Source: a virus | Lineage: Duplodnaviria > Caudoviricetes | Reading direction: 5' to 3' (one strand) | Length of the DNA stretch: 63,208 nt | IMG/VR virus record: IMGVR_UViG_3300030406_003636 | Location: 1 to 63,208 of that record | Shown: positions 1 through 63,208 of the stretch, piece after piece | How positions within the stretch are numbered: position 1 is the stretch's first letter | Layout: each line of letters begins with the position of its first letter | Translations under genes and position numbers: made by a program | Notes under the pieces: generated by a model | What the model saw: only the letters and a program-made list of their open reading frames with translations | What the model was told of the DNA's origin: nothing | Databases searched by the model: none

Positions 1-177
1 TGTCTTATATGATCCGGTTGAAAACATAGGTGCTACACTAATTAAAGAGGCATCTAAAAATACAGTGAAAGAAGCAGGCGACGGTACTACTACAGCTATC
101 GTGCTTGCTCAATCACTATTAAACAACATAAATAATGATAAAGCTGTTAAAGAAAATAATTGTTCTATTAGAGAAGT
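1..177. repeat. Terminal overlap copy 1 (circular assembly overlap)
   Basis: 1-177 matches 63032-63208 except C79/T63110 and G152/C63183; lies inside groEL. Confidence 0.97.
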
Positions 178-1384
178 TAAAGAAGGCGTTAAAACAGGGT
201 TGGTCAAAGTTAATAAATATCTTGATAAGTCCAGTATTGAAGTTAAAGGCGATCTTCTTAAACACGTCAGCTCAATATCTTGCAATAACGATACAGAGCT
301 TGGAAAAATTATATCAGAAGCTTACGAAAAAGTAGGTACTAACGGTGTTGTTTTAATGGAAGAAAGCAATACAGAAGAAACTTACATGGATATTGTTGAC
401 GGTGTGCAAATTGATTGTGGTTTAACATCACCTCATTTTGTTACAGATAAAGAAAAACAACGATGTGAGTTAGATAATCCGTTAGTTTTAATAGTCTCAT
501 CAGAAATACCTAATGTAAGACGTATACAAAACATCTTAGAACACATAATTAAAAACAAAAGATCGTTATTAATTATGGCTCCTGTAGCTCAGCAGTTAAA
601 AACTGCACTATTAATGAATAAAGTTAAGGGAAATATAAATGTTAATATAGTCGACTTGCCAGGATTTGGCAATACTAAGCAAGATACTATAGAAGATCTT
701 GCAATTATAACAGGAGCAAAGGTAATAAACGAAGAATTAGGCGATGATTTAGAATTAATCAAGCCTGATTGTTTAGGAGAAGTAGTAAAATCTGTTACTG
801 ATGACAAAAATACAGTGTTAACTGTTAATATGTCTAAAAATGTGGTTGAAGAACGTATTAATTCTGTAAGAAAACTAATACAAGAAGAGAAAAACGGATT
901 TTTAAAAGAAAAACTACAGCAAAGACTTGCAATTTTAAGTGGATCAGTTGGTATTGTGTTTGTAGGTGCTAACTCTGCGGTTGAATTAAAGGAAAAAAAG
1001 GACAGAGTTGATGATGCGATCTACGCAACTAAGGCAGCTTTGCAAGAAGGTATAGTTTCTGGCGGCGGTATTGCGCTTTTAAACGCAGCAAACACGCTAA
1101 AGCCAGACAATATTGGCGAGAAAATTTTATTTGAAGCTATAAAATCGCCATTTAAAACAATATTAGCCAATGCAGGTATAGAAAATTACAAAATACCTAC
1201 AAAAATTGGCTACGGTTACAACGTAATTACGGGTAAAGTAGTAGATATGGTAGAAACAGGTATCATTGACCCGGTTTTAGTTACAAAAACGGCGTTAAAA
1301 AACGCCATTAGCGTTGTAAATACAATAGTTTCTGCAGATTGTGTAATATCTAACATGAGGTTGATTGATGAGAGCGATAAATAA
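2..1384 (+). CDS. groEL: Chaperonin GroEL, C-terminal part
   Basis: GDGTTTA ATP-binding motif, KEKKDRVDDA, GIVSGGG, GIIDP; no GGM tail. Confidence 0.95.
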   Translation, partial: VLYDPVENIGATLIKEASKNTVKEAGDGTTTAIVLAQSLLNNINNDKAVKENNCSIREVKEGVKTGLVKVNKYLDKSSIEVKGDLLKHVSSISCNNDTELGKIISEAYEKVGTNGVVLMEESNTEETYMDIVDGVQIDCGLTSPHFVTDKEKQRCELDNPLVLIVSSEIPNVRRIQNILEHIIKNKRSLLIMAPVAQQLKTALLMNKVKGNINVNIVDLPGFGNTKQDTIEDLAIITGAKVINEELGDDLELIKPDCLGEVVKSVTDDKNTVLTVNMSKNVVEERINSVRKLIQEEKNGFLKEKLQQRLAILSGSVGIVFVGANSAVELKEKKDRVDDAIYATKAALQEGIVSGGGIALLNAANTLKPDNIGEKILFEAIKSPFKTILANAGIENYKIPTKIGYGYNVITGKVVDMVETGIIDPVLVTKTALKNAISVVNTIVSADCVISNMRLIDESDK

Positions 1385-1625
1385 TTACCTAGTTGTAGAA
1401 AAAAAGAAAGGTGAACCCCAAAAAGTTGCTGGGTTAATAGTAAATGAAGCAACCGATGTAGATAATAGATACATTAAAGCAACAATAATAACAAAAGGTA
1501 ACTTAGTAGAGGGCGTTGAAACAGGTGATGTTGTGTATTATGATAAACATGCGGGACATGGTATACAATGGGACGATAAACTTTACCACGTTATAAGGGT
1601 TCATGATATTGTTTTAGTCGAATGA
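1365..1625 (+). CDS. groES: Co-chaperonin GroES
   Basis: 86 aa, AGLI mobile-loop-like segment, VETGDVVYYDKHAG, DIV C-terminus; overlaps groEL stop. Confidence 0.85.
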   Translation: MMRAINNYLVVEKKKGEPQKVAGLIVNEATDVDNRYIKATIITKGNLVEGVETGDVVYYDKHAGHGIQWDDKLYHVIRVHDIVLVE

Positions 1626-2062
1626 GACTAAGTGCTTCAGATATACGCGAAGTAAAACTACTTAAGTATTATAGGCTCATTAGAAAATGGGCCTGTAAAA
1701 CTTATAATTTAAAAGATGCAGACTTAGAGCTGCTTATTTATTTAGACTGTAAAAATAGATTTACGCGTAATGAATTTATAGACGGTACGTATACGTACTC
1801 TTGGGACAAACAACGTTGGGAGCGTTTACGTAAAGCAGGTTGGATAGAAGTGTGGAGACATAGAAACAGAACAACTATAAAGTACAGTATATTTAAAACA
1901 TCATTTAAATGTTCTCAGTTAATAAGTAGAATATACCGTATAATGTTAGGTGAAGAAGATTTACCTACATCTAATAGAAGTAAATTTTATAACAACAAAA
2001 CATATACAGATAAAGTCTTCAATAAAGCTATTGATGACATGATAAACGATAACGACAGATAA
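1622..2062 (+). CDS. Hypothetical protein, possible winged-helix DNA-binding protein
   Basis: DLELLIYL...WERLRKAGWIEV pattern; translationally coupled. Confidence 0.5.
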   Translation: MRLSASDIREVKLLKYYRLIRKWACKTYNLKDADLELLIYLDCKNRFTRNEFIDGTYTYSWDKQRWERLRKAGWIEVWRHRNRTTIKYSIFKTSFKCSQLISRIYRIMLGEEDLPTSNRSKFYNNKTYTDKVFNKAIDDMINDNDR

Positions 2063-2388
2063 TGGCATTTAAACTTAAACCAATAAACGAAGTATTAAAA
2101 TTAGATCCTGCATCTAAAAACGGTGAACTAATCAAGTACACTGACAACATGCCTGATAACGTAGCTGGTTACGTTGATATGAACAAAACAATATTTATAA
2201 ATGATAACATGTCTAAAGCAATGAAGCGTAAAGCTTTAAAACATGAGAAGGTACATATTGATCAAATTAAAAAAGGTAGATTAGCTTTTGATGATAATAA
2301 CTATGTCTTTGACGGTAAGGTATATGATATAGATAAACTAGATTTAGAAAGTAAAAAGCTACCGTGGGAAAAAGAAGCATATGAATAA
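2062..2388 (+). CDS. Small zincin-like metallopeptidase
   Basis: HEKVH (HExxH) plus downstream PWEKEAY. Confidence 0.7.
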   Translation: MAFKLKPINEVLKLDPASKNGELIKYTDNMPDNVAGYVDMNKTIFINDNMSKAMKRKALKHEKVHIDQIKKGRLAFDDNNYVFDGKVYDIDKLDLESKKLPWEKEAYE

Positions 2389-2779
2389 GATATTAGGAAA
2401 ATTATTTGGCGGGGCAGCTGGAAGCTTTATAGAAAAAATAGCTAGCGTTGCAGATAAATTTATAACAACAGGTGCAGAGAAGCAAGCGTTTCAAAAAGAA
2501 ATGACAAAGATCTTAATTGACGCTGAAGCTGAAATGCAAAAAAATGTAACAGAAAGATGGAAAGCAGATTTAGAACATGGAAACTGGTTAACGCGTTCGG
2601 TGAGACCGCTTGTACTTGTTTTCCTTATTGTGTCAACTGTCCTCATGGTTTTTGTGGATAGTGGGTCAGTTGATTTTAACGTCGAGCAGAAGTGGACAGA
2701 TCTACTTCAGCTGGTGTTGATCACTGTAATCGGAGCCTATTTCGGCGGTCGTAGTTTTGAAAAGTTTAATAAAAAATAA
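2381..2779 (+). CDS. Holin (3TM/GTA-like)
   Basis: RW.AD...WL.RSVRP, two hydrophobic helices, AYFGGRS.EK C-terminus. Confidence 0.8.
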   Translation: MNKILGKLFGGAAGSFIEKIASVADKFITTGAEKQAFQKEMTKILIDAEAEMQKNVTERWKADLEHGNWLTRSVRPLVLVFLIVSTVLMVFVDSGSVDFNVEQKWTDLLQLVLITVIGAYFGGRSFEKFNKK

Positions 2780-2781
2780 AT

Positions 2782-3561
2782 ATGGCTAGAATTAGTACAT
2801 ACCAGAGTGATACCTCTGTAGAAAAAGACGATAAGTTTTTAGGTTCCAATTTTGGTGGTACTACAAAAAACTTTGCTGTACAAGATATAGCTAGGTTTTT
2901 ATCTAACACTAACGCTGTAAATATAGCAGGTCAGTTTACTTATCAGTATAAAGATCAAACGCCTTATGGTAATGGTACTATGCGCGTTAGTTTTTCTAGC
3001 GGCGCTACATTTCAAAATGCTGGATCAATAAAAATAAGTAAATTTATTTACGGCGAAACTGTTAACTCATCTGAAAACATATTAGACGTATTAAGTAACA
3101 GACAAATATTAATAACAGAAATAGGTGATCAAGATAATTATGGTGTATACAACACTGCAACATTAACACAAGATAGTTCTGAAACAGATTTTTATAATCT
3201 GTCTTTATCTACACCAACAAAGTTCAATGGATCATTTACAAATGAAAAATTTTATGCAATAATATCTATTGGTGATGGTAGTGCAGGCGCGGATAAACAC
3301 GCAGCGTTAACATTTACATCAAGCAGCTTTGCTAGCACAACAGATTCAGATGGCAACGTTACGCACTTAACTGAAAGCATTAATGGTTCTACTATGAAGT
3401 ATGTAGACTTTCAACACGATTTAGCTAAGAGACCTAGTATAACTGTGGCAGAATCAGGATCACCAGAACAAGTGGCACACGTGCCTGTTAAATATATAAA
3501 CGATAATAAAGTAAGGGTTTACTTTACTGGAACAACTAGCGGAAAAATATACGCGAACTAA
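2782..3561 (+). CDS. Virion structural / tail-associated protein
   Basis: MARISTY start; C-terminal H.L...PS.TV...V.F....SGK.YAN beta domain; context. Confidence 0.6.
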   Translation: MARISTYQSDTSVEKDDKFLGSNFGGTTKNFAVQDIARFLSNTNAVNIAGQFTYQYKDQTPYGNGTMRVSFSSGATFQNAGSIKISKFIYGETVNSSENILDVLSNRQILITEIGDQDNYGVYNTATLTQDSSETDFYNLSLSTPTKFNGSFTNEKFYAIISIGDGSAGADKHAALTFTSSSFASTTDSDGNVTHLTESINGSTMKYVDFQHDLAKRPSITVAESGSPEQVAHVPVKYINDNKVRVYFTGTTSGKIYAN

Positions 3562-3590
3562 GAAATTAAAAATTATAAACAACTACAACT

Positions 3591-4682
3591 ATGGCAATAC
3601 CGTTTCTTTCAAATATTGATATGAATAAAAACGAGATACAAAATCTCGTTCTTCATTCGCAAACATCAGACCCAACTGGATCAGAAGGTCAAATTTATTA
3701 TAATTCTAATACAAATAAAGTATTAGTACACAATGGCAGTAGCTTCATAAACATTAGTGGAGATATAGCTAGTGTAACATTAACAGGTGGCGATGGTGTT
3801 TCAATACCATCACAGCCTACTGATTCAGATGGTAACTATACAGCTACAATAAATGCAGACTTAAAAGCCAATGGTGGTCTTGTAATTGAGTCAGCAAAAA
3901 TTGCCGTAGATTTAGGTGCATCATCAATAACAGGAACATTAGCAGTTGCTGATGGTGGTACTGGTGTAACTTCAAAAACTGGTACAGGAAGTGTAGTGCT
4001 TTCTAACTCACCTACATTAGTAACGCCAGCGTTAGGTACACCAAGCGCATTAGTAGGAACAAACATTACTGGAACTGCTGCTAGTTTAACAGCTGGTAAA
4101 GTCACTGTAACAGAAACAACATCAGGTTCTGGAGATTTTAATATAGTTTACCATGATGGTAGTAATGGTTTACTTGATGAAGAAGCTAGTACGTTCTTTT
4201 ATACGCCATCTACAGAAACATTAACCGTTAAAAATCTTAATGTAACAGTTAAAACAACACAAAAAGATGTTGAAGTAATTAACACTTCTGGTGGTATAAT
4301 TTTTGAAGGTGATACAAATGATGATCACGAGACAACGTTAGATGTTATAAATCCAACTGCAGATAGAACAATTAATTTACCAAATAAAAGTGGTACTGTA
4401 GCGATGACCAGTGATTTAGTTGCTAATGAAAAAGTAACTAAATTATTATCAGGTGACGGTTCAAATACAACTTATACAATAGATCACGGCTTTGGAACAA
4501 ACCACGTTATGACTCAAGTGCTTCATTATGGTAATGCGGGAAGTGGAGCTACTTATGATGTTGTTTATGTCGAAGTACAAGCCGGTAGTGATACTGATAA
4601 AATAGATGTAATATTTGGAACCGCTCCAACTACAAGTGAAGATTATCTTGTATTAGTTAGCAAGTTCCCTGCTGCATCTTAA
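3591..4682 (+). CDS. Tail fibre/spike-like protein
   Basis: EGQIYYN, GTLAVADGGTG, PTADRTINLP fibre motifs. Confidence 0.7.
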   Translation: MAIPFLSNIDMNKNEIQNLVLHSQTSDPTGSEGQIYYNSNTNKVLVHNGSSFINISGDIASVTLTGGDGVSIPSQPTDSDGNYTATINADLKANGGLVIESAKIAVDLGASSITGTLAVADGGTGVTSKTGTGSVVLSNSPTLVTPALGTPSALVGTNITGTAASLTAGKVTVTETTSGSGDFNIVYHDGSNGLLDEEASTFFYTPSTETLTVKNLNVTVKTTQKDVEVINTSGGIIFEGDTNDDHETTLDVINPTADRTINLPNKSGTVAMTSDLVANEKVTKLLSGDGSNTTYTIDHGFGTNHVMTQVLHYGNAGSGATYDVVYVEVQAGSDTDKIDVIFGTAPTTSEDYLVLVSKFPAAS

Positions 4683-4703
4683 TAGACAAAACTAAAATAA
4701 AAT

Positions 4704-7700
4704 ATGGCACAAAATTTCTTATCCGATATTAAGCTTGGAGACAATATCTATATACGCCTTGGCGATGCCACTGATGGTGATCTTCAATTATATCATGGTG
4801 GTTTGCATAGTTTTATTGATAATCAAACTGGCAATTTATATATAAGAAATTTTTCAGATGATAAAAACATACATTTTCAGACAGACGATGGTAGTGGTGC
4901 TGTAACTGATTATATAGTTATACATGGCCAAGAAAACATCGTAAAATTCCAAGAACATAGTAGACACTTAGATAATAAAGAGGCAAGATTTGGTACAGGC
5001 TCAGACCTAAAAATATATCATGAAAACTCAACTGGTCATAGTTATATAAAAGAAGCAGGAACCGGTGATTTAAGAGTTTTAACTTCACGATTTGTTCTTA
5101 ATAATGCAGCGGATACTGAAAATATGTTCAGAGCAACACAAAATGGTGCTGTAGAACTTTATTACGATGCGGTTAAGCAGCTAGAGACAGACACTAATGG
5201 TGTAGAAATTATTAATAACTTAGGTGTCGGAAGATTTCCTAGTCCTATTTATGGTATATATCAAGAATTTAATTCAACAGACGCTAATCAAGATAACAAG
5301 TTTGCATATTTTATTGATGGAAACTTTAGTGGCGCTGATAACACAGATGGTGATAGAGAACAAGGTGGTATAAGAATAGATATAGATTCTTCAGCGGATG
5401 GAGATGCTAGTGATGAACATAGGTTGTATGGTATATGGACGGATGTTAGGTTTACAGGTTACTCTGACTTAGTAAGAGCTGGATATTTTTATGCAGAAAA
5501 TAATAATTCTACAGGCTCAGAGAAACAACAAGAAACTGTTGGTGTATATGCCTCCGCGGTTGGCGATGGAACAAATACCAACGCTGGAACAAATAATTTA
5601 AAAGCTGTACAGGGTCAAGCGTCAGTTCAAAATGTTGGCTATGTAGGCGCGTCTTATGGAGGGTTTTTTCAAAGTTTTTTAGCAGGAGTAAGAACAGCAG
5701 ACGCTAATAATCTTGTAGGTGTAAGAGGTGAAGTAGAAATAGATTCTTCAAGTAGCATAACACTAGGCAATGCTAGAGCTGTACAAGCTGTAATAGATGT
5801 AGATAATACAACACCTACAATAACAAATTCATTTTTATATCACGGTACATACGAAGGTGATACATCAAGCATCACAAATAGATACGGTCTCTTTATACAA
5901 CATGCAGCAATAAATAGAATAGATGGCACGCTTGGTATAGCTGGTTCTTTACCTGTATCGACAAGTGCTTTAACTATAAAATCAACATCAGCAAGTTCAC
6001 AACAATCAGCAATAGATATTATACAAAATGGTGGTACTAACTCTATTATACGTATGGGTGAAAAATCTACAGATGGTGGTAGGTTTCATATGTTTGATGG
6101 TGGTACAGAAAAAATTGCTTTCTATACAGACGGTACTGATAATCATATTTCTGCTGGAAACTTAGGAATTGGAACGGAAAACCCTGCGAGACCTTTAGAA
6201 GTAAATTCAAGTCAAATTTCCGCAAGGTTTACATCATCATCTATTGATTCACAAATAGAATTAGTTGATAGTGGTGGTACAGCAGTTCTTGGTAGCTCTA
6301 GTGGTGCTTTTTTAGTACAAACTGGTAGCCAAACAAGGTTAACTATATCGACTAGTGGCAATGCAACGTTTGCAGGAACAGTAACAGCTAATGGTACTAC
6401 ACTAACTGGCAACACTGGTACAGTAACAGGTACTGGTACTAACAATAGAATAGCTATTTGGAATGGTACAACAGCAATAGACTCTGATTCAGATTTTTAT
6501 GTGGATGGTGATACAATATTTACTACAAATTTAGAAGCCTCTGGAAATGTAGTTGTTGCTGGTAATTTACAAGTTAATGGAACTACAACTACAGTTAATC
6601 AAACGAACTTAGATGTAGCAGATAATATTATAGGTTTAAATAGAGGTTTAACTGGCACTAATGCTAACGACTCTGGTATTATAATTGAAAGAGGTTCAAG
6701 TGGTGATAACGCTGCTTTTGTTTGGGATGAGTCAATAGGATATTTTTCTTTTGGTACTACACAAAAAACACCATCTGCTACAGGAGCTGTAGCTAACGAA
6801 TCTGACTGGACTTGGAAACCTATTAAAGCAAGCGGTGCTGTTTTTACAGGAAGTATAACATCTGGCGCAATAACAGCAAGTGGTGATATAACCTTAGATG
6901 ATAATTCTGGAGCATCTCCATCACTATATCTTTATAATGGTGATAATAATTATTGGAGAATATTTAATGGTAGTAGTTTAGATTTAACATTTAGAGTTGG
7001 TACTGTTACAAAGTTTAGCATTGATTCTTCTGGTGATGCAACTTTAAGCGATGGTACAGCTAAAAAACTTTCCATATTAGCATCTACACACGACACAAAT
7101 ACAGCAAATACAGCAACATTAGAATTAGGATACGGACACTCTGGTGGCACTGGCGTTGGTAATATAGTATTAACAGAAGATGCTAACAATAGTTTTGGCG
7201 CAGATATGACGTTTGGTGTACCTCACAATAATGGTAGTGGTGGTAGTTCAACAAGAACAGCATTAACTTTAGATGGTGGTACTTTAGCAGCAACTTTTGA
7301 AGGTAAAGTACAGTTAAACCAGGTGCCCGGAGCGTTTACACTAAATGAAAATACAGGTGTAAAACTTGCTATTGTAGGAGATGGCGGTGATAATAATGAT
7401 GGTTTAATCATAACAAGAGCCAGGGGTAATCAAAACCAATTAGACCAGTTTATAAATATATACAACGATGGTACTTCAACATTTGTAACTTCAGGAGGTA
7501 CTTCAGCTCATGGTACTTTTGATTTTAGATCTACTACAGATAAAGGTGATACTTCTGTAAGTAGGTTGTCAATTAATGCTTCTGGAAATGCAACTTTTGC
7601 AAACCTTGTAACTTTAGGACCAGGAACAACAGGTTCTCCTTATGATTCAACAACATTTTTACATGTTAAAGGTACTACAAGATCAATTGTACAACAATCA

Positions 7701-10700
7701 AGTACAACTGATGCTTATTATATGTTTGGTGATGCTGCAGCTAATAACGTCGGTTGGTTTGGTTATAACCACACATCTGGCAACGCAAATATACAAGCTG
7801 AAAATACTATAACTTTATATAAACCAACAAATGTAGTTGGTACTTTTGCAGCTAGCGATGACTTTACTCTTGATAATTCTTCGCCAGAAATGTATTTTAA
7901 AACTGGGTCTACTCACTATAACTGGATGATAGCAGCTCAAGAAAACGTAGATACAGCTTTAGAATTTACACCATCTAATGCAGTTGGTGCTACTGGAACA
8001 CACGATACTCCAGCTTTAACTTTATATGCTAATAGAAACGCAACTTTTGCAGGGGATGTAAGAATAAATGGTAATGACTTAGAATTTAATGGTGCCGCTG
8101 CAAAAATATCAGGTACTAGCGGTGGTCAAATAAGTTTAAATTATAACACAACTTCAAATCAACCTTTAATTTGGTATGGTGGTGGTACATCAGAACAGTT
8201 TAAAGTTACAAACGCAGGTGTTGCAACTTTTGCAGGTGATGTAACAGCAACTGGCAATACACGGTTCATAAAAATAATTAATAATGCTAGTACTCCTGCA
8301 ACTGCTATACAATTAGCATCAGATAGTACGGGTGATGGTCAATTAAGGGTAAATGACAGCACTGGTACAACAAAGATATTTTTCTACGGTGAGGCTAATA
8401 ATGATAGTTATATAAATAACGGAGGAAATTTAGGATTAGGCACAAATCAACCACTAACCAATGCTGCTTATAATAAACTTTTACATATACACTCAAGTGG
8501 TGGTTTAGGTTCAGTTTTAAAATTAACTGATACAACTACTGGGGCTGCTGCCGCAGATGGTTTAGAAATAATTCAATATGCAGCTGATAGTTATTTATTA
8601 AACAGAGAAGATGGTGATATAAAATTTTATACAAATGGTAGTTTTAGAGGTCAATTTGATAATAGTGGTATTTTTGAAATAGAAAATGCTACCGCCTCTG
8701 GCACAGCTATGTACATTAAAAATACGACTAATTCAGTTGCAAATACAAAAACACTTATTGATTTTAGAGCACAAGCTAGTGATAATAGTCCTTTCTATGT
8801 GTCGGGTCAGATGGGTAGTAAAGCAGAAGGAACCTGGACAAGTACAAGTAGCACAAGAGACGCATCATTAATATTTAACACTGTATTAAATGGTAATAAT
8901 GAACTTGCGTTAACATTAGCAAGTGATAAATCAGCAACTTTTGCAGGTAGTGTTACATCTACGTCACTTGCTACAACTGGTAGCACAGGAACTTTAAATT
9001 TATCTGCGCTAACTAACGTAATTACTATACCAAGTTTGCAAGATAATGGAACGTTTTTAAGTATAACACAAACTGGTAATGAACAGTGGTTATTTAAATG
9101 TGAGTCAATAGGTGGTGGTACAAAAGATTATGTTACTATAGGAGCATCAGGCGCCGCTGGTCAATTCCGTGTACATGAAGATGGTGGTATAAGTGCGCAC
9201 GGTAATTCAGACACAGTGCCAGCAATAGAGATACACTCAGATAATACTCATGGCATGAGAATACTTCATAGAGCTACTGATGGAGATTTTAGTTTTGAAC
9301 GTAGAGTAAGCGGTACAAATACAGAATTTTTAAGAATTGGTAGGTCAACTGGTAACGCGACTTTTGCAAGTGATATTACAGTTAATGGTGGTGATGTAAA
9401 TGTAACAAAACAAAATGATGCTCCAATATTTGTGTTAACGCACGATGGTACAAATCCAGGAACAAGTGATCATCTTTGGCAAATAATGTCCTGGGTAGAT
9501 TACAATGGAACCCATGAAAACTGGGGAAACATAACACATAGAACTACAAGTGATAGTGCAGTAAGAACTGAGTTATTATTTGATGTTAAATCACAAAGTG
9601 GTAATATACAAAATGCTTTAACACTACGAGGTGGTAGTGGAACACCAAACGCAACTTTTGGAGGTGATGTTACTTTAGCTGCTACAAAAAAATTATTTTT
9701 AGACGGTGGTGGTAATACATACATACAAGAAGTCGCTGGTGATGATATTGATATAGTAGCAGGTGGAAATCAATCAATAGAAATTAGAGGTATCAATACA
9801 AATTTTGGAGGTGATGTTACTTTAGCAGGCACAAAAAGTCTTATAACAAATTCAATATTGACAGCAAGTGGTGACTTAGATATCAAAACAGTATTGACCT
9901 CTAGAGATATTAGGATGTACGATGGTAATAATAAAGTTGCCGTTAGGGTTAAAGGTGATGGAACTGGAACAGACTTTAGAAACGCTGACACTAGATTTAT
10001 ATCTTTAAATTATGAAGATAGCGTTAACACTATAAAATCTCACGCAGGTTCACCTAATTTTGGAATTGAATCTTTAAATATAAAAGGTGATGTAATTAGA
10101 TTTTATACTGACTATGATGCTAACGCGTTAAATGGTAATTTAACATTAACTTTAGACAGTAGCCATAATGCTACGTTTACTGGTATTGTAGGTATGGGCA
10201 GCACTGGTATTTATGCAGGCACTAACGCTCAATTAAACTTACCAAGTTATGCTTTAGCCATAAAAAACAACGTATCTGGTAGTGATAATAATTGGAGTTA
10301 TGTAAGAAACACAGCAACTGGTAACCAAGCAAATTTAGAATTTACAACAGGAGTAGGAATATCTTTAACATTAAATCATGATAAATCTGCAACTTTTGCT
10401 GGTAATATACAAGCAGATTATCAATTATTAGGTAGAGCTTTTAGAGGCGCTAATAGAGGTGAATTACATCTTAATGGAACTGGCACTGATGATGTTGCTG
10501 AAATATTTTTTGGTCATGGTAGTGGTTACACAGAAAATAATATAAGATGGGCTATAAGTGATAGAGGCACTACAGATGGTAACTTAAAGTTTTATAGAGG
10601 TCCAGCTAATGGTGGTTTTCAAGAACAACTTACGTTACATAAAGATGGTTTAGCAACTTTTGCAGGAGATATAAGTATTCCTGTAGCTAAAAAATTATAT

Positions 10701-12983
10701 TTTGGTGGTGGTAGTCATACTTATATAAGTGAGGATATTGATGATAGATTAAGATTCTTTACAGGTGGTACTGAATTTATGAGGTTTACAGAAGATACTT
10801 CTGACACGATAAACTTTTATACAGATGCAACTTTTGCAGGGCAAGTTTTGTGTGACACAAACACCACAACCCCTACAAGTGGTGAAGCTGTATTTTATAA
10901 ATCAAGTGCAGGTGCAGTTTTATCAGGTTTTCAAGCAATATTAGAAACAGGTTCCGCAGGTTCAAGAGCAACTGCTCTTACAATAAATAATTCACAAAAT
11001 GCCACTTTTGCAGGAGCTGTAAATGTTTTTCCAAGTTCTTTAGGAGGCTCAACAGCCATGTCTGATGGCACGTTAATATTTGGAGCAGGTTCTACAAGTT
11101 ATTATAGCTTTAGATTAGATTCAAATGCTGATTTACATTTAGATAAAGTTTTTGGTGGAACAAATGCTACCGTATTTAGTATAGATAGAAGCACTACAAA
11201 TGGAGATATAACTTTTGCAGGTCAATTAAATTCAGGAAGATTATTTGTAGAACAATCAGGTGCTGACATGATTGACATGACACGTACAAGTGTTGGTACG
11301 TATAGACTAGCAATTTCTAGCACAGATAAATTTAGTGTATTTGATGTTGGAGCTAGTGCAGATAGATTAGTAATAGATTCATCAGGTAAGGTTGGTATTG
11401 GAACTGATACTCCTGAAAGACCTTTGCACGTTTTAAGTAGCGTGGATAATCCACTGTTAGTTGATTCATCCGATGATACAACTGGAATTATTTTTAGAGA
11501 TAACAACGCTTCTAATTCTATATTTTACAGAGGTAATGGTGATTACTTTTATACTAATTCTCAAAAGTTTGGTATTGGAACAGGAACGCCATCAAGTCAG
11601 CTTCACTTATATAGAAATGATACTAGCACTAATGAACTATTAATTGAAAACGATGGTACTGGGGATGCGGCTTTAAGTTTTAGAAGTGATAATAATACTG
11701 ACGGAAATAATTTTGCTTCAATGTACTTTGATGCAAACGATGAAGGTAATAATAATACAAGATATGCTAAAATAAGAGCATTTATAGAAGATAATGCGGC
11801 TGGCGCTGAAGATGGTAAATTAGTATTTACTACTTTAACAGGAGCAAGCGATGTAAATCAACTTATACTAGATAGTTCAGGGGCAACTTTTGCAGGAGGC
11901 GTGGGTGTTGGTGGAATAACTCCTGGTGCTAGTGGTGGCTATGCAACTTTAGTAGCAAATGGAACATCTGCTTTGCCAGTTTTAGCATTAAGATCTTCAA
12001 GTGGTAAAGTAAGATTTGGGTTTTATGAAGGTGGCGCAGGAAGGTTTTATATAGACACACTAAATGGCTCTGATGGTCTTGCTTTTATAGATGGTGATGG
12101 TAGTAGTGAGAGATTAAGAATTGATTCAAGTGGAAGATTCTTTTTAGGTCATACTTCAACTTTACTTTCTTCATCAGAAAAGTTTTCTGTAAGTGCAGGT
12201 ACAAATGGTATAAATGTTTTTTCAAATAGTTCAACTGGAAATGGTACTTTATATCTACAAAACACAAATACGTCTACAACTGACTGGCAGACTTATTTGA
12301 TATTACAAGATGGTACTGGTAATAGAGGTCAAATGGGTATTTTTTATAATACTTCTACTCTAGGAATAGGTGGACACGGTGGTATAGAATTTAAAACTGG
12401 TGCAACAAGTTTAGCTAATGCGACAACTGCTTTAACTATAGACACTTCTCAAAATGCAACTTTTGCGGGTAATGTAGAGTTAGGTGATAGTACCAATATA
12501 AGCATGAGTAGTGGTGGTGCTGGTCAATTACAAGTTGAAGGTTCTGGTTATACGGGTGCAATTGCTTTAAATGCAACTGCTATGTATATCTATCACAATA
12601 GTAGTATTAGAGATTTAGTATTAGGAACAAATGAAACAGCTAGGTTAACTATAGCTGGTAACAGCGGTAACACGTCTATAACTGGTACATTTACAGCGGC
12701 AGGTGATGTTGTTGCTTTCTCTGATGAAAGACTAAAGTCTAACATAGAAACACTAGATGGCTCTAAGGTTTATGATATGAGAGGTGTTAGTTTCACGAAA
12801 GATAATAAAGATGGTAGTGGTGTTATAGCACAAGAATTAGAAAAAGTAGCACCAGAACTAGTAAACAATGACGGTGAATATAAGTCTGTAGCGTATGGTA
12901 ACATTACAGGATATTTAATAGAAGCTATTAAAGATTTAAAAGCTGAAGTGGAAGAGTTAAAAAACGAATTAAAAAATAAATAA
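4704..12983 (+). CDS. Giant modular tail fibre/spike with C-terminal peptidase S74 intramolecular chaperone
   Basis: 2759 aa G/T/S/N-rich; repeated ATFAG and GIGT..P...LH motifs; SDERLKSNIE...GVIAQE...V.Y + coiled coil. Confidence 0.88.
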   Translation: MAQNFLSDIKLGDNIYIRLGDATDGDLQLYHGGLHSFIDNQTGNLYIRNFSDDKNIHFQTDDGSGAVTDYIVIHGQENIVKFQEHSRHLDNKEARFGTGSDLKIYHENSTGHSYIKEAGTGDLRVLTSRFVLNNAADTENMFRATQNGAVELYYDAVKQLETDTNGVEIINNLGVGRFPSPIYGIYQEFNSTDANQDNKFAYFIDGNFSGADNTDGDREQGGIRIDIDSSADGDASDEHRLYGIWTDVRFTGYSDLVRAGYFYAENNNSTGSEKQQETVGVYASAVGDGTNTNAGTNNLKAVQGQASVQNVGYVGASYGGFFQSFLAGVRTADANNLVGVRGEVEIDSSSSITLGNARAVQAVIDVDNTTPTITNSFLYHGTYEGDTSSITNRYGLFIQHAAINRIDGTLGIAGSLPVSTSALTIKSTSASSQQSAIDIIQNGGTNSIIRMGEKSTDGGRFHMFDGGTEKIAFYTDGTDNHISAGNLGIGTENPARPLEVNSSQISARFTSSSIDSQIELVDSGGTAVLGSSSGAFLVQTGSQTRLTISTSGNATFAGTVTANGTTLTGNTGTVTGTGTNNRIAIWNGTTAIDSDSDFYVDGDTIFTTNLEASGNVVVAGNLQVNGTTTTVNQTNLDVADNIIGLNRGLTGTNANDSGIIIERGSSGDNAAFVWDESIGYFSFGTTQKTPSATGAVANESDWTWKPIKASGAVFTGSITSGAITASGDITLDDNSGASPSLYLYNGDNNYWRIFNGSSLDLTFRVGTVTKFSIDSSGDATLSDGTAKKLSILASTHDTNTANTATLELGYGHSGGTGVGNIVLTEDANNSFGADMTFGVPHNNGSGGSSTRTALTLDGGTLAATFEGKVQLNQVPGAFTLNENTGVKLAIVGDGGDNNDGLIITRARGNQNQLDQFINIYNDGTSTFVTSGGTSAHGTFDFRSTTDKGDTSVSRLSINASGNATFANLVTLGPGTTGSPYDSTTFLHVKGTTRSIVQQSSTTDAYYMFGDAAANNVGWFGYNHTSGNANIQAENTITLYKPTNVVGTFAASDDFTLDNSSPEMYFKTGSTHYNWMIAAQENVDTALEFTPSNAVGATGTHDTPALTLYANRNATFAGDVRINGNDLEFNGAAAKISGTSGGQISLNYNTTSNQPLIWYGGGTSEQFKVTNAGVATFAGDVTATGNTRFIKIINNASTPATAIQLASDSTGDGQLRVNDSTGTTKIFFYGEANNDSYINNGGNLGLGTNQPLTNAAYNKLLHIHSSGGLGSVLKLTDTTTGAAAADGLEIIQYAADSYLLNREDGDIKFYTNGSFRGQFDNSGIFEIENATASGTAMYIKNTTNSVANTKTLIDFRAQASDNSPFYVSGQMGSKAEGTWTSTSSTRDASLIFNTVLNGNNELALTLASDKSATFAGSVTSTSLATTGSTGTLNLSALTNVITIPSLQDNGTFLSITQTGNEQWLFKCESIGGGTKDYVTIGASGAAGQFRVHEDGGISAHGNSDTVPAIEIHSDNTHGMRILHRATDGDFSFERRVSGTNTEFLRIGRSTGNATFASDITVNGGDVNVTKQNDAPIFVLTHDGTNPGTSDHLWQIMSWVDYNGTHENWGNITHRTTSDSAVRTELLFDVKSQSGNIQNALTLRGGSGTPNATFGGDVTLAATKKLFLDGGGNTYIQEVAGDDIDIVAGGNQSIEIRGINTNFGGDVTLAGTKSLITNSILTASGDLDIKTVLTSRDIRMYDGNNKVAVRVKGDGTGTDFRNADTRFISLNYEDSVNTIKSHAGSPNFGIESLNIKGDVIRFYTDYDANALNGNLTLTLDSSHNATFTGIVGMGSTGIYAGTNAQLNLPSYALAIKNNVSGSDNNWSYVRNTATGNQANLEFTTGVGISLTLNHDKSATFAGNIQADYQLLGRAFRGANRGELHLNGTGTDDVAEIFFGHGSGYTENNIRWAISDRGTTDGNLKFYRGPANGGFQEQLTLHKDGLATFAGDISIPVAKKLYFGGGSHTYISEDIDDRLRFFTGGTEFMRFTEDTSDTINFYTDATFAGQVLCDTNTTTPTSGEAVFYKSSAGAVLSGFQAILETGSAGSRATALTINNSQNATFAGAVNVFPSSLGGSTAMSDGTLIFGAGSTSYYSFRLDSNADLHLDKVFGGTNATVFSIDRSTTNGDITFAGQLNSGRLFVEQSGADMIDMTRTSVGTYRLAISSTDKFSVFDVGASADRLVIDSSGKVGIGTDTPERPLHVLSSVDNPLLVDSSDDTTGIIFRDNNASNSIFYRGNGDYFYTNSQKFGIGTGTPSSQLHLYRNDTSTNELLIENDGTGDAALSFRSDNNTDGNNFASMYFDANDEGNNNTRYAKIRAFIEDNAAGAEDGKLVFTTLTGASDVNQLILDSSGATFAGGVGVGGITPGASGGYATLVANGTSALPVLALRSSSGKVRFGFYEGGAGRFYIDTLNGSDGLAFIDGDGSSERLRIDSSGRFFLGHTSTLLSSSEKFSVSAGTNGINVFSNSSTGNGTLYLQNTNTSTTDWQTYLILQDGTGNRGQMGIFYNTSTLGIGGHGGIEFKTGATSLANATTALTIDTSQNATFAGNVELGDSTNISMSSGGAGQLQVEGSGYTGAIALNATAMYIYHNSSIRDLVLGTNETARLTIAGNSGNTSITGTFTAAGDVVAFSDERLKSNIETLDGSKVYDMRGVSFTKDNKDGSGVIAQELEKVAPELVNNDGEYKSVAYGNITGYLIEAIKDLKAEVEELKNELKNK
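6363..12469 (+). repeat. Dispersed 14-bp repeat GCAACTTTTGCAGG at tail-fibre module junctions
   Basis: Exact at 8040, 8223, 8934, 10653, 10827, 11883; 1 mismatch at 6363, 7290, 9651, 10389, 11001, 12456; weaker at 7590, 7839, 9357, 10170, 11208. Confidence 0.9.
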
Positions 12984-13480
12984 TGACTATACCAAGCAGT
13001 GGATCATTAAGTTTAAATGGAATATACAATGAGTTAGATGATAACACATACCCTGGTAGTGCTACTAATTCTAATGTGTCTTTAACAAATTTATCTACTG
13101 GTGGTAATCCTCCTGGTGAAGCAATAAACCAATCTAGTTCTAGTAAACCAGATGGTAACACGCCGCACGCTATGAGTGAATTTCATGGGTACAGCCATGG
13201 AACAGCGCTGCCAGGCTTTACTTTATTTTACTTTGCTGGTAAAGCTACAGACGTAAGCTCTGTTTGTAGTTCATCGAATACAATTACTGTGTATTCTAGC
13301 ACAGCAACTAGTGCATCAGATATTTTTTTAAATGAAAGAGTTATTTATCAAGACTCAGCAGGAACAACATTAGCGCCCTCATACTGGTATGCAGCTGGAA
13401 CAAGCACCGGTGACAGGGCTGGAAAATGGTCAAACCTTGGTAGCGGCTCTTGGACAGTAACATCAACTTGTGGACAATGA
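12983..13480 (+). CDS. Tail-fibre-associated virion protein
   Basis: MTIPSSGSLSL..I..E and PHAMSEF.GY motifs; directly follows fibre gene. Confidence 0.6.
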   Translation: MTIPSSGSLSLNGIYNELDDNTYPGSATNSNVSLTNLSTGGNPPGEAINQSSSSKPDGNTPHAMSEFHGYSHGTALPGFTLFYFAGKATDVSSVCSSSNTITVYSSTATSASDIFLNERVIYQDSAGTTLAPSYWYAAGTSTGDRAGKWSNLGSGSWTVTSTCGQ

Positions 13481-14088
13481 ATTATATATTTAACGAAAAT
13501 AGTATTTACGATTTGGATTGCGATATGTGCGGAGAAAAAGGTACTTTAGTTATGCACGCAGATCATGCAGATTATGAAAACGCGGTAGCAGATTTTATTA
13601 CATTTGAAGGTGCTACTATATTAGAAATAGGTTACGGCATGGGGTTATCAGCAAATCAAATACAAGCAAATAATCCGACTAAACATGTTATTATAGAAAA
13701 ACATGAGCAGGTATATAATAACGCAGTTGCTTGGGCACAAGATAAAGATAACGTAGAGATTATATTAGGAGACTATAAAGATGTTATAAGCACATTAACA
13801 GATAAGTTTGATGGTGTATACCACTCAGCTGATAAAGAAACTAAAGGAGCTTTATTTAATTTTAAAAACGATATAAAAAGTTTATGTAACGAAAATTGTA
13901 AACTTGTTATGCTTAATTGGGATATGAATCAAGATATATTAAATAAAGCAAATTATAAAGAAATACAAACAACACAAGCATATAAAGATGCGTTTGGTGA
14001 ATTACAAACATTTATAATATACACTACATTAATGAACAACAAATGGGAAAAAGTAAATGAAGATCCCGTTTATGTAAATTTAAAATAG
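13477..14088 (+). CDS. Class I SAM-dependent methyltransferase (GAMT/RMT2-like)
   Basis: ILEIGYGMG motif I, HVIIEKH motif II, FDGVY; start moved to ATG 13477 (ATGA overlap). Confidence 0.75.
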   Translation: MNYIFNENSIYDLDCDMCGEKGTLVMHADHADYENAVADFITFEGATILEIGYGMGLSANQIQANNPTKHVIIEKHEQVYNNAVAWAQDKDNVEIILGDYKDVISTLTDKFDGVYHSADKETKGALFNFKNDIKSLCNENCKLVMLNWDMNQDILNKANYKEIQTTQAYKDAFGELQTFIIYTTLMNNKWEKVNEDPVYVNLK

Positions 14089-14098
14089 TTATAAATAC

Positions 14099-14108
14099 TG
14101 TAATAATA
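14099..14108 (+). promoter_or_regulatory. Putative late promoter TGTRATWATA
   Basis: TGTAATAATA intergenic; similar copies at 14552, 32237, 61753 and 41190. Confidence 0.45.
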
Positions 14109-14147
14109 AAAATATAAAATTATGTTTAACAATTAAAATAGAGAATA

Positions 14148-14519
14148 ATGGCTTTAGAAGGTAAATATACATACAAAGGTATCGATATTACAAAAGCATA
14201 TGTTATGGTTACTAATGTAAATACTAGTAATTACATAGGTTCAGAAACTACTGAAAAAACTCCTAAGAAGTACAATGAAGACGGCTCTGTAAAAAGTGAA
14301 GCCGTTATGGAAACAAAGTGGGTAAAAAATCTTAGTGGTAACTGGAGCGCCGCTGTATATAAAGATAAAGATGCTAGAACAAATACGCCAAACGTAGTTA
14401 TTGATAACATCAGTGGTAGTTTTGACGTTGACGTTAAAGCAAGTGGTAAAAATCCAGTAGTACAAGCGTACGCTGCGATTAAAGCATTAGACGCGTATAA
14501 AACTTATACAGACGCCTAG
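14148..14519 (+). CDS. Hypothetical, tail-fibre assembly-like protein
   Basis: C-terminal QAYAAIK...Y...DA pattern; context. Confidence 0.5.
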   Translation: MALEGKYTYKGIDITKAYVMVTNVNTSNYIGSETTEKTPKKYNEDGSVKSEAVMETKWVKNLSGNWSAAVYKDKDARTNTPNVVIDNISGSFDVDVKASGKNPVVQAYAAIKALDAYKTYTDA

Positions 14520-14551
14520 TGACATTAGCGTGTTAATAAACACGTTATTTA

Positions 14552-14561
14552 TGTAATAATA
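14552..14561 (+). promoter_or_regulatory. Putative late promoter
   Basis: TGTAATAATA upstream of the packaging operon. Confidence 0.45.
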
Positions 14562-14594
14562 ATAAAGTAAATTTTAACTTAAATTAAATTAATT

Positions 14595-14867
14595 ATGAAT
14601 AAAAAAGTAGAAAAAATATCTGAAGATCATTTAAAAGAACTTCAAGGTCACGTTAATAAAATCAACCAAGCACAACTACAACTTGGTGGTTTAGAATCTC
14701 AGAAGCATAGCTTACTACATGCTGTAGTTAACATGCAAACTGAGTTAACTGAGTTTCAAAATAAACTAGAAGAAGAGTATGGTAAAGTAAGTATTAACAT
14801 ACAAGACGGTAGCATAGCTCCACTTCCTGAAGAAAACGTGCAAAATGAATCTGATACGCAAGATTAG
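14595..14867 (+). CDS. Small coiled-coil protein
   Basis: Heptad-rich, LEEEYG.V.IN..DG.I. Confidence 0.6.
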   Translation: MNKKVEKISEDHLKELQGHVNKINQAQLQLGGLESQKHSLLHAVVNMQTELTEFQNKLEEEYGKVSINIQDGSIAPLPEENVQNESDTQD

Positions 14868-15063
14868 TATTGGTAAAGATTATAAAAATGACGCGATGCA
14901 TTACTCTGTAGGCCAAGAAGTCTACGGAGGGCACGTCATTTGTGATATACTAGAATCACCTACTAAATATAGTGTTTATATTAAAAAAAATAAAGAGGTA
15001 TTACCTTGGAAAGATTTTAATAAAAACATGGCTGTATCAGTAGAGTATAATCTAAACTACTAA
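14845..15063 (+). CDS. Hypothetical protein
   Basis: Coupled ORF, IRKISIG.DYKN.AMHY.VGQ. Confidence 0.6.
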   Translation: MNLIRKISIGKDYKNDAMHYSVGQEVYGGHVICDILESPTKYSVYIKKNKEVLPWKDFNKNMAVSVEYNLNY

Positions 15064-15668
15064 TGAAAAGTATTTTTGATTTTGTAATAACACCACAAAA
15101 TAAAAGATATAACAATACTAAAAAAATAGGTGACGTTGATTTAATTGTAAATACTGAAATACAAAACCATAAGTTTATAAGTCAACAAGCTAAAGTTTTA
15201 TACACACCAACAGCTTTTAAAACTAATATAAAACCTGGTGATGATGTAATTGTACATCATAATATTTTTAGAAGATGGAGAGACGTGCGTGGCGAAGAAA
15301 AAAATAGTAAAAGCTTTATTGATGAGCAAACATATTTATGCCAACCGGATCAGCTATATCTTTATAAGCAAAACAATAAATGGCAAACCCAGCCAGGTTA
15401 TTGCTTTGTTAAACCAATAAAAAATACAGACAAATATAGTTTAGATAAAGAGCAACCATTAATAGGTATTGTAAAATACGCTGGTGATGATTTAAATGCT
15501 ATGGGCTTAAAAGAAAATGACTTAGTAGGCTTTTCACCACACAGTGAGTTTGAATTTATTGTTGATAATGAAAGGCTTTACAGGGTATTATTAAATTCAA
15601 TTACAATTAAATATGAATATCAAGGACAAGAAGAAGAATATAATCCAAGCTGGCTACAAAGCAGTTGA
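15063..15668 (+). CDS. Tandem GroES-like protein
   Basis: Two units: IKPGDDVIVHH and VKP...GIVKY...GLKENDLVGF...LYRV. Confidence 0.6.
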   Translation: MKSIFDFVITPQNKRYNNTKKIGDVDLIVNTEIQNHKFISQQAKVLYTPTAFKTNIKPGDDVIVHHNIFRRWRDVRGEEKNSKSFIDEQTYLCQPDQLYLYKQNNKWQTQPGYCFVKPIKNTDKYSLDKEQPLIGIVKYAGDDLNAMGLKENDLVGFSPHSEFEFIVDNERLYRVLLNSITIKYEYQGQEEEYNPSWLQSS

Positions 15669-15888
15669 TGAATTAATTAAAGTTGCTAAAGAAGAAATTG
15701 TAGATACAGATGAAGATGTATCAGCTGATAGATTAAAAAACGCGGCAGCTACTAAAAAGCTAGCTATATTTGATGCTTTTGAAATATTAAATCGTATTGA
15801 AGAAGAAAAATCAATGCTTGATGGTAAACAAAAAGAAGAAACAAAACCTAAAGCATTTGGTGGTTTTGCTGAAAACAGATCAATATAA
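15613..15888 (+). CDS. Putative terminase small subunit
   Basis: Small helical protein immediately upstream of terL. Confidence 0.5.
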   Translation: MNIKDKKKNIIQAGYKAVDELIKVAKEEIVDTDEDVSADRLKNAAATKKLAIFDAFEILNRIEEEKSMLDGKQKEETKPKAFGGFAENRSI

Positions 15889-18101
15889 TGTACAAACAAA
15901 CGTTATATAGAATAATAAAACCTATAAAACAAACTACTTTATCAAGATTAAATAAAGGTAAGAAGTGGAAATATGGTTATAACAAAGAACATGATGTTGT
16001 TGTTATAAGTAAAACAGGGCAAATAGGTGATGTATATGAAATACAAAATTTAAAAATAGCATTACCAAAGCAACCAAAGAAAATACAAAAATTTAGTAAA
16101 AACAAATGGGAAGTAACTGATTATCCTAAAGAACTAAATAAAATAAAAACGATATTTGACTGGCGTAACTATCCAGAAGATTTTAAAAACAAGTGGTACA
16201 ATTATATTGAAGGTGAATTTAATAAACGCGATAATGGGTTTTGGTTTTATAATAAAAACAAACCTACTTATATTACTGGTACTAATTACATGTACTTGCA
16301 ATGGACAAAGATTGATGTTGGACACCCTGATTTTAGAGAATCAAACAGGTTATTCTTTATATTTTGGGAAGCATGCAAAGCAGATGAAAGATCGTACGGT
16401 ATGTGCTATGTTAAAAACAGACGATCAGGCTTTTCATTTATGGCATCTGGCGAAACAGTTAACATGGCAACCATATCAAGCGATGCAAGATTTGGTGTAT
16501 TATCAAAGTCCGGTGCAGACGCTAAAAAAATGTTTACCGATAAAGTCGTACCAATATCTGTCAACTACCCGTTTTTCTTTAAACCAATACAAGACGGTAT
16601 GGACAGACCAAAAACAGAACTTGCTTACAGAGTTCCAGCTTCAAAACTCACGAGGCGTAAAATGGTTTCAAATGAACCAACAGAAGAACTCGTTGGTCTC
16701 GATACCACTATTGACTGGAAAAACACTGGTGATAACGCTTATGACGGTGAAAAACTAAAACTACTTGTACACGATGAAAGTGGTAAGTGGGAAAGACCTG
16801 AAAATATTTTAAATAACTGGCGGGTTACTAAAACGTGTTTACGTTTAGGTAGTAGAATTATTGGTAAGTGTATGATGGGCTCAACGTGTAACGCTTTAGA
16901 TAAAGGTGGTGATAATTTTAAAAAGCTATATAATAACTCTGACATAACAAAAAGAAATAAAAATGGCCAAACAAACTCTGGCTTGTATTCTTTTTTTATA
17001 CCTATGGAGTGGAACTACGAAGGTTTTATAGATGAGTACGGTATGCCAGTATTTGAAACGCCACAAGAAGAAGTTTATGGACCATACGGTGATCTAATAG
17101 ATTTAGGCGTTATAGAGCATTGGCAAAATGAAGCTGATGGTTTAAAGAACGATCAAGATGGTTTAAATGAATTTTACAGACAGTTTCCAAGAACAGAAGA
17201 ACACGCGTTTAGAGATGAAACTAAAAACAGTATATTTAATTTAGTTAAAATATACGAACAAATAGATTATAACGACGGTGTTGAAACTACTTCTGCTGTA
17301 ACTAAAGGTAATTTTCAGTGGGTTAATGGCGTGAAAGATACAAGTGTAATATTTTATCCTGATCAAAATGGTAGGTTTAATGTTAGCTGGATACCGCCAA
17401 GCCACATGCAAAATAAGATATTATTAAAGAACAACATTAAATATCCTGGTAACGAGCATATAGGTGCATTTGGTTGTGATAGTTATGATATATCAGGAAC
17501 AGTTGATGGCAAAGGATCAAAAGGTGCTTTGCATGGTTTAACTAAATTTAGTATGGAAGAAGCTCCTACTAATCATTTCTTTTTAGAATATATAGCTAGA
17601 CCAAGTACAGCTGAAATGTTTTTTGAAGATGTTTTAATGGCATTACATTTTTATGGTATGCCAATATTAGCAGAGAATAATAAACCACGTTTATTATATT
17701 ATCTAAGAAGAAGAGGGTATAGGCAATATTCTATGAACAGGCCTGATAAATCTTTTAACAAACTCTCAACTGCTGAAAAAGAAATAGGTGGTATACCTAA
17801 CTCAAGTGAAGATATAAAGCAAGCACACGCTGCTGCTATTGAAATGTACATACAAGATCACGTTGGTAAAAATGAAGCTGGCGAATATGGTTCAATGTAC
17901 TTTAATAAAACTTTAAATGAGTGGTCTAGGTTTGATATTAATAAAAGAACAAAGTTTGATGCTACTATTAGTTCAGGTCTAGCAGTTATGGCATGCAATA
18001 GGCATTTATATTCGCCTAATGTAGAGAAGCAAAAAGCAAAAGTTAATTTAAGTTTTGCAAGATATACAAACACAGGAACAAGATCAAGAATAATTAAATA
18101 A
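15888..18101 (+). CDS. terL: Terminase large subunit
   Basis: KNRRSGFS Walker-A variant, LLVHDESGKW Walker B, GCDSYD nuclease motif, KFDATI. Confidence 0.9.
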   Translation: MYKQTLYRIIKPIKQTTLSRLNKGKKWKYGYNKEHDVVVISKTGQIGDVYEIQNLKIALPKQPKKIQKFSKNKWEVTDYPKELNKIKTIFDWRNYPEDFKNKWYNYIEGEFNKRDNGFWFYNKNKPTYITGTNYMYLQWTKIDVGHPDFRESNRLFFIFWEACKADERSYGMCYVKNRRSGFSFMASGETVNMATISSDARFGVLSKSGADAKKMFTDKVVPISVNYPFFFKPIQDGMDRPKTELAYRVPASKLTRRKMVSNEPTEELVGLDTTIDWKNTGDNAYDGEKLKLLVHDESGKWERPENILNNWRVTKTCLRLGSRIIGKCMMGSTCNALDKGGDNFKKLYNNSDITKRNKNGQTNSGLYSFFIPMEWNYEGFIDEYGMPVFETPQEEVYGPYGDLIDLGVIEHWQNEADGLKNDQDGLNEFYRQFPRTEEHAFRDETKNSIFNLVKIYEQIDYNDGVETTSAVTKGNFQWVNGVKDTSVIFYPDQNGRFNVSWIPPSHMQNKILLKNNIKYPGNEHIGAFGCDSYDISGTVDGKGSKGALHGLTKFSMEEAPTNHFFLEYIARPSTAEMFFEDVLMALHFYGMPILAENNKPRLLYYLRRRGYRQYSMNRPDKSFNKLSTAEKEIGGIPNSSEDIKQAHAAAIEMYIQDHVGKNEAGEYGSMYFNKTLNEWSRFDINKRTKFDATISSGLAVMACNRHLYSPNVEKQKAKVNLSFARYTNTGTRSRIIK

Positions 18102-18103
18102 GT

Positions 18104-20524
18104 ATGGCCGAAAAAGCAATAAAAGGTTATTTTCCAAGTCAAGTCGTTAGCGATTTAGAGAAGTCAAGTAATGAATATGGGCTAAAGGTAGCTAAAGCTA
18201 TTGAGCATGAATGGTTTGGTAAAGACACGGGTTTAAATAGATTTAAAACAAATCAAACTAGCTTTCATAAGTTAAGGCTATATGCAAGAGGTGAGCAGTC
18301 TGTACAAAAATATAAAGATGAATTATCTATTAATGGTGATTTATCTTATCTTAATTTAGACTGGAAGCCTGTACCTATTATACCTAAGTTTGTAGATATA
18401 GTAGTAAACGGTATAGCTGAAAGAACATATGATATAAAAGCATATTCACAAGATCCACATGGTGTTAGTAAAAGAACAGAATACATGGCGTCTATTGTTC
18501 GTGATATGCAAACAAAAGATTTAAACGAGTATGTTCAAGGTGCATTTGGTATTAATATGTTTGAAAGCGATCCAAACAATTTACCTGAAAACCAAGAAGA
18601 GCTACAACTTCATATGCAGCTTAATTATAAGCAAGCTGTAGAAATAGCAGAAGAACAAGCTATCAATACTTTATTTGAAGGTAATAAATACGAGTTAACT
18701 AAAAAACGTGTGTATTACGATTTAACTGTTTTAGGTATTGGTGCTGTTAAAAATAGCTTTAATACTTCAGAAGGTATAACTATAGACTATGTTGATCCTG
18801 CTAATTTAGTATATTCATATACAGAATCGCCTTATTTTGATGATATATATTATGCAGGCGAGGTAAAAAATATACCTATAAATGAACTTAAAAAACAATT
18901 TCCAGAACTAACAGACTCTGATCTTGAAGATATACAGCAGCAAGGTATTTATAATGATGGTTATTCAAACAGATCATCATACGAAAGAAGTAGTTTAGAT
19001 AAAAACATTGTACAAGTTTTATATTTTAATTATAAGACATACGCAAACGAAGTTTATAAAGTAAAAGAAACATCAAGTGGTGCTACTAAGATGTTACAAA
19101 AAGATGATTCATTTAATGTGCCTGAGGGTGAAGAAAGATTTAGCAGGGTGTCTAATGCTTTAGAAGTTTTATATGAAGGTGTTTTAGTTGTTGGTAGCAA
19201 AAAATTATTAAAATGGGAGCTAGCTAAAAATATGGTTAGGCCAAAGAGTGATTACACGAAAGTAAAAATGAATTATGCTGTAGTCGCTCCGCGTATGTAT
19301 AAAGGTAAAATAGAATCATTAGTTAGTAGAATAACAGGTTTTGCTGACATGATACAATTAACGCATTTAAAGCTACAGCAAGTAATGTCACGTATGGTAC
19401 CAGATGGTGTATACATGGATGCGGATGGTTTAGCAGAAGTTGATTTAGGTAATGGCACAAACTATAATCCACAAGAAGCTTTAAATATGTTCTTTCAAAC
19501 TGGTAGTGTTATTGGTAGATCATTAAACTCTGAAGGTGACATGAATCCAGGTAGAGTACCAATACAAGAAATAGCTAGTGGTAATGGTGGCGCTAAGTTA
19601 CAAAGCTTAATCAGTACGTATAATTATTATTTACAAATGATAAGAGACGTGACTGGTTTAAATGAAGCAAGAGATGGTAGTACACCAGATAAAAACGCTT
19701 TAGTAGGTGTACAAAAGTTAGCAGCAGCTAATAGTAATACAGCAACCAGGCATATATTACAAGGTGGTTTATTTTTAACTACTGAGTTAGCAGAGTGTAT
19801 ATCATTAAGAATATCAGATATACTAGAATACTCGCCAACAAAAGATGCTTTTATTCAAGCTATTGGTGCGCATAACGTAGGTACTTTAGAAGAAATGAGT
19901 ACGTTACATTTATACGACTTTGGTATATTTATTGAATTATCACCTGACGAAGAGCAAAAGCAGTTACTAGAAAACAACATACAAGTAGCATTAGCACAAA
20001 AGAATATAGAGCTTGAAGATGCTATAGATGTTAGAGAAATTAAAAATTTAAAGTTAGCTAATCAGCTTCTTAAATTAAGAAGAAAAAAGAAAATTGAAAG
20101 GGATCAAATGATCCAACAACAAAACATACAAGCTCAAGCACAAGCAAACGCGCAAGCACAGCAAGTTGCAGCACAAGCAGAAGTACAAAAACAGCAAGCG
20201 TTAACGCAAAATCAACTACAACTTGAGCAAGCTAAGTCGCAGCTTAGTACGCAAAAGCTACAAAGCGAGGCATTGTTGAAAAAAGAATTAATGAATCATG
20301 AGTTTCAAATTAATATGAGATTAAAAGAAATGGAGATTGAAGCATTAAAAACCAAAGAGTCTAACAAGGAAGATCGTAAAGATGAACGTACTAGAATACA
20401 AGCATCACAACAGTCTGAATTAATAGAGCAAAGAAAAAATAATACACCACCTAAAAAATTTGAAAGTACAAGTAATGATATACTTAGTGGTGATTTTGAT
20501 TTAGGCATGTTTGAGCCTAGATAA
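18104..20524 (+). CDS. Portal protein
   Basis: 806 aa after terL; PIIPKFVDIVV, TGLNEARDG, Q-rich coiled-coil C-terminus. Confidence 0.85.
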   Translation: MAEKAIKGYFPSQVVSDLEKSSNEYGLKVAKAIEHEWFGKDTGLNRFKTNQTSFHKLRLYARGEQSVQKYKDELSINGDLSYLNLDWKPVPIIPKFVDIVVNGIAERTYDIKAYSQDPHGVSKRTEYMASIVRDMQTKDLNEYVQGAFGINMFESDPNNLPENQEELQLHMQLNYKQAVEIAEEQAINTLFEGNKYELTKKRVYYDLTVLGIGAVKNSFNTSEGITIDYVDPANLVYSYTESPYFDDIYYAGEVKNIPINELKKQFPELTDSDLEDIQQQGIYNDGYSNRSSYERSSLDKNIVQVLYFNYKTYANEVYKVKETSSGATKMLQKDDSFNVPEGEERFSRVSNALEVLYEGVLVVGSKKLLKWELAKNMVRPKSDYTKVKMNYAVVAPRMYKGKIESLVSRITGFADMIQLTHLKLQQVMSRMVPDGVYMDADGLAEVDLGNGTNYNPQEALNMFFQTGSVIGRSLNSEGDMNPGRVPIQEIASGNGGAKLQSLISTYNYYLQMIRDVTGLNEARDGSTPDKNALVGVQKLAAANSNTATRHILQGGLFLTTELAECISLRISDILEYSPTKDAFIQAIGAHNVGTLEEMSTLHLYDFGIFIELSPDEEQKQLLENNIQVALAQKNIELEDAIDVREIKNLKLANQLLKLRRKKKIERDQMIQQQNIQAQAQANAQAQQVAAQAEVQKQQALTQNQLQLEQAKSQLSTQKLQSEALLKKELMNHEFQINMRLKEMEIEALKTKESNKEDRKDERTRIQASQQSELIEQRKNNTPPKKFESTSNDILSGDFDLGMFEPR

Positions 20525-20549
20525 TTGTTTAATTTTATAATATTATATT

Positions 20550-21767
20550 ATGGCAGATAAAAATGTAAAGACAAATGAAGAGGTTGTCGAACAAGTTGAA
20601 GAGACTAAAGAGCAACCTACTAAAGATGAAAAGGTTACATTTAAAGTAAAGCCTCGTATTAAAAAAAATACAGACGAGGTGCTAAAGGTAGATTTAAGAA
20701 AAAAACCTGAGCAAGAAGAAAATGTAGCTGAAGAAAAAGTTGAAGAAGCTACTGAAGAAAAAGTAGAAGAACAAACTGAAGCTGTTTTAGAAGAAATAAA
20801 AGATGAAACAGAAACTACTGAAGAGCAGGAAGAAAAACCTGTTATTGAAGAAGTAACTGAAGAAGAAAATAAAACAGAAACACAAGAAGAAAATGTAGAA
20901 ACAGTTGAGCAAACTGAGCAAACGCCAGAGCAACCAGCTGTTGAATTACCAGAAAACGTGGATAAACTAGTAAAGTTTATGGAAGAAACTGGTGGCGACA
21001 TTGAGGATTACGTAAAGCTAAATGCTGATTATAGTAAGTACGATGATCAAGCTATGCTTAGAGAATATTACAGGCAGACAAAACCTCATTTAACATCATC
21101 TGAAATAGATTTTTTAATTGAAGATGATTTTACATACGATGAAGAGGTTGATGATCCAAAAGATGTTAAAAGAAAGAAATTGGCTTTCAAAGAGCAAGTT
21201 GCTTCTGCCAGAGGCCATATGGATAAATTAAAATCCAGTTACTATGCGGAAATTAAGAGCGGGGTTAAGTTAACTCCAGAACAACAAAAGGCTGTTGATT
21301 TCTTTAATAGATATAACAACGAGAAGCAAGAGAGTGATAAACTCCTTAATGAACAACAACAAACTTTTCAAAATAAAACTAACGAATTATTTAAATCTGA
21401 TTTTAAAGGTTTTGAATATAATGTTGGTGATAAGAGATACAGGTTTAATGTTAAAAATGCTGAAGAGGTAAAAACACAACAGAGTGATATAAACAATTTT
21501 GTTAAACGTTTTGTTGATAAAAAAAATATGATGAGTGATGCTAGTGGTTATCATAAGTCATTATTTACCGCAATGAATGCTGATGCTGTAGCTAATCATT
21601 TTTATGAGCAAGGTAAAGCAGACGGTATTAAACAAAGCATGGCTAACGCTAAAAATGTAGATATGACACCAAGAACAGCAGCACAAGATGTTGAAGCTGG
21701 TGGAATAAAAGTTAGGGCAATAAGCGGTGATAACAACTCAAGACTTCGAGTTAAAGTACGTAAATAA
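20550..21767 (+). CDS. Capsid scaffolding protein
   Basis: Very acidic N-terminus, between portal and capsid. Confidence 0.7.
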   Translation: MADKNVKTNEEVVEQVEETKEQPTKDEKVTFKVKPRIKKNTDEVLKVDLRKKPEQEENVAEEKVEEATEEKVEEQTEAVLEEIKDETETTEEQEEKPVIEEVTEEENKTETQEENVETVEQTEQTPEQPAVELPENVDKLVKFMEETGGDIEDYVKLNADYSKYDDQAMLREYYRQTKPHLTSSEIDFLIEDDFTYDEEVDDPKDVKRKKLAFKEQVASARGHMDKLKSSYYAEIKSGVKLTPEQQKAVDFFNRYNNEKQESDKLLNEQQQTFQNKTNELFKSDFKGFEYNVGDKRYRFNVKNAEEVKTQQSDINNFVKRFVDKKNMMSDASGYHKSLFTAMNADAVANHFYEQGKADGIKQSMANAKNVDMTPRTAAQDVEAGGIKVRAISGDNNSRLRVKVRK

Positions 21768-21794
21768 GTTTAACAATTTTAAATTAATTAAAAA

Positions 21795-23198
21795 ATGGCA
21801 GTAATAACTCCAAGTGCTGGTGCGAATTTAAATTCTGTACCTGCACCGGTAAAACAAACGCTATCATCAAATTATATAGACTTTACTGCGTCTGGCACAG
21901 CAGGTTGGGCACAGCAATATTTACCTGATTTGATAGAAGCGGAAGCTGAGGTATTCGGAAAAAGAACTATCTCTGGCTTTTTAGAAATGGTCGGCGCTGA
22001 AGAAGCAATGACATCAGACCAAGTAATTTGGTCAGAGCAAGGTAGATTACACATCTCTCTTTCTGCGACTGTAGCAAATGCAAGCATTAACAAAATTGAG
22101 TTTGCAGGTGGTGTATCGCATCAAATTAGAGTTGGTGATACTATACTAGTACACAAAGCAGCTAAAACAGTAAAATGTTTTGTGTCTGCACTTTCACCTG
22201 ATGGTGGAAATACAATTACAGCGCTTCCTTACTCAATCGAAAACTTAGCAACAGGTTCAGCTTTCGCTAATGCTGACGATGTAACTATATTAGTTTACGG
22301 TTCTGAGTTTGCAAAAGGTGTAGCTGGTAGAACTGAAGCTATAACTCCTTCATTCAAATCATTTACTAACAAACCAATCATCATTAAAGATATGTATCAG
22401 GTTTCAGGATCTGACGCTTCTCAAGTAGGTTGGGTTGAAGTAACTGGCGAAGATGGACAAAATGGTTTCTTATGGTATCTAAAAGCAGAAGGTGACACAA
22501 GATCAAGATTTACTGATTACTTAGAAATGTCACTAGTAGAAGCTGAGAAAAAAGATTCTACAGCAGCGGCTGGTGTACCTGATGGTACTGAAGGTTTATT
22601 TGCAGCTATAGAAGATAGAGGTCATACTACAACTGGTATTGACGGAAACACTGCAGCTGAAGATTTAGATGACTTTGATGAAATACTCAAAAAGTTTGAT
22701 ACACAAGGAGCAATCGAAGAAAACATGTTATATGTTAACAGAAAAGTATCATTAAGTATTGATGATATGTTAGCAGCTCAGAACTCATATGGTTCTGGTG
22801 GTACTTCTTACGGGGTATTTAACAACTCTGAAGATATGGCTCTTAATTTAGGATTTACAGGATTTAGAAGAGGTTCTTATGACTTCTATAAGCAAGACTG
22901 GAAATACTTAAATGATCAAGGTACAAGAGGTGCTTTTGGTGATAACGACATAAGAGGTGTTATTATTCCAGCTGGTACTTCATCTGTTTATGATGAAACA
23001 CTAGGTAGGAATTTAACAAGACCTTTCTTACACGTTAGATACAGAGCTTCTCAAGCTGATGACAGAAGGATGAAAACTTGGATCGTTGGTTCAGTAGGTG
23101 GAAACATCACAACTGATATTGACAAGATGGAAGTACATTATCTATCTGAAAGATGCTTAGTTGTACAAGGAGCAAATAACTTTATGTTATTGAACTAA
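21795..23198 (+). CDS. Major capsid protein
   Basis: 467 aa, WSEQGRLH, LGF.GFRRG.YDFYK; followed by strong terminator. Confidence 0.85.
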   Translation: MAVITPSAGANLNSVPAPVKQTLSSNYIDFTASGTAGWAQQYLPDLIEAEAEVFGKRTISGFLEMVGAEEAMTSDQVIWSEQGRLHISLSATVANASINKIEFAGGVSHQIRVGDTILVHKAAKTVKCFVSALSPDGGNTITALPYSIENLATGSAFANADDVTILVYGSEFAKGVAGRTEAITPSFKSFTNKPIIIKDMYQVSGSDASQVGWVEVTGEDGQNGFLWYLKAEGDTRSRFTDYLEMSLVEAEKKDSTAAAGVPDGTEGLFAAIEDRGHTTTGIDGNTAAEDLDDFDEILKKFDTQGAIEENMLYVNRKVSLSIDDMLAAQNSYGSGGTSYGVFNNSEDMALNLGFTGFRRGSYDFYKQDWKYLNDQGTRGAFGDNDIRGVIIPAGTSSVYDETLGRNLTRPFLHVRYRASQADDRRMKTWIVGSVGGNITTDIDKMEVHYLSERCLVVQGANNFMLLN

Positions 23199-23211
23199 TA
23201 CATTATAAAAG

Positions 23212-23246
23212 AGTTAGGCGCTACGGCGCCTAGCCCTTTTTATTTT
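23212..23246 (+). terminator. Intrinsic terminator after capsid gene
   Basis: TTAGGCGC-TACG-GCGCCTAG hairpin followed by TTTTTATTTT. Confidence 0.85.
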
Positions 23247-23269
23247 TTAATATTTAATTTTATTATATC

Positions 23270-24010
23270 ATGAAAAAAACAAAAAACAATTGGGAGATAA
23301 AAGACAGAGTATACTTTTTGCGTGACGGTCGATCTCCATTAACATGTACAATTAAAGGTAAAGGTATATATTGGTTTGACGAAGAAAAAGGATACGAAAG
23401 AGAACTTAAGTATGCTGTAAATCAAAAAACACCGTTTGTAGATGAATTTAAAGGTGACGCAAGACTTGGCCATATAGTATTTGAAGACGGTGTACTTAAT
23501 GTGCCAAAAGAAAAACAAACTTTACAACAGCTATTATCTATGTATCATCCAGATAATGGTATTGTATACGAAGAGTTTGATGCAGTTCAAGAAGCTACTG
23601 ATGATTTAGTAGATATTGAAATGGAAATAGAAGCTTTAAATATAGCTAAAGATTTAGATGTTGATCACGCTGAAGCTATATTAAGAGTTGAACAAGGAAG
23701 TGAAGTTAGTAACATGACTTCAAGAGAATTAAAAAGAGATGTTTTGGTTTTTGCTAAAAAAAATCCAAAGCTATTTATGAATCTTGTAAATGATGATAAT
23801 GTTGAAGTTAGAAACTTTGGTATTAAAGCTGTTGAAGCTGATATATTAAGATTATCTAATGATCAAAGAACATTTACTTGGGCTAGTAACAAAAGAAAAG
23901 TAATGACAGTTCCGTTTGACGAACATCCTTACTCAGCACTAGCAGCCTTCTTTAAAACAGATGAAGGTTTAGAAGTTTATAAGAACATAGAAAAAAGATT
24001 AAAAAAATAA
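23270..24010 (+). CDS. Conserved hypothetical protein (head module)
   Basis: 246-aa ORF following the capsid gene. Confidence 0.6.
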   Translation: MKKTKNNWEIKDRVYFLRDGRSPLTCTIKGKGIYWFDEEKGYERELKYAVNQKTPFVDEFKGDARLGHIVFEDGVLNVPKEKQTLQQLLSMYHPDNGIVYEEFDAVQEATDDLVDIEMEIEALNIAKDLDVDHAEAILRVEQGSEVSNMTSRELKRDVLVFAKKNPKLFMNLVNDDNVEVRNFGIKAVEADILRLSNDQRTFTWASNKRKVMTVPFDEHPYSALAAFFKTDEGLEVYKNIEKRLKK

Positions 24011-24016
24011 TCACCT

Positions 24017-24053
24017 TATAGAGTAGTCACTCTATATGAGTGGCTACACTATA
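24017..24053 (+). promoter_or_regulatory. Intergenic hairpin without U-tract
   Basis: GTAGTCACTC-TATAT-GAGTGGCTAC, extendable by TATAG/CTATA. Confidence 0.55.
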
Positions 24054-24065
24054 TAAAAAGAAATT

Positions 24066-24782
24066 ATGGCAGTATTAATAGATACAGTATATCAAAGGGT
24101 TTTATCAATTGCTAATAAAGAGCAGAGAGGTTATATAACACCTCAAGAGTTTAACTTGTTAGCCAACCAAGCGCAAATGGAAATATTTGAGCAATACTTT
24201 TATGATTTAAATCAGTTCAGCAGACTGCCAGGTAACGAAACAAAACACGCTGATATGGTAGATATACTAGAAGAAAAAATATCTATATTTGAAAAGTTTA
24301 GACAAGATGTTGGTATGGGATCAGGTGGTGTAGGAGATTTAACAAACACCGGCGCTAACGATATATATAGATTAGGTGTTGTGAGTTACAATAACTCTGG
24401 TCAGTATATTGAAATAGAACACGTTAATCAAAATGAATTAAACAATTATATTAATTCACCATTAACAGCACCAACAACGTCAAGACCTATTTATATTAAA
24501 ACATCTGAAACAGCGATACAAGTTTACCCAACAACAATAACTAGTGGCGTAACGTGTAACTTCATAGCAAGACCCGCTGATGTAGTTTGGAATTTTACTA
24601 CAGTATTAGGTGAAGCTTTACACAACTCTAACGGCACGGTTAATTTTCAATTGCATGAATCAGACGAAACTACGTTAGTACAAAAGATATTACAGTTAGC
24701 TGGTATAACTATTAAAGACCCTGGTTTATATCAATTAACTGATAAAGAAGAAAACGAAACAACTCAACAAGAAAAATTATAA
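24066..24782 (+). CDS. Tail adaptor/tubular structural protein
   Basis: NKEQRGYITPQEFN...AQ..IF; context. Confidence 0.65.
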   Translation: MAVLIDTVYQRVLSIANKEQRGYITPQEFNLLANQAQMEIFEQYFYDLNQFSRLPGNETKHADMVDILEEKISIFEKFRQDVGMGSGGVGDLTNTGANDIYRLGVVSYNNSGQYIEIEHVNQNELNNYINSPLTAPTTSRPIYIKTSETAIQVYPTTITSGVTCNFIARPADVVWNFTTVLGEALHNSNGTVNFQLHESDETTLVQKILQLAGITIKDPGLYQLTDKEENETTQQEKL

Positions 24783-24785
24783 TAG

Positions 24786-25694
24786 ATGGCTTTATTCACG
24801 GGAACACAACAGTCTTATTATCAAGGTGCTGATAACAATTTTAATACGTCAGACGATTTAAATACGTATGGTAACTATCAGTTTATTAACATCAAAGATT
24901 TAATAACAAACTTTATTATTACATATGTTGGTGAAGGTAAAATAATAAGTAAAGTTAAAAGGCCTGATGTTGCTTTTCACGCGCAAAGAGCTTTGCAAGA
25001 GCTTAGTTATGATACTTTAAAATCAATTAAAACACAAGAGGTTGAAGTTGGCTCTAATTTAAATTTACCACTACCACACGATTATGTTAACTATGTTAAG
25101 ATATGTTATGTTGATGATAATGGTATAGAAAATATTTTGTATAAGTCAAGAAAAACTAGTAATCCAAGAGCTTTATCGCAAGACTCTAGTTTTAATTATC
25201 AGTTTGATAGTGATGGTAATTTAACTGAAGCATCAGATTCAAACTCTTGGCTGCGTTATAAAGAGAGTTCTAACGTTGATAGCGGTGATACAAACAATGA
25301 AGATGAGCCAGGTGCTTTATTAAATGAAGGTGGTAGATATGGTTTAGAGCCTGAGTTTGCACAAAGCAATGGTATATTTTATATTGATGATAGCCGTGGT
25401 AGAATACATTTTAGTTCTAATATGTTAGAAAAAACAATATTGATAAAATATATAAGTGATAGTTTAGCTACTGAAGGTGAAATGCAAGTACATAAGTTTG
25501 CAGAAGAAGCAGTATATAAATTTATAGCACACGCTATTTTAGCTAGTCGTGCTAATACACCTGAATATTTAGTTGCAAGATTTAAAAAAGAAAAGTTTGC
25601 AGAAATAAGGAAAGCAAAAATAAGATTATCAAATATTAAATCTGAAGAGCTAGTTCAGGTAATGAGAGGTAAGTCGAAACGAATTAAACACTAA
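24786..25694 (+). CDS. Structural (neck/ring) protein
   Basis: LP.DYVNYV, YISD, AEEA.Y motifs; context. Confidence 0.6.
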   Translation: MALFTGTQQSYYQGADNNFNTSDDLNTYGNYQFINIKDLITNFIITYVGEGKIISKVKRPDVAFHAQRALQELSYDTLKSIKTQEVEVGSNLNLPLPHDYVNYVKICYVDDNGIENILYKSRKTSNPRALSQDSSFNYQFDSDGNLTEASDSNSWLRYKESSNVDSGDTNNEDEPGALLNEGGRYGLEPEFAQSNGIFYIDDSRGRIHFSSNMLEKTILIKYISDSLATEGEMQVHKFAEEAVYKFIAHAILASRANTPEYLVARFKKEKFAEIRKAKIRLSNIKSEELVQVMRGKSKRIKH

Positions 25695-25701
25695 GTAACA
25701 C

Positions 25702-28700
25702 ATGGCGGAGTTGAAGCGTAATTTCACATCAAGTCGTATGAATAAAGACCTTGATGAAAGGTTAGTGCCTAATGGCGAGTATAGAGATGCGTTAAACATT
25801 AGTATCTCAACTTCAGAATCATCTGACGAAGGTTCAGTTGAAAGTATAAAAGGTAATTCAAGAATAGGTATTCAAGCTCAAGATAGAAGCTTCACACAAA
25901 CATTAGGTATTACTGGTCAAAAATGTATAGGAACTGTCAGAGATGAAGAACAAAATAAAATTTATTGGTTTATATCTGGTACAAACGTTGATGCTATAGC
26001 TGAGTATGACGAAAATACAAATAGTGTGGCTTCTGTTTTTACAGATCTTTTTAATTTTACAACATCAGCAAACTACACAAATTCGCCATCAAACACAATT
26101 ACATTTAATACAGCACAGCCTAATATAAAAGTAGGTGCTGCTATCAGCGGTACTAATGTGATAAGTGGCACTACTGTAGCTAGCATATCAGCAGATAACA
26201 AAACAATAACACTTTCTAACAGCGGCCCAGCTACAATATCTGGAGCATTATCTATTGTAAATCCAAGGGCATTAAACTTCTCGCCTAGTATGTTTATAAC
26301 TGCTGCTAATATATTAGATGGTATATTATATTTTACCGATAATATTAATGAGCCAAAACAAATTGACATTAATAAAAGCAAACTTGGCACACCGGGTTTC
26401 TCCTCGTCAACTATACTAAGAGTAAAATCACAGCCACAAGATGCTGCTCTAAAAGAACATATCACGTTAATTAAAAAATCACCATTAAACGCCCCTAATA
26501 TTACAATGTCTAACAGTTTACGCGGTGGTATTGTAAACTCAACTTTTACTTCTGCGTCAAACTTTTTTGGTGATACTAACGGATCAAAAGCGCCAGGCAC
26601 AGAGCTAGGTGATATAATATTTTCGCCAAAACCAAGCTTTGAGGTTGGTGATAATTTAAAGTTTACTCACTCAGCCGTTGAAGAGGCTGGCGGTGAAACA
26701 ATTTTATACGAAGTTCGTGTTGTATTAACTAGCTTAGAAAGTGAGTCAGCTGTTGCAAAAACATTTAAATCAAAAATATTAAGTATAACTGATGACGTTA
26801 TACATAGCGCTAACGTACAGTGGGACGTAGCATTAGAACAAAAAGATCCATTTTTTGAGTTAGTTTTTCCAAGGTTTGCATACAGATGGAAATATGAAAA
26901 TGGTCAATACTCTGCTTTTTCACCATTTAGTGAGGTTGCTTTTTTACCTGACGAGGTTAACGGCTATAAGTTTGATTCAAAAAGCGGATTTAACAAAGCT
27001 ATGGTTAACACTGTAAGAAAAATAACGTTAAGCACTTTTGACACAAAGCCAAAAGATGCAGTTGAAGTTGATGTGTTATTTAAACAATCAAACAATACTA
27101 ACGTGTATACCGTTAAAACTTTAAAAAATAACGAAGATACAATTGACATTACGTCAGAGCAAATATATGCTACAGTACCATCTAATCAATTAATAAGACC
27201 ATATGATAATGTGCCTAGAAAAGCGCTAAGCCAAGACGTTGTAGGTAATAGATTAGTTTTTGGTAACTATATACAAAATTATAATATTGAAGACGAGCAA
27301 ACTGATGATGGTAAAATTAGTTCTACCGTTGCGTTTCAAACAAACGTTTTATCAAATAAAATAACAGAAAACACACCAACCAAATCGTTAAAGGCAATAC
27401 GTAAATATCAGCTTGGTGTTATATATTTAGACGAGTTTGGTAGACACACGCCTGTTTTTTCTGACGATACTGGTGTTATAACAATTGATCAAATACAGTC
27501 AAATACAGCCAATAAAATTGAAGCTAAAATAACAACACCAGCTCCATCCTGGGCAACACATTATAGATATTATATTAAAGAGCCTTCTAATGAATATTAC
27601 AACTTAGCATTAGATAGATACTACGAAGCAGAAGACGGTAACGTATGGCTTAGTTTTTCATCAGCTGATAGAAACAAAGTAGATAACGAAACGTTTTTAA
27701 TATTAAAAAAGAAACATACAGAAAATGTAAGTGTTTTTAATACTAGTGGTGGAACTGTAAAGTATAAAATACTTGATATAGCTAATGAAGCACCAACATT
27801 TATAAAACAAAAGAAAACATCGTTAGGTAAAATTACTACGCAGTTCGGTGAAAACTCAAATGCAGCTGAAGGTTTTCCACAAAAAGGATTTTTATCATTT
27901 AAGGTTAAAGGATCTGAGATAAATGTTTTAAAAGATTTAAACACAACTTCTGTAACTGATAAGTATATACGTATATCAACTAGTTCAAACGCATCAGAGT
28001 TATATCAGTTAAGCAGCATAAATGTTAATGACGCAGGTACTACTGGAGACTTAACAGAAGCTGCGGATACTTGGACGTTTAACATAGCTGAAGCTTTTGG
28101 TAGCGATATAGATTTTGTAGGAACAGGAACGAGTAAAACAGCTGGCTTATCATTAGAGGTATTACAAGAAGAGATAGACGAAAATAACCCTGAGTTTGTT
28201 GGTAGGTTTTTTGTTAAAGTACCTAGAGACGCAACACTTGATAAAAGTATTTTAACTAAAGCTGTTGATAGAGTATATAAAGTTAAAAACGCGCAAAACA
28301 TATTTAAAATAGATACGCAACATGACACTAAAGCAGATTTTTCAGATACTCAGCTTTTTGCTATTGATAAGTCTGGTGGATTTGATGAAGATAAAAACGC
28401 TTTAGCTGTAGGTAAAGGTGCTCAAGCAGGTAAAAAAACAATACAACTACGTTTAATAGGTATTGGTCCTGATAAAGAGCCACACACGTTGTTTCCAAAC
28501 GTTGTAAATTTAACTGCTAACGCGCAGCTAGACGGACAATTACGTGCTCCTGGTACTCTATTACGTTGGAGGTCAGATGGTTCAACAGATAACGTCTATG
28601 AGATTATAAGCTCATCACCTATCAAAGTGTTTAACTATGGTACAGGCCCTATTAGGCGTAAGAAAGCCGACAACAAAGGTATAAGATATACAATAACGTT

Positions 28701-31700
28701 AGACAGAGAGCTTTCATTTAATGCGCAAAACGCTGTGCAATCAGGTGTTACTTCAGACAGTGGAACAAGTACAGTTCTTGAAGTTGTTAGTGAAGTTATA
28801 AATGAAAATACATTTAGTAGTGATAGCCCAGCTGTGTTTGAAACAGAACCAAAACAAGCTGTTGATTTAGATTTATATTACGAAACAAGTAAGACATATC
28901 CAATAGCTGACTTAGCAACAAGTAAAACTTTAGATTATTTTAACTGTTTTTCTTTTGGTAATGGTGTTGAATCAAACAGAATACGTGATGATTTTAATGC
29001 GCCAACTATAGATAAAGGTGTAAGAGTATCTACTGTTTTAGCAGAGCAGTATAGAGAAGAGCACAAGAAAAGTGGTTTAATATACTCTGGTATATATAAT
29101 TCTACAAGCGGTATAAATAGATTAAATCAATTTATTGCTGGTGAAAAAATAACAAAAGATTTAAATCCAGAGTACGGATCAATACAAAAACTACACACAA
29201 GAAACACAGACTTAATAGCTTTATGTGAAGATAAAGTATTAAAAATACTAGCTAATAAAGACGCTTTATTTAATGCGGATGGTAACGTAAACTTAACTTC
29301 AACTAACAATGTTCTTGGCACAGCAATACCATTTGCTGGCGAATATGGTATAGCTAAAAACCCAGAGAGTTTTGCTAGTTACGGCTATAGGGCTTATTTT
29401 ACTGATAAAGCTAGAGGTGTTGTATTAAGATTATCAATGGACGGATTAACTAAAATATCTGACTATGGTATGGGTAATTATTTTACAGATAATTTAACTG
29501 CAGCAACAACGGTATTAGGTACATATGATGAAGATGGTAATAATTACAATGTTACGCTAAATAATGATACTGTAAGTTTTGCTGAATCTATAAACGGCTG
29601 GGAAAGTAGAAAATCGTATATACCAGAAGCTGGTATATCTTTAAATAAAACATACTATACTTTTAGTGGTGGTGATATGTGGAAACATACAGATACAGCT
29701 ACGCGAAATACTTTTTATGGAGGCTCATTTGTTGACTCACAAATAACATTATTACTTAATGACTTACCGTCAAGTATTAAAAAATACAAAACGATAAACT
29801 ACGAAGGTAGTAGATCAAGAGAATATAATGCGTCAGGCGCACAAACAAAAACTGGGTGGTATTTAAACAATATAACAACAGATCAACAGTCTGGTGAAAT
29901 ACAACAGTTTAAAGACAAAGAAAACAAGTGGTATAATTATATAAAAGGTAAAGCTATAAGTGGTGTAGATATTGATACTAAAAATTTTAATATACAAGGC
30001 GTTGGTAAACTATCAGCATTAAGTGGTAATGGACAAAGTTTATTTAATTTAAGCATAACAGTTAATACAACAGGTAAACTTATGACTTTAACTGGTGTTA
30101 GTAGTGACAATGCCGTGTGGACACTAGACGGTAATACAGCTACTTGTACAGGTGTTGGTCAAATAGCAGACACTGATCCTGTAGTGTTAACGTTTACTGC
30201 TGATGAAAACTGTAAACCTCCTTCAGCGCAAAGTGTAGACAGCTTACCATCTGAATTTAATGGCCAACCAGTGTATAACGCTACAAATAATACATTAACT
30301 ATAACGTTTAACAGCGAAACTTTAACTGCAAATAAAAATATAAATATAACACCAAGCGCGGCTTGTCCTGTTGAAACGTTTACAATATCTGGTACTTTTG
30401 ATGTAGATGTTAACAACACAACTGGTAGCAGCTCAACAAACAACGCGTACAGCGGTGATACTGCAAATAACGCTGAATTTAATAATTTGATAGACCAAAC
30501 GTTTACTGCATCAGCAGATCATTATTTTTTTAGTGAACCGCAAATAATATTTACTGACGTTAAGCATCGAGATAATTACAAGGTTATTGTAACAGATACA
30601 AACGATAGTGATGGTAATTTAACAGCTAGGCGTTTTCAAGTTTCATACACAATTAGAGACAAAGAAAGTGTAACTACAGACAAAATAAGGTTTGTAGCTA
30701 GAGCTATAAATAATCAAGCATCAACAGGTAAATTATATAACTTTACTTGTGATCAAACTGATATGAACTTCTTTGGCGCTGAAAGGGTTATAAGTGTTTA
30801 TGGTGATCCTACTGCTACGTATAAATTATCTATATCTGATGGTAGCAATACGTATGATTTTTCTAGTAATACTTTTACAAGTAGCTCTACTGAAAGTGGA
30901 ACATTAACTATAGGTACGCAAGGCTCATCATCTACAACTATTGATTTTCCAAGTGTAACAGCTAACAAAACTTACACAACTACTATAACTGCTGTTGGCG
31001 GTGGGGTTAGTTGGAATACTGGTAACGCTACAACAAGAACATTTACTATTGATCAGAAAAAAGAAGTATTTATAAGGTTTACACCAACAAACGTTAATGC
31101 TATTGATGGGTCAAACGGAAATCAAACAATAACACCAAGTAACATAACAGTTACATCGACTGCTGGCGATACTCAAACGCAACGTGTGTTGTTAGAGTTT
31201 ACTGTAACGGAAACAAACGATATTGTACTATTAAGTACACCACAGTATAGTAGCTTCTCGGGTGATATAGCTTCAACTAATAACACAACTAGAGAGCTAA
31301 CATTAAATGATGGTGGTAAAGTTACTATCGATAATCACAGCATAACATTAGATAACAACTCAACACCTAAATCAGCTACATATAGAGCCACGGCTTTAAT
31401 TTCTCAGTTTGGTACAGATAACGATACTGTTAACATTAATCTCGCTAATCATTTAAGTGCTGGTTTATCTAGCAATCAGTATGTTACATTAGCACCTACT
31501 GTTGCTGCTAATGATGCTGGTGAAACAAACTTAACTGGAGTTACGTTTACATCAGGATCGCAGGTGTTAAGTAGCGCTGATGTTGCAACTGGTACAGGTG
31601 AAGTGACAGGTGATTTTAGCGAATTTAATATTGATGAAGTTACAATAAACGTTCAAGCGATAACAGATAGTAGCCAAATACAAGGTTTTGGTTTAAGCAC

Positions 31701-31851
31701 TAGTACAACTAATTTAGTACAAAGCGTACAGCCTACTTCTTTAACAGCTACTAAAGCAACGTTTAATTGGGCTGCTACATTAATTCCAAATAACACAGTT
31801 GCTAACAACGAATACAATGTAGCTATAAGTGTAGATTTAATTGGTGTATAA
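25702..31851 (+). CDS. Tail stabilisation/nozzle protein (P22 gp10-like) with long beta-rich C-terminal extension
   Basis: MNKDLDERLVP.GEYRDA.N, GNGVESNRIRDDFN, GEYGI..NPESF, FKDKENKWY. Confidence 0.75.
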   Translation: MAELKRNFTSSRMNKDLDERLVPNGEYRDALNISISTSESSDEGSVESIKGNSRIGIQAQDRSFTQTLGITGQKCIGTVRDEEQNKIYWFISGTNVDAIAEYDENTNSVASVFTDLFNFTTSANYTNSPSNTITFNTAQPNIKVGAAISGTNVISGTTVASISADNKTITLSNSGPATISGALSIVNPRALNFSPSMFITAANILDGILYFTDNINEPKQIDINKSKLGTPGFSSSTILRVKSQPQDAALKEHITLIKKSPLNAPNITMSNSLRGGIVNSTFTSASNFFGDTNGSKAPGTELGDIIFSPKPSFEVGDNLKFTHSAVEEAGGETILYEVRVVLTSLESESAVAKTFKSKILSITDDVIHSANVQWDVALEQKDPFFELVFPRFAYRWKYENGQYSAFSPFSEVAFLPDEVNGYKFDSKSGFNKAMVNTVRKITLSTFDTKPKDAVEVDVLFKQSNNTNVYTVKTLKNNEDTIDITSEQIYATVPSNQLIRPYDNVPRKALSQDVVGNRLVFGNYIQNYNIEDEQTDDGKISSTVAFQTNVLSNKITENTPTKSLKAIRKYQLGVIYLDEFGRHTPVFSDDTGVITIDQIQSNTANKIEAKITTPAPSWATHYRYYIKEPSNEYYNLALDRYYEAEDGNVWLSFSSADRNKVDNETFLILKKKHTENVSVFNTSGGTVKYKILDIANEAPTFIKQKKTSLGKITTQFGENSNAAEGFPQKGFLSFKVKGSEINVLKDLNTTSVTDKYIRISTSSNASELYQLSSINVNDAGTTGDLTEAADTWTFNIAEAFGSDIDFVGTGTSKTAGLSLEVLQEEIDENNPEFVGRFFVKVPRDATLDKSILTKAVDRVYKVKNAQNIFKIDTQHDTKADFSDTQLFAIDKSGGFDEDKNALAVGKGAQAGKKTIQLRLIGIGPDKEPHTLFPNVVNLTANAQLDGQLRAPGTLLRWRSDGSTDNVYEIISSSPIKVFNYGTGPIRRKKADNKGIRYTITLDRELSFNAQNAVQSGVTSDSGTSTVLEVVSEVINENTFSSDSPAVFETEPKQAVDLDLYYETSKTYPIADLATSKTLDYFNCFSFGNGVESNRIRDDFNAPTIDKGVRVSTVLAEQYREEHKKSGLIYSGIYNSTSGINRLNQFIAGEKITKDLNPEYGSIQKLHTRNTDLIALCEDKVLKILANKDALFNADGNVNLTSTNNVLGTAIPFAGEYGIAKNPESFASYGYRAYFTDKARGVVLRLSMDGLTKISDYGMGNYFTDNLTAATTVLGTYDEDGNNYNVTLNNDTVSFAESINGWESRKSYIPEAGISLNKTYYTFSGGDMWKHTDTATRNTFYGGSFVDSQITLLLNDLPSSIKKYKTINYEGSRSREYNASGAQTKTGWYLNNITTDQQSGEIQQFKDKENKWYNYIKGKAISGVDIDTKNFNIQGVGKLSALSGNGQSLFNLSITVNTTGKLMTLTGVSSDNAVWTLDGNTATCTGVGQIADTDPVVLTFTADENCKPPSAQSVDSLPSEFNGQPVYNATNNTLTITFNSETLTANKNINITPSAACPVETFTISGTFDVDVNNTTGSSSTNNAYSGDTANNAEFNNLIDQTFTASADHYFFSEPQIIFTDVKHRDNYKVIVTDTNDSDGNLTARRFQVSYTIRDKESVTTDKIRFVARAINNQASTGKLYNFTCDQTDMNFFGAERVISVYGDPTATYKLSISDGSNTYDFSSNTFTSSSTESGTLTIGTQGSSSTTIDFPSVTANKTYTTTITAVGGGVSWNTGNATTRTFTIDQKKEVFIRFTPTNVNAIDGSNGNQTITPSNITVTSTAGDTQTQRVLLEFTVTETNDIVLLSTPQYSSFSGDIASTNNTTRELTLNDGGKVTIDNHSITLDNNSTPKSATYRATALISQFGTDNDTVNINLANHLSAGLSSNQYVTLAPTVAANDAGETNLTGVTFTSGSQVLSSADVATGTGEVTGDFSEFNIDEVTINVQAITDSSQIQGFGLSTSTTNLVQSVQPTSLTATKATFNWAATLIPNNTVANNEYNVAISVDLIGV

Positions 31852-31862
31852 AAAATAATAAC

Positions 31863-32234
31863 ATGGCAGAATTAACATTAACAATAAGCGGAAATATAAA
31901 TAAATCTTTACAGCCAAAAGGTGATGCTTCTTTGGCTGGTCAAGATATAATATACTATGGCGTAACAAGTGGAAACACACCAAATGAAGCTTCTTCTATA
32001 GTAAGGCTAGGCGAATGTGTTAGTGTTAATAGAACAAATAACACTATAGTAGTAGAAGTAGCTAACAGTGTAGTTAGGCCGTCACAAAACGACTTTATAT
32101 TTTTTGGCAAAGACAACCAAGCAAGTACATCAGGTATTTTAGGTTATTACGCAGAGCTAGAAATGAAAAATAATTCAACAGATAAAATCGAACTATTTTC
32201 AGTAGGTACAGAAGTATTTGAAAGTAGCAAATAA
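31863..32234 (+). CDS. Small structural protein
   Basis: GILGYYA...ELFSVG.E..ESSK; follows nozzle gene. Confidence 0.6.
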   Translation: MAELTLTISGNINKSLQPKGDASLAGQDIIYYGVTSGNTPNEASSIVRLGECVSVNRTNNTIVVEVANSVVRPSQNDFIFFGKDNQASTSGILGYYAELEMKNNSTDKIELFSVGTEVFESSK

Positions 32235-32236
32235 CG

Positions 32237-32246
32237 TGTGATTATA
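32237..32246 (+). promoter_or_regulatory. Putative late promoter
   Basis: TGTGATTATA upstream of ejection-protein genes. Confidence 0.4.
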
Positions 32247-32273
32247 TATGTATAAAAATAAAATTAATTAATT

Positions 32274-32993
32274 ATGATTCCACCACAAGCAATAGGAGCA
32301 GTAGCTGAAGCGGCAGGCTCAGCAGTACAAGGTTTAACCAGCATAGCTAGCGGTATAATAGGTAGCGGTGCACGAAGAAGAGAACAAAGACAAGCGCAAG
32401 CTGAGTATGATAGAAACATGCAACAGTTTCAACAGCAAGATACATCTAATTTATATGCAAATATGGAAAACCCATTTGCAGATCTTACTGTCAACCAGCA
32501 GGCTGCAAACTTTGCTAGGCAGCAACAGCAGCAAGCATCAGCTAATTTAATGCAAAACTTACAAGGCGCAGCAGGTGGATCAGGTATTGCGGCTTTGGCA
32601 CAATCATTAGCGCAGCAAGAAGCATCATCAGCGCAAGCTGCAGCAGCAGATATAGGTAGACAAGAAGCGGCAAATCAAGCTAGAACAGCAGGCGCAGCTA
32701 TGGATCTACAAAGGTTGGAAAGGATGGGAGCTGAAACAGCTAGAGGTTTAGAGCTAGATAAAAGAACAACATTATTAGGCATGTCTCAAGAAAGACTAGC
32801 GGCAGCTGATCAAGCGAGAAAAGATGCTACAGGTGCAATTGTTGGTGGTATCGGGCAATTTGCAGGTGGAGCAGCAGCGGCAGGCGCGGCGGCGTCAGCT
32901 GAGTACGATGAAAAAGGTAACCTTACAGGATTTGGTAGTATAGGCGGTGGTTTAAAAAGTTTATTAGGTAAAGGACAAACAACAACAACATAA
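32274..32993 (+). CDS. Internal virion / DNA ejection protein
   Basis: Ala/Gln/Gly-rich helical protein; position typical of podovirus ejection genes. Confidence 0.65.
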   Translation: MIPPQAIGAVAEAAGSAVQGLTSIASGIIGSGARRREQRQAQAEYDRNMQQFQQQDTSNLYANMENPFADLTVNQQAANFARQQQQQASANLMQNLQGAAGGSGIAALAQSLAQQEASSAQAAAADIGRQEAANQARTAGAAMDLQRLERMGAETARGLELDKRTTLLGMSQERLAAADQARKDATGAIVGGIGQFAGGAAAAGAAASAEYDEKGNLTGFGSIGGGLKSLLGKGQTTTT

Positions 32994-32994
32994 A

Positions 32995-34506
32995 ATGGCA
33001 AACGGAAATTTAATACAAGGAGCAAGAAGAATAGGTCAAGCAAGACGTTTTGTTGACTATGGTAAAATATTAGGTGAAAATATTAAAACACCAGCTTTAA
33101 CAAAATTTTTTGAAGAAGCTAGAGCTCAATACTTTCAGAATATAAAAGAAAAAGAGGCTAAGTTAGCTGGCTTTATAAACCAAAAAGCCTACATGGACAC
33201 TTCAAAAATTAACGAATACAACGTTGATATGGCCACTGAATTTTTAACTGGCAAGAGAACAGAATATATAAACGCTGCAAATATAGCAGCTACATCAGCT
33301 GTTGGATCTGAAGAGTATGTTAACGCCGTATCAACTATGAACTCAGTTAATAATTCCATTAAAAACTTTGATGCAGAACTTCAAGCGTGGAGACAACTAG
33401 ACACTGAACAAACACTTGATTTTGATAAAACAAAAATATCAAAAGGTAATTTTAATTATGGCGACATAATGGAAACGATGCAAGATCCTGGATCTGAAAA
33501 CGGACCTAGTTTTAAGGTTGATGCTAGTGGTAGAGTAACAATGATTATAAAAGACGCTGAAGGTAATGTTATAAAAGAACTTAAAAGACAAGAGTATTTT
33601 TTAAAAGCAGATGAAAAAATGGATCAGCTTAGTAAATTAGGTGATGCGTTTAAAACAATGGGAGGTAATAATATGCTTTATGATGAAAACCTTGCTAACA
33701 ACAAAATGCAAATATGGTTAAATGAAGATCATACTAAACTGCTGTCTTTAGCAAGAGATAGTTTTCTTGGCGCGCCAGCTATGATAAAAGATGAAGATTT
33801 AGAAACAGTTATATACGGTGAGTTAACTGGTAGAGAGCTTTTACAAAAAGATAACCAAGCTCAGCTTAAAAACTTTTTAGCAGAAAAATATGGCAATGTT
33901 TTAAGAGAAAGATACAATGCAGGTAAAGCTGATTATACTAATATTCAAAACGAAGCAGAAAGAAAAAGAAGAGAAAAAGAACAAGAAGGTGAGTTAGCTA
34001 TATTAAATAACATACAAAGCATTATAGATCAAAACACTGTTAGCACGGGAATAACAGGTGGTATGGGGCCAGTTGATACACCAGGGCCTTTAGATTACGA
34101 AGTGCTTGACAAGCAGTCTAATGAAAAAATTGTTATGGGTCTAAAAAGTACATATAGTAAATCAGTTAGTGCATATCCTTTCTTAGAAATATTAACTAAA
34201 AAAGAAGCGCTTGAAAACTTCTACCAAAAAGCACAGGATAACCCTGAGCTATATACTGAGAATCCACAGGAAATAGAAGCGTTTTCAAAAAACAACGTAG
34301 CTGGTAAAAAAAGAGCTGAAGAAATTTTTAATAAGCTGTTTAATAATGCTGATATGTATGTTATAAATAATAAAGGCGGCATATCACCGTACCAAGGTAA
34401 CTTGCGTGATCCAAAAGAGATAGCGTTATTTTTAAGCAACAAAGGTTTAATAACGGGTAAACAAATTGAAACGCAGCAAACAATAGCACAAGGCGAACTA
34501 GATTAA
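32995..34506 (+). CDS. Internal virion / ejection protein
   Basis: 503 aa helical; between two ejection genes. Confidence 0.55.
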   Translation: MANGNLIQGARRIGQARRFVDYGKILGENIKTPALTKFFEEARAQYFQNIKEKEAKLAGFINQKAYMDTSKINEYNVDMATEFLTGKRTEYINAANIAATSAVGSEEYVNAVSTMNSVNNSIKNFDAELQAWRQLDTEQTLDFDKTKISKGNFNYGDIMETMQDPGSENGPSFKVDASGRVTMIIKDAEGNVIKELKRQEYFLKADEKMDQLSKLGDAFKTMGGNNMLYDENLANNKMQIWLNEDHTKLLSLARDSFLGAPAMIKDEDLETVIYGELTGRELLQKDNQAQLKNFLAEKYGNVLRERYNAGKADYTNIQNEAERKRREKEQEGELAILNNIQSIIDQNTVSTGITGGMGPVDTPGPLDYEVLDKQSNEKIVMGLKSTYSKSVSAYPFLEILTKKEALENFYQKAQDNPELYTENPQEIEAFSKNNVAGKKRAEEIFNKLFNNADMYVINNKGGISPYQGNLRDPKEIALFLSNKGLITGKQIETQQTIAQGELD

Positions 34507-34510
34507 TAAT

Positions 34511-37500
34511 ATGGCAACACAAAAATTATATAACACTTTAGTAAATCGTGGGTTATATACTAAATCTTTTGACGCATTTAAACAGCAGTTTAATGACCAA
34601 AAATATAGAGAAAAAGTATATAACACTGTCACGCGTGATGGTTTGTATACTAAAGATTTAAATGAGTTTCAAACTCAGTACGCGCCTGACAACGTAAAAG
34701 ATGAAGTAGGTACTATACAAAATTTAGTTGGTGCGCTTGGCGAAGGTTTTGCAGGGCAAATTGGAGGCGGTTTGTCAGACTTAACAGTTGGTTTAGCGTT
34801 AAACACTAAGATGTTTTGGGAAAAAAACTTTGGTGATGGCGATGTTAGCGAAGATGATAAAGCTAGATTTAGAAGAGAAGCTTACCTTGAGAACAAAGAC
34901 AATATATTATTAAATCCTGACTTTTGGAAAGGTGCAGAAGATTATTTTAGAAGCATACAAAAAGAATACGAAGATCCAACAATATCAGAAGCTTTTACTA
35001 AAGCTAGTAGCATTAGTGATTATTTAGAGTTAGGCGAAAGAATAGTAGCTGGTATTTTTAAATCAGCGCCTTCTTTATTAGCTGCGTATTCAGGGCCAGG
35101 CGCTCTAGCTGTATATGGTACTAGTTTAGCTGGTGATAAGTATTTAGAAGAGTTTGATAAAGATCCAACGCAAGCTAATTCAAGATTACTTGCTAGTGCT
35201 ATAGGTACATCTGCCATTGAAGTTGGCTTTGAGTTTGCTACAAGAGGTTTAATGAAACAAGCTGGTTTGGTTGTAAAGCAAGGTAATAAAGAAGCAGCAG
35301 AAGCTATAATAAAAGGTGGTACTAAAACCATGTTCCAAAAGTTTGGTAAACCTTTAGCTCAAGAAGGTGCATCAGAGGCAGCTACTGAATTAACAAGCTT
35401 GATATATGATGCTGCTATATTAAACCCGGATGGCGTATCAGGTATTGACTGGGCAAAAGAAAAATACAGATTATTTGATGCTGGTATAGTAGGGTCAGCT
35501 ATGGGTGGTACTATAGGTTCGTTAGGTAATATAAGTAATCGTAATGAAAGAAGAAGATTAGAACAGATATTAATGCCAGATGAAGTCAAACAGCAAATAG
35601 AAAGCTCTGGTGATAGAATATCTAAATTAGTACGTGAATCAGATGGTGCTGATGCTGATACAAAATCTTTAATTGAAGATCAAATAAACAAAGAAAACAG
35701 AAATATAGTTAAGCTAAAAAATGAAGTATCAACTAAGCTTAACAATATGAATGAAACTGAGCTAAGAACTTATGCAAAAAACAAAAACGAAATAGCTAAA
35801 GTTCAAATGCAACTAAAAAAGCTTGATGTTAATTCTGAAGTATATAAGCCTGTAAAATCAAAATATGATTTATTAATAAAACAAAACTCAACGTTATATA
35901 ATAACGCTACAAAAAGAAGATTACAAGAAGACGTTACATCTGTAAAAAAACTAGCTAAAAAACAAGGTATAAAAAAAGTTAGTGTTTTAGATGATAAAGG
36001 TTTTCAAGACGCATACAAGAATACAGAAGAAGGTAGTAAGTTAAATGATAAACAATTAGCTTTACAAGCTAGCGGCGTGTCTGGGTTTTACGATAAAGCA
36101 ACTAATAGTATTTTTATTAATAAAAACGCTGCTGAAAATTATGGCCAAGTAACTGTTGCTAGCCATGAGTTACTACACCCCGTTTTAAATAAAGTATTTG
36201 GTTCAGGTGAAAGTCAAGCTGCTAAAGTTGCTGATTTTAAAAGTATATTATCTAGTAAACAAAGACGGTTAATGGATCAAGAAATGACCAACCGTGGTTA
36301 TACTAAACAAGAAGAAGCAACAGAATATTTTAATGTATTTCTTGATGCTGTAGCAGATAATAAATCTGAAATAGCTTTTGAGAAAAATTTATTCACACGT
36401 ATAGGTGAGTTTTTAAAATCAATATTTGGAGAGTATAATATTAACAATATGGATTTTGGCGATGCTAACGGTGTATTTAACTTTTTAAAAGCATACCAAG
36501 AAAGCGTTAAGCAAGGAGAGTTTACGCAAGAAGTTTCTGATATTATAGGAGATTTAAGTGACTTGCAAGATCTCGATGCTACTGGAAAACAAGACTCAAG
36601 AAACGCATCAGATCAGGTACAGCAAATATATCAACTACAGGGTCCAGCTGGTGCATTTGATATTATAGAGTTATTTAAGCCCATTACAAATAAAATAGTA
36701 GAGAAACGTAGAGGAGCGCCTAACTTTGATAAAACTTTATTAACAGAAGAAATAGAAACGGGTGAACGTGGCATTATAGACTTAATTAACGAGTACAAGC
36801 CAGACTCTGGTGTACCATTAGCAGCGTATATAAATAAGTTTTTACCGGCTAGGGCTATTGAAGCTTCACGTAGAATTTTAGGTGAAGAGTTTACAACAGA
36901 CATTGATGAAGCTAGAGGCATTGCGGCAGAAGAAGTTGCAGCGCCTGAAATAGAAACAAAGCCAAAAGCTAGACAAATAAATCCTATAGATTTAGCTAGA
37001 GATGAAACTATAAAAGAACAATATACTGAAGAGGTTGTTAGCGCTTTACAAGATGTAAATTTAGAAAAAGCAAATTTTAAAAACTTAAAAGATTTAGCCT
37101 CAACAATAACAGCTAAAATATTTAATGTACCAGCAAAGAAAATTACTGATGCTACAGCTAATTTAACTAAGCAAGAAAAAGAAAATGCCTTAAAATTTAT
37201 TAGAGCTAACGCGTTAGATTTAATTGCTTTATTACCTGAAGGCGCAGTAACAGAAGCTGCTACAGAAAAATTAATTGGTACTTCTACAGGTGTACCAAAG
37301 AGTTTGTTAAATAAATTTTACACAAAACAAAGTAGAATAACAAAAGGTGCTGGGCTATCACCGTTTACTAAAAACGCTAACATAAACAAAAAAGAGTTTT
37401 TAGAAGCTTTTGGTATCGTTGAAGGTAAAAAATCTACAGACTTTGGACCAAGAACACCTGAAGCTCAAGCTGTTAAAGCTATGATGTCATTATATGGTAA

Positions 37501-40500
37501 ACTAGCTACTAATAGTATAGCGCGTGAGCAACTAACAAATCAAGAGATTAATCAAAGTATTATAGGTGATTTAGCTGCTGGTAAATCTAGTATTCAGTTT
37601 AGTAAAAACACAAAAGCGTTACTAGAAAACAACGGCATTGAAGGTTATGTTAATGTTTTAGACAACCCTGATGTTTACATAAACGACATGGTGCCTCTAA
37701 TTATAGAAGTTTTAGGTGATAGAATATTAGGAGTTAACATTGCTAATAGACGTGGTGAATTAAACGCTGAGTTATGGACTGGTTTATTTGGCAAGCATCC
37801 AGATAGAAAACGTATTATACCAGAGTTACAAAAATTAAGAATTAAAATTGATAATGATAATCAACCAACAGGTAACCCTAATTTTAAAACAACATTTTTT
37901 AAAGATGGTAAGTTTGACCAAGGTAAAATAAAAGACATACAAAAGTTTAACGAGCAGGTTGGTAAAACTTTTGATGAAATGTGGATGAGAATTTTTGATG
38001 CTGTATCGAGAGATACAAAATATGTTTTACCAATAATGACATACATGCAAGCATCAACTAACTCTAAAACACACCCTATGAGAAATGGTGCTCAAGCTAC
38101 GCACATGGATTTTAAATCTGATGATATAGTATTAGAGCATGCATATCCACAGTCACAAGCAGCTAGAGATATTATGCAAGCTGTAATTGATAATAGAAAT
38201 AACAGAGAAGAGTTCTTAAATAAATTTAATAAAATAAAAAAAGAGTACGTTTTACATGGCATTGATAGATCTCAAGACACTAAAATAAATCAAACTAAAG
38301 AACTAGTAACTGATAAAAACCATGAGAGCTTTGGTAAAGTAACATCTTTAAAAGATCATAGTGGTAAAGATTTTGACTACATGAAACATAGTCATTTACG
38401 TAGGTATGTTAAAGCTAATGTTAATCTTGATAATTTAATATCATTAAAAACAGGTCAGCCTTTAACAGAAGAACTTGGTATAGATGGTTACGGAAACCCT
38501 ATATCAAAAGAATCTGCGGAAATAAGAAAGCAAGCAGCTGAATTAAATGAACAGCTGTTTGATAACTTAATTAAAGGTAAACCAGTTGAACAGCAAGTAG
38601 AAGATTTAAAAACGCTTGATAGAGCTTTAAACTTTTCAAGAGTACCAAGACCAGAAAAAGGTATTTCAATATTTGACTTTGACCAAACGCTAGCTAACAC
38701 TAAAGAAAAAATTAAAGTCACAATGCCTGATGGCGCTGTAAGTAGGATAGACGCAGCTGAGTTTGCTAGAGAGGCAGAGCAACTTGAGGCTGACGGAGCT
38801 GAGTTTGATTTTGCTGAATTTAATAAAGTAAAAGGCGCAACTAAAGGACCATTTTTTGAGCTGGCACAAAAGATAAAAGGTAAGTTTGGTAATAAAGATA
38901 TATTTATATTAACAGCAAGACCACAAAACGCAGCGCCAGCTATACAAAAGTTTTTAAAGGGTGTAGGTTTAGATATAAGATTAGAAAATATAACTGGTTT
39001 AGAAGACGGTAGTCCACAAGCTAAAGCAAAATTTGTAACTAAAAAAGTTGAAGAAGGTTATAATAACTTTTTCTTTGGTGATGATGCATATAAAAACGTT
39101 GAGGCCGTACAAGAAGTTTTAAACGTAGCTGATGTAAAAAATGATGTGCAGCAAGCTAAGATACAATTTAGTAAAAATTTAAATAAAAGATTTAACGAAA
39201 TAGTATCTGAAAATAAAGGTATTGATCCTGAAGCTAGATTTTCTGAAGCCGCAGCTAAAGTGCGTGGCGCTAAAGCGGATAAATTCTGGTCAAGGTTATT
39301 TGTGCCGCCATCGGCGGAGGATTTTAAAGGTTTATTATATATGCTAGTAGGCAAAGGTAAGAAAGGAGAGTCGCAAATGCAGTTTTTTGAAGACGCCTTA
39401 ATTAAACCTTTTGCTAGAGCATTTAGAGATATTAACGCGGCTAAACAAAAAATAGCTAATGAGTACGCTCAGTTAAAAAAAGATTTACCAAGCGTAAAAA
39501 GAAACTTATTACAAGCTACTGATTATAACAACTTTACTTTTGATCAAGCTATACGTGTGTATTTAATGAATAAAAATGACATTGATATACCTGGTATAGC
39601 AAAAAGAGACACAGATGCTTTAGTTAAAATAGTTGAAGCTAATCCTGAATTAACGCAGTACGCTGATAGAGTTTCGCAAATAATGAATAAACAAGAAGGA
39701 TACATAGTGCCAACTGATGTTTCTTGGTTATCATCTACAGTTGAACAAGATTTAAAAGATTTAAATAATAAAGTAAATAGATCTGAATATTTATCTGAGT
39801 GGGTAAATAACAAAAATGAAATATTCACAAGCGACAATTTAAATAAATTAGAAGCGTTATACGGTAGATCTTATAGAGAAGCATTAGAAGATATATTGTA
39901 TCGTATGGAAATTGGTAGCAATAGACCAGCAGGTCAAAATAAGTTAGTTAATGATTTTACCAGCTGGATCAACAACGCTGTAGGTAATATAATGTTTTTA
40001 AATGTAAGGTCTGCTTTATTACAGACAATATCATTTGCTAACTTTGTAAACTGGAGTGATAATAATCCGATAAAATACATGGCTACTGTAGCTAATTTTC
40101 CACAGTTTGCAAAAGATTTTGCAATGATATGGAACTCAGACTTCTTAAAAAATAGAAGAGCAGGATTACAAACAGATGTTAGCGCTTCTGAAATAGTAAA
40201 TCAAGCCGCTAATTCTAAAAATAAAGTAAGTGCTATATTATCATATATATTAGGTAAAGGATATTTACCAACACAAATGGGTGATAGTTTTGCTATATGT
40301 ATGGGTGGCGCAGGGTTTTATAGAAACAGAGTAAGCAGTTATGTAAAGCAAGGATTAAATCAAGCTGAAGCTGAAGCAAGAGCGTTTGCGGACATGCAAG
40401 AAACATCTGAAGACGCACAGCAGTCTGCTAGACCAGATAAAATATCACAACAACAAGCTGGTCCACTTGGTAGATTTATATTAGCGTTTCAAAACACGCC

Positions 40501-41185
40501 AATGCAATACACCCGTATGATAAAAAAAGCTGCTTTAGATTTAGCTAACGGTAGAGGTGATGCTAAAACAAACATATCAAAAATATTATATTATGGTGCT
40601 ATACAAAACTTTATATTCTCAGCGCTACAAAGCGCATTGTTTGCTTTAGCATTTAGCGACGAAGAAGAAGAAAAAGAGAAACAAAGATATAGTAGAATAG
40701 CTAACAGCATGGCAGATACTATATTAAGAGGTACTGGTGTTTATGGTGCTGCAGCATCAACATTAAAAAACATAGCACTGCAGTTTGTAAAGCAAGAGAA
40801 AAAAGGATCGAGAGCAGATCACGCTTATACTATAATAGAGGGTGTCAACTTGTCACCTCCAATAGGCAGTAAAATAAGAAAATTATATTCAGCAACACAG
40901 GCTGTTAAGTTTAATAGAGATGAGATAGCTGAAATGGGTTTTAATATAGATAATCCAGCTTATGATGCGGTTGCTAATACAGTTTCCGCTGTAACTAACG
41001 TGCCTCTTGATAGGGCGGTTCGTATTACTGATAACGCTAGAGCGGCATTAGATAAAAACAACGAAGCTTGGCAGCGCGTTGCTTTAGTTTTAGGTTGGAA
41101 TACGTGGGACTTAGGCATACAGCCAAACAAACAAAACACTGGTAAGAAAAGAAAAAATAAGAAAAGAGAGATAATTTTATACTAA
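34511..41185 (+). CDS. Large polyvalent internal virion protein (zincin, sigma-R2-like, HNH-like, HAD modules)
   Basis: HELLH aa552; GIIDLINEYKPDSGVPLAAYI within the sigma-like segment from aa715; EHAYP aa1209; DFDQT aa1389, ILTAR, GDD. Confidence 0.75.
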   Translation: MATQKLYNTLVNRGLYTKSFDAFKQQFNDQKYREKVYNTVTRDGLYTKDLNEFQTQYAPDNVKDEVGTIQNLVGALGEGFAGQIGGGLSDLTVGLALNTKMFWEKNFGDGDVSEDDKARFRREAYLENKDNILLNPDFWKGAEDYFRSIQKEYEDPTISEAFTKASSISDYLELGERIVAGIFKSAPSLLAAYSGPGALAVYGTSLAGDKYLEEFDKDPTQANSRLLASAIGTSAIEVGFEFATRGLMKQAGLVVKQGNKEAAEAIIKGGTKTMFQKFGKPLAQEGASEAATELTSLIYDAAILNPDGVSGIDWAKEKYRLFDAGIVGSAMGGTIGSLGNISNRNERRRLEQILMPDEVKQQIESSGDRISKLVRESDGADADTKSLIEDQINKENRNIVKLKNEVSTKLNNMNETELRTYAKNKNEIAKVQMQLKKLDVNSEVYKPVKSKYDLLIKQNSTLYNNATKRRLQEDVTSVKKLAKKQGIKKVSVLDDKGFQDAYKNTEEGSKLNDKQLALQASGVSGFYDKATNSIFINKNAAENYGQVTVASHELLHPVLNKVFGSGESQAAKVADFKSILSSKQRRLMDQEMTNRGYTKQEEATEYFNVFLDAVADNKSEIAFEKNLFTRIGEFLKSIFGEYNINNMDFGDANGVFNFLKAYQESVKQGEFTQEVSDIIGDLSDLQDLDATGKQDSRNASDQVQQIYQLQGPAGAFDIIELFKPITNKIVEKRRGAPNFDKTLLTEEIETGERGIIDLINEYKPDSGVPLAAYINKFLPARAIEASRRILGEEFTTDIDEARGIAAEEVAAPEIETKPKARQINPIDLARDETIKEQYTEEVVSALQDVNLEKANFKNLKDLASTITAKIFNVPAKKITDATANLTKQEKENALKFIRANALDLIALLPEGAVTEAATEKLIGTSTGVPKSLLNKFYTKQSRITKGAGLSPFTKNANINKKEFLEAFGIVEGKKSTDFGPRTPEAQAVKAMMSLYGKLATNSIAREQLTNQEINQSIIGDLAAGKSSIQFSKNTKALLENNGIEGYVNVLDNPDVYINDMVPLIIEVLGDRILGVNIANRRGELNAELWTGLFGKHPDRKRIIPELQKLRIKIDNDNQPTGNPNFKTTFFKDGKFDQGKIKDIQKFNEQVGKTFDEMWMRIFDAVSRDTKYVLPIMTYMQASTNSKTHPMRNGAQATHMDFKSDDIVLEHAYPQSQAARDIMQAVIDNRNNREEFLNKFNKIKKEYVLHGIDRSQDTKINQTKELVTDKNHESFGKVTSLKDHSGKDFDYMKHSHLRRYVKANVNLDNLISLKTGQPLTEELGIDGYGNPISKESAEIRKQAAELNEQLFDNLIKGKPVEQQVEDLKTLDRALNFSRVPRPEKGISIFDFDQTLANTKEKIKVTMPDGAVSRIDAAEFAREAEQLEADGAEFDFAEFNKVKGATKGPFFELAQKIKGKFGNKDIFILTARPQNAAPAIQKFLKGVGLDIRLENITGLEDGSPQAKAKFVTKKVEEGYNNFFFGDDAYKNVEAVQEVLNVADVKNDVQQAKIQFSKNLNKRFNEIVSENKGIDPEARFSEAAAKVRGAKADKFWSRLFVPPSAEDFKGLLYMLVGKGKKGESQMQFFEDALIKPFARAFRDINAAKQKIANEYAQLKKDLPSVKRNLLQATDYNNFTFDQAIRVYLMNKNDIDIPGIAKRDTDALVKIVEANPELTQYADRVSQIMNKQEGYIVPTDVSWLSSTVEQDLKDLNNKVNRSEYLSEWVNNKNEIFTSDNLNKLEALYGRSYREALEDILYRMEIGSNRPAGQNKLVNDFTSWINNAVGNIMFLNVRSALLQTISFANFVNWSDNNPIKYMATVANFPQFAKDFAMIWNSDFLKNRRAGLQTDVSASEIVNQAANSKNKVSAILSYILGKGYLPTQMGDSFAICMGGAGFYRNRVSSYVKQGLNQAEAEARAFADMQETSEDAQQSARPDKISQQQAGPLGRFILAFQNTPMQYTRMIKKAALDLANGRGDAKTNISKILYYGAIQNFIFSALQSALFALAFSDEEEEKEKQRYSRIANSMADTILRGTGVYGAAASTLKNIALQFVKQEKKGSRADHAYTIIEGVNLSPPIGSKIRKLYSATQAVKFNRDEIAEMGFNIDNPAYDAVANTVSAVTNVPLDRAVRITDNARAALDKNNEAWQRVALVLGWNTWDLGIQPNKQNTGKKRKNKKREIILY

Positions 41186-41203
41186 ATTAAGTGATAATTA
41201 ACT

Positions 41204-41506
41204 ATGGCAGCTCAAAAAAACCCCACAACAAAAGAAACTTTACAGTTAATAGAATATCAGATAGAACAGATATTTAACGAAATAAACAATTTAAATGAAG
41301 ATAATAAAACAGCTCATACAGAAGTTAAAAAAGATCTTCGTTTTATTAAACAAAATTTATTCGATCCAAACGAGGGTATATGGGCCGAAGTAAAACAAAA
41401 TTCAAATTTTAGGAAAGACACTATAAAGTGGCGCAGTGCGTTAGGTTTAGGTGTGTTTAGTTTAATAGGAAAACAGATGTATGACTTTTTTAAATCACTC
41501 TCATAA
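41204..41506 (+). CDS. Coiled-coil protein with C-terminal membrane anchor (lysis module)
   Basis: Coiled coil then ALGLGVFSLIG. Confidence 0.5.
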   Translation: MAAQKNPTTKETLQLIEYQIEQIFNEINNLNEDNKTAHTEVKKDLRFIKQNLFDPNEGIWAEVKQNSNFRKDTIKWRSALGLGVFSLIGKQMYDFFKSLS

Positions 41507-41799
41507 TGGCAGAAATATTAGATAAACAAGTAGGTATTGATATTGACGGCGATAAAAAGCCGGATATAAAGCTTGATATTAAAAGCATAGCTATTGTTGT
41601 CGGATTTCTTATATCTGGTGTAACTGGATATAATAAACTGAAACAAGAGATAGAAGTTGCTAAACAACTTCCTGTGTACGAGGTACAAGAAACAGCAGAT
41701 GGCGCACTTTTAAAACAAAAAGTACACTACTTAGAAAAAGAAATAGAAAAACTAGAAGGTAAGGTTAACGACTTAGAAAACAAAGTATATAAAAGGTAA
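41506..41799 (+). CDS. Membrane-anchored coiled-coil protein (spanin-like?)
   Basis: DIDGDKKPD loop, one TM, C-terminal heptads. Confidence 0.5.
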   Translation: MAEILDKQVGIDIDGDKKPDIKLDIKSIAIVVGFLISGVTGYNKLKQEIEVAKQLPVYEVQETADGALLKQKVHYLEKEIEKLEGKVNDLENKVYKR

Positions 41800-42119
41800 T
41801 GATACTTAATGTTTTACTTTATGCTTTAATATCGCATAGTGTTACATTAAAAGCTACAGGCTTAACTTGTAGCATGTGTTCATTTAGTATACAGAAAGGT
41901 ATAGAAAAAATACACTTTGTAGACAGCGTTAAACCTAACTTAGAAGAAACAACATATACAATATATTTTAAAGAAAATAAATTTATAGATTTTTTTACTA
42001 TAGAAAACGCGGTAGAAGATGCTGGGTTTTTTGTAGATAAAACATCAAGTGTAGTTAATACTGATAGTGTTGATAATTTTACAATAAACAGTAACTACAT
42101 TTATTGGAAAACTAAATAG
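41799..42119 (+). CDS. Heavy-metal-associated (HMA) domain protein
   Basis: GLTCSMC (GxTCxxC) and AVEDAGF after a hydrophobic N-terminus. Confidence 0.8.
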   Translation: MILNVLLYALISHSVTLKATGLTCSMCSFSIQKGIEKIHFVDSVKPNLEETTYTIYFKENKFIDFFTIENAVEDAGFFVDKTSSVVNTDSVDNFTINSNYIYWKTK

Positions 42120-42125
42120 TAATAT

Positions 42126-42587
42126 ATGATAAGTAAACATATTAGTATGAAAGAAGCTACTCGTAGTGTTACGGCTATGAGACTAGGTTTAGATAATACA
42201 CCAACAGAAGAACACCTAGATAACATGAAGTTAGTAGCTAATAAGATATTTGAACCTTTAAGGTCTTGGGTAGGTGGCCCAATAAGAATTAACTCTTTTT
42301 ATAGAGGACCAGAGCTTAACAAAGCTATTGGTGGAAGTACAAAGTCACAGCATATGATTGGTCAAGCTGTCGATATAGATGACACGTATGGGCATAAAAC
42401 AAACGCAGAGATGTTTAACTATATACGTGGTAACTTAGATTTTGATCAAATGATATGGGAGTTTGGTGATCATCAAAACCCTGATTGGGTACATGTAAGC
42501 TACGTTAATCCTGGTGAAAACAGAAATAAATGTTTAGTGGCTTATAAGGAAGATGGAAGAACTAGGTACAGCTTATACGGGATATGA
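42126..42587 (+). CDS. Endolysin, peptidase M15 family
   Basis: INSFYR..ELN.AIGG...SQH..GQAVD...WVHVS. Confidence 0.88.
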   Translation: MISKHISMKEATRSVTAMRLGLDNTPTEEHLDNMKLVANKIFEPLRSWVGGPIRINSFYRGPELNKAIGGSTKSQHMIGQAVDIDDTYGHKTNAEMFNYIRGNLDFDQMIWEFGDHQNPDWVHVSYVNPGENRNKCLVAYKEDGRTRYSLYGI

Positions 42588-42684
42588 TTTAATACCAATG
42601 ATGATATTTGGCGTGTTGGCGTATATAACTAGGACTATAGTAAAAGACATGGAACATGAGGATACTACAAGATATAAAGAATAG
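42553..42684 (+). CDS. Small membrane protein (43 aa)
   Basis: Hand-translated MEELGTAYTGYDLIPMMIFGVLAYITRTIVKDMEHEDTTRYKE; start uncertain. Confidence 0.4.
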   Translation: MEELGTAYTGYDLIPMMIFGVLAYITRTIVKDMEHEDTTRYKE

Positions 42685-42691
42685 ATGGGAT

Positions 42692-42796
42692 ATGATGCGA
42701 CCTGATAATCAAGTAGCATTTGTATTAGGCGTAGCATATATATCTATACTTATAATAATTTTAATATTGGGTTTATACGTAAAAATTTGGGACTAA
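42692..42796 (+). CDS. Small membrane protein (34 aa)
   Basis: MMRPDNQVAFVLGVAYISILIIILILGLYVKIWD; stop overlaps next ATG. Confidence 0.5.
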   Translation: MMRPDNQVAFVLGVAYISILIIILILGLYVKIWD

Positions 42797-43281
42797 TGAC
42801 AGACAAACAAAGAGACAGAGGTAGATTAATAGCAATAAGTGTATTGCTTATCATATTAATTTCAGCTATGTTATCAGGTTGCTCAGACCTTTTATACAGA
42901 GGTAACAACATTATGGTTACACATGTTTTAGCATTAACTGAAATGGGTGATACCGTTAAGATAAGAATACAAGATATACAACCGCAACGCATGTATAATG
43001 TTGTTGGTTATGACTTTGTTAGATGGCAAGATAATAGATTTTATGTACCAGGTTATGATCACCATTATGATTATAGATATTATAATGATAGGTGGAGATA
43101 CCATGGTAGAGCTAACGGAACGTATGGACAAATAACACCGTATCCAAATGTTAATAATAGTGCTCCAATAAGTATAGGTAGCTCATCAGGAACACAGAGT
43201 TATGGTGGTAATACAACAGGTGGAAGTGGCGCTCCTGTGGCAAGTAATCCAGCTACATCTGGTGGTAAAAAAGTTAACTAA
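42796..43281 (+). CDS. Lipoprotein
   Basis: Signal peptide with LSGC lipobox; Tyr-rich middle, Gly/Ser-rich tail. Confidence 0.7.
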   Translation: MTDKQRDRGRLIAISVLLIILISAMLSGCSDLLYRGNNIMVTHVLALTEMGDTVKIRIQDIQPQRMYNVVGYDFVRWQDNRFYVPGYDHHYDYRYYNDRWRYHGRANGTYGQITPYPNVNNSAPISIGSSSGTQSYGGNTTGGSGAPVASNPATSGGKKVN

Positions 43282-43282
43282 T

Positions 43283-43579
43283 ATGGCAAGAGTAGATACA
43301 TCAAAAATGAAATGCAACCAAGTACGTAGCTCTACTAAACAGGGTAAAAAACGTATGGTACTCGCTTGTGCTGGTGGTAAAAAAAGATTAATACATTTTG
43401 GCGCTAAAGGATATGGACATAATTATTCTGCGGCAGCAAGAAAAAGTTTTAGAGCTAGACATAGATGTAGTAGCGCTAAAAATAAATTAACAGCAAGATA
43501 TTGGGCCTGTAAAAATTTATGGGCTGGTAGTGGTGGTAGTAAAAAATCATCACCAAAAGGTGTAAGAGGTAAATATTAA
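43283..43579 (+). CDS. Small basic protein, 4 Cys
   Basis: IHFG...ARKSFRARH.C...TARYWAC..LW; start at ATG 43283. Confidence 0.75.
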   Translation: MARVDTSKMKCNQVRSSTKQGKKRMVLACAGGKKRLIHFGAKGYGHNYSAAARKSFRARHRCSSAKNKLTARYWACKNLWAGSGGSKKSSPKGVRGKY

Positions 43580-43583
43580 AATT

Positions 43584-43781
43584 ATGTTTAAACAAGATAG
43601 AGGTTTAGGAGATACAGTAGCTAGATTTACAAAAGCAACAGGTATAAGAAAAGCAGTTGATATTATATCAGATGGTTTAAATATACCTTGTGGTTGTGAG
43701 GCTAGACAAGAGGCTTTAAATAATTTAGTGCCTTACAACAAACAATTTAACATGAGAAGAAATGGCAATAAAAAGAACTAA
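43584..43781 (+). CDS. Small protein with CGC motif
   Basis: RGLGDTV..FTKATGI...CGC..RQE.LN. Confidence 0.75.
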   Translation: MFKQDRGLGDTVARFTKATGIRKAVDIISDGLNIPCGCEARQEALNNLVPYNKQFNMRRNGNKKN

Positions 43782-43902
43782 AATAAGTCCAGCTTGTAAA
43801 GCTGCGGCTAAAAGAAAATTTAAGGTATGGCCAAGTGCTTATGCTTCAGGTTGGGGTGTAAGATGTACACGTAATCCTAGAAAGTTTTTAAATAAAAAGT
43901 AA
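43762..43902 (+). CDS. Small basic protein (46 aa, WPSAYAS motif)
   Basis: Hand-translated MAIKRTKISPACKAAAKRKFKVWPSAYASGWGVRCTRNPRKFLNKK. Confidence 0.7.
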   Translation: MAIKRTKISPACKAAAKRKFKVWPSAYASGWGVRCTRNPRKFLNKK

Positions 43903-44069
43903 TGGCTAAGGCGTATAGAGGTGTACTCAAAGCGCGTATAAATAAATTATACGGTGGTGATGTAACTTGTTCTAAAGTTAAAAAATTAAAGTCACGACCA
44001 AGCGCAACTAAAAGAGATGTACAGCTAGCCAACTGGTTTATTAACATGCATAACTGTAAAGTAAAATGA
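43902..44069 (+). CDS. Small basic protein (55 aa)
   Basis: Hand-translated MAKAYRGVLKARINKLYGGDVTCSKVKKLKSRPSATKRDVQLANWFINMHNCKVK; coupled at both ends. Confidence 0.7.
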   Translation: MAKAYRGVLKARINKLYGGDVTCSKVKKLKSRPSATKRDVQLANWFINMHNCKVK

Positions 44070-44611
44070 GTTTATTTAAAAATTTTAATTTAGCTAGATT
44101 TAAAAAAATAAAACCGCCTGGCGATAAATCTATTACAACGTACTCAGAACTAAAACAGCTAGAGAATATAAAAGGTAATAGAGATTTTGTTGAAAGAAAA
44201 GATGAGGTGTATGACGTGTTTAAAGAAGTAACAGATAAATACGATATAGAATACCCAGGTGATTTAGTAAATGATTTAATAGAAGAAAGTAGCGTTGTAA
44301 TAATGAAGCTAAAAAATTATTTCAACAGGCCAAGACCAAAAGATTTAGCTGAACAATTTAATATAAAGCTTGATAACTATGAGCTTAATTCAATGAAGAC
44401 ACCATCGTACCCATCTGGTCATTCAGCTCAAGGTATTTTAGTTGCTAGGGTTTTATCTGATAAGTACCCAATAGCTGCTGAAGAATTTTTAAAAGCAGGT
44501 AAAGATATTTCATTTAGTAGAAACGTTGCTAAAGCACATTACAAATCAGACTCTGCGCTTGGTGAAATGCTTGGTAACGCTATGTATAAACACGTAAAAG
44601 ATAAAGTATAA
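44066..44611 (+). CDS. PAP2 superfamily phosphatase
   Basis: K.YFNRPRP, PSYPSGH, SR..A.AHY.SD. Confidence 0.85.
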   Translation: MSLFKNFNLARFKKIKPPGDKSITTYSELKQLENIKGNRDFVERKDEVYDVFKEVTDKYDIEYPGDLVNDLIEESSVVIMKLKNYFNRPRPKDLAEQFNIKLDNYELNSMKTPSYPSGHSAQGILVARVLSDKYPIAAEEFLKAGKDISFSRNVAKAHYKSDSALGEMLGNAMYKHVKDKV

Positions 44612-44892
44612 TGGCAGATCCAGTAGTTGGTACAGGTAAAAAACCAAAAGGTAGTGGTAGAAGATTATATACAGATGAAAATCCTAAAGATACTGTTAGT
44701 ATAAAGTTTGCAACACCAGCTGATGCTACTGCAACTTGCGCTAAAGTAAAAAGAATTAATAAACCGTATGCTCGTAAAATACAGATATTAACTGTTGTTG
44801 AGCAGCGATCAAAAGCTGCGGGTAAAAGAGAACAAGCTCGTATAGCTAAACGTTGTAAATTAGCATTAAAAAGAAAACATGGCAAAAAGTAA
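44611..44892 (+). CDS. Small basic protein
   Basis: GTGKKPKGSGRRLYTDENPKDTV.IKF. Confidence 0.7.
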   Translation: MADPVVGTGKKPKGSGRRLYTDENPKDTVSIKFATPADATATCAKVKRINKPYARKIQILTVVEQRSKAAGKREQARIAKRCKLALKRKHGKK

Positions 44893-45124
44893 AAGACCAG
44901 AGTGGAAAGACAGTGAATATGCAGATGCTAAAGGTAAGTTTAAAAACTTGTCTTGTAGTGCTCTTGCTAGCTGGTTAATAAAAAGTAGACGTGGAAATAA
45001 AAAAGCTATTGTTGGTAGTTTAAATCAACAAATAGTTTTTAATAGAAAGAAAAATCCTAGTTACGCTCGTAAAATGAAGTGTGCTAGAAATACAGCAATG
45101 AAAAGATTAGGTAAAAAATCATGA
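44879..45124 (+). CDS. Small basic protein
   Basis: K/R-rich, 2 Cys, coupled. Confidence 0.65.
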   Translation: MAKSKRPEWKDSEYADAKGKFKNLSCSALASWLIKSRRGNKKAIVGSLNQQIVFNRKKNPSYARKMKCARNTAMKRLGKKS

Positions 45125-45363
45125 GTATAAAAGGAGGTGGAACTAAAAAAGTATGTTTACCTTATGCTAAGTATAGAAGCATGAGTAAAGCTGAAAGGCA
45201 AAAAGTTATACGTGCAAAGCAAAAAGCAGGTAGGGCTGGCCAATATAAAAGAGCAAGATCCAGTTTTGTAAAAGGTGCTAGAAAGAAAGGAGCAACACTA
45301 AGAGACTGGTTTAAAAAAGAAAAATGGGTTAACATCGCAACAGGTAAACCCTGCGGTGATTAA
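45121..45363 (+). CDS. Small basic protein
   Basis: CLP...MS..ER...LRDWFKKEKWV...GKPCG. Confidence 0.7.
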   Translation: MSIKGGGTKKVCLPYAKYRSMSKAERQKVIRAKQKAGRAGQYKRARSSFVKGARKKGATLRDWFKKEKWVNIATGKPCGD

Positions 45364-45391
45364 AAAAAAAGAGGGGCGCTAACCCCTCTCT
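45362..45391 (-). terminator. Intrinsic terminator where the two arms converge
   Basis: Minus strand GAGGGG-TTAGCG-CCCCTC followed by T9. Confidence 0.8.
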
Positions 45392-45397
45392 CAACAA

Positions 45398-47119
45398 CTA
45401 ACCATCACAACTTAAACAATCTTCACTAGTAGCGGCAGCTGCAATATCACCACGCAGCACTGATTCTGTCCGCATATAATACAAAGTTTTAATACCTTTT
45501 TTCCAAGCTTCTAAGTGTACTTTATTTATAAACTTAGGATCAGCTTGAGCAGGAAAAGCTAAGTTTAAACTTACAGCTTGATCAACATACTGTTGTCGTA
45601 TACCTGCTTGATTAACTAACTCTAGTTGATTTATTTCCTTAAATGTTTTATATACCTCTTTTATAGGAACATCATGTTCACCTACAGTTACTTTGTCTAG
45701 CTCTTTAATATCTTGTACAGATCCACCGTCAGCTAGTATTTTATTCCATATCTTATCAGTGTTTAACTTTTTCTTTTTAAGTTCATTGACAAGAGTAGGA
45801 TTTTTACGTATAAACGTGCCTTTCGCGCTTTGATCCGTAAATACATTAGCTGCCCAAGGCTCGATTCCTGGACTAATATTACCAGCAAGCTTTGAATTAC
45901 TAACGGTAGGTGCAATAGCGCGAAGATGAGTATTACGAAATCCGGTACCCACGCACCATAACGGTTCACCATACGTCTCTGCCAGCGCCATGCTAGCCCT
46001 TTCACTCTCGATTTTAATCTGACTAAAAATTCTTCTTGTTTCATGTTGTGCTAATAATCCTTCAAAAGGATAACCTTTTTGTTGTAAATATGTATGCCAA
46101 CCTAAAACACCTAAACCTAATGCTCTACCTTTTTCTGCAAATCTAACTGCATTTTCAAAGCCTCTTCTGTTCTTAGCTTTTTGTATAAACTCTTCTAATA
46201 CACCATCTAAAAACCATATGCTATCATATATTAAGTTTGTATTTTTCCACTCATTATATTTAGCTAGATTTAAACTAGATAAACAACAAACAAAGCTATG
46301 GTTCTCATCCGTGTGTAATACTATTTCACTACATATGTTAGTCATAAATACTTTTAAAGCATTATCCTTATACATACTTGGGTTTTGTTTATTAACATTA
46401 CCTTTAAACATTACATAAGGTTCACCAGTTGCTTTACGTTTTTGAAGTAATTTACCCCATTTACGTCTTGCTACTTTATCTCCAGCTGCTAGCTTTCTCA
46501 TAAACTTATCACCAATAATAGTACATTGATGTAAGTTTAACGACTGTCTATTAACATCACCTTTAGGTTCTCTTATTTCCAGCCAGTCTTCCCAGTCAGC
46601 GTGTTCAATATTTAAGTTGACTGAAGCAGCACCTCTACGTACAGCACCTTGATTTGTAGCTAGTATACTTGAGTCGTATACTTTACAAAATGGAACTATA
46701 CCATCTGAAGTACCGTTCATTGTTATCTCTGATCCTGCTGGCCTTATTTGGTTTATACCAATACCTACGCCACCACCATGCTTAGCTAGCAACATCATCT
46801 CTAAATTTTTCTTGCCAATATCATATATGCTATCAGCAACATCAATACCAAAACAAGATATAGGTAAACCTCTTTCTGTTCCAGTGTTTGATAAAACAGG
46901 TGAAGCTAAACATAACCAACCGTTCCATATGTATTCAAAAAACTTATCTGCCATTTCTGGTTTTTTAAGTCTCATTGCTACAGTATCTGCAACTCTTTTG
47001 TAAGCTTGTCTAGGTGTTTCACCGTTAAATAAATAACCACCTGTTATTGTTTTTTTGTATACGTCAGCGTCTGCCCACTCTGGGTAGTCCTGACCTTTTA
47101 TCCATCTATTGCTCCACAT
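45398..47119 (-). CDS. nrdA: Class I ribonucleotide reductase alpha subunit (no ATP cone)
   Basis: ISCF, GGGVG, TNICSEI, CCLSSLN, APTVSNS, KTLYY, C-terminal CLSCDG. Confidence 0.95.
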   Translation of the reverse strand: MWSNRWIKGQDYPEWADADVYKKTITGGYLFNGETPRQAYKRVADTVAMRLKKPEMADKFFEYIWNGWLCLASPVLSNTGTERGLPISCFGIDVADSIYDIGKKNLEMMLLAKHGGGVGIGINQIRPAGSEITMNGTSDGIVPFCKVYDSSILATNQGAVRRGAASVNLNIEHADWEDWLEIREPKGDVNRQSLNLHQCTIIGDKFMRKLAAGDKVARRKWGKLLQKRKATGEPYVMFKGNVNKQNPSMYKDNALKVFMTNICSEIVLHTDENHSFVCCLSSLNLAKYNEWKNTNLIYDSIWFLDGVLEEFIQKAKNRRGFENAVRFAEKGRALGLGVLGWHTYLQQKGYPFEGLLAQHETRRIFSQIKIESERASMALAETYGEPLWCVGTGFRNTHLRAIAPTVSNSKLAGNISPGIEPWAANVFTDQSAKGTFIRKNPTLVNELKKKKLNTDKIWNKILADGGSVQDIKELDKVTVGEHDVPIKEVYKTFKEINQLELVNQAGIRQQYVDQAVSLNLAFPAQADPKFINKVHLEAWKKGIKTLYYMRTESVLRGDIAAAATSEDCLSCDG

Positions 47120-47321
47120 CTCTCAATATAATTCCTGTTAGTTCATGGTTATTCCAAAAGGTAGTATCTTCTAAAACTAGTTCTTCACGAGTTCTTAATA
47201 CAGGTAAACCTTTATTATCTTTAAACTCATACCAACGTACTTCATCGTAGTATACTTTAAACCACCTGTTTGGAACACAACTCAGGAGCAACATGAATAA
47301 TGTTAATATTATTTTTCTCAT
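47106..47321 (-). CDS. Small lipoprotein between nrdB and nrdA
   Basis: MRKIILTLFMLLLSC lipobox. Confidence 0.6.
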   Translation of the reverse strand: MRKIILTLFMLLLSCVPNRWFKVYYDEVRWYEFKDNKGLPVLRTREELVLEDTTFWNNHELTGIILRDVEQ

Positions 47322-47326
47322 ATTAT

Positions 47327-48286
47327 TTACCAGATGTTTTCGAAATCTTCTCCCTCATTTGCTTTGCTATAGTCGGTCGACCTAATAGCAAAAAAATCGG
47401 TATGAGTATGACCCCCAGTAAGATGATAGAACCAATCGAGGTTCTTAGCTTTTTCTTCTTGGTAGTCAAATATTTCTTTGTATCCGAGTTCCACCATTTT
47501 TTCATTTGCTCTTTTTCTAATAAATTGTTTAAGATCTTCTGCCTTTAAATTTTCAAGGTCACCCATCTCAAACATCTTGTCTATATACTTTTCTTCTAAT
47601 TCAACCATAGTCATTGCAGCATCTTCAATATGAGGCTTGCATGCTTTTCTAAGCATACTTTTTTCTTCACACATATGATTAAATAATCTACAACCCATCT
47701 TACTGTGTAACGATTCATCACGCACCGACCATTTCATTTGTTGGCCAATACCTTTTAATAAGTTTCTCATTTGGAAACTATATAATACTGCAAAAGCAGA
47801 ATATAACGAAACGCCTTCAGCAAACGCGCTAAACACAGCTAATGATTTAGCTATACCAACTGGATCAGTGCCATCATAACTAACTAAGTTATCAAATCTA
47901 TCAGCTGTCGCTGGCTCATGTAAAAACGCTTCAAAGTTTTCAAGGCCTAATGTTTCATTTAAGTAACTATAAGCCACAGCGTGTATTGTTTCTTGCGAGC
48001 CAAACATCATTGCCATTTGTTGTATTTCATGTTTAGGAAACCAACCAACTACTTTCTGTGTCCAATAATCAGACACAGCACATTCAGTTTGCGCAAAGCC
48101 TAGTAATATATTACCTACTAAATTTTTCTCAGCGTCAGTTAACTTCTCGTTCCAGTCTTTAACATCGCCACTCATTGGTATTTCTGTATGTAACCAAAAA
48201 GCTTGTGCTTGTTTTAACCAACCTTCTGTATAATACTCTGGGTACTCAAAAGGTTTATATGCTATTCTGTTGTCAAATAATCCCAT
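47327..48286 (-). CDS. nrdB: Class I ribonucleotide reductase beta subunit
   Basis: KPFEYP, AQTE, ETIH...Y, EG, DESLH, DFF...TDY; ATG 48286. Confidence 0.95.
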   Translation of the reverse strand: MGLFDNRIAYKPFEYPEYYTEGWLKQAQAFWLHTEIPMSGDVKDWNEKLTDAEKNLVGNILLGFAQTECAVSDYWTQKVVGWFPKHEIQQMAMMFGSQETIHAVAYSYLNETLGLENFEAFLHEPATADRFDNLVSYDGTDPVGIAKSLAVFSAFAEGVSLYSAFAVLYSFQMRNLLKGIGQQMKWSVRDESLHSKMGCRLFNHMCEEKSMLRKACKPHIEDAAMTMVELEEKYIDKMFEMGDLENLKAEDLKQFIRKRANEKMVELGYKEIFDYQEEKAKNLDWFYHLTGGHTHTDFFAIRSTDYSKANEGEDFENIW

Positions 48287-48288
48287 AA

Positions 48289-48438
48289 TTAATCGTAATG
48301 TAAAGATAAACAAATATCAAATAAAAATACATAAAATACATGGTCTATTTTTTGTTGTTGCTCGTCTACATACTGTCTGTAGCCGAAGAGTAAACCAGTA
48401 AATATACCAAAACTTAACTCCCATCTAATTAATTTCAT
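48289..48438 (-). CDS. Small hydrophobic protein (49 aa)
   Basis: Hand-translated MKLIRWELSFGIFTGLLFGYRQY...ICLSLHYD. Confidence 0.55.
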   Translation of the reverse strand: MKLIRWELSFGIFTGLLFGYRQYVDEQQQKIDHVFYVFLFDICLSLHYD

Positions 48439-48575
48439 CTTCCTTGTCCTCTATATTTAGAGCCAGAATAATACTTACCATGCTGTTGATTTGTGTTTCT
48501 ATTTTTAGAATGTATACCTGGTCTTTTCTTTTTAGGTTTAAATCTATATGCTTGTAAATTTAATCTTCTAGCCAT
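48435..48575 (-). CDS. Small basic protein ending YRGQGR (46 aa)
   Basis: MARRLNLQAYRFKPKKKRPGIHSKNRN...KYRGQGR. Confidence 0.7.
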   Translation of the reverse strand: MARRLNLQAYRFKPKKKRPGIHSKNRNTNQQHGKYYSGSKYRGQGR

Positions 48576-49008
48576 TTTTAATTAGTTTAACTACTTCATC
48601 ACACTCACTCTGTCTTTGTGGTTTGTATAGAGTTATATCAGGTAAATTATCTGCTACGTATTTTTTAAACAACTTCCAACGTATTGGAAATGATTCGTTA
48701 GCTCTACCTTTACACTCAATGATAAAGTTTTTTCCTTCAAAATCTGGTGTATACTTAATAGCTAAAACTTTTTTATTTCCTCTATTAACCATATCACCTT
48801 TACCATTTGATTGTCTTTCGTATGAAAGGTTTTTAAATTCAAATGGTGGTATTAACTCAAACGATCTTTGTTCGTATTGAGCTTTTATTCTAGCTTTTTT
48901 TAAAGCTTTGTACATATAAGCTTCAAGTCCACTAGCAAATTTAATCCCGTCAACAGTAACTTTTTTACTAACAACGGGACCACGTTTTCTTCTAATCTTT
49001 CTTCTCAT
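48568..49008 (-). CDS. PD-(D/E)xK endonuclease (T7 endonuclease I / DUF1064-like)
   Basis: DGIKFASGLE, YTPDF...IIECKG; start ATG 49008. Confidence 0.8.
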   Translation of the reverse strand: MRRKIRRKRGPVVSKKVTVDGIKFASGLEAYMYKALKKARIKAQYEQRSFELIPPFEFKNLSYERQSNGKGDMVNRGNKKVLAIKYTPDFEGKNFIIECKGRANESFPIRWKLFKKYVADNLPDITLYKPQRQSECDEVVKLIKNG

Positions 49009-49213
49009 TGATACAAGTTTTTGCAGCTTCAATGTATAACAACGCATCCATTATTTCTTCTTGTACATCAACTAAAAAATCATATAGATTTTTTTTATTA
49101 GTTGTTACTTCATTGTGCATTGTTTGCCCGTACTTTTGTTGACCAACTAAACTACGTTTGTCCATTTTAGCTATAACAGCTTGTACTATTTTATCTTCGG
49201 TATTAATTTTCAT
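48992..49213 (-). CDS. Small MazG-like / nucleotide-pool protein
   Basis: G..KYG...QEE.MDA..Y. Confidence 0.55.
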   Translation of the reverse strand: MKINTEDKIVQAVIAKMDKRSLVGQQKYGQTMHNEVTTNKKNLYDFLVDVQEEIMDALLYIEAAKTCINEKKD

Positions 49214-49976
49214 CTTTAACAAATGTACCGTTAATCATTTTACCTTTTCTACTTGATATTTCATTGTAAGCGGATGCTATACAATCTTCTATGTTATAGC
49301 CAGATAATGTAGCTAGATTAGTTAATACAACTACTGAATCACCAATAGCATCAACTATTTCTGGTTTATCATTTTCTAATACAGCTTTAGCTAATTCACC
49401 AACTTCTTCTTGTAGTTTTATAAGCTGCGTTTTAGAATCACCATCTTTGTATATACCTCTTTGATCAGCCCAGTCTCGTATGTTTGTAAACATTTTAAGA
49501 GGTTTTTTAGATGTTATTTTGTTTACAGGTTTGTTAGTAAAAGCAGCAAACGCTTTATTGTAAATGTAAGATCTATTAGGATTATACATAGATGTTTTTA
49601 CATTTTTCATTATCCATTGTATTGTTTCACTATTTATTGTAAACTTACCGTGTTCGGTATCCCACTCCATACCTATGACATCAAATAATCTACCTTTAAG
49701 TTTATCAACAGGCACAGGAAAAGTTGTGGTTTGTTCTGTTATATTTATTTTCATTGTGGTTTTTGGTTTTAAATTTTTATATAATGTACGATCAACCTTA
49801 TAGCCAAAAGCTTTTTGCAATTGTATCTCTCTAATAGATACAATATCAAGGTCATCGTGTTCTTCTAATACTTCATATTCGCCTGGTCCATAGCCTTGTT
49901 GTATAGTGACCCGGTTAATAAGATCACAGGTAACACCTATTTTTTTACCAGGAATATGATAAATAAAATACTTCAT
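49203..49976 (-). CDS. MazG-like dNTP pyrophosphohydrolase with N-terminal GIY-YIG-like extension
   Basis: KLQEEVGEL...EIVDAIGD at C-terminus; YFIY...KIGVT...R at N-terminus. Confidence 0.75.
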   Translation of the reverse strand: MKYFIYHIPGKKIGVTCDLINRVTIQQGYGPGEYEVLEEHDDLDIVSIREIQLQKAFGYKVDRTLYKNLKPKTTMKINITEQTTTFPVPVDKLKGRLFDVIGMEWDTEHGKFTINSETIQWIMKNVKTSMYNPNRSYIYNKAFAAFTNKPVNKITSKKPLKMFTNIRDWADQRGIYKDGDSKTQLIKLQEEVGELAKAVLENDKPEIVDAIGDSVVVLTNLATLSGYNIEDCIASAYNEISSRKGKMINGTFVKDEN

Positions 49977-50611
49977 AATTTATCGTTATAAATATGCATG
50001 TTATGTGCGTGATGGTAGTACCATCCTAGCTCTTTATTTGTATCCTTAGCAACCATTTGTTGCAACATACTAAAACAGTATTGATCATTACAAAAGCCGT
50101 ACCAGAGATCATTAGATCTCATATAAACAGACATATTTAGTTTGTTATCTAGTATCGTAAATTGTACCGCGTAAGTACACGGCGTATCATTGTGATACTC
50201 TTCGTTTTCTTTAGCATCATATATACTTATGGCACCGTGCCTAGTATCTTCAACTCTATTTAAGATGTCTACAATGTAGTCATATTGACCATTACGCATC
50301 CATTGCCAACCATAGTTACTATTAACATAACCATTTTCATCAGCCATACGCTCCCATATAGGAGGTATTTTGCCGTATATATCGCCTAGTTTTTTAATGT
50401 TATTATCACCTGATAAATACCATTGCCACTCAGCGTCGGCATATTCTTTTTTCCACTTTCTTATTGGGTTTGTTATTAAATTATCAGCAGGATTTTGTAT
50501 ATAAAAACCTATATTAAACATTGCTTTTGTATTAGCAAAATCTCTACCTGCTTCAGGTATTAATTTCCAATAATGATTGAAAGCGTGATTTGCATTATAA
50601 AATGTTTCCAT
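49973..50611 (-). CDS. Thymidylate synthase superfamily, dCMP hydroxymethylase-like
   Basis: VNSNYGW, PCT, MRSNDLWYGFCND (Asp at the specificity position), HIY. Confidence 0.75.
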   Translation of the reverse strand: METFYNANHAFNHYWKLIPEAGRDFANTKAMFNIGFYIQNPADNLITNPIRKWKKEYADAEWQWYLSGDNNIKKLGDIYGKIPPIWERMADENGYVNSNYGWQWMRNGQYDYIVDILNRVEDTRHGAISIYDAKENEEYHNDTPCTYAVQFTILDNKLNMSVYMRSNDLWYGFCNDQYCFSMLQQMVAKDTNKELGWYYHHAHNMHIYNDKL

Positions 50612-52341
50612 TATTCCCAGGGTAATTCTTCTTTATCTTGTACATCAGTTTCAACTGGTACATATGAACCTGATTTAGGTTCCCAGTTAAAAAATGCTTC
50701 TGCTCCGTTTTCACCTAAGTTTTGAAACTTAACTTTTAAAACTTTAACTTTAGTATTTTTAGCTTGGTAATCTCTATGAACTAATAAACCATGATAACTA
50801 GCATCATACCACTCACCACCACCTTTTATATTATACATAGTTGGTTCTTCAATTTTACCATCTTGTCCTTTCATCATCTTAGTTGGATGAGCGACAATAA
50901 ATACTAATACGTCATATTTTTTAGCAAATACTTCGATCTTAGTTAGATAATCCATAGTATATCTATTAACATCATCTGATACAGCTCTAGTGTCTCTGAC
51001 TTTATTATATGGATCAATGACAAGGCATTTAATACCTTTACGTTTTACAAGTTCAGCGCCTTTACGTAATACAGACTCAAGATCATACTTATCCATATCA
51101 ATAAAATAAAAGTTATCATTAACATGTTCAGATACTTGTTTCCATTTACTACCGCCAATATCGCCAGGCGAAGGCATATCTTGCCACACCTTTCGCATTA
51201 GCTTATGCGCGTGTAAATATGTTGGTTGATTTTCAGGACTTGCAAAAGCAGTTTTCCAATTGTAATTGTTATTATAACCAACTACCATTTGATCTACAAA
51301 ATCTGATTTACCTGATGAAGGTATACCAGTTACAGTGATAAACTGCCCAGTGTACGTGCTGAATATTTTATCAAAGTTTTTTAAACCAACCTGATAACCA
51401 GGTTTAAAACCATTTTTAACAAAGTCTTTTAAATCTTCTTCAACATCTTTTAATGTAGATACATTTTCAAGAGGAACTGGTTTTGCTATTGTTACTAGAT
51501 TTTTAAGTGCATCAGCGCCGTAAGTATTTAAATACTCGTTAGCATCTTTACAGTCTTTTAAATCTATTAAGTAACAAACTTCAGCGCCAAGTCTACGTAT
51601 AAACTCTTGCTGTAAAGCCATACCAGCTTCATCTTGATCAACCGCTAAAATTATTTTTTCTTTGTTTTCAAAGTAATCAATGCAGTTATCTAAGTAATCT
51701 AAATTATTTTGATTTAATGTAGCACCGTTGGGTACTGACACTACGTTTCTAACTCCAGCTTCAACGAAGCTTAAAGCATCTATTTCACCTTCAGTTATAA
51801 CGCAACTGTCATGACCTATAATACTATTAATATTATAAAATATCTTTTCAGCTCCTTTATATAACTTAAAGTTTTTTCTACCATCACGGTATTTAATATT
51901 AATAAGCTCGTTGCCCATATAATAATTAAACCTGATAGTATTCTCGTCCTTGCCAGTTTGCGGCATCCACTCTTTAGTTTCTGTTACATTACAATAATCT
52001 AAAGTTTGTGGTGATATACCACGTGACTCAAACCATTTTAAAACCTTATCACTAAGCTCGCTGTTGTATTGTACAACTTGAGGTGATGAATCAGGTTTGG
52101 CATATTCTTTATCAGACTTACCTTTTCTTTCGTAAGTATGTAGTTGAAATGTTTCGTTGCAATTGTGACAAGTACCGAGACCACGTTCCCAATCATACGA
52201 AGCACATTGCTTCTTTTGATTTTTAGGTTTCCTATTATGGGAACACAAGGGACAAGTCCCCTGTGTTTTACCCACTGCAAGGTCATGTTGATTGAACTTG
52301 TCAATAACAAATCCATTGATCTCTGTGTTTTCTACTTGCAT
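50611..52341 (-). CDS. Primase-helicase (T7 gp4/Twinkle-like)
   Basis: CPLC...CHNC Zn finger, EGEID/DQD TOPRIM, GIPSSGKS Walker A, IDP, AHP. Confidence 0.92.
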   Translation of the reverse strand: MQVENTEINGFVIDKFNQHDLAVGKTQGTCPLCSHNRKPKNQKKQCASYDWERGLGTCHNCNETFQLHTYERKGKSDKEYAKPDSSPQVVQYNSELSDKVLKWFESRGISPQTLDYCNVTETKEWMPQTGKDENTIRFNYYMGNELINIKYRDGRKNFKLYKGAEKIFYNINSIIGHDSCVITEGEIDALSFVEAGVRNVVSVPNGATLNQNNLDYLDNCIDYFENKEKIILAVDQDEAGMALQQEFIRRLGAEVCYLIDLKDCKDANEYLNTYGADALKNLVTIAKPVPLENVSTLKDVEEDLKDFVKNGFKPGYQVGLKNFDKIFSTYTGQFITVTGIPSSGKSDFVDQMVVGYNNNYNWKTAFASPENQPTYLHAHKLMRKVWQDMPSPGDIGGSKWKQVSEHVNDNFYFIDMDKYDLESVLRKGAELVKRKGIKCLVIDPYNKVRDTRAVSDDVNRYTMDYLTKIEVFAKKYDVLVFIVAHPTKMMKGQDGKIEEPTMYNIKGGGEWYDASYHGLLVHRDYQAKNTKVKVLKVKFQNLGENGAEAFFNWEPKSGSYVPVETDVQDKEELPWE

Positions 52342-52344
52342 GTA

Positions 52345-52656
52345 TTAAAATGGTATATCATCATGTGTATCAGCAACTGGTTGCGGAGCAGCCTTTGCAG
52401 CACCTTGTACTGGTGTAGGCTCAGGAAAAGTACCATTAGTCCAAACAACCCTAACATTACCTAAGTAAGTTTTAGGTTCTTTAGCTTCTCTTTCCTCTTT
52501 AGTTTGATCAACGGCAACTGGGCCTTGATTACCAAACTGATCAGTCTCATCATTTACTGTTATTGATATAGGTAAATACTTACCTTTTTTACCAGTGATG
52601 ATCCTGTCTTTAGGAATAGCACTTAAGTTTATACTTGTTTTAATAATTCCAGCCAT
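52345..52656 (-). CDS. Putative single-stranded DNA-binding protein
   Basis: GKKGKYL..., YLGN, acidic C-terminus DDIPF. Confidence 0.7.
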   Translation of the reverse strand: MAGIIKTSINLSAIPKDRIITGKKGKYLPISITVNDETDQFGNQGPVAVDQTKEEREAKEPKTYLGNVRVVWTNGTFPEPTPVQGAAKAAPQPVADTHDDIPF

Positions 52657-52657
52657 A

Positions 52658-52825
52658 TTAGTATGTAGCTATTTGGTTAAACATCCTAGACATTTGGCTC
52701 TTTGTAGCGCCAGTTAGTCTTCTTAAATTATCAACAGCCTTTACGTGGCTTTGATTTGTGTAAAAATTATTTACGCTTGTTGTCATGCCTGTTACATCGC
52801 ATGTTCTTTTTCTAGTTCTTGCCAT
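52658..52825 (-). CDS. Hypothetical protein (55 aa)
   Basis: Hand-translated MARTRKRTCDVTGMTTSVNNFY...; fills the gap exactly. Confidence 0.6.
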   Translation of the reverse strand: MARTRKRTCDVTGMTTSVNNFYTNQSHVKAVDNLRRLTGATKSQMSRMFNQIATY

Positions 52826-52834
52826 AATATTAAA

Positions 52835-53566
52835 TTAAAGTGTTTTGTTTATAAAATATTGCTTAGGATCAAAGTCCTTAGTCTTGTAAAATAAATCATA
52901 TATCTCACTTGCCTTCTCCACTTTTAACTGTCCACGATCTAAAAAATCGTTTGAACAATCAAATATACCTATTTGATTTGAATTTTTATCTATAACTATG
53001 AAAATAAATTCATAGCCAAACAACTTACTATAAATATAAGCTTGTGAATCGTAGTTATAACGATATGCACTAGACTTAAATTTATTTATATCAGCAGTTG
53101 TTTTTAAATCAACTATAACTCCATCATCATGGTTGATTATATCAGCCTTGCCCTTCCATTTGTTTCCAAATAATTCAGTGACAGCTGGCTTCTCATATTC
53201 AACTTCAGCCCCTCTGATTAAGTCACTGCATACTTTATTCTGCATAACTACATCAGTCATAGCTTCAATTTTATCAACTTCGTGTTTTAGTAGGCATAAC
53301 TCACCGCCTGATATTTCTTTATAAGCTTTTGTATTACGAGTTGTTGACTCAATAATTTTAAAACTTTTAAGCTTATCAGGTTCAAGTATTGCAGTATGAA
53401 AATACTTACCTACTAAAAACGCAGCTGATTCTTTACTGGGCTCGCCAAGAGCCAATGGGTTGTTAAATAGAGTTGATATATCACTATTACTGAGGAACTG
53501 TTTTCCGAAGACCCCATAGTAATGGTTATCATCTCTTAATTTATCAACCACCTTTTTTGTGTTCAT
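52835..53566 (-). CDS. PD-(D/E)xK exonuclease (RecE/DUF3799-like)
   Basis: LSNS, G..FH.AILEP, KGKAD, VDLKTT, Y..QA..Y. Confidence 0.85.
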   Translation of the reverse strand: MNTKKVVDKLRDDNHYYGVFGKQFLSNSDISTLFNNPLALGEPSKESAAFLVGKYFHTAILEPDKLKSFKIIESTTRNTKAYKEISGGELCLLKHEVDKIEAMTDVVMQNKVCSDLIRGAEVEYEKPAVTELFGNKWKGKADIINHDDGVIVDLKTTADINKFKSSAYRYNYDSQAYIYSKLFGYEFIFIVIDKNSNQIGIFDCSNDFLDRGQLKVEKASEIYDLFYKTKDFDPKQYFINKTL

Positions 53567-54112
53567 TTATAAAGAATTAAGATGTTGTTCTAATTCTGGT
53601 GCCAGTGTGTATTTATTTTTAATAGCTTCTACTTTCCCACCTGCCTTTACATAATCAACGGCTTTATCAAAAGAGTCAGACTCTTTTTTTAACCAAGGCT
53701 TTGAAGCCTTACCGTGATTATTTGTTGCATCACTGTCCTGTGTATCATCTATAAGAAATAAATTACCAAGCGCATACTTTTTACCGTATGAACTAGCGCT
53801 ACCAAACTGTTGTGGTACTTGCATACCTTTTTGATTTAAATCTACACCGACAATGGCAGTAGCCTGTATAGAGTTATCAAACTTATCAGATATTGTAGCA
53901 ACTGACTTTATAACAGGCACATCGCCTGAAATAAATTCTTCATTAACTGTGACAGTTACTCCATACTCAGTTAAATAAGGCTTTATAGATTCTAGTATAT
54001 CTTCAGCACTACGAAAGTAGTATTTGCCAAAGCTATTAAACCTAGATTTTTTAGCCTTTAATCTAGTTTGTATGTTAGATAACTTATCGTGTATTGATAA
54101 TTTGTTTTTCAT
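53567..54112 (-). CDS. erf: ERF-family ssDNA annealing protein
   Basis: Y.FRSAEDI, Q..GSASSY.KKYAL..LF.IDD..D.D. Confidence 0.88.
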   Translation of the reverse strand: MKNKLSIHDKLSNIQTRLKAKKSRFNSFGKYYFRSAEDILESIKPYLTEYGVTVTVNEEFISGDVPVIKSVATISDKFDNSIQATAIVGVDLNQKGMQVPQQFGSASSYGKKYALGNLFLIDDTQDSDATNNHGKASKPWLKKESDSFDKAVDYVKAGGKVEAIKNKYTLAPELEQHLNSL

Positions 54113-54113
54113 A

Positions 54114-54863
54114 TTATAAATAATCTATAACCTGTGAAGGATCAACATTGTCTATTAATCTTTGCACAGCTTGTTTTTTTAATTGAGATACCCTAACGTA
54201 AGAACTCGTGCCTTTTATTTCTAATATCAAAGCTATTTGTTTAGCTGAATGTTTATCACAATCAAGTCCATAGCTTAATCTTAGCACTTCATACTCTTTT
54301 CTGTTCAAGTATTTCTTCATTAAACTTTTTAAATAACTATTTAAAAGATCTATATTATATTTTTCAGTTTTATCTTCGATCTGAAATATCATATCGTTAT
54401 TTTCAGTCTGCTCTTCAATACTTAAAAATATTGAATTAAAAAACTGAGCAACAAGCTTTTTATCTTCGCCTAAGTTTCTACGCATCTCGTTTAACTTATG
54501 CTCAGGTATTCTCATGCCTGCTCTATTAATATCAATAGCTCTTCTTATAGCACCTTTAATTCGTTTAGATAAAAACGATATTAAAGTTTTTTCTGGATTA
54601 TCACTATCAATGATAGTATCCCAGTCAATTTTATTAGCCGCAGCAATTAAGCCATAGCTACCTTCCTGTATTAAATCTGTTATATCTAATACTCCTGACG
54701 CTGCTTGGCCAGTTGAAAACTTACGTGCTAAATTTTCAACTAGATATAAGTAACGTACTTTAACAGCTTCAGTATCACCTAATATGTCTTCAGGTAACCT
54801 GCTGTTAACTTGTTCTACATCATTTTTATACCTGATGTAGTTTTCAACATTATACTTTCTCAT
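54114..54863 (-). CDS. Sigma-70 family RNA polymerase sigma factor
   Basis: DLIQEG..GL, I.GAIRRAI...RIP (region 2/3); E.EVLRLSYGL...RVSQLK..A (region 4). Confidence 0.9.
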   Translation of the reverse strand: MRKYNVENYIRYKNDVEQVNSRLPEDILGDTEAVKVRYLYLVENLARKFSTGQAASGVLDITDLIQEGSYGLIAAANKIDWDTIIDSDNPEKTLISFLSKRIKGAIRRAIDINRAGMRIPEHKLNEMRRNLGEDKKLVAQFFNSIFLSIEEQTENNDMIFQIEDKTEKYNIDLLNSYLKSLMKKYLNRKEYEVLRLSYGLDCDKHSAKQIALILEIKGTSSYVRVSQLKKQAVQRLIDNVDPSQVIDYL

Positions 54864-55470
54864 TACTATTTAATAAACGTTTCTCAACCCTCAGTTCCTC
54901 ACACATGTTTCTATGTATAGTACGAGTCGTACAACTAAGGAAATTAGCTAAGTTGTTAATTGTTATTTTATCACCAATGCTATTTATTGTAAGCATTGCA
55001 TCATAAATATTATCTTTGCTAGCTTTTTTACCTTTACCAATTAAGCTACCTACAATTTTAAGTTTTTTAGATATATCAAGACCAGTACCTGGTTTAAATA
55101 TAACTTTTCTTATTTTATTTTTAGGTGCTTCATCAGTTTTATTATCAATAACATCATTAACTATTTTAGTTAACAATGCGTTTGATATTGTAAAGGTAAT
55201 AAATCCATTTGACTTATCACAAATAAATTGCGATAAATTTCTAAATTTTTTCTCAGTTATTTTTTCGTTTAAATAATAAAGAACAAGCAAATGCCACTTT
55301 AGAGATTTATATGTCGTAATTTTAGCCTTACTTCTAAACAACTCATAACACTCGTAAGTACCGTTTTCATAATAACTACCCCACCAATATTTTTTAGTAG
55401 GTTGTTCGGTTGGATAACCTTTATATATTATCCTATTACGATGTAAATACTCTAAATTTCTGTGTGACAT
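54850..55470 (-). CDS. DNA-binding protein with C-terminal HTH (possible Rep/PriCT-like)
   Basis: KITINNLANFLSCTTRTIHRNM HTH; start codon inside a palindrome. Confidence 0.55.
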   Translation of the reverse strand: MSHRNLEYLHRNRIIYKGYPTEQPTKKYWWGSYYENGTYECYELFRSKAKITTYKSLKWHLLVLYYLNEKITEKKFRNLSQFICDKSNGFITFTISNALLTKIVNDVIDNKTDEAPKNKIRKVIFKPGTGLDISKKLKIVGSLIGKGKKASKDNIYDAMLTINSIGDKITINNLANFLSCTTRTIHRNMCEELRVEKRLLNSNEKV

Positions 55471-55508
55471 TAGCCTGTTACTATATTATCTTATAAGGCT
55501 TATGTCAC
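55464..55508. promoter_or_regulatory. Palindromic site GTGACATTAGCC-N21-GGCTTATGTCAC
   Basis: 12-bp arms, 21-bp spacer; inverted sister copy at 61686-61730. Confidence 0.75.
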
Positions 55509-55509
55509 C

Positions 55510-55911
55510 CTATCTAAAAGATTTTTGATGGGTAAGTATTACCTTTTCCCATTTACCACCTTTTATTGATTCAGGTACAAGTATATCTATACGTTTCCTG
55601 AACCTAGGGTTCATACGATCTCTAACAAACCATATGCCATCAAGCATACCTGTACCACTAATGTGTACCATATCACCCATCTTGAATTTATATTCGTTTT
55701 CAAGATCCCAACTTACGGCTATTATCCTATCAGATAATGGGTCTTTCATATTAATTTTATAGCCAGACGCCGTTATATCAGGTGTGCTATCGGTTTGCGC
55801 TTCTACCGCGTGATATATCGTAGCGGTAACATAAAGCCTTTGCTTTTCATTATTTAATAAGCTACTGTCACATGACAATAGCCCTGTAAATATAACTAAT
55901 AGTTTTAACAT
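55510..55911 (-). CDS. 3D-domain (cell-wall lytic) lipoprotein
   Basis: LLSC lipobox; TAT.Y...QTDSTPDITASG...IIAVS.D...V.D.MN.R....IDIL. Confidence 0.8.
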   Translation of the reverse strand: MLKLLVIFTGLLSCDSSLLNNEKQRLYVTATIYHAVEAQTDSTPDITASGYKINMKDPLSDRIIAVSWDLENEYKFKMGDMVHISGTGMLDGIWFVRDRMNPRFRKRIDILVPESIKGGKWEKVILTHQKSFR

Positions 55912-55936
55912 AAATATAGTTTTAGTTAAAAAATAA

Positions 55937-56239
55937 TTAATCCCAAAACATTTTTTTACCAACGTTTTTCTTACCACCTTTAATTTTATTTAAATAATAT
56001 TTATTTTCAGGTGCGTGTGGATTAAATTTCTTGTGAATATTTTCATTTGCATAACTACCAAAATCAGAGTCTTGCTGCAATGATTTATAGTATGCTTGTA
56101 GCTCAGGGTCATTATCTAATATTTCTTGTTGTTTTTTAGATGCTGACATTATCATGGCTACAAAACCAATTATATACAGCATGAATATAATAAAACCTAT
56201 TATAAACATGCTAAATGGTACTGGCATGTCTGGTGTCAT
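55937..56239 (-). CDS. Membrane protein
   Basis: N-terminal TM helix. Confidence 0.6.
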   Translation of the reverse strand: MTPDMPVPFSMFIIGFIIFMLYIIGFVAMIMSASKKQQEILDNDPELQAYYKSLQQDSDFGSYANENIHKKFNPHAPENKYYLNKIKGGKKNVGKKMFWD

Positions 56240-56436
56240 CTTGTAAATTGTTTAAACCAGTCATTTCTTCTTTGTCTTATACATATTGCAAAACATAGTA
56301 TAGACGGCACCCATATACCAACAAATATACCTTCAAGCTGTTGGCCGCTAAACCAGAGACCAACAGAGTATAAAAATGATATAAATGATAGTATTACAGG
56401 GTAATATACTTTTAATATTATCTTTATTTTATTCAT
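56236..56436 (-). CDS. Small 2-TM membrane protein
   Basis: S..LWF.G....GIFVGIWVPSIL; start ATG 56436. Confidence 0.65.
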   Translation of the reverse strand: MNKIKIILKVYYPVILSFISFLYSVGLWFSGQQLEGIFVGIWVPSILCFAICIRQRRNDWFKQFTR

Positions 56437-57295
56437 AATTACGTATAGTTTTAAATAGTGGATGCCTGTAGCTTCCAGCTTTTGTTCTTTCAAAGTATGT
56501 AAAGGTAGCAATTTTACCGACATATCTTTGCATTTTCTTAAAATTCTTTTGTAGATATTCAAAATTATCCATTACTGGCATGCCAAACTTAACACCATCG
56601 CTGTCAATAGCAATGAATTTACCAATAGTACCGCGCCTTTTGCCTTTGCCTTCAACCCAGTCAACAATTTTAGCTTCGGTATCGCTGAAGTCTTTGAACT
56701 TCATTAGATCGTATGATCTACCGCATTTGTACGGGCCATCAAGCCTTAGTATAGAGCCTTCGTAGCCTTTTTCTAAGAAGTCATTGTGTATTTCTTTAGC
56801 TTTATCAAGACTATGCACGCCTCTTGACGGTACATATCTGATGTGTTTACCATACATATCGCTGCATACTAGTTGATGCATACGTTTTTCATACCTGTTC
56901 ATATCAGACTCTATTAAATCTAGCTTACCTTTGTATGCCATAACAAAATCATACACATGGTATTGTATGAGCTTACGTGCCTCTTTCCTGTCCTCTGGCT
57001 TTGGTTTTTGTTTTCTGACAAGAGATACGATCTTTTCGAAATTATCTCTTAGATCGTGATTATATAACTCGCCATCAATCACAAGCAATGGGTTTGCTTT
57101 GAATAAATCTTGTATAGCTTTTGTATATAAGTGTTGTACATTCATGAATTTTTTACCGTTACGGGAGTAACAGCCATCAGCAGTCATGATACACCTGATG
57201 CCATCTAGTTTAGGTTGTATAAATACTGGTTTGGACCAGTCAACTCGCTTATTATCGAACTTATGTGCGAGCATAGGTTTAAAGTGTGTCTTCAT
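56429..57295 (-). CDS. ATP-dependent DNA ligase
   Basis: PMLA, QPKLDGIR, DGELY, YD, EGSILR, LMKFK. Confidence 0.92.
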   Translation of the reverse strand: MKTHFKPMLAHKFDNKRVDWSKPVFIQPKLDGIRCIMTADGCYSRNGKKFMNVQHLYTKAIQDLFKANPLLVIDGELYNHDLRDNFEKIVSLVRKQKPKPEDRKEARKLIQYHVYDFVMAYKGKLDLIESDMNRYEKRMHQLVCSDMYGKHIRYVPSRGVHSLDKAKEIHNDFLEKGYEGSILRLDGPYKCGRSYDLMKFKDFSDTEAKIVDWVEGKGKRRGTIGKFIAIDSDGVKFGMPVMDNFEYLQKNFKKMQRYVGKIATFTYFERTKAGSYRHPLFKTIRNYE

Positions 57296-57476
57296 ATTTT
57301 TTAAGTTGTTTTTCTAGTTTTGATATTTTTCTTCTTACAGTTGCTCTTTGCATTAGAGCAGTTTGTGCTTTTTCGTATTCTTCTTCATCAACAAAGCTTT
57401 GTTCTAGCTTTATTAACGTATCCCAGTGCCAGTGTAAATCAGCTATTTCTGATCGTAACTCAAATGTTTTTTGCAA
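57279..57476 (-). CDS. Small coiled-coil protein
   Basis: EEEYEKA motif; start uncertain (TTG 57476; the TTG at 57497 lies inside the promoter motif). Confidence 0.55.
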   Translation of the reverse strand: MQKTFELRSEIADLHWHWDTLIKLEQSFVDEEEYEKAQTALMQRATVRRKISKLEKQLKKYEDTL

Positions 57477-57487
57477 TTTTTTTATTT

Positions 57488-57518
57488 TATTATCCAATGG
57501 TGTTCGTATTTAATTTGT
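57488..57518 (-). promoter_or_regulatory. Early promoter motif copy
   Basis: ACAA-ATTAAA-TACG-AACACCATT-GGATAATA. Confidence 0.75.
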
Positions 57519-58015
57519 TAATCATATCCTGTTGGATGTAGTAAATCTTTTGCTACATACTGTTTTTCTTGTTGTGATCTAGTTTGCGTAACCCAGTCAG
57601 TGTAGTCATACTTCTGATTACTATACTTCGCAAGTATTTTATCAGGTGTAAGTACAAATACATTTGCTGTCCTGTATTGATCATAGCAGCTTACCCACAT
57701 ATCTTTGTTATCACCTGTCCATATTACATATGTATAGTTATGATCTATAACTTCTGGACCTTCATATAAGTAGCAACTGTCATAGTACATATCATGTACA
57801 AGTTTAGCTGCAAGCTTAGTGCCATCGTTAATTGTTTGGTTAGCTAATAACCAGTTAGCTATTTGTACGCCTTGCCACTCAGGATAACCATCGTGATGCA
57901 AGTACATATTAACATAGCTATGTTCTTCTAGCAACTCAGGGTTTTGTGCAAAACCTAGTTCGTGGTTGCTTGCGTAATCTCTATCGATTACCATTGTCAT
58001 GTTTCTAGTGCTCAT
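57518..58015 (-). CDS. Conserved phage hypothetical protein
   Basis: MSTR...Y.HHDGYP...G, D..Y.Y motif. Confidence 0.7.
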   Translation of the reverse strand: MSTRNMTMVIDRDYASNHELGFAQNPELLEEHSYVNMYLHHDGYPEWQGVQIANWLLANQTINDGTKLAAKLVHDMYYDSCYLYEGPEVIDHNYTYVIWTGDNKDMWVSCYDQYRTANVFVLTPDKILAKYSNQKYDYTDWVTQTRSQQEKQYVAKDLLHPTGYD

Positions 58016-58301
58016 CTAATAATTGTTTAAATTTGTGTTTAGTTATAATATCGCCGCAGTATTTATATATTGTTTCTTTATCTTGTGTAACACAAAGCTC
58101 TTTTGACTTTGTTTTAGCACCAAGGTCAACGCATATATCTTTACTGCAGTCATGATAAACTTTCCATATAGCTTCTAATGTTCTACGTGGATCGTCAGTT
58201 TCGCCTACGACATGCTCGTCGTCACAGGTAAACCAATATCTATATTTTTTCTTTTTATATTGTGATTTTTTAATTAAGTTACCTCTAGCGTCTATTTTCA
58301 T
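58005..58301 (-). CDS. Hypothetical protein
   Basis: Coupled ORF. Confidence 0.55.
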   Translation of the reverse strand: MKIDARGNLIKKSQYKKKKYRYWFTCDDEHVVGETDDPRRTLEAIWKVYHDCSKDICVDLGAKTKSKELCVTQDKETIYKYCGDIITKHKFKQLLDEH

Positions 58302-58456
58302 TTTAAGCCGCTTTTCATATCTTTAATCATTTCATGGATGTCACTGTGGTAGTCACTCCATTTATCTCTGTGTTCTTCGTAAAAAGACTGTTCACATCTT
58401 CTTTGCATGTCATCTTTTATTATTTCTAATAAACTTTGTAAGTGATCTGTTCTCAT
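58298..58456 (-). CDS. Hypothetical protein (52 aa)
   Basis: Hand-translated MRTDHLQSLLEIIKDDMQRRCEQSFY...; ATGA overlaps at both ends. Confidence 0.55.
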   Translation of the reverse strand: MRTDHLQSLLEIIKDDMQRRCEQSFYEEHRDKWSDYHSDIHEMIKDMKSGLK

Positions 58457-58761
58457 CTTTCATCTTTAAATAATGCTAAACCAAGCTTAGCATAGTTAAT
58501 AATATCAGCAAATCTACTATCAATAGACTCTGCTTTTACTATATTATCATGGTTAACATGCGAAAATATACTATTTACCTGCTTGTCAAAGTATGTAGCC
58601 CATACCTTTAACGCACTGGTATTCAATCGCTTAGCTGTACTTTTAAAATTATTTAGTACATCATCATGCATTACTGTGTACTCAGGGCCTTTATCTCTCA
58701 TTATATGATCAGCCATGAGATCAATTTGTTGTCTTAATTTATTAAATTCTTTTTGTGTCAT
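58453..58761 (-). CDS. DUF1599/Nmad1-like nucleotide-modification-associated protein
   Basis: KG.EY...D.L.NF...ES..SRF.DIINY. Confidence 0.6.
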   Translation of the reverse strand: MTQKEFNKLRQQIDLMADHIMRDKGPEYTVMHDDVLNNFKSTAKRLNTSALKVWATYFDKQVNSIFSHVNHDNIVKAESIDSRFADIINYAKLGLALFKDER

Positions 58762-58762
58762 A

Positions 58763-58903
58763 TTATTTACCGTTAGACATTTCGTTATATAATTCTATTA
58801 ATCTGTCTGTTTTCGCTTCTGCTATTAATCGTTCTACTTCTTCTTCGCCATAGTGCGCGCAAAGTGCTTCGATCATAGCCTGCTCGTGTAGTAATCCTTC
58901 CAT
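58763..58903 (-). CDS. Hypothetical protein (46 aa)
   Basis: MEGLLHEQAMIEALCAHYGEEEVERLIAE... Confidence 0.5.
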   Translation of the reverse strand: MEGLLHEQAMIEALCAHYGEEEVERLIAEAKTDRLIELYNEMSNGK

Positions 58904-58906
58904 ACA

Positions 58907-59134
58907 TTACATTTTACTGTTAAACATAGTGTCAGGCCAAAGTATATCGCCATCAGTAACTGTAGTTACATCGCCAAATGCTCTGATCTGTTTAATTTCA
59001 CCGATTGTGAGTTCGTTGTAATACTGCTTTGATTTAAGTGTTTTAATAATACCTGTTATACTTACGGCATAATCATTGCTGTTTCTATGCAGTCTTGTTT
59101 TAATTTCTGGTTTTAGTTTTTGGTATAAATTCAT
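58907..59134 (-). CDS. Hypothetical protein
   Basis: ATG 5 nt downstream of promoter motif. Confidence 0.6.
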   Translation of the reverse strand: MNLYQKLKPEIKTRLHRNSNDYAVSITGIIKTLKSKQYYNELTIGEIKQIRAFGDVTTVTDGDILWPDTMFNSKM

Positions 59135-59139
59135 AATTA

Positions 59140-59170
59140 TATTATCCGTAGTTAATCGTATTTACTTTGT
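59140..59170 (-). promoter_or_regulatory. Early promoter motif copy
   Basis: ACAA-AGTAAA-TACG-ATTAACTAC-GGATAATA. Confidence 0.75.
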
Positions 59171-59355
59171 ATAATTTTTAATTCTTCTTCAATATCCTCT
59201 CTGTAATGAAGTATATCGTCACAGTAGGCTAACATATCTATCAGACCATTTCTTTCATACTCTGTTAGATCTTTATAATCGCCGTCCATAATGGCGTCCA
59301 AGCAGTCGCTCATAGCTTTACTTGTATTTTCAAATCTGCAATAACTCATATTCAT
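59152..59355 (-). CDS. Hypothetical protein (NMSYCRFENT type)
   Basis: MNMSYCRFENT...DC; start ATG 59355. Confidence 0.65.
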   Translation of the reverse strand: MNMSYCRFENTSKAMSDCLDAIMDGDYKDLTEYERNGLIDMLAYCDDILHYREDIEEELKIIQSKYD

Positions 59356-59371
59356 ATCTGGCGGCCAACCT

Positions 59372-59633
59372 GTGAGCAATGTCATAAGCTTCTCACGATG
59401 GACCGAGTTACGTATTGTTCACTTTGGGCTCACCCCTGGACGAAGTTACATCGCCTCCCCAATACTGCGGTGCTTCCATCAGCCTGTAGTGGTCAGTGAA
59501 GGAATCGAACCTTCATTGTTTTCAACACGAGATCTACCGTGTTTCCTGTATTGTGCTACGTTCCGAAGAACCGAACCACCCATACCTGACCTGCGGTGTT
59601 ACTCATAGGTGATCAAACCTAACTAGTTACCGC
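59372..59633 (-). ncRNA. Candidate structured ncRNA containing a tRNA-like domain (59490-59591)
   Basis: Acceptor-like GGTCAG/CTGACC-A, T-arm GAAGG-TTCGATT-CCTTC, cUUCGg hairpin, flanking stems; GC-rich intergenic region. Confidence 0.6.
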
Positions 59634-59671
59634 TGCGTTATCAGTGAATCTCCTAGGATAAATAATAACGC

Positions 59672-59887
59672 TTATATATTTTTTAGCATCGTGCCATAAC
59701 CTCGGCGTTCTGTTAACTTACGAATGCGTTTCGCTTGTTCCTTCGGCATAATTTGAATGGTGTTGCCGGTTTTGTGGTAGGTTAAACTAATACAACCATA
59801 AGGTTGGGTGGTTGAACAAGCTACACACGTCTTATAACCTAAGTTAACACGCGCTTGAGGTATATTTCTTCCGCATTTACATATCAT
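59672..59887 (-). CDS. DksA/TraR-type C4 zinc-finger protein
   Basis: MICKCGRNIPQAR...GYKTCVACS. Confidence 0.65.
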   Translation of the reverse strand: MICKCGRNIPQARVNLGYKTCVACSTTQPYGCISLTYHKTGNTIQIMPKEQAKRIRKLTERRGYGTMLKNI

Positions 59888-59892
59888 ACATT

Positions 59893-59923
59893 TATTATCC
59901 AATAGTGATCGTATTTAGTTTGC
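59893..59923 (-). promoter_or_regulatory. Early promoter motif copy
   Basis: GCAA-ACTAAA-TACG-ATCACTATT-GGATAATA. Confidence 0.75.
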
Positions 59924-60130
59924 AATTTTATTAGTTAGTGTTGCTACACCCATTTTAATTGCCACTCTTTTAGCTACAGCTTTCATTAATGTATGTTGTA
60001 CTTTATTTGGTTGATTAAGTTTGTAACCGTCTAGTGACCAGTGACATACTCTTTCAATGTCTTTGATAATTTCTTTAGCATTTTCTTCTGCTAAATGCTC
60101 AAATTCTTCAATACTTAGTTTACTTAGCAT
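59915..60130 (-). CDS. Hypothetical protein
   Basis: Coupled ORF. Confidence 0.55.
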   Translation of the reverse strand: MLSKLSIEEFEHLAEENAKEIIKDIERVCHWSLDGYKLNQPNKVQHTLMKAVAKRVAIKMGVATLTNKIAN

Positions 60131-60563
60131 AATTTTTTAAGTAATAGTTTAACATATAGTTTAGACTTACCATCATATTTAGATGTTTTTCGTACGCCAT
60201 TTGCATATACTGTCTGGTTTCCATCCAGCTTTTCTTGCCATCGCTGCGCATTACAGTATATTTATGCAGCCTACTATATCTTCTATTTACAGGGTAAGGA
60301 CAGTACGCGCCGTTAAGTTTTCTTACCATACCTGACTTATAAACCGCCATACGTAGTTTAGTTTTAGGTAATCTGTGCGCACCATTGTACGCTATCATTT
60401 GTTTACTGAAGCAACTAACAGGAAACTCGAAAGCTCGAGTGCCATTTAGTGCTTGTCTTCGCGTAGTTACTTCACGTATATCATAACGTAGTAACATATT
60501 TCTAGCAAAAGCATCTTGTAGTGCTCGCTGTTCTTTGTAGTAATTATTTATTGTTCCAGCCAT
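60120..60563 (-). CDS. Basic hypothetical protein
   Basis: EVTT.RQ..NGTR.F, YKSG.VR. Confidence 0.6.
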   Translation of the reverse strand: MAGTINNYYKEQRALQDAFARNMLLRYDIREVTTRRQALNGTRAFEFPVSCFSKQMIAYNGAHRLPKTKLRMAVYKSGMVRKLNGAYCPYPVNRRYSRLHKYTVMRSDGKKSWMETRQYMQMAYEKHLNMMVSLNYMLNYYLKNYAK

Positions 60564-60711
60564 TTCTGTATTTAATTTTAAAGTAATCTTTTATTTCATT
60601 GCCGTTTTCGTCATATACAGCGACAGCGTCGCCAAATAACTCGTACATATCTTTTTCTGTTGTACCTTTGCCACACTTTATGGTTGAGTACGCGTTATAT
60701 TTTATATTCAT
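60544..60711 (-). CDS. Hypothetical protein (55 aa)
   Basis: MNIKYNAYSTIKCGKGTTEKDMYELFGDAV...; ATG 5 nt after promoter motif. Confidence 0.55.
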   Translation of the reverse strand: MNIKYNAYSTIKCGKGTTEKDMYELFGDAVAVYDENGNEIKDYFKIKYRNGWNNK

Positions 60712-60716
60712 AATAG

Positions 60717-60747
60717 TATTATCCGTTAGTGTTCGTATTAATATTGT
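60717..60747 (-). promoter_or_regulatory. Early promoter motif copy
   Basis: ACAA-TATTAA-TACG-AACACTAAC-GGATAATA. Confidence 0.75.
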
Positions 60748-60829
60748 ATTCTACATATTCTTGGTAATCTTCTATTGTTACCCACTTGTCTATTTCATCA
60801 AGGTAAATCATGCCATCAATTACTTTCAT
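60719..60829 (-). CDS. Acidic micro-protein (36 aa)
   Basis: MKVIDGMIYLDEIDKWVTIEDYQEYVEYNINTNTNG; ATGA-coupled. Confidence 0.5.
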   Translation of the reverse strand: MKVIDGMIYLDEIDKWVTIEDYQEYVEYNINTNTNG

Positions 60830-60963
60830 AAGTAGACACCAAAATCAGTTAAACCTCTTGTTAAGGCGAAATATAATCCACCAATTACACCGTACATAGC
60901 GGTGCCACCTAGTATTATTTTTACAGTAATGTCAATCACTGTATGTGTAAATTTTCTATTCAT
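60826..60963 (-). CDS. Membrane micro-protein (45 aa)
   Basis: MNRKFTHTVIDITVKIILGGTAMYGVIGGLYFALTRGLTDFGVYL. Confidence 0.55.
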   Translation of the reverse strand: MNRKFTHTVIDITVKIILGGTAMYGVIGGLYFALTRGLTDFGVYL

Positions 60964-61049
60964 ATTATTAAAAGTGAAAAATAAGTTAGTAATGTTAGTG
61001 CTAGTAAGAATAATATATTCTCAATTAGCTCGCGTATATTTATATTCAT
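60960..61049 (-). CDS. Membrane micro-protein (29 aa)
   Basis: MNINIRELIENILFLLALTLLTYFSLLII; ATGA-coupled. Confidence 0.45.
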   Translation of the reverse strand: MNINIRELIENILFLLALTLLTYFSLLII

Positions 61050-61052
61050 AGT

Positions 61053-61095
61053 TCTCTTGTGGGTAATCGAAACCCACCTCTGCTCCAAGAAGAGA
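61053..61095 (-). ncRNA. tRNA minihelix-like element
   Basis: TCTCTT-N12-GTGGGT-TTCGATT-ACCCAC-AAGAGA. Confidence 0.45.
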
Positions 61096-61110
61096 TGGTA
61101 ATCACTACTG

Positions 61111-61338
61111 TTATTGTAGTGACTTACCTCTTAATACTACTGGTATATTATTAGTAGCAGTGTACGACTTATACTTTAACCAACATGGTAATTTAGTTAA
61201 GTTGTCTTTCATTATTGAGAAAACTTTATCGTGGTTGTACGTAATTTCGTGACCATCTTTGTTAGTAAAAGTTATATTAGTGTTTGTATTAAGTAAACTT
61301 TTTCTTATTACAAATCTTTTAGAAGTTATAGTATTCAT
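61111..61338 (-). CDS. Hypothetical protein (first early gene)
   Basis: KRFVIRKSL...YNHD...W.KYKSYT. Confidence 0.65.
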   Translation of the reverse strand: MNTITSKRFVIRKSLLNTNTNITFTNKDGHEITYNHDKVFSIMKDNLTKLPCWLKYKSYTATNNIPVVLRGKSLQ

Positions 61339-61372
61339 AGTTGTATTATGTTTAAGTGTTATAGTATATTTA

Positions 61373-61403
61373 TATTATCCAAATAGTTTCGTAATTAGTT
61401 TGT
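61373..61403 (-). promoter_or_regulatory. Early promoter motif copy
   Basis: ACAA-ACTAAT-TACG-AAACTATTT-GGATAATA. Confidence 0.75.
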
Positions 61404-61521
61404 AAAAGTAGTGAGTTTGTTTACTAGTAAAAAATAGTTTAGTAGTATTGCCGCCACACTCTTCTTTTCTCATACTAATTCTAAAAAGTTGAAACATTTT
61501 TCTAAATTTTATTTTCATATA

Positions 61522-61552
61522 TAGTATCCATAGTGAAGCGTAGTGAGTTTGT
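61522..61552 (-). promoter_or_regulatory. Early promoter motif copy
   Basis: ACAA-ACTCAC-TACG-CTTCACTAT-GGATACTA. Confidence 0.7.
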
Positions 61553-61685
61553 AAAAATGTAAAAATGTCAAAATGTATGACAAAATGACATGGGGGCTAG
61601 TAAAATAGTATTGAGTTTAGTATTACAAAGTGTATACGTATATATAGTGGCAACACTACACTTCATTATATCTCAACATAAAATA

Positions 61686-61730
61686 GTGACAATAGCCTAT
61701 ATAATCCTAATAGTAAGGGGCTAATGTCAC
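61686..61730. promoter_or_regulatory. Palindromic site GTGACAATAGCC-N21-GGCTAATGTCAC
   Basis: Same arms and spacer length as 55464-55508, opposite orientation. Confidence 0.75.
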
Positions 61731-61752
61731 ACTGTAAATTTCTTCTATAATA

Positions 61753-61762
61753 TGTAATTATA
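61753..61762 (+). promoter_or_regulatory. Putative late promoter
   Basis: TGTAATTATA upstream of the first + arm gene. Confidence 0.45.
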
Positions 61763-61790
61763 AAAACATAGTCGACTTAAAACAATTAAC

Positions 61791-62465
61791 ATGAAAAAGA
61801 ATAAAAAACAAATGCCATTGCAAAATGGTGAAGAACTTAAACCAATCATGATAAAACCTAACATGGGAAGAATGATCAAGCCTATGGCTAAATTCCCTGA
61901 TTTATCTGGTGATGGTAAAGTAACACAAAAAGATATATTAATGGGTAGAGGTGTTATTAAAAAGCCTAAAGTACAAAACGCAAAAGCTGTTATAATGAGA
62001 GGCGTAACAGCAGAAGATCAACCTACTGATCCACTAAAAGATATACAACAAAGAGTAGTTGATCTCGGTAGAACAGCACGAAAAACTAGAGATCCTAAAG
62101 AAAGAGAAACAGCAATGGGTTTAAGAAAAGCTGCAATTATAGAAAGAGATAACTTATTGCACGCAAGACAACAAGACGCAAGGAAAAGAGGTGGTATGGA
62201 TGCTCTTAGATCAAAAAAAGAAGACGATATGAAGAAAATATCAGGTGTAAAGCCTAGTATGCAAAAACAAAAAACAAATAAAACAAAACCTACTATGATA
62301 AAGAAGAAAGCAAAAATGATGAAAAAACCTAAGCTAGGTAAAAAGCCTAAGCTAGGTAAGAAACCTTCAATGATGAAAAAGCCTAAACTTGGTAAGAAAC
62401 CAACTATGGCAAAAAAGCCTAAAATGGGTCATAAAAAACCTAAGATGGGCCACAAAAAGAAATAG
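61791..62465 (+). CDS. Lys-rich repeat protein (histone H1-like tail) with DxSGDG loop
   Basis: PDLSGDGKVTQKDIL; C-terminal KKPKLG/KKPKMGH repeats. Confidence 0.7.
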   Translation: MKKNKKQMPLQNGEELKPIMIKPNMGRMIKPMAKFPDLSGDGKVTQKDILMGRGVIKKPKVQNAKAVIMRGVTAEDQPTDPLKDIQQRVVDLGRTARKTRDPKERETAMGLRKAAIIERDNLLHARQQDARKRGGMDALRSKKEDDMKKISGVKPSMQKQKTNKTKPTMIKKKAKMMKKPKLGKKPKLGKKPSMMKKPKLGKKPTMAKKPKMGHKKPKMGHKKK

Positions 62466-62510
62466 GTTATATTTTATAACCATTTTGTTTAACCAATTAA
62501 AACCAATACT

Positions 62511-62807
62511 ATGACGTATTTTTATAGAACCTACTCGTGGTCATCACAAGGTGATAATCAAGGAGTATCCGAAAACACCATTAATCTTTGGAAACATCTT
62601 GCAGATAAAAAGAACTGGAGGATAGTCCAACTACCTAATGGATACTTTCAAACCGAATACCAAGACATCGAAAAAGATACTTGGTATGATGTTACAAGAC
62701 GTGAAACTATGGAGAGTGCCGAAGCTGCTATTGATGGTAGCATCGAGCATTACGAAAAAAGGCTAGACTTTTTAAAAGGGCCTAAAGTAGTAAAAACGTT
62801 TAAATAA
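62511..62807 (+). CDS. Conserved hypothetical protein
   Basis: NWRIVQLPNGYFQTE...DVTRRET; upstream of groEL. Confidence 0.65.
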   Translation: MTYFYRTYSWSSQGDNQGVSENTINLWKHLADKKNWRIVQLPNGYFQTEYQDIEKDTWYDVTRRETMESAEAAIDGSIEHYEKRLDFLKGPKVVKTFK

Positions 62808-62831
62808 TCATAAACACTAAAATTAAATTTA

Positions 62832-63208
62832 ATGGAATATAATAATCCGACTGAGATCGTAAAGGATCTTAATTTTGGTGACATCGCCAAAAATCAAATT
62901 GTAGCTGGAGTAGATAAATTAGCTTCAGCGGTAAAATCTACCCTTGGCGCGTCAGGTAAATGTGTTATTTACGAAGACGCTAGGGGTAAACCGGTGATTA
63001 CAAAAGACGGGGTAACGGTAGCGGAATCCGTTGTCTTATATGATCCGGTTGAAAACATAGGTGCTACACTAATTAAAGAGGCATCTAAAAATACAGTGAA
63101 AGAAGCAGGTGACGGTACTACTACAGCTATCGTGCTTGCTCAATCACTATTAAACAACATAAATAATGATAAAGCTGTTAAACAAAATAATTGTTCTATT
63201 AGAGAAGT
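62832..63208 (+). CDS. groEL: Chaperonin GroEL, N-terminal part (continues across the junction; full protein ~527 aa)
   Basis: ATG 62832, MEYNNPTEIVKDLNFG...AVKSTLGASGKCV...ITKDGVTVAE...EAGDGTTTA, in frame with 2..1384. Confidence 0.95.
   Translation, partial: MEYNNPTEIVKDLNFGDIAKNQIVAGVDKLASAVKSTLGASGKCVIYEDARGKPVITKDGVTVAESVVLYDPVENIGATLIKEASKNTVKEAGDGTTTAIVLAQSLLNNINNDKAVKQNNCSIRE
63032..63208. repeat. Terminal overlap copy 2
   Basis: Direct repeat of 1-177. Confidence 0.97.

What the first reader, a model, noticed from the sequence alone, without database searches (positions are those of the whole stretch)
36653..36883. Sigma-70 region-2-like module inside a virion ejection polyprotein: possible injected sigma factor
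Seen: aa ~715-790 of the 2224-aa protein read ...LLTEEIETGERGIIDLINEYKPDSGVPLAAYINKFLPARAIEASRR. This parallels the sigma-70 region 2 pattern (DL.QEG..GL..A...FDP..G..F.TY....I...I....R). Seen: I recognise no RNAP gene, the stand-alone sigma (54114-54863) lies downstream of six non-host promoter motifs, and those motifs do not match the Bacteroidota TTTG/TAnnTTTG consensus. Inference: where crAss-like phages inject a virion RNAP, this phage may inject a sigma-like domain that redirects host core RNAP to its early promoters, giving a two-sigma cascade.
Basis: partly seen in the sequence, partly recalled or inferred. Interest (0 to 1): 0.85.

Follow-up and report, generated by a model that had tools for sequence, protein, structure and literature searches.

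The report
Sigma-like cassette inside giant phage protein
A giant protein that this marine flavobacterial phage probably packs into its particle contains a genuine but very divergent copy of the sigma-factor part that grips bacterial RNA polymerase, so the phage may bring its own transcription starter in with its DNA, although nothing has been tested at the bench.

Summary
The quoted peptide is there (aa 743-788 of the 2224-aa ORF 34511-41185). Its likeness to sigma-70 region 2 is real homology but weak. The window's own segment hits no Pfam family. However, 7 of 21 aligned family members hit Sigma70_r2, 43 of 50 PDB matches of the family profile are sigma factors, and the AlphaFold model superposes on a sigma domain 2 (TM 0.69, 2.5 A).

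The domain is the head of a conserved cassette of about 340 aa: an acidic sigma2-like domain, a conserved acidic disordered linker, and a basic 215-aa domain. That last domain folds confidently but has no sequence or fold match, and it is not sigma region 3 or 4.

The host protein also carries a conserved HExxH zincin and HAD motifs. It lies in the virion block downstream of the crass-type muzzle gene, the relative position at which PhiCrAss001's listed cargo and RNA-polymerase proteins are numbered. The 63-kb genome (98% complete) shows no RNA polymerase. It has one free sigma and six phage-specific promoter-like motifs.

Packaging, polymerase binding and sigma activity are untested, so "injected sigma" is only partly supported. 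This scan has already noted the same cassette in at least 22 other genomes. I found no paper describing it.

The parts
34511..41185 (+). Giant 2224-aa multi-domain protein (P0002) that hosts the cassette; probably a virion cargo or ejection protein
   Evidence: ORF. More than 1539 homologues of 1223-3892 aa in metagenomes. Lies after the muzzle gene in the virion block. A syntenic 3694-aa 'structural protein' exists in Flavobacterium phage elemoF and shares aa 187-340 (pairwise E 3e-7).
36008..36592 (+). Zincin-like region with HELLH (aa 552-556, nt 36164-36178)
   Evidence: H, E and H columns are at least 90% conserved in 54 aligned rows. Weak Pfam hits in homologues: Peptidase_M78 at 0.036 and DUF6782 at 0.072.
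36593..36895 (+). Sigma-70 domain-2-like domain (aa 695-795), acidic (pI 5.0); contains the finding
   Evidence: AF2 gives five helices with block-mean pLDDT 82-90. Aromatic Y/W and Asn (AAYIN) are present in 21 of 21 A3 rows.
36896..36964 (+). Conserved acidic linker (aa 796-818, pI 4.05), predicted disordered
   Evidence: pLDDT <50 for model residues 105-129. FxTD..EA..AAEE...KP.ARKI.PID is conserved even in the P0017-type relative. Charge.
36965..37609 (+). Basic domain 2 (aa 819-1033, pI 9.4), confident fold with no known match; ends in IQFSKN
   Evidence: AF2 alone gives pLDDT 87.2 and pTM 0.86. 0 PDB sequence hits at E<=10. 0 sigma among 41 Foldseek hits. 386 representatives at E<=0.001, and the best 150 are nearly all giant proteins. 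A sigma2-like hit lies directly upstream in 87 of 127.
38645..39178 (+). HAD-like module (DFDQT at aa 1389-1393, LTARP, GDD at aa 1523-1525)
   Evidence: Motifs read. D-F-D-x-T-L-A, T-A-R-P and D-D columns are at least 90% conserved. No Pfam hit.
39179..41182 (+). Most conserved C-terminal region (aa 1557-2224), basic, with one hydrophobic helix at aa 2030-2048
   Evidence: Covered by 119 of 119 homologues. Hydropathy peak. No Pfam, PHROG or PDB hit.
25702..31851 (+). Crass-type muzzle protein (context)
   Evidence: PF25729 crAss_MUZ_C at E 1.3e-8; phrog_14478 at 2.7e-132.
54114..54863 (-). Free-standing phage sigma factor (249 aa)
   Evidence: phrog_351 at 5.2e-18; Pfam r2 at 0.0021 and r4 at 0.003, both below cut-off.
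57489..61542 (-). Six promoter-like motifs TACG-N9-GGATAMT, at 57489, 59141, 59894, 60718, 61374 and 61523
   Evidence: 6 exact copies plus 1 one-mismatch copy; expected 1.31; 0 of 100 shuffles reach 7. Flanks.

Best explanation
Shown: aa 695-795 is a real, strongly diverged homologue of sigma-70 domain 2 (regions 2.1-2.4). Together with a conserved acidic disordered linker and a basic 215-aa domain of unknown fold, it forms a cassette of about 340 aa and 37 kDa. The cassette is one module of a giant zincin-bearing multi-domain protein encoded in the virion block.

Inferred: the giant protein is packed in the capsid as cargo, as crassvirus polymerase proteins are, and is extruded ahead of or with the DNA. 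The cassette may be cut out at the flanking QDS[R] and QFSK motifs. Its sigma2-like domain then docks on the beta-prime clamp helices of host core RNA polymerase. This captures polymerase for the incoming phage DNA at time zero, most likely to start transcription at the phage-specific TACG-N9-GGATAAT motifs before the free sigma gene downstream can be expressed. The basic second domain would stand in for the missing sigma4.
For: Homology:
- Pfam Sigma70_r2 in homologues P0028 (26.0 bits, cut-off 24) and P0017, and in 7 of 21 A3 members.
- 43 of 50 PDB hits of the A3 profile are sigma factors.
- The top hit of the window-type-only profile is sigma domain 2, 8b3z_A, at E 0.024.
- The AF2 model (pLDDT 81.9) matches 8b3z_F with TM 0.69, rmsd 2.5 A over 76 columns and probability 0.97, and 4x8k_A SigA domain 2. 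About 33 of the 47 Foldseek rows listed are sigma chains.
- In BFVD, Synechococcus phage S-CBWM1 sigma scores E 8.4e-3 with probability 1.00.
- An aromatic residue plus Asn at the region-2.3-like AAYIN position is present in 21 of 21 rows.

Cassette:
- A sigma2-like hit lies directly upstream of domain 2 in 87 of 127 representatives and nowhere else in any.
- The linker is conserved yet disordered.
- Charge pattern is acidic, acidic, basic.
- Two short ORFs, P0247 (352 aa) and P0244 (424 aa), correspond to the cassette alone.

Cargo context:
- The gene order TerL, portal, capsid-like, muzzle, three small genes, giant gene is the same as in phage elemoF, whose giant gene is annotated as structural.
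- PhiCrAss001 virions contain gp45, gp46 and the polymerase proteins gp47, gp49 and gp50 by mass spectrometry (PMC10172136, passages). By number these follow the muzzle, which I take to be gp44 from recall; the gene map was not read.
- Family members carry SLT or zeta-toxin modules.

Need for a starter:
- No RNA polymerase was found.
- Only 2 strict host-type TTTG-N17-21-TAnnTTTG sites exist, both antisense in coding DNA, against 2.36 expected.
- The six phage motifs are confined to the early arm upstream of the free sigma.
Against: - The window's own segment hits no Pfam family. Alone, it does not reach the Pfam-positive subtypes by phmmer.
- All Foldseek PDB E-values are >=0.19.
- hhalign against the free sigma gives a probability of only 6%.
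- No sigma3 or sigma4 is present: domain 2 has 0 PDB sequence hits and 0 sigma fold hits.
- The W433/W434-equivalent positions (numbering recalled) are K/S and F/Y, so -10 melting ability is uncertain.
- 40 of 127 domain-2 proteins had no sigma2 HMM hit, and 4 of those scanned showed no Sigma70_r2.
- No cultured phage carries the protein, so no virion proteomics exists for it.
- The phage has a complete free sigma that could read the six motifs itself.
Confidence: 0.4

Rival explanations
1. The delivered sigma2-like domain binds host polymerase but confers no promoter specificity. It could act as a decoy that blocks host sigma binding (instant host shut-off), or as a tether that holds polymerase at the ejection channel so that transcription helps pull the DNA in.
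For: Only the core-docking domain of sigma is recognisable. There is no sigma3 or sigma4. The region-2.3 Trp pair is not conserved. The free sigma can supply specificity.
Against: The aromatic residue plus Asn at the melting position is invariant in 21 of 21 rows. The sigma2 domain is always coupled to a conserved basic domain and linker, which a simple decoy would not need.
Confidence: 0.2
2. The sigma2 fold has been put to another use that does not involve RNA polymerase. Examples are gripping single-stranded or end DNA of the packaged genome, or contacts between proteins inside the capsid.
For: Divergence is very high and the window sequence fails Pfam. Domain 2 is confined to this giant-protein family. 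Sigma2 domains bind single-stranded DNA (established knowledge).
Against: The conserved positions are those of regions 2.2-2.3 (D..G..G...[FY].P....[YW].N), including the core-binding helix.
Confidence: 0.15
3. The giant protein is not delivered. It works late in the producing cell, for example as an assembly factor or a late transcription factor, or the cassette is degraded during maturation.
For: No proteomics exists for any member. 'Structural' for the elemoF counterpart is an annotation only.
Against: It lies in the virion block at the cargo position. It shares an N-terminal region with the elemoF giant protein. Some members carry SLT modules typical of ejection proteins.
Confidence: 0.1
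4. The resemblance to sigma is convergent or due to chance: a helical bundle with a similar pattern.
For: The single-sequence evidence is insignificant. Foldseek E-values are weak.
Against: Independent subtypes pass or approach the Pfam threshold. 43 of 50 profile hits are sigma. The fold, the register and the aligned region agree across methods.
Confidence: 0.07
5. The sigma-like domain is the specificity module of a cryptic virion RNA polymerase hidden elsewhere in the same protein, as in crAss-like phages.
For: The gene lies downstream of the muzzle gene, the relative position of the crassvirus polymerase genes if the recalled muzzle number gp44 is right. Such polymerases escape sequence searches (recalled: Drobysheva et al. 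2021, not seen here).
Against: P0002 has no DxDxD motif, and 82 of 119 homologues have none. In the whole genome, only two D[FYWLIVM]DxD sites lie in stop-to-stop frames of at least 150 aa, the two frames being 214 and 250 aa long. There are no Rpb1 or Rpb2 Pfam matches. The remaining regions (345 aa, HAD, 668 aa) are short for a two-barrel enzyme.
Confidence: 0.03

Closest known systems
Sigma-70 family domain 2 (Pfam PF04542), e.g. SigE N-terminal domain 8b3z and M. tuberculosis SigA domain 2 4x8k
   Same: Helical fold, with a best superposition of TM 0.69 and 2.5 A. The region 2.2-2.3 pattern D..G..G...[FY].P....[YW].N is present. The domain is acidic.
   Different: It is embedded in a 2224-aa protein. 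The window sequence falls below every Pfam threshold. It has no region 3 or 4. The Trp pair of region 2.3 is absent.
T4 gp55 late sigma (7d7c)
   Same: A sigma with only a sigma2-like domain that still directs promoter-specific initiation with helper proteins (recalled). This is a working model for a cassette without sigma4.
   Different: gp55 is a free 185-aa protein made after infection. The sequence relation here is insignificant (A3 profile against 7d7c_F, E 0.56).
Virion RNA polymerases delivered as cargo: PhiCrAss001 gp47/49/50, Cellulophaga phage phi14:2 gp66, N4 vRNAP
   Same: A giant protein encoded downstream of the muzzle gene in the virion block. The presumed purpose is the same, namely transcription of early genes without new protein synthesis.
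   Different: There is no catalytic DxDxD motif and no polymerase fold signal. Only a host-polymerase-binding module is present.
Polyvalent proteins of phages and conjugative elements (Iyer et al. 2017, PMC5512222)
   Same: A giant chain of exchangeable effector modules with a zincin peptidase, thought to enter the host with the DNA. Family members carry SLT or zeta-toxin modules.
   Different: There is no Pfam LPD or MuF domain in the window protein. That paper contains the word 'sigma' 0 times by the search listing.
Free-standing phage sigma factors, including this phage's own 249-aa sigma
   Same: The same superfamily. hhalign aligns region 2.2-2.4 (P 0.006).
   Different: The free sigmas have region 4, are expressed from the injected genome, and are not fused to virion proteins.

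Membership tests
Sigma-70 family, domain sigma2 (PF04542) | The window's own sequence matches the Pfam model at its gathering score | tested here: not met
   No Sigma70_r2 hit at E<=1 in the whole protein, none in the 367-aa fragment, and none at E<=0.01 in the 107-aa fragment.
Sigma-70 family, domain sigma2 (PF04542) | Positionally equivalent segments of homologues match the Pfam model | tested here: met
   P0028 scores 26.0 bits (cut-off 24, E 7.9e-6) and P0017 scores 22.4 bits. 7 of 21 A3 members hit at E<=0.01, best 9.7e-8. 4 further divergent members had no hit.
Sigma-70 family, domain sigma2 (PF04542) | Sigma2 helical fold | tested here: met
   The AF2 model matches 8b3z_F with TM 0.69, rmsd 2.5 A over 76 columns and probability 0.97, and 4x8k_A with TM 0.49. 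About 33 of 47 listed rows are sigma chains. However, all E-values are >=0.19. In BFVD a phage sigma scores E 8.4e-3.
Sigma-70 family, domain sigma2 (PF04542) | Region 2.2-2.3 signature residues | tested here: met
   D/E..G..G...[FY].P and [YW].N are present. The aromatic residue and Asn occur in 21 of 21 rows. There is a gap-free 36-column alignment to 8b3z_A. The Trp-pair positions are not conserved.
Sigma-70 family, domain sigma2 (PF04542) | Binds beta-prime clamp helices of core RNA polymerase | not testable with these tools
   Needs a binding assay or a structure with Flavobacteriaceae core polymerase.
Complete sigma factor (sigma2 plus sigma4) | Region 4 helix-turn-helix domain downstream of region 2 | tested here: not met
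   No Sigma70_r4 or r3 in Pfam. The domain-2 profile gives 0 PDB hits at E<=10. The domain-2 model gives 41 Foldseek hits, none a sigma.
Complete sigma factor (sigma2 plus sigma4) | Promoter-specific initiation with core polymerase | not testable with these tools
   Needs in vitro transcription on the six motifs.
Phage cargo, ejection or polyvalent proteins | Giant multi-module protein with a zincin, encoded in the virion block | tested here: met
   HExxH columns are at least 90% conserved. The gene follows the muzzle gene. Synteny with the elemoF 'structural protein'. Modules vary between members: SLT, zeta toxin.
Phage cargo, ejection or polyvalent proteins | Pfam LPD or MuF hallmark domains | tested here: not met
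   None in P0002 at E<=1. There is only a weak LPD14 hit (E 0.0088, below cut-off) in relative P0328.
Phage cargo, ejection or polyvalent proteins | Physically present in virions and delivered to the host | not testable with these tools
   No cultured carrier is known. Needs virion mass spectrometry.
Two-barrel virion RNA polymerase (crAss-like) | Catalytic DxDxD motif and polymerase domains | tested here: not met
   P0002 has no DxDxD. There are no PF00623 or PF00562 matches in six frames, and the controls rang in 14 of 14. There is no PDB sequence hit.

The most novel reading that the evidence does not exclude
A third way for a phage to start its programme, besides using host holoenzyme or injecting a whole RNA polymerase. 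The virion would deliver a protease-released, two-domain sigma-like factor: a sigma2 domain, an acidic finger-like linker, and a new basic DNA- or flap-binding domain. This factor would reprogramme host core polymerase onto the TACG-N9-GGATAAT early promoters. The free sigma downstream would then take over, giving a two-sigma cascade. The cassette is widespread in abundant marine flavobacterial phages.
Probability: 0.3. Interest if true: 0.85.

Novelty: new variant of a known kind. Interest (0 to 1): 0.66.

Why it matters
How phages of Bacteroidota start transcription is poorly understood. Host sigma A reads unusual promoters, and crAss-like phages solve the problem by injecting a polymerase.

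A virion-borne sigma-like module would be a cheaper solution and a new class of delivered effector. It would also explain phage-specific early promoters in genomes that have no polymerase.

The family is large, with more than 1539 clusters at 90% identity. This phage group is abundant in ocean metagenomes, so the mechanism would bear on a major share of marine flavobacterial infections.

The second domain is a confident fold with no known relative. It may be a new polymerase- or DNA-binding domain.

Tried and rejected
- Searches with the whole protein gave nothing useful. Pfam, PHROG and PDB phmmer found nothing. Megablast and tblastn against 50,697 phage records found no match. The full-length family profile against PDB gave only coiled-coil, low-complexity hits.
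- A co-fold of the sigma2 region (A3) with residues 1-420 of Flavobacterium johnsoniae RpoC gave the verdict 'no answer'. Scores were 0.34, 0.34 and 0.41, and one control scored 0.17. It counts neither for nor against binding.
- The ESM Atlas search on aa 815-1040 gave no usable hit.
- A search for homologues of the free sigma returned 8000 hits, but the top 120 are all at least 92% identical. They were therefore useless as a diverse sigma profile.
- An N-terminal fragment (aa 151-350) against phages gave only a weak DarB-like hit in Vibrio phage VvAW1 (E 0.1). I rejected it as insignificant.
- The first promoter pattern had the wrong spacing and gave chance-level matches. It was corrected.
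- I considered that domain 2 might be a sigma4-like helix-turn-helix, because Foldseek aligned whole sigma factors over 200-320 columns. I rejected this after folding domain 2 alone and after the profile search.
- I considered a hidden RNA polymerase and rejected it. The PF00940 search is uninformative because its controls did not ring.
- Literature searches turned up no paper that describes a sigma domain inside a virion or ejection protein.
  - In fRuSau02, sigma and anti-sigma were seen by mass spectrometry but were judged to be co-purified (PMC5618024, passages).
  - Other papers read as passages only: PMC7824862, PMC6669764, PMC8776804 and PMC10172136.
  - PMC5512222 was seen only as a search listing.
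  - Drobysheva et al. 2021 on phi14:2 gp66, the T4 gp55 biology and the sigma70 residue numbers are recalled, not seen.
  - Supplements were not opened. Virion proteomics tables for Cellulophaga and elemo phages could bear on the 'structural protein' label.
Full report
WHAT IS THERE. The window is a whole IMG/VR virus record of 63,208 bases, 98% complete by CheckV. ORF 34511-41185 (+) encodes 2224 aa. Window 36653-36883 is aa 715-791, and the quoted string is aa 743-788.

THE PHAGE.
- ORFs on the + strand give large terminase (phrog_6681), portal (phrog_6547), a capsid-like 'virion structural protein' (phrog_13704), two further structural proteins, and a 2049-aa protein with the crassvirus muzzle C-terminal domain (PF25729, E 1.3e-8). 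Three small genes and the 2224-aa gene follow.
- The minus-strand arm encodes ribonucleotide reductase, a thymidylate-synthase homologue, MazG, primase-helicase, exonuclease, ERF, ligase and a 249-aa sigma factor.
- The nearest cultured relatives by portal are Flavobacterium phages of the genus Elemovirus (about 44% identity), followed by Cellulophaga, Tenacibaculum and Maribacter phages. The host is therefore probably a member of Flavobacteriaceae.
- Phage elemoF has the same gene order, with a 3694-aa 'structural protein' at the same place. It shares only an N-terminal stretch with the window protein: aa 187-340, pairwise E 3e-7.
[quoted passage not shown] By their numbers these genes follow the muzzle gene, which I take to be gp44 from recall; I did not read the gene map. 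The giant gene here lies in the same relative position, downstream of the muzzle gene.

IS THE SIGMA LIKENESS REAL? By itself the window segment is below detection. It has no Pfam hit, and phmmer from it does not reach the most divergent subtypes. The family tells a different story.
- The protein has more than 1539 homologues of 1223-3892 aa in metagenomes.
- An iterated local HMM of aa 700-800 finds the region in 105 of 119 of them.
- Two subtypes hit Pfam Sigma70_r2 at the equivalent position: P0028 at 26.0 bits against a cut-off of 24, and P0017 at E 1e-4. P0017 is collinear with the window protein over aa 172-2203 at 48% identity.
- In alignment A3 (the window plus 20 diverse members), 7 of 21 hit PF04542, best 9.7e-8.
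- The A3 profile retrieves 50 PDB sequences at E<=10, and 43 of them are sigma factors, best 0.0047.
- A profile of window-type sequences alone has the SigE N-terminal domain 8b3z_A as its top hit. The E-value is 0.024, with a gap-free 36-column alignment over regions 2.2-2.3.
- AlphaFold2 of aa 690-1040 (pLDDT 81.9) gives a five-helix domain.
  - Its best superpositions are sigma domain 2 structures: 8b3z_F with TM 0.69 and 2.5 A, and 4x8k_A.
  - About 33 of the 47 rows listed are sigma chains.
  - No E-value is better than 0.19.
- BFVD gives phage sigma factors right after a family member.
- hhalign against the phage's own free sigma aligns the right region, with P 0.006 and probability 6%.
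- An aromatic residue and an Asn at the AAYIN position are present in 21 of 21 rows.

I put true homology at about 0.85-0.9.

THE CASSETTE.
- The sigma2-like domain (aa 695-795, pI 5.0) is followed by an acidic linker. The linker is predicted to be disordered, yet it is conserved across subtypes.
- Next comes a basic domain (aa 819-1033, pI 9.4). Folded alone it is confident, with pLDDT 87.2 and pTM 0.86.
  - It has no PDB sequence hit at E<=10.
  - No sigma appears among its 41 weak Foldseek hits.
  - So it is not region 3 or 4.
- In 1.84 billion representatives, this domain occurs in 386 proteins at E<=0.001. The best 150 are nearly all giant proteins.
- Where at least 150 aa lie upstream, a sigma2-like hit sits directly before the domain in 87 of 127. 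None has a sigma2-like hit elsewhere, and 40 have no hit.
  - By eye, the upstream sequence of most of the 12 misses printed shows the same [FY][DN]P...aromatic pattern.
  - However, 4 such proteins gave no Pfam sigma hit.
- The cassette is bounded by QDSR (aa 694-697) and IQFSKN (aa 1028-1033). The motif FS[KR] occurs 2.78 times per family protein, against 0.94 in shuffles.
- Two short metagenomic ORFs equal the cassette alone: P0247 (352 aa) and P0244 (424 aa).

REST OF THE PROTEIN.
- The HExxH zincin columns are at least 90% conserved.
- HAD motifs are conserved.
- The basic C-terminal 668 aa are shared by 119 of 119 homologues and contain one hydrophobic helix.
- Other family members carry SLT or zeta-toxin/AAA_33 modules.
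- There is no DxDxD motif. There is no Rpb1 or Rpb2 match in six frames.
- D[FYWLIVM]DxD occurs only in two stop-to-stop frames of 214 and 250 aa, among frames of at least 150 aa.

TRANSCRIPTION CONTEXT.
- Six exact copies of TACG-N9-GGATAMT lie on the minus strand between 57.5 and 61.5 kb. Counting one further one-mismatch copy, none of 100 shuffles reaches the 7 matches found. The copies have shared upstream bases.
- The free sigma gene lies downstream on the same strand.
- The strict host-type pattern TTTG-N17-21-TAnnTTTG occurs twice, both times antisense inside genes, against 2.36 expected.

MECHANISM. The best reading (0.4) is a virion-delivered, possibly protease-released, sigma-like cassette. 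It would dock on host core polymerase and start early transcription. The steps after 'is a sigma2 homologue in a virion-block giant protein' are inferred. The rivals are:
- a decoy or tether without promoter specificity (0.2);
- an exapted fold that does not involve polymerase (0.15);
- a protein that is not delivered (0.1);
- chance resemblance (0.07);
- a hidden polymerase (0.03).

COMPARISON AND NOVELTY.
- The domain works like sigma domain 2, and like the sigma2-only T4 gp55. It is not a complete sigma factor, and the window sequence itself fails the Pfam test.
- The carrier resembles polyvalent or cargo proteins but lacks their Pfam hallmarks.
- The five literature searches found no description of such a fusion.
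- This scan has already noted the same cassette in other genomes. At least 22 findings hold the search words, and several follow-ups reached the same 'partly supported' verdict.
- New here are four results:
  - the second domain is a confident fold without a match and is not sigma4;
  - the sigma2-linker-domain 2 unit stays together across the family;
  - cassette-only ORFs exist;
  - host-type consensus promoters are absent.

Noticed in passing
window 57489-61542 (-), plus 62842-62861: There are six exact copies of TACG-N9-GGATAMT, with shared upstream ACAAA.TAAATACGA, and one one-mismatch copy. All lie on the minus strand of the early arm, and 0 of 100 shuffles reach 7.
   Followed up: partly
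whole window: The strict Bacteroidota-type promoter pattern TTTG-N17-21-TAnnTTTG occurs only twice, at 8101-8130 and 40578-40607. Both are antisense in coding DNA and at chance level, with 2.36 expected.
   Followed up: partly
window 37592-37609 and 39161-39178 (IQFSKN), 38627-38641 (LNFSR): The short FS[KR] motif recurs at module borders. It is about 3-fold enriched in 119 family proteins against shuffles, 2.78 versus 0.94 per protein. These may be cleavage sites for the zincin.
   Followed up: partly
window 38645-39178: An HAD-type motif set (DFDQT, LTARP, GDD) has columns at least 90% conserved in the family but no Pfam hit.
   Followed up: partly
window 54114-54863 (-): The free sigma has 8000 scored relatives, and the best 120 are all at least 92% identical. 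This phage group is therefore very abundant in marine metagenomes.
   Followed up: no
proteins P0247 (352 aa) and P0244 (424 aa), ENA contigs of about 2 kb: These short ORFs start and end at the borders of the sigma2 plus domain 2 cassette. They may be free-standing versions or broken genes.
   Followed up: partly
L010 18719-29803 (NC_055853.1): The syntenic giant gene of Flavobacterium phage elemoF (3694 aa) carries DUF3293 (E 1e-12) and no sigma-like hit. It shares only an N-terminal Gly/Ala-rich stretch with the window protein.
   Followed up: partly
proteins P0328, P0331, P0343, P0420: In some relatives, domain 2 lies near the C-terminal end (for example 1797-1996 of 2197) instead of the middle. 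This points to module shuffling within the family.
   Followed up: no
window 2-1384 (+): The phage encodes a GroEL-like chaperonin (phrog_5725, 1.8e-113). The relative elemoF encodes GroES.
   Followed up: no
window 37610-38644 (aa 1034-1378): A 345-aa module with a nearly invariant E-H pair (EHAYPQSQ) has no family match. It was not folded.
   Followed up: no
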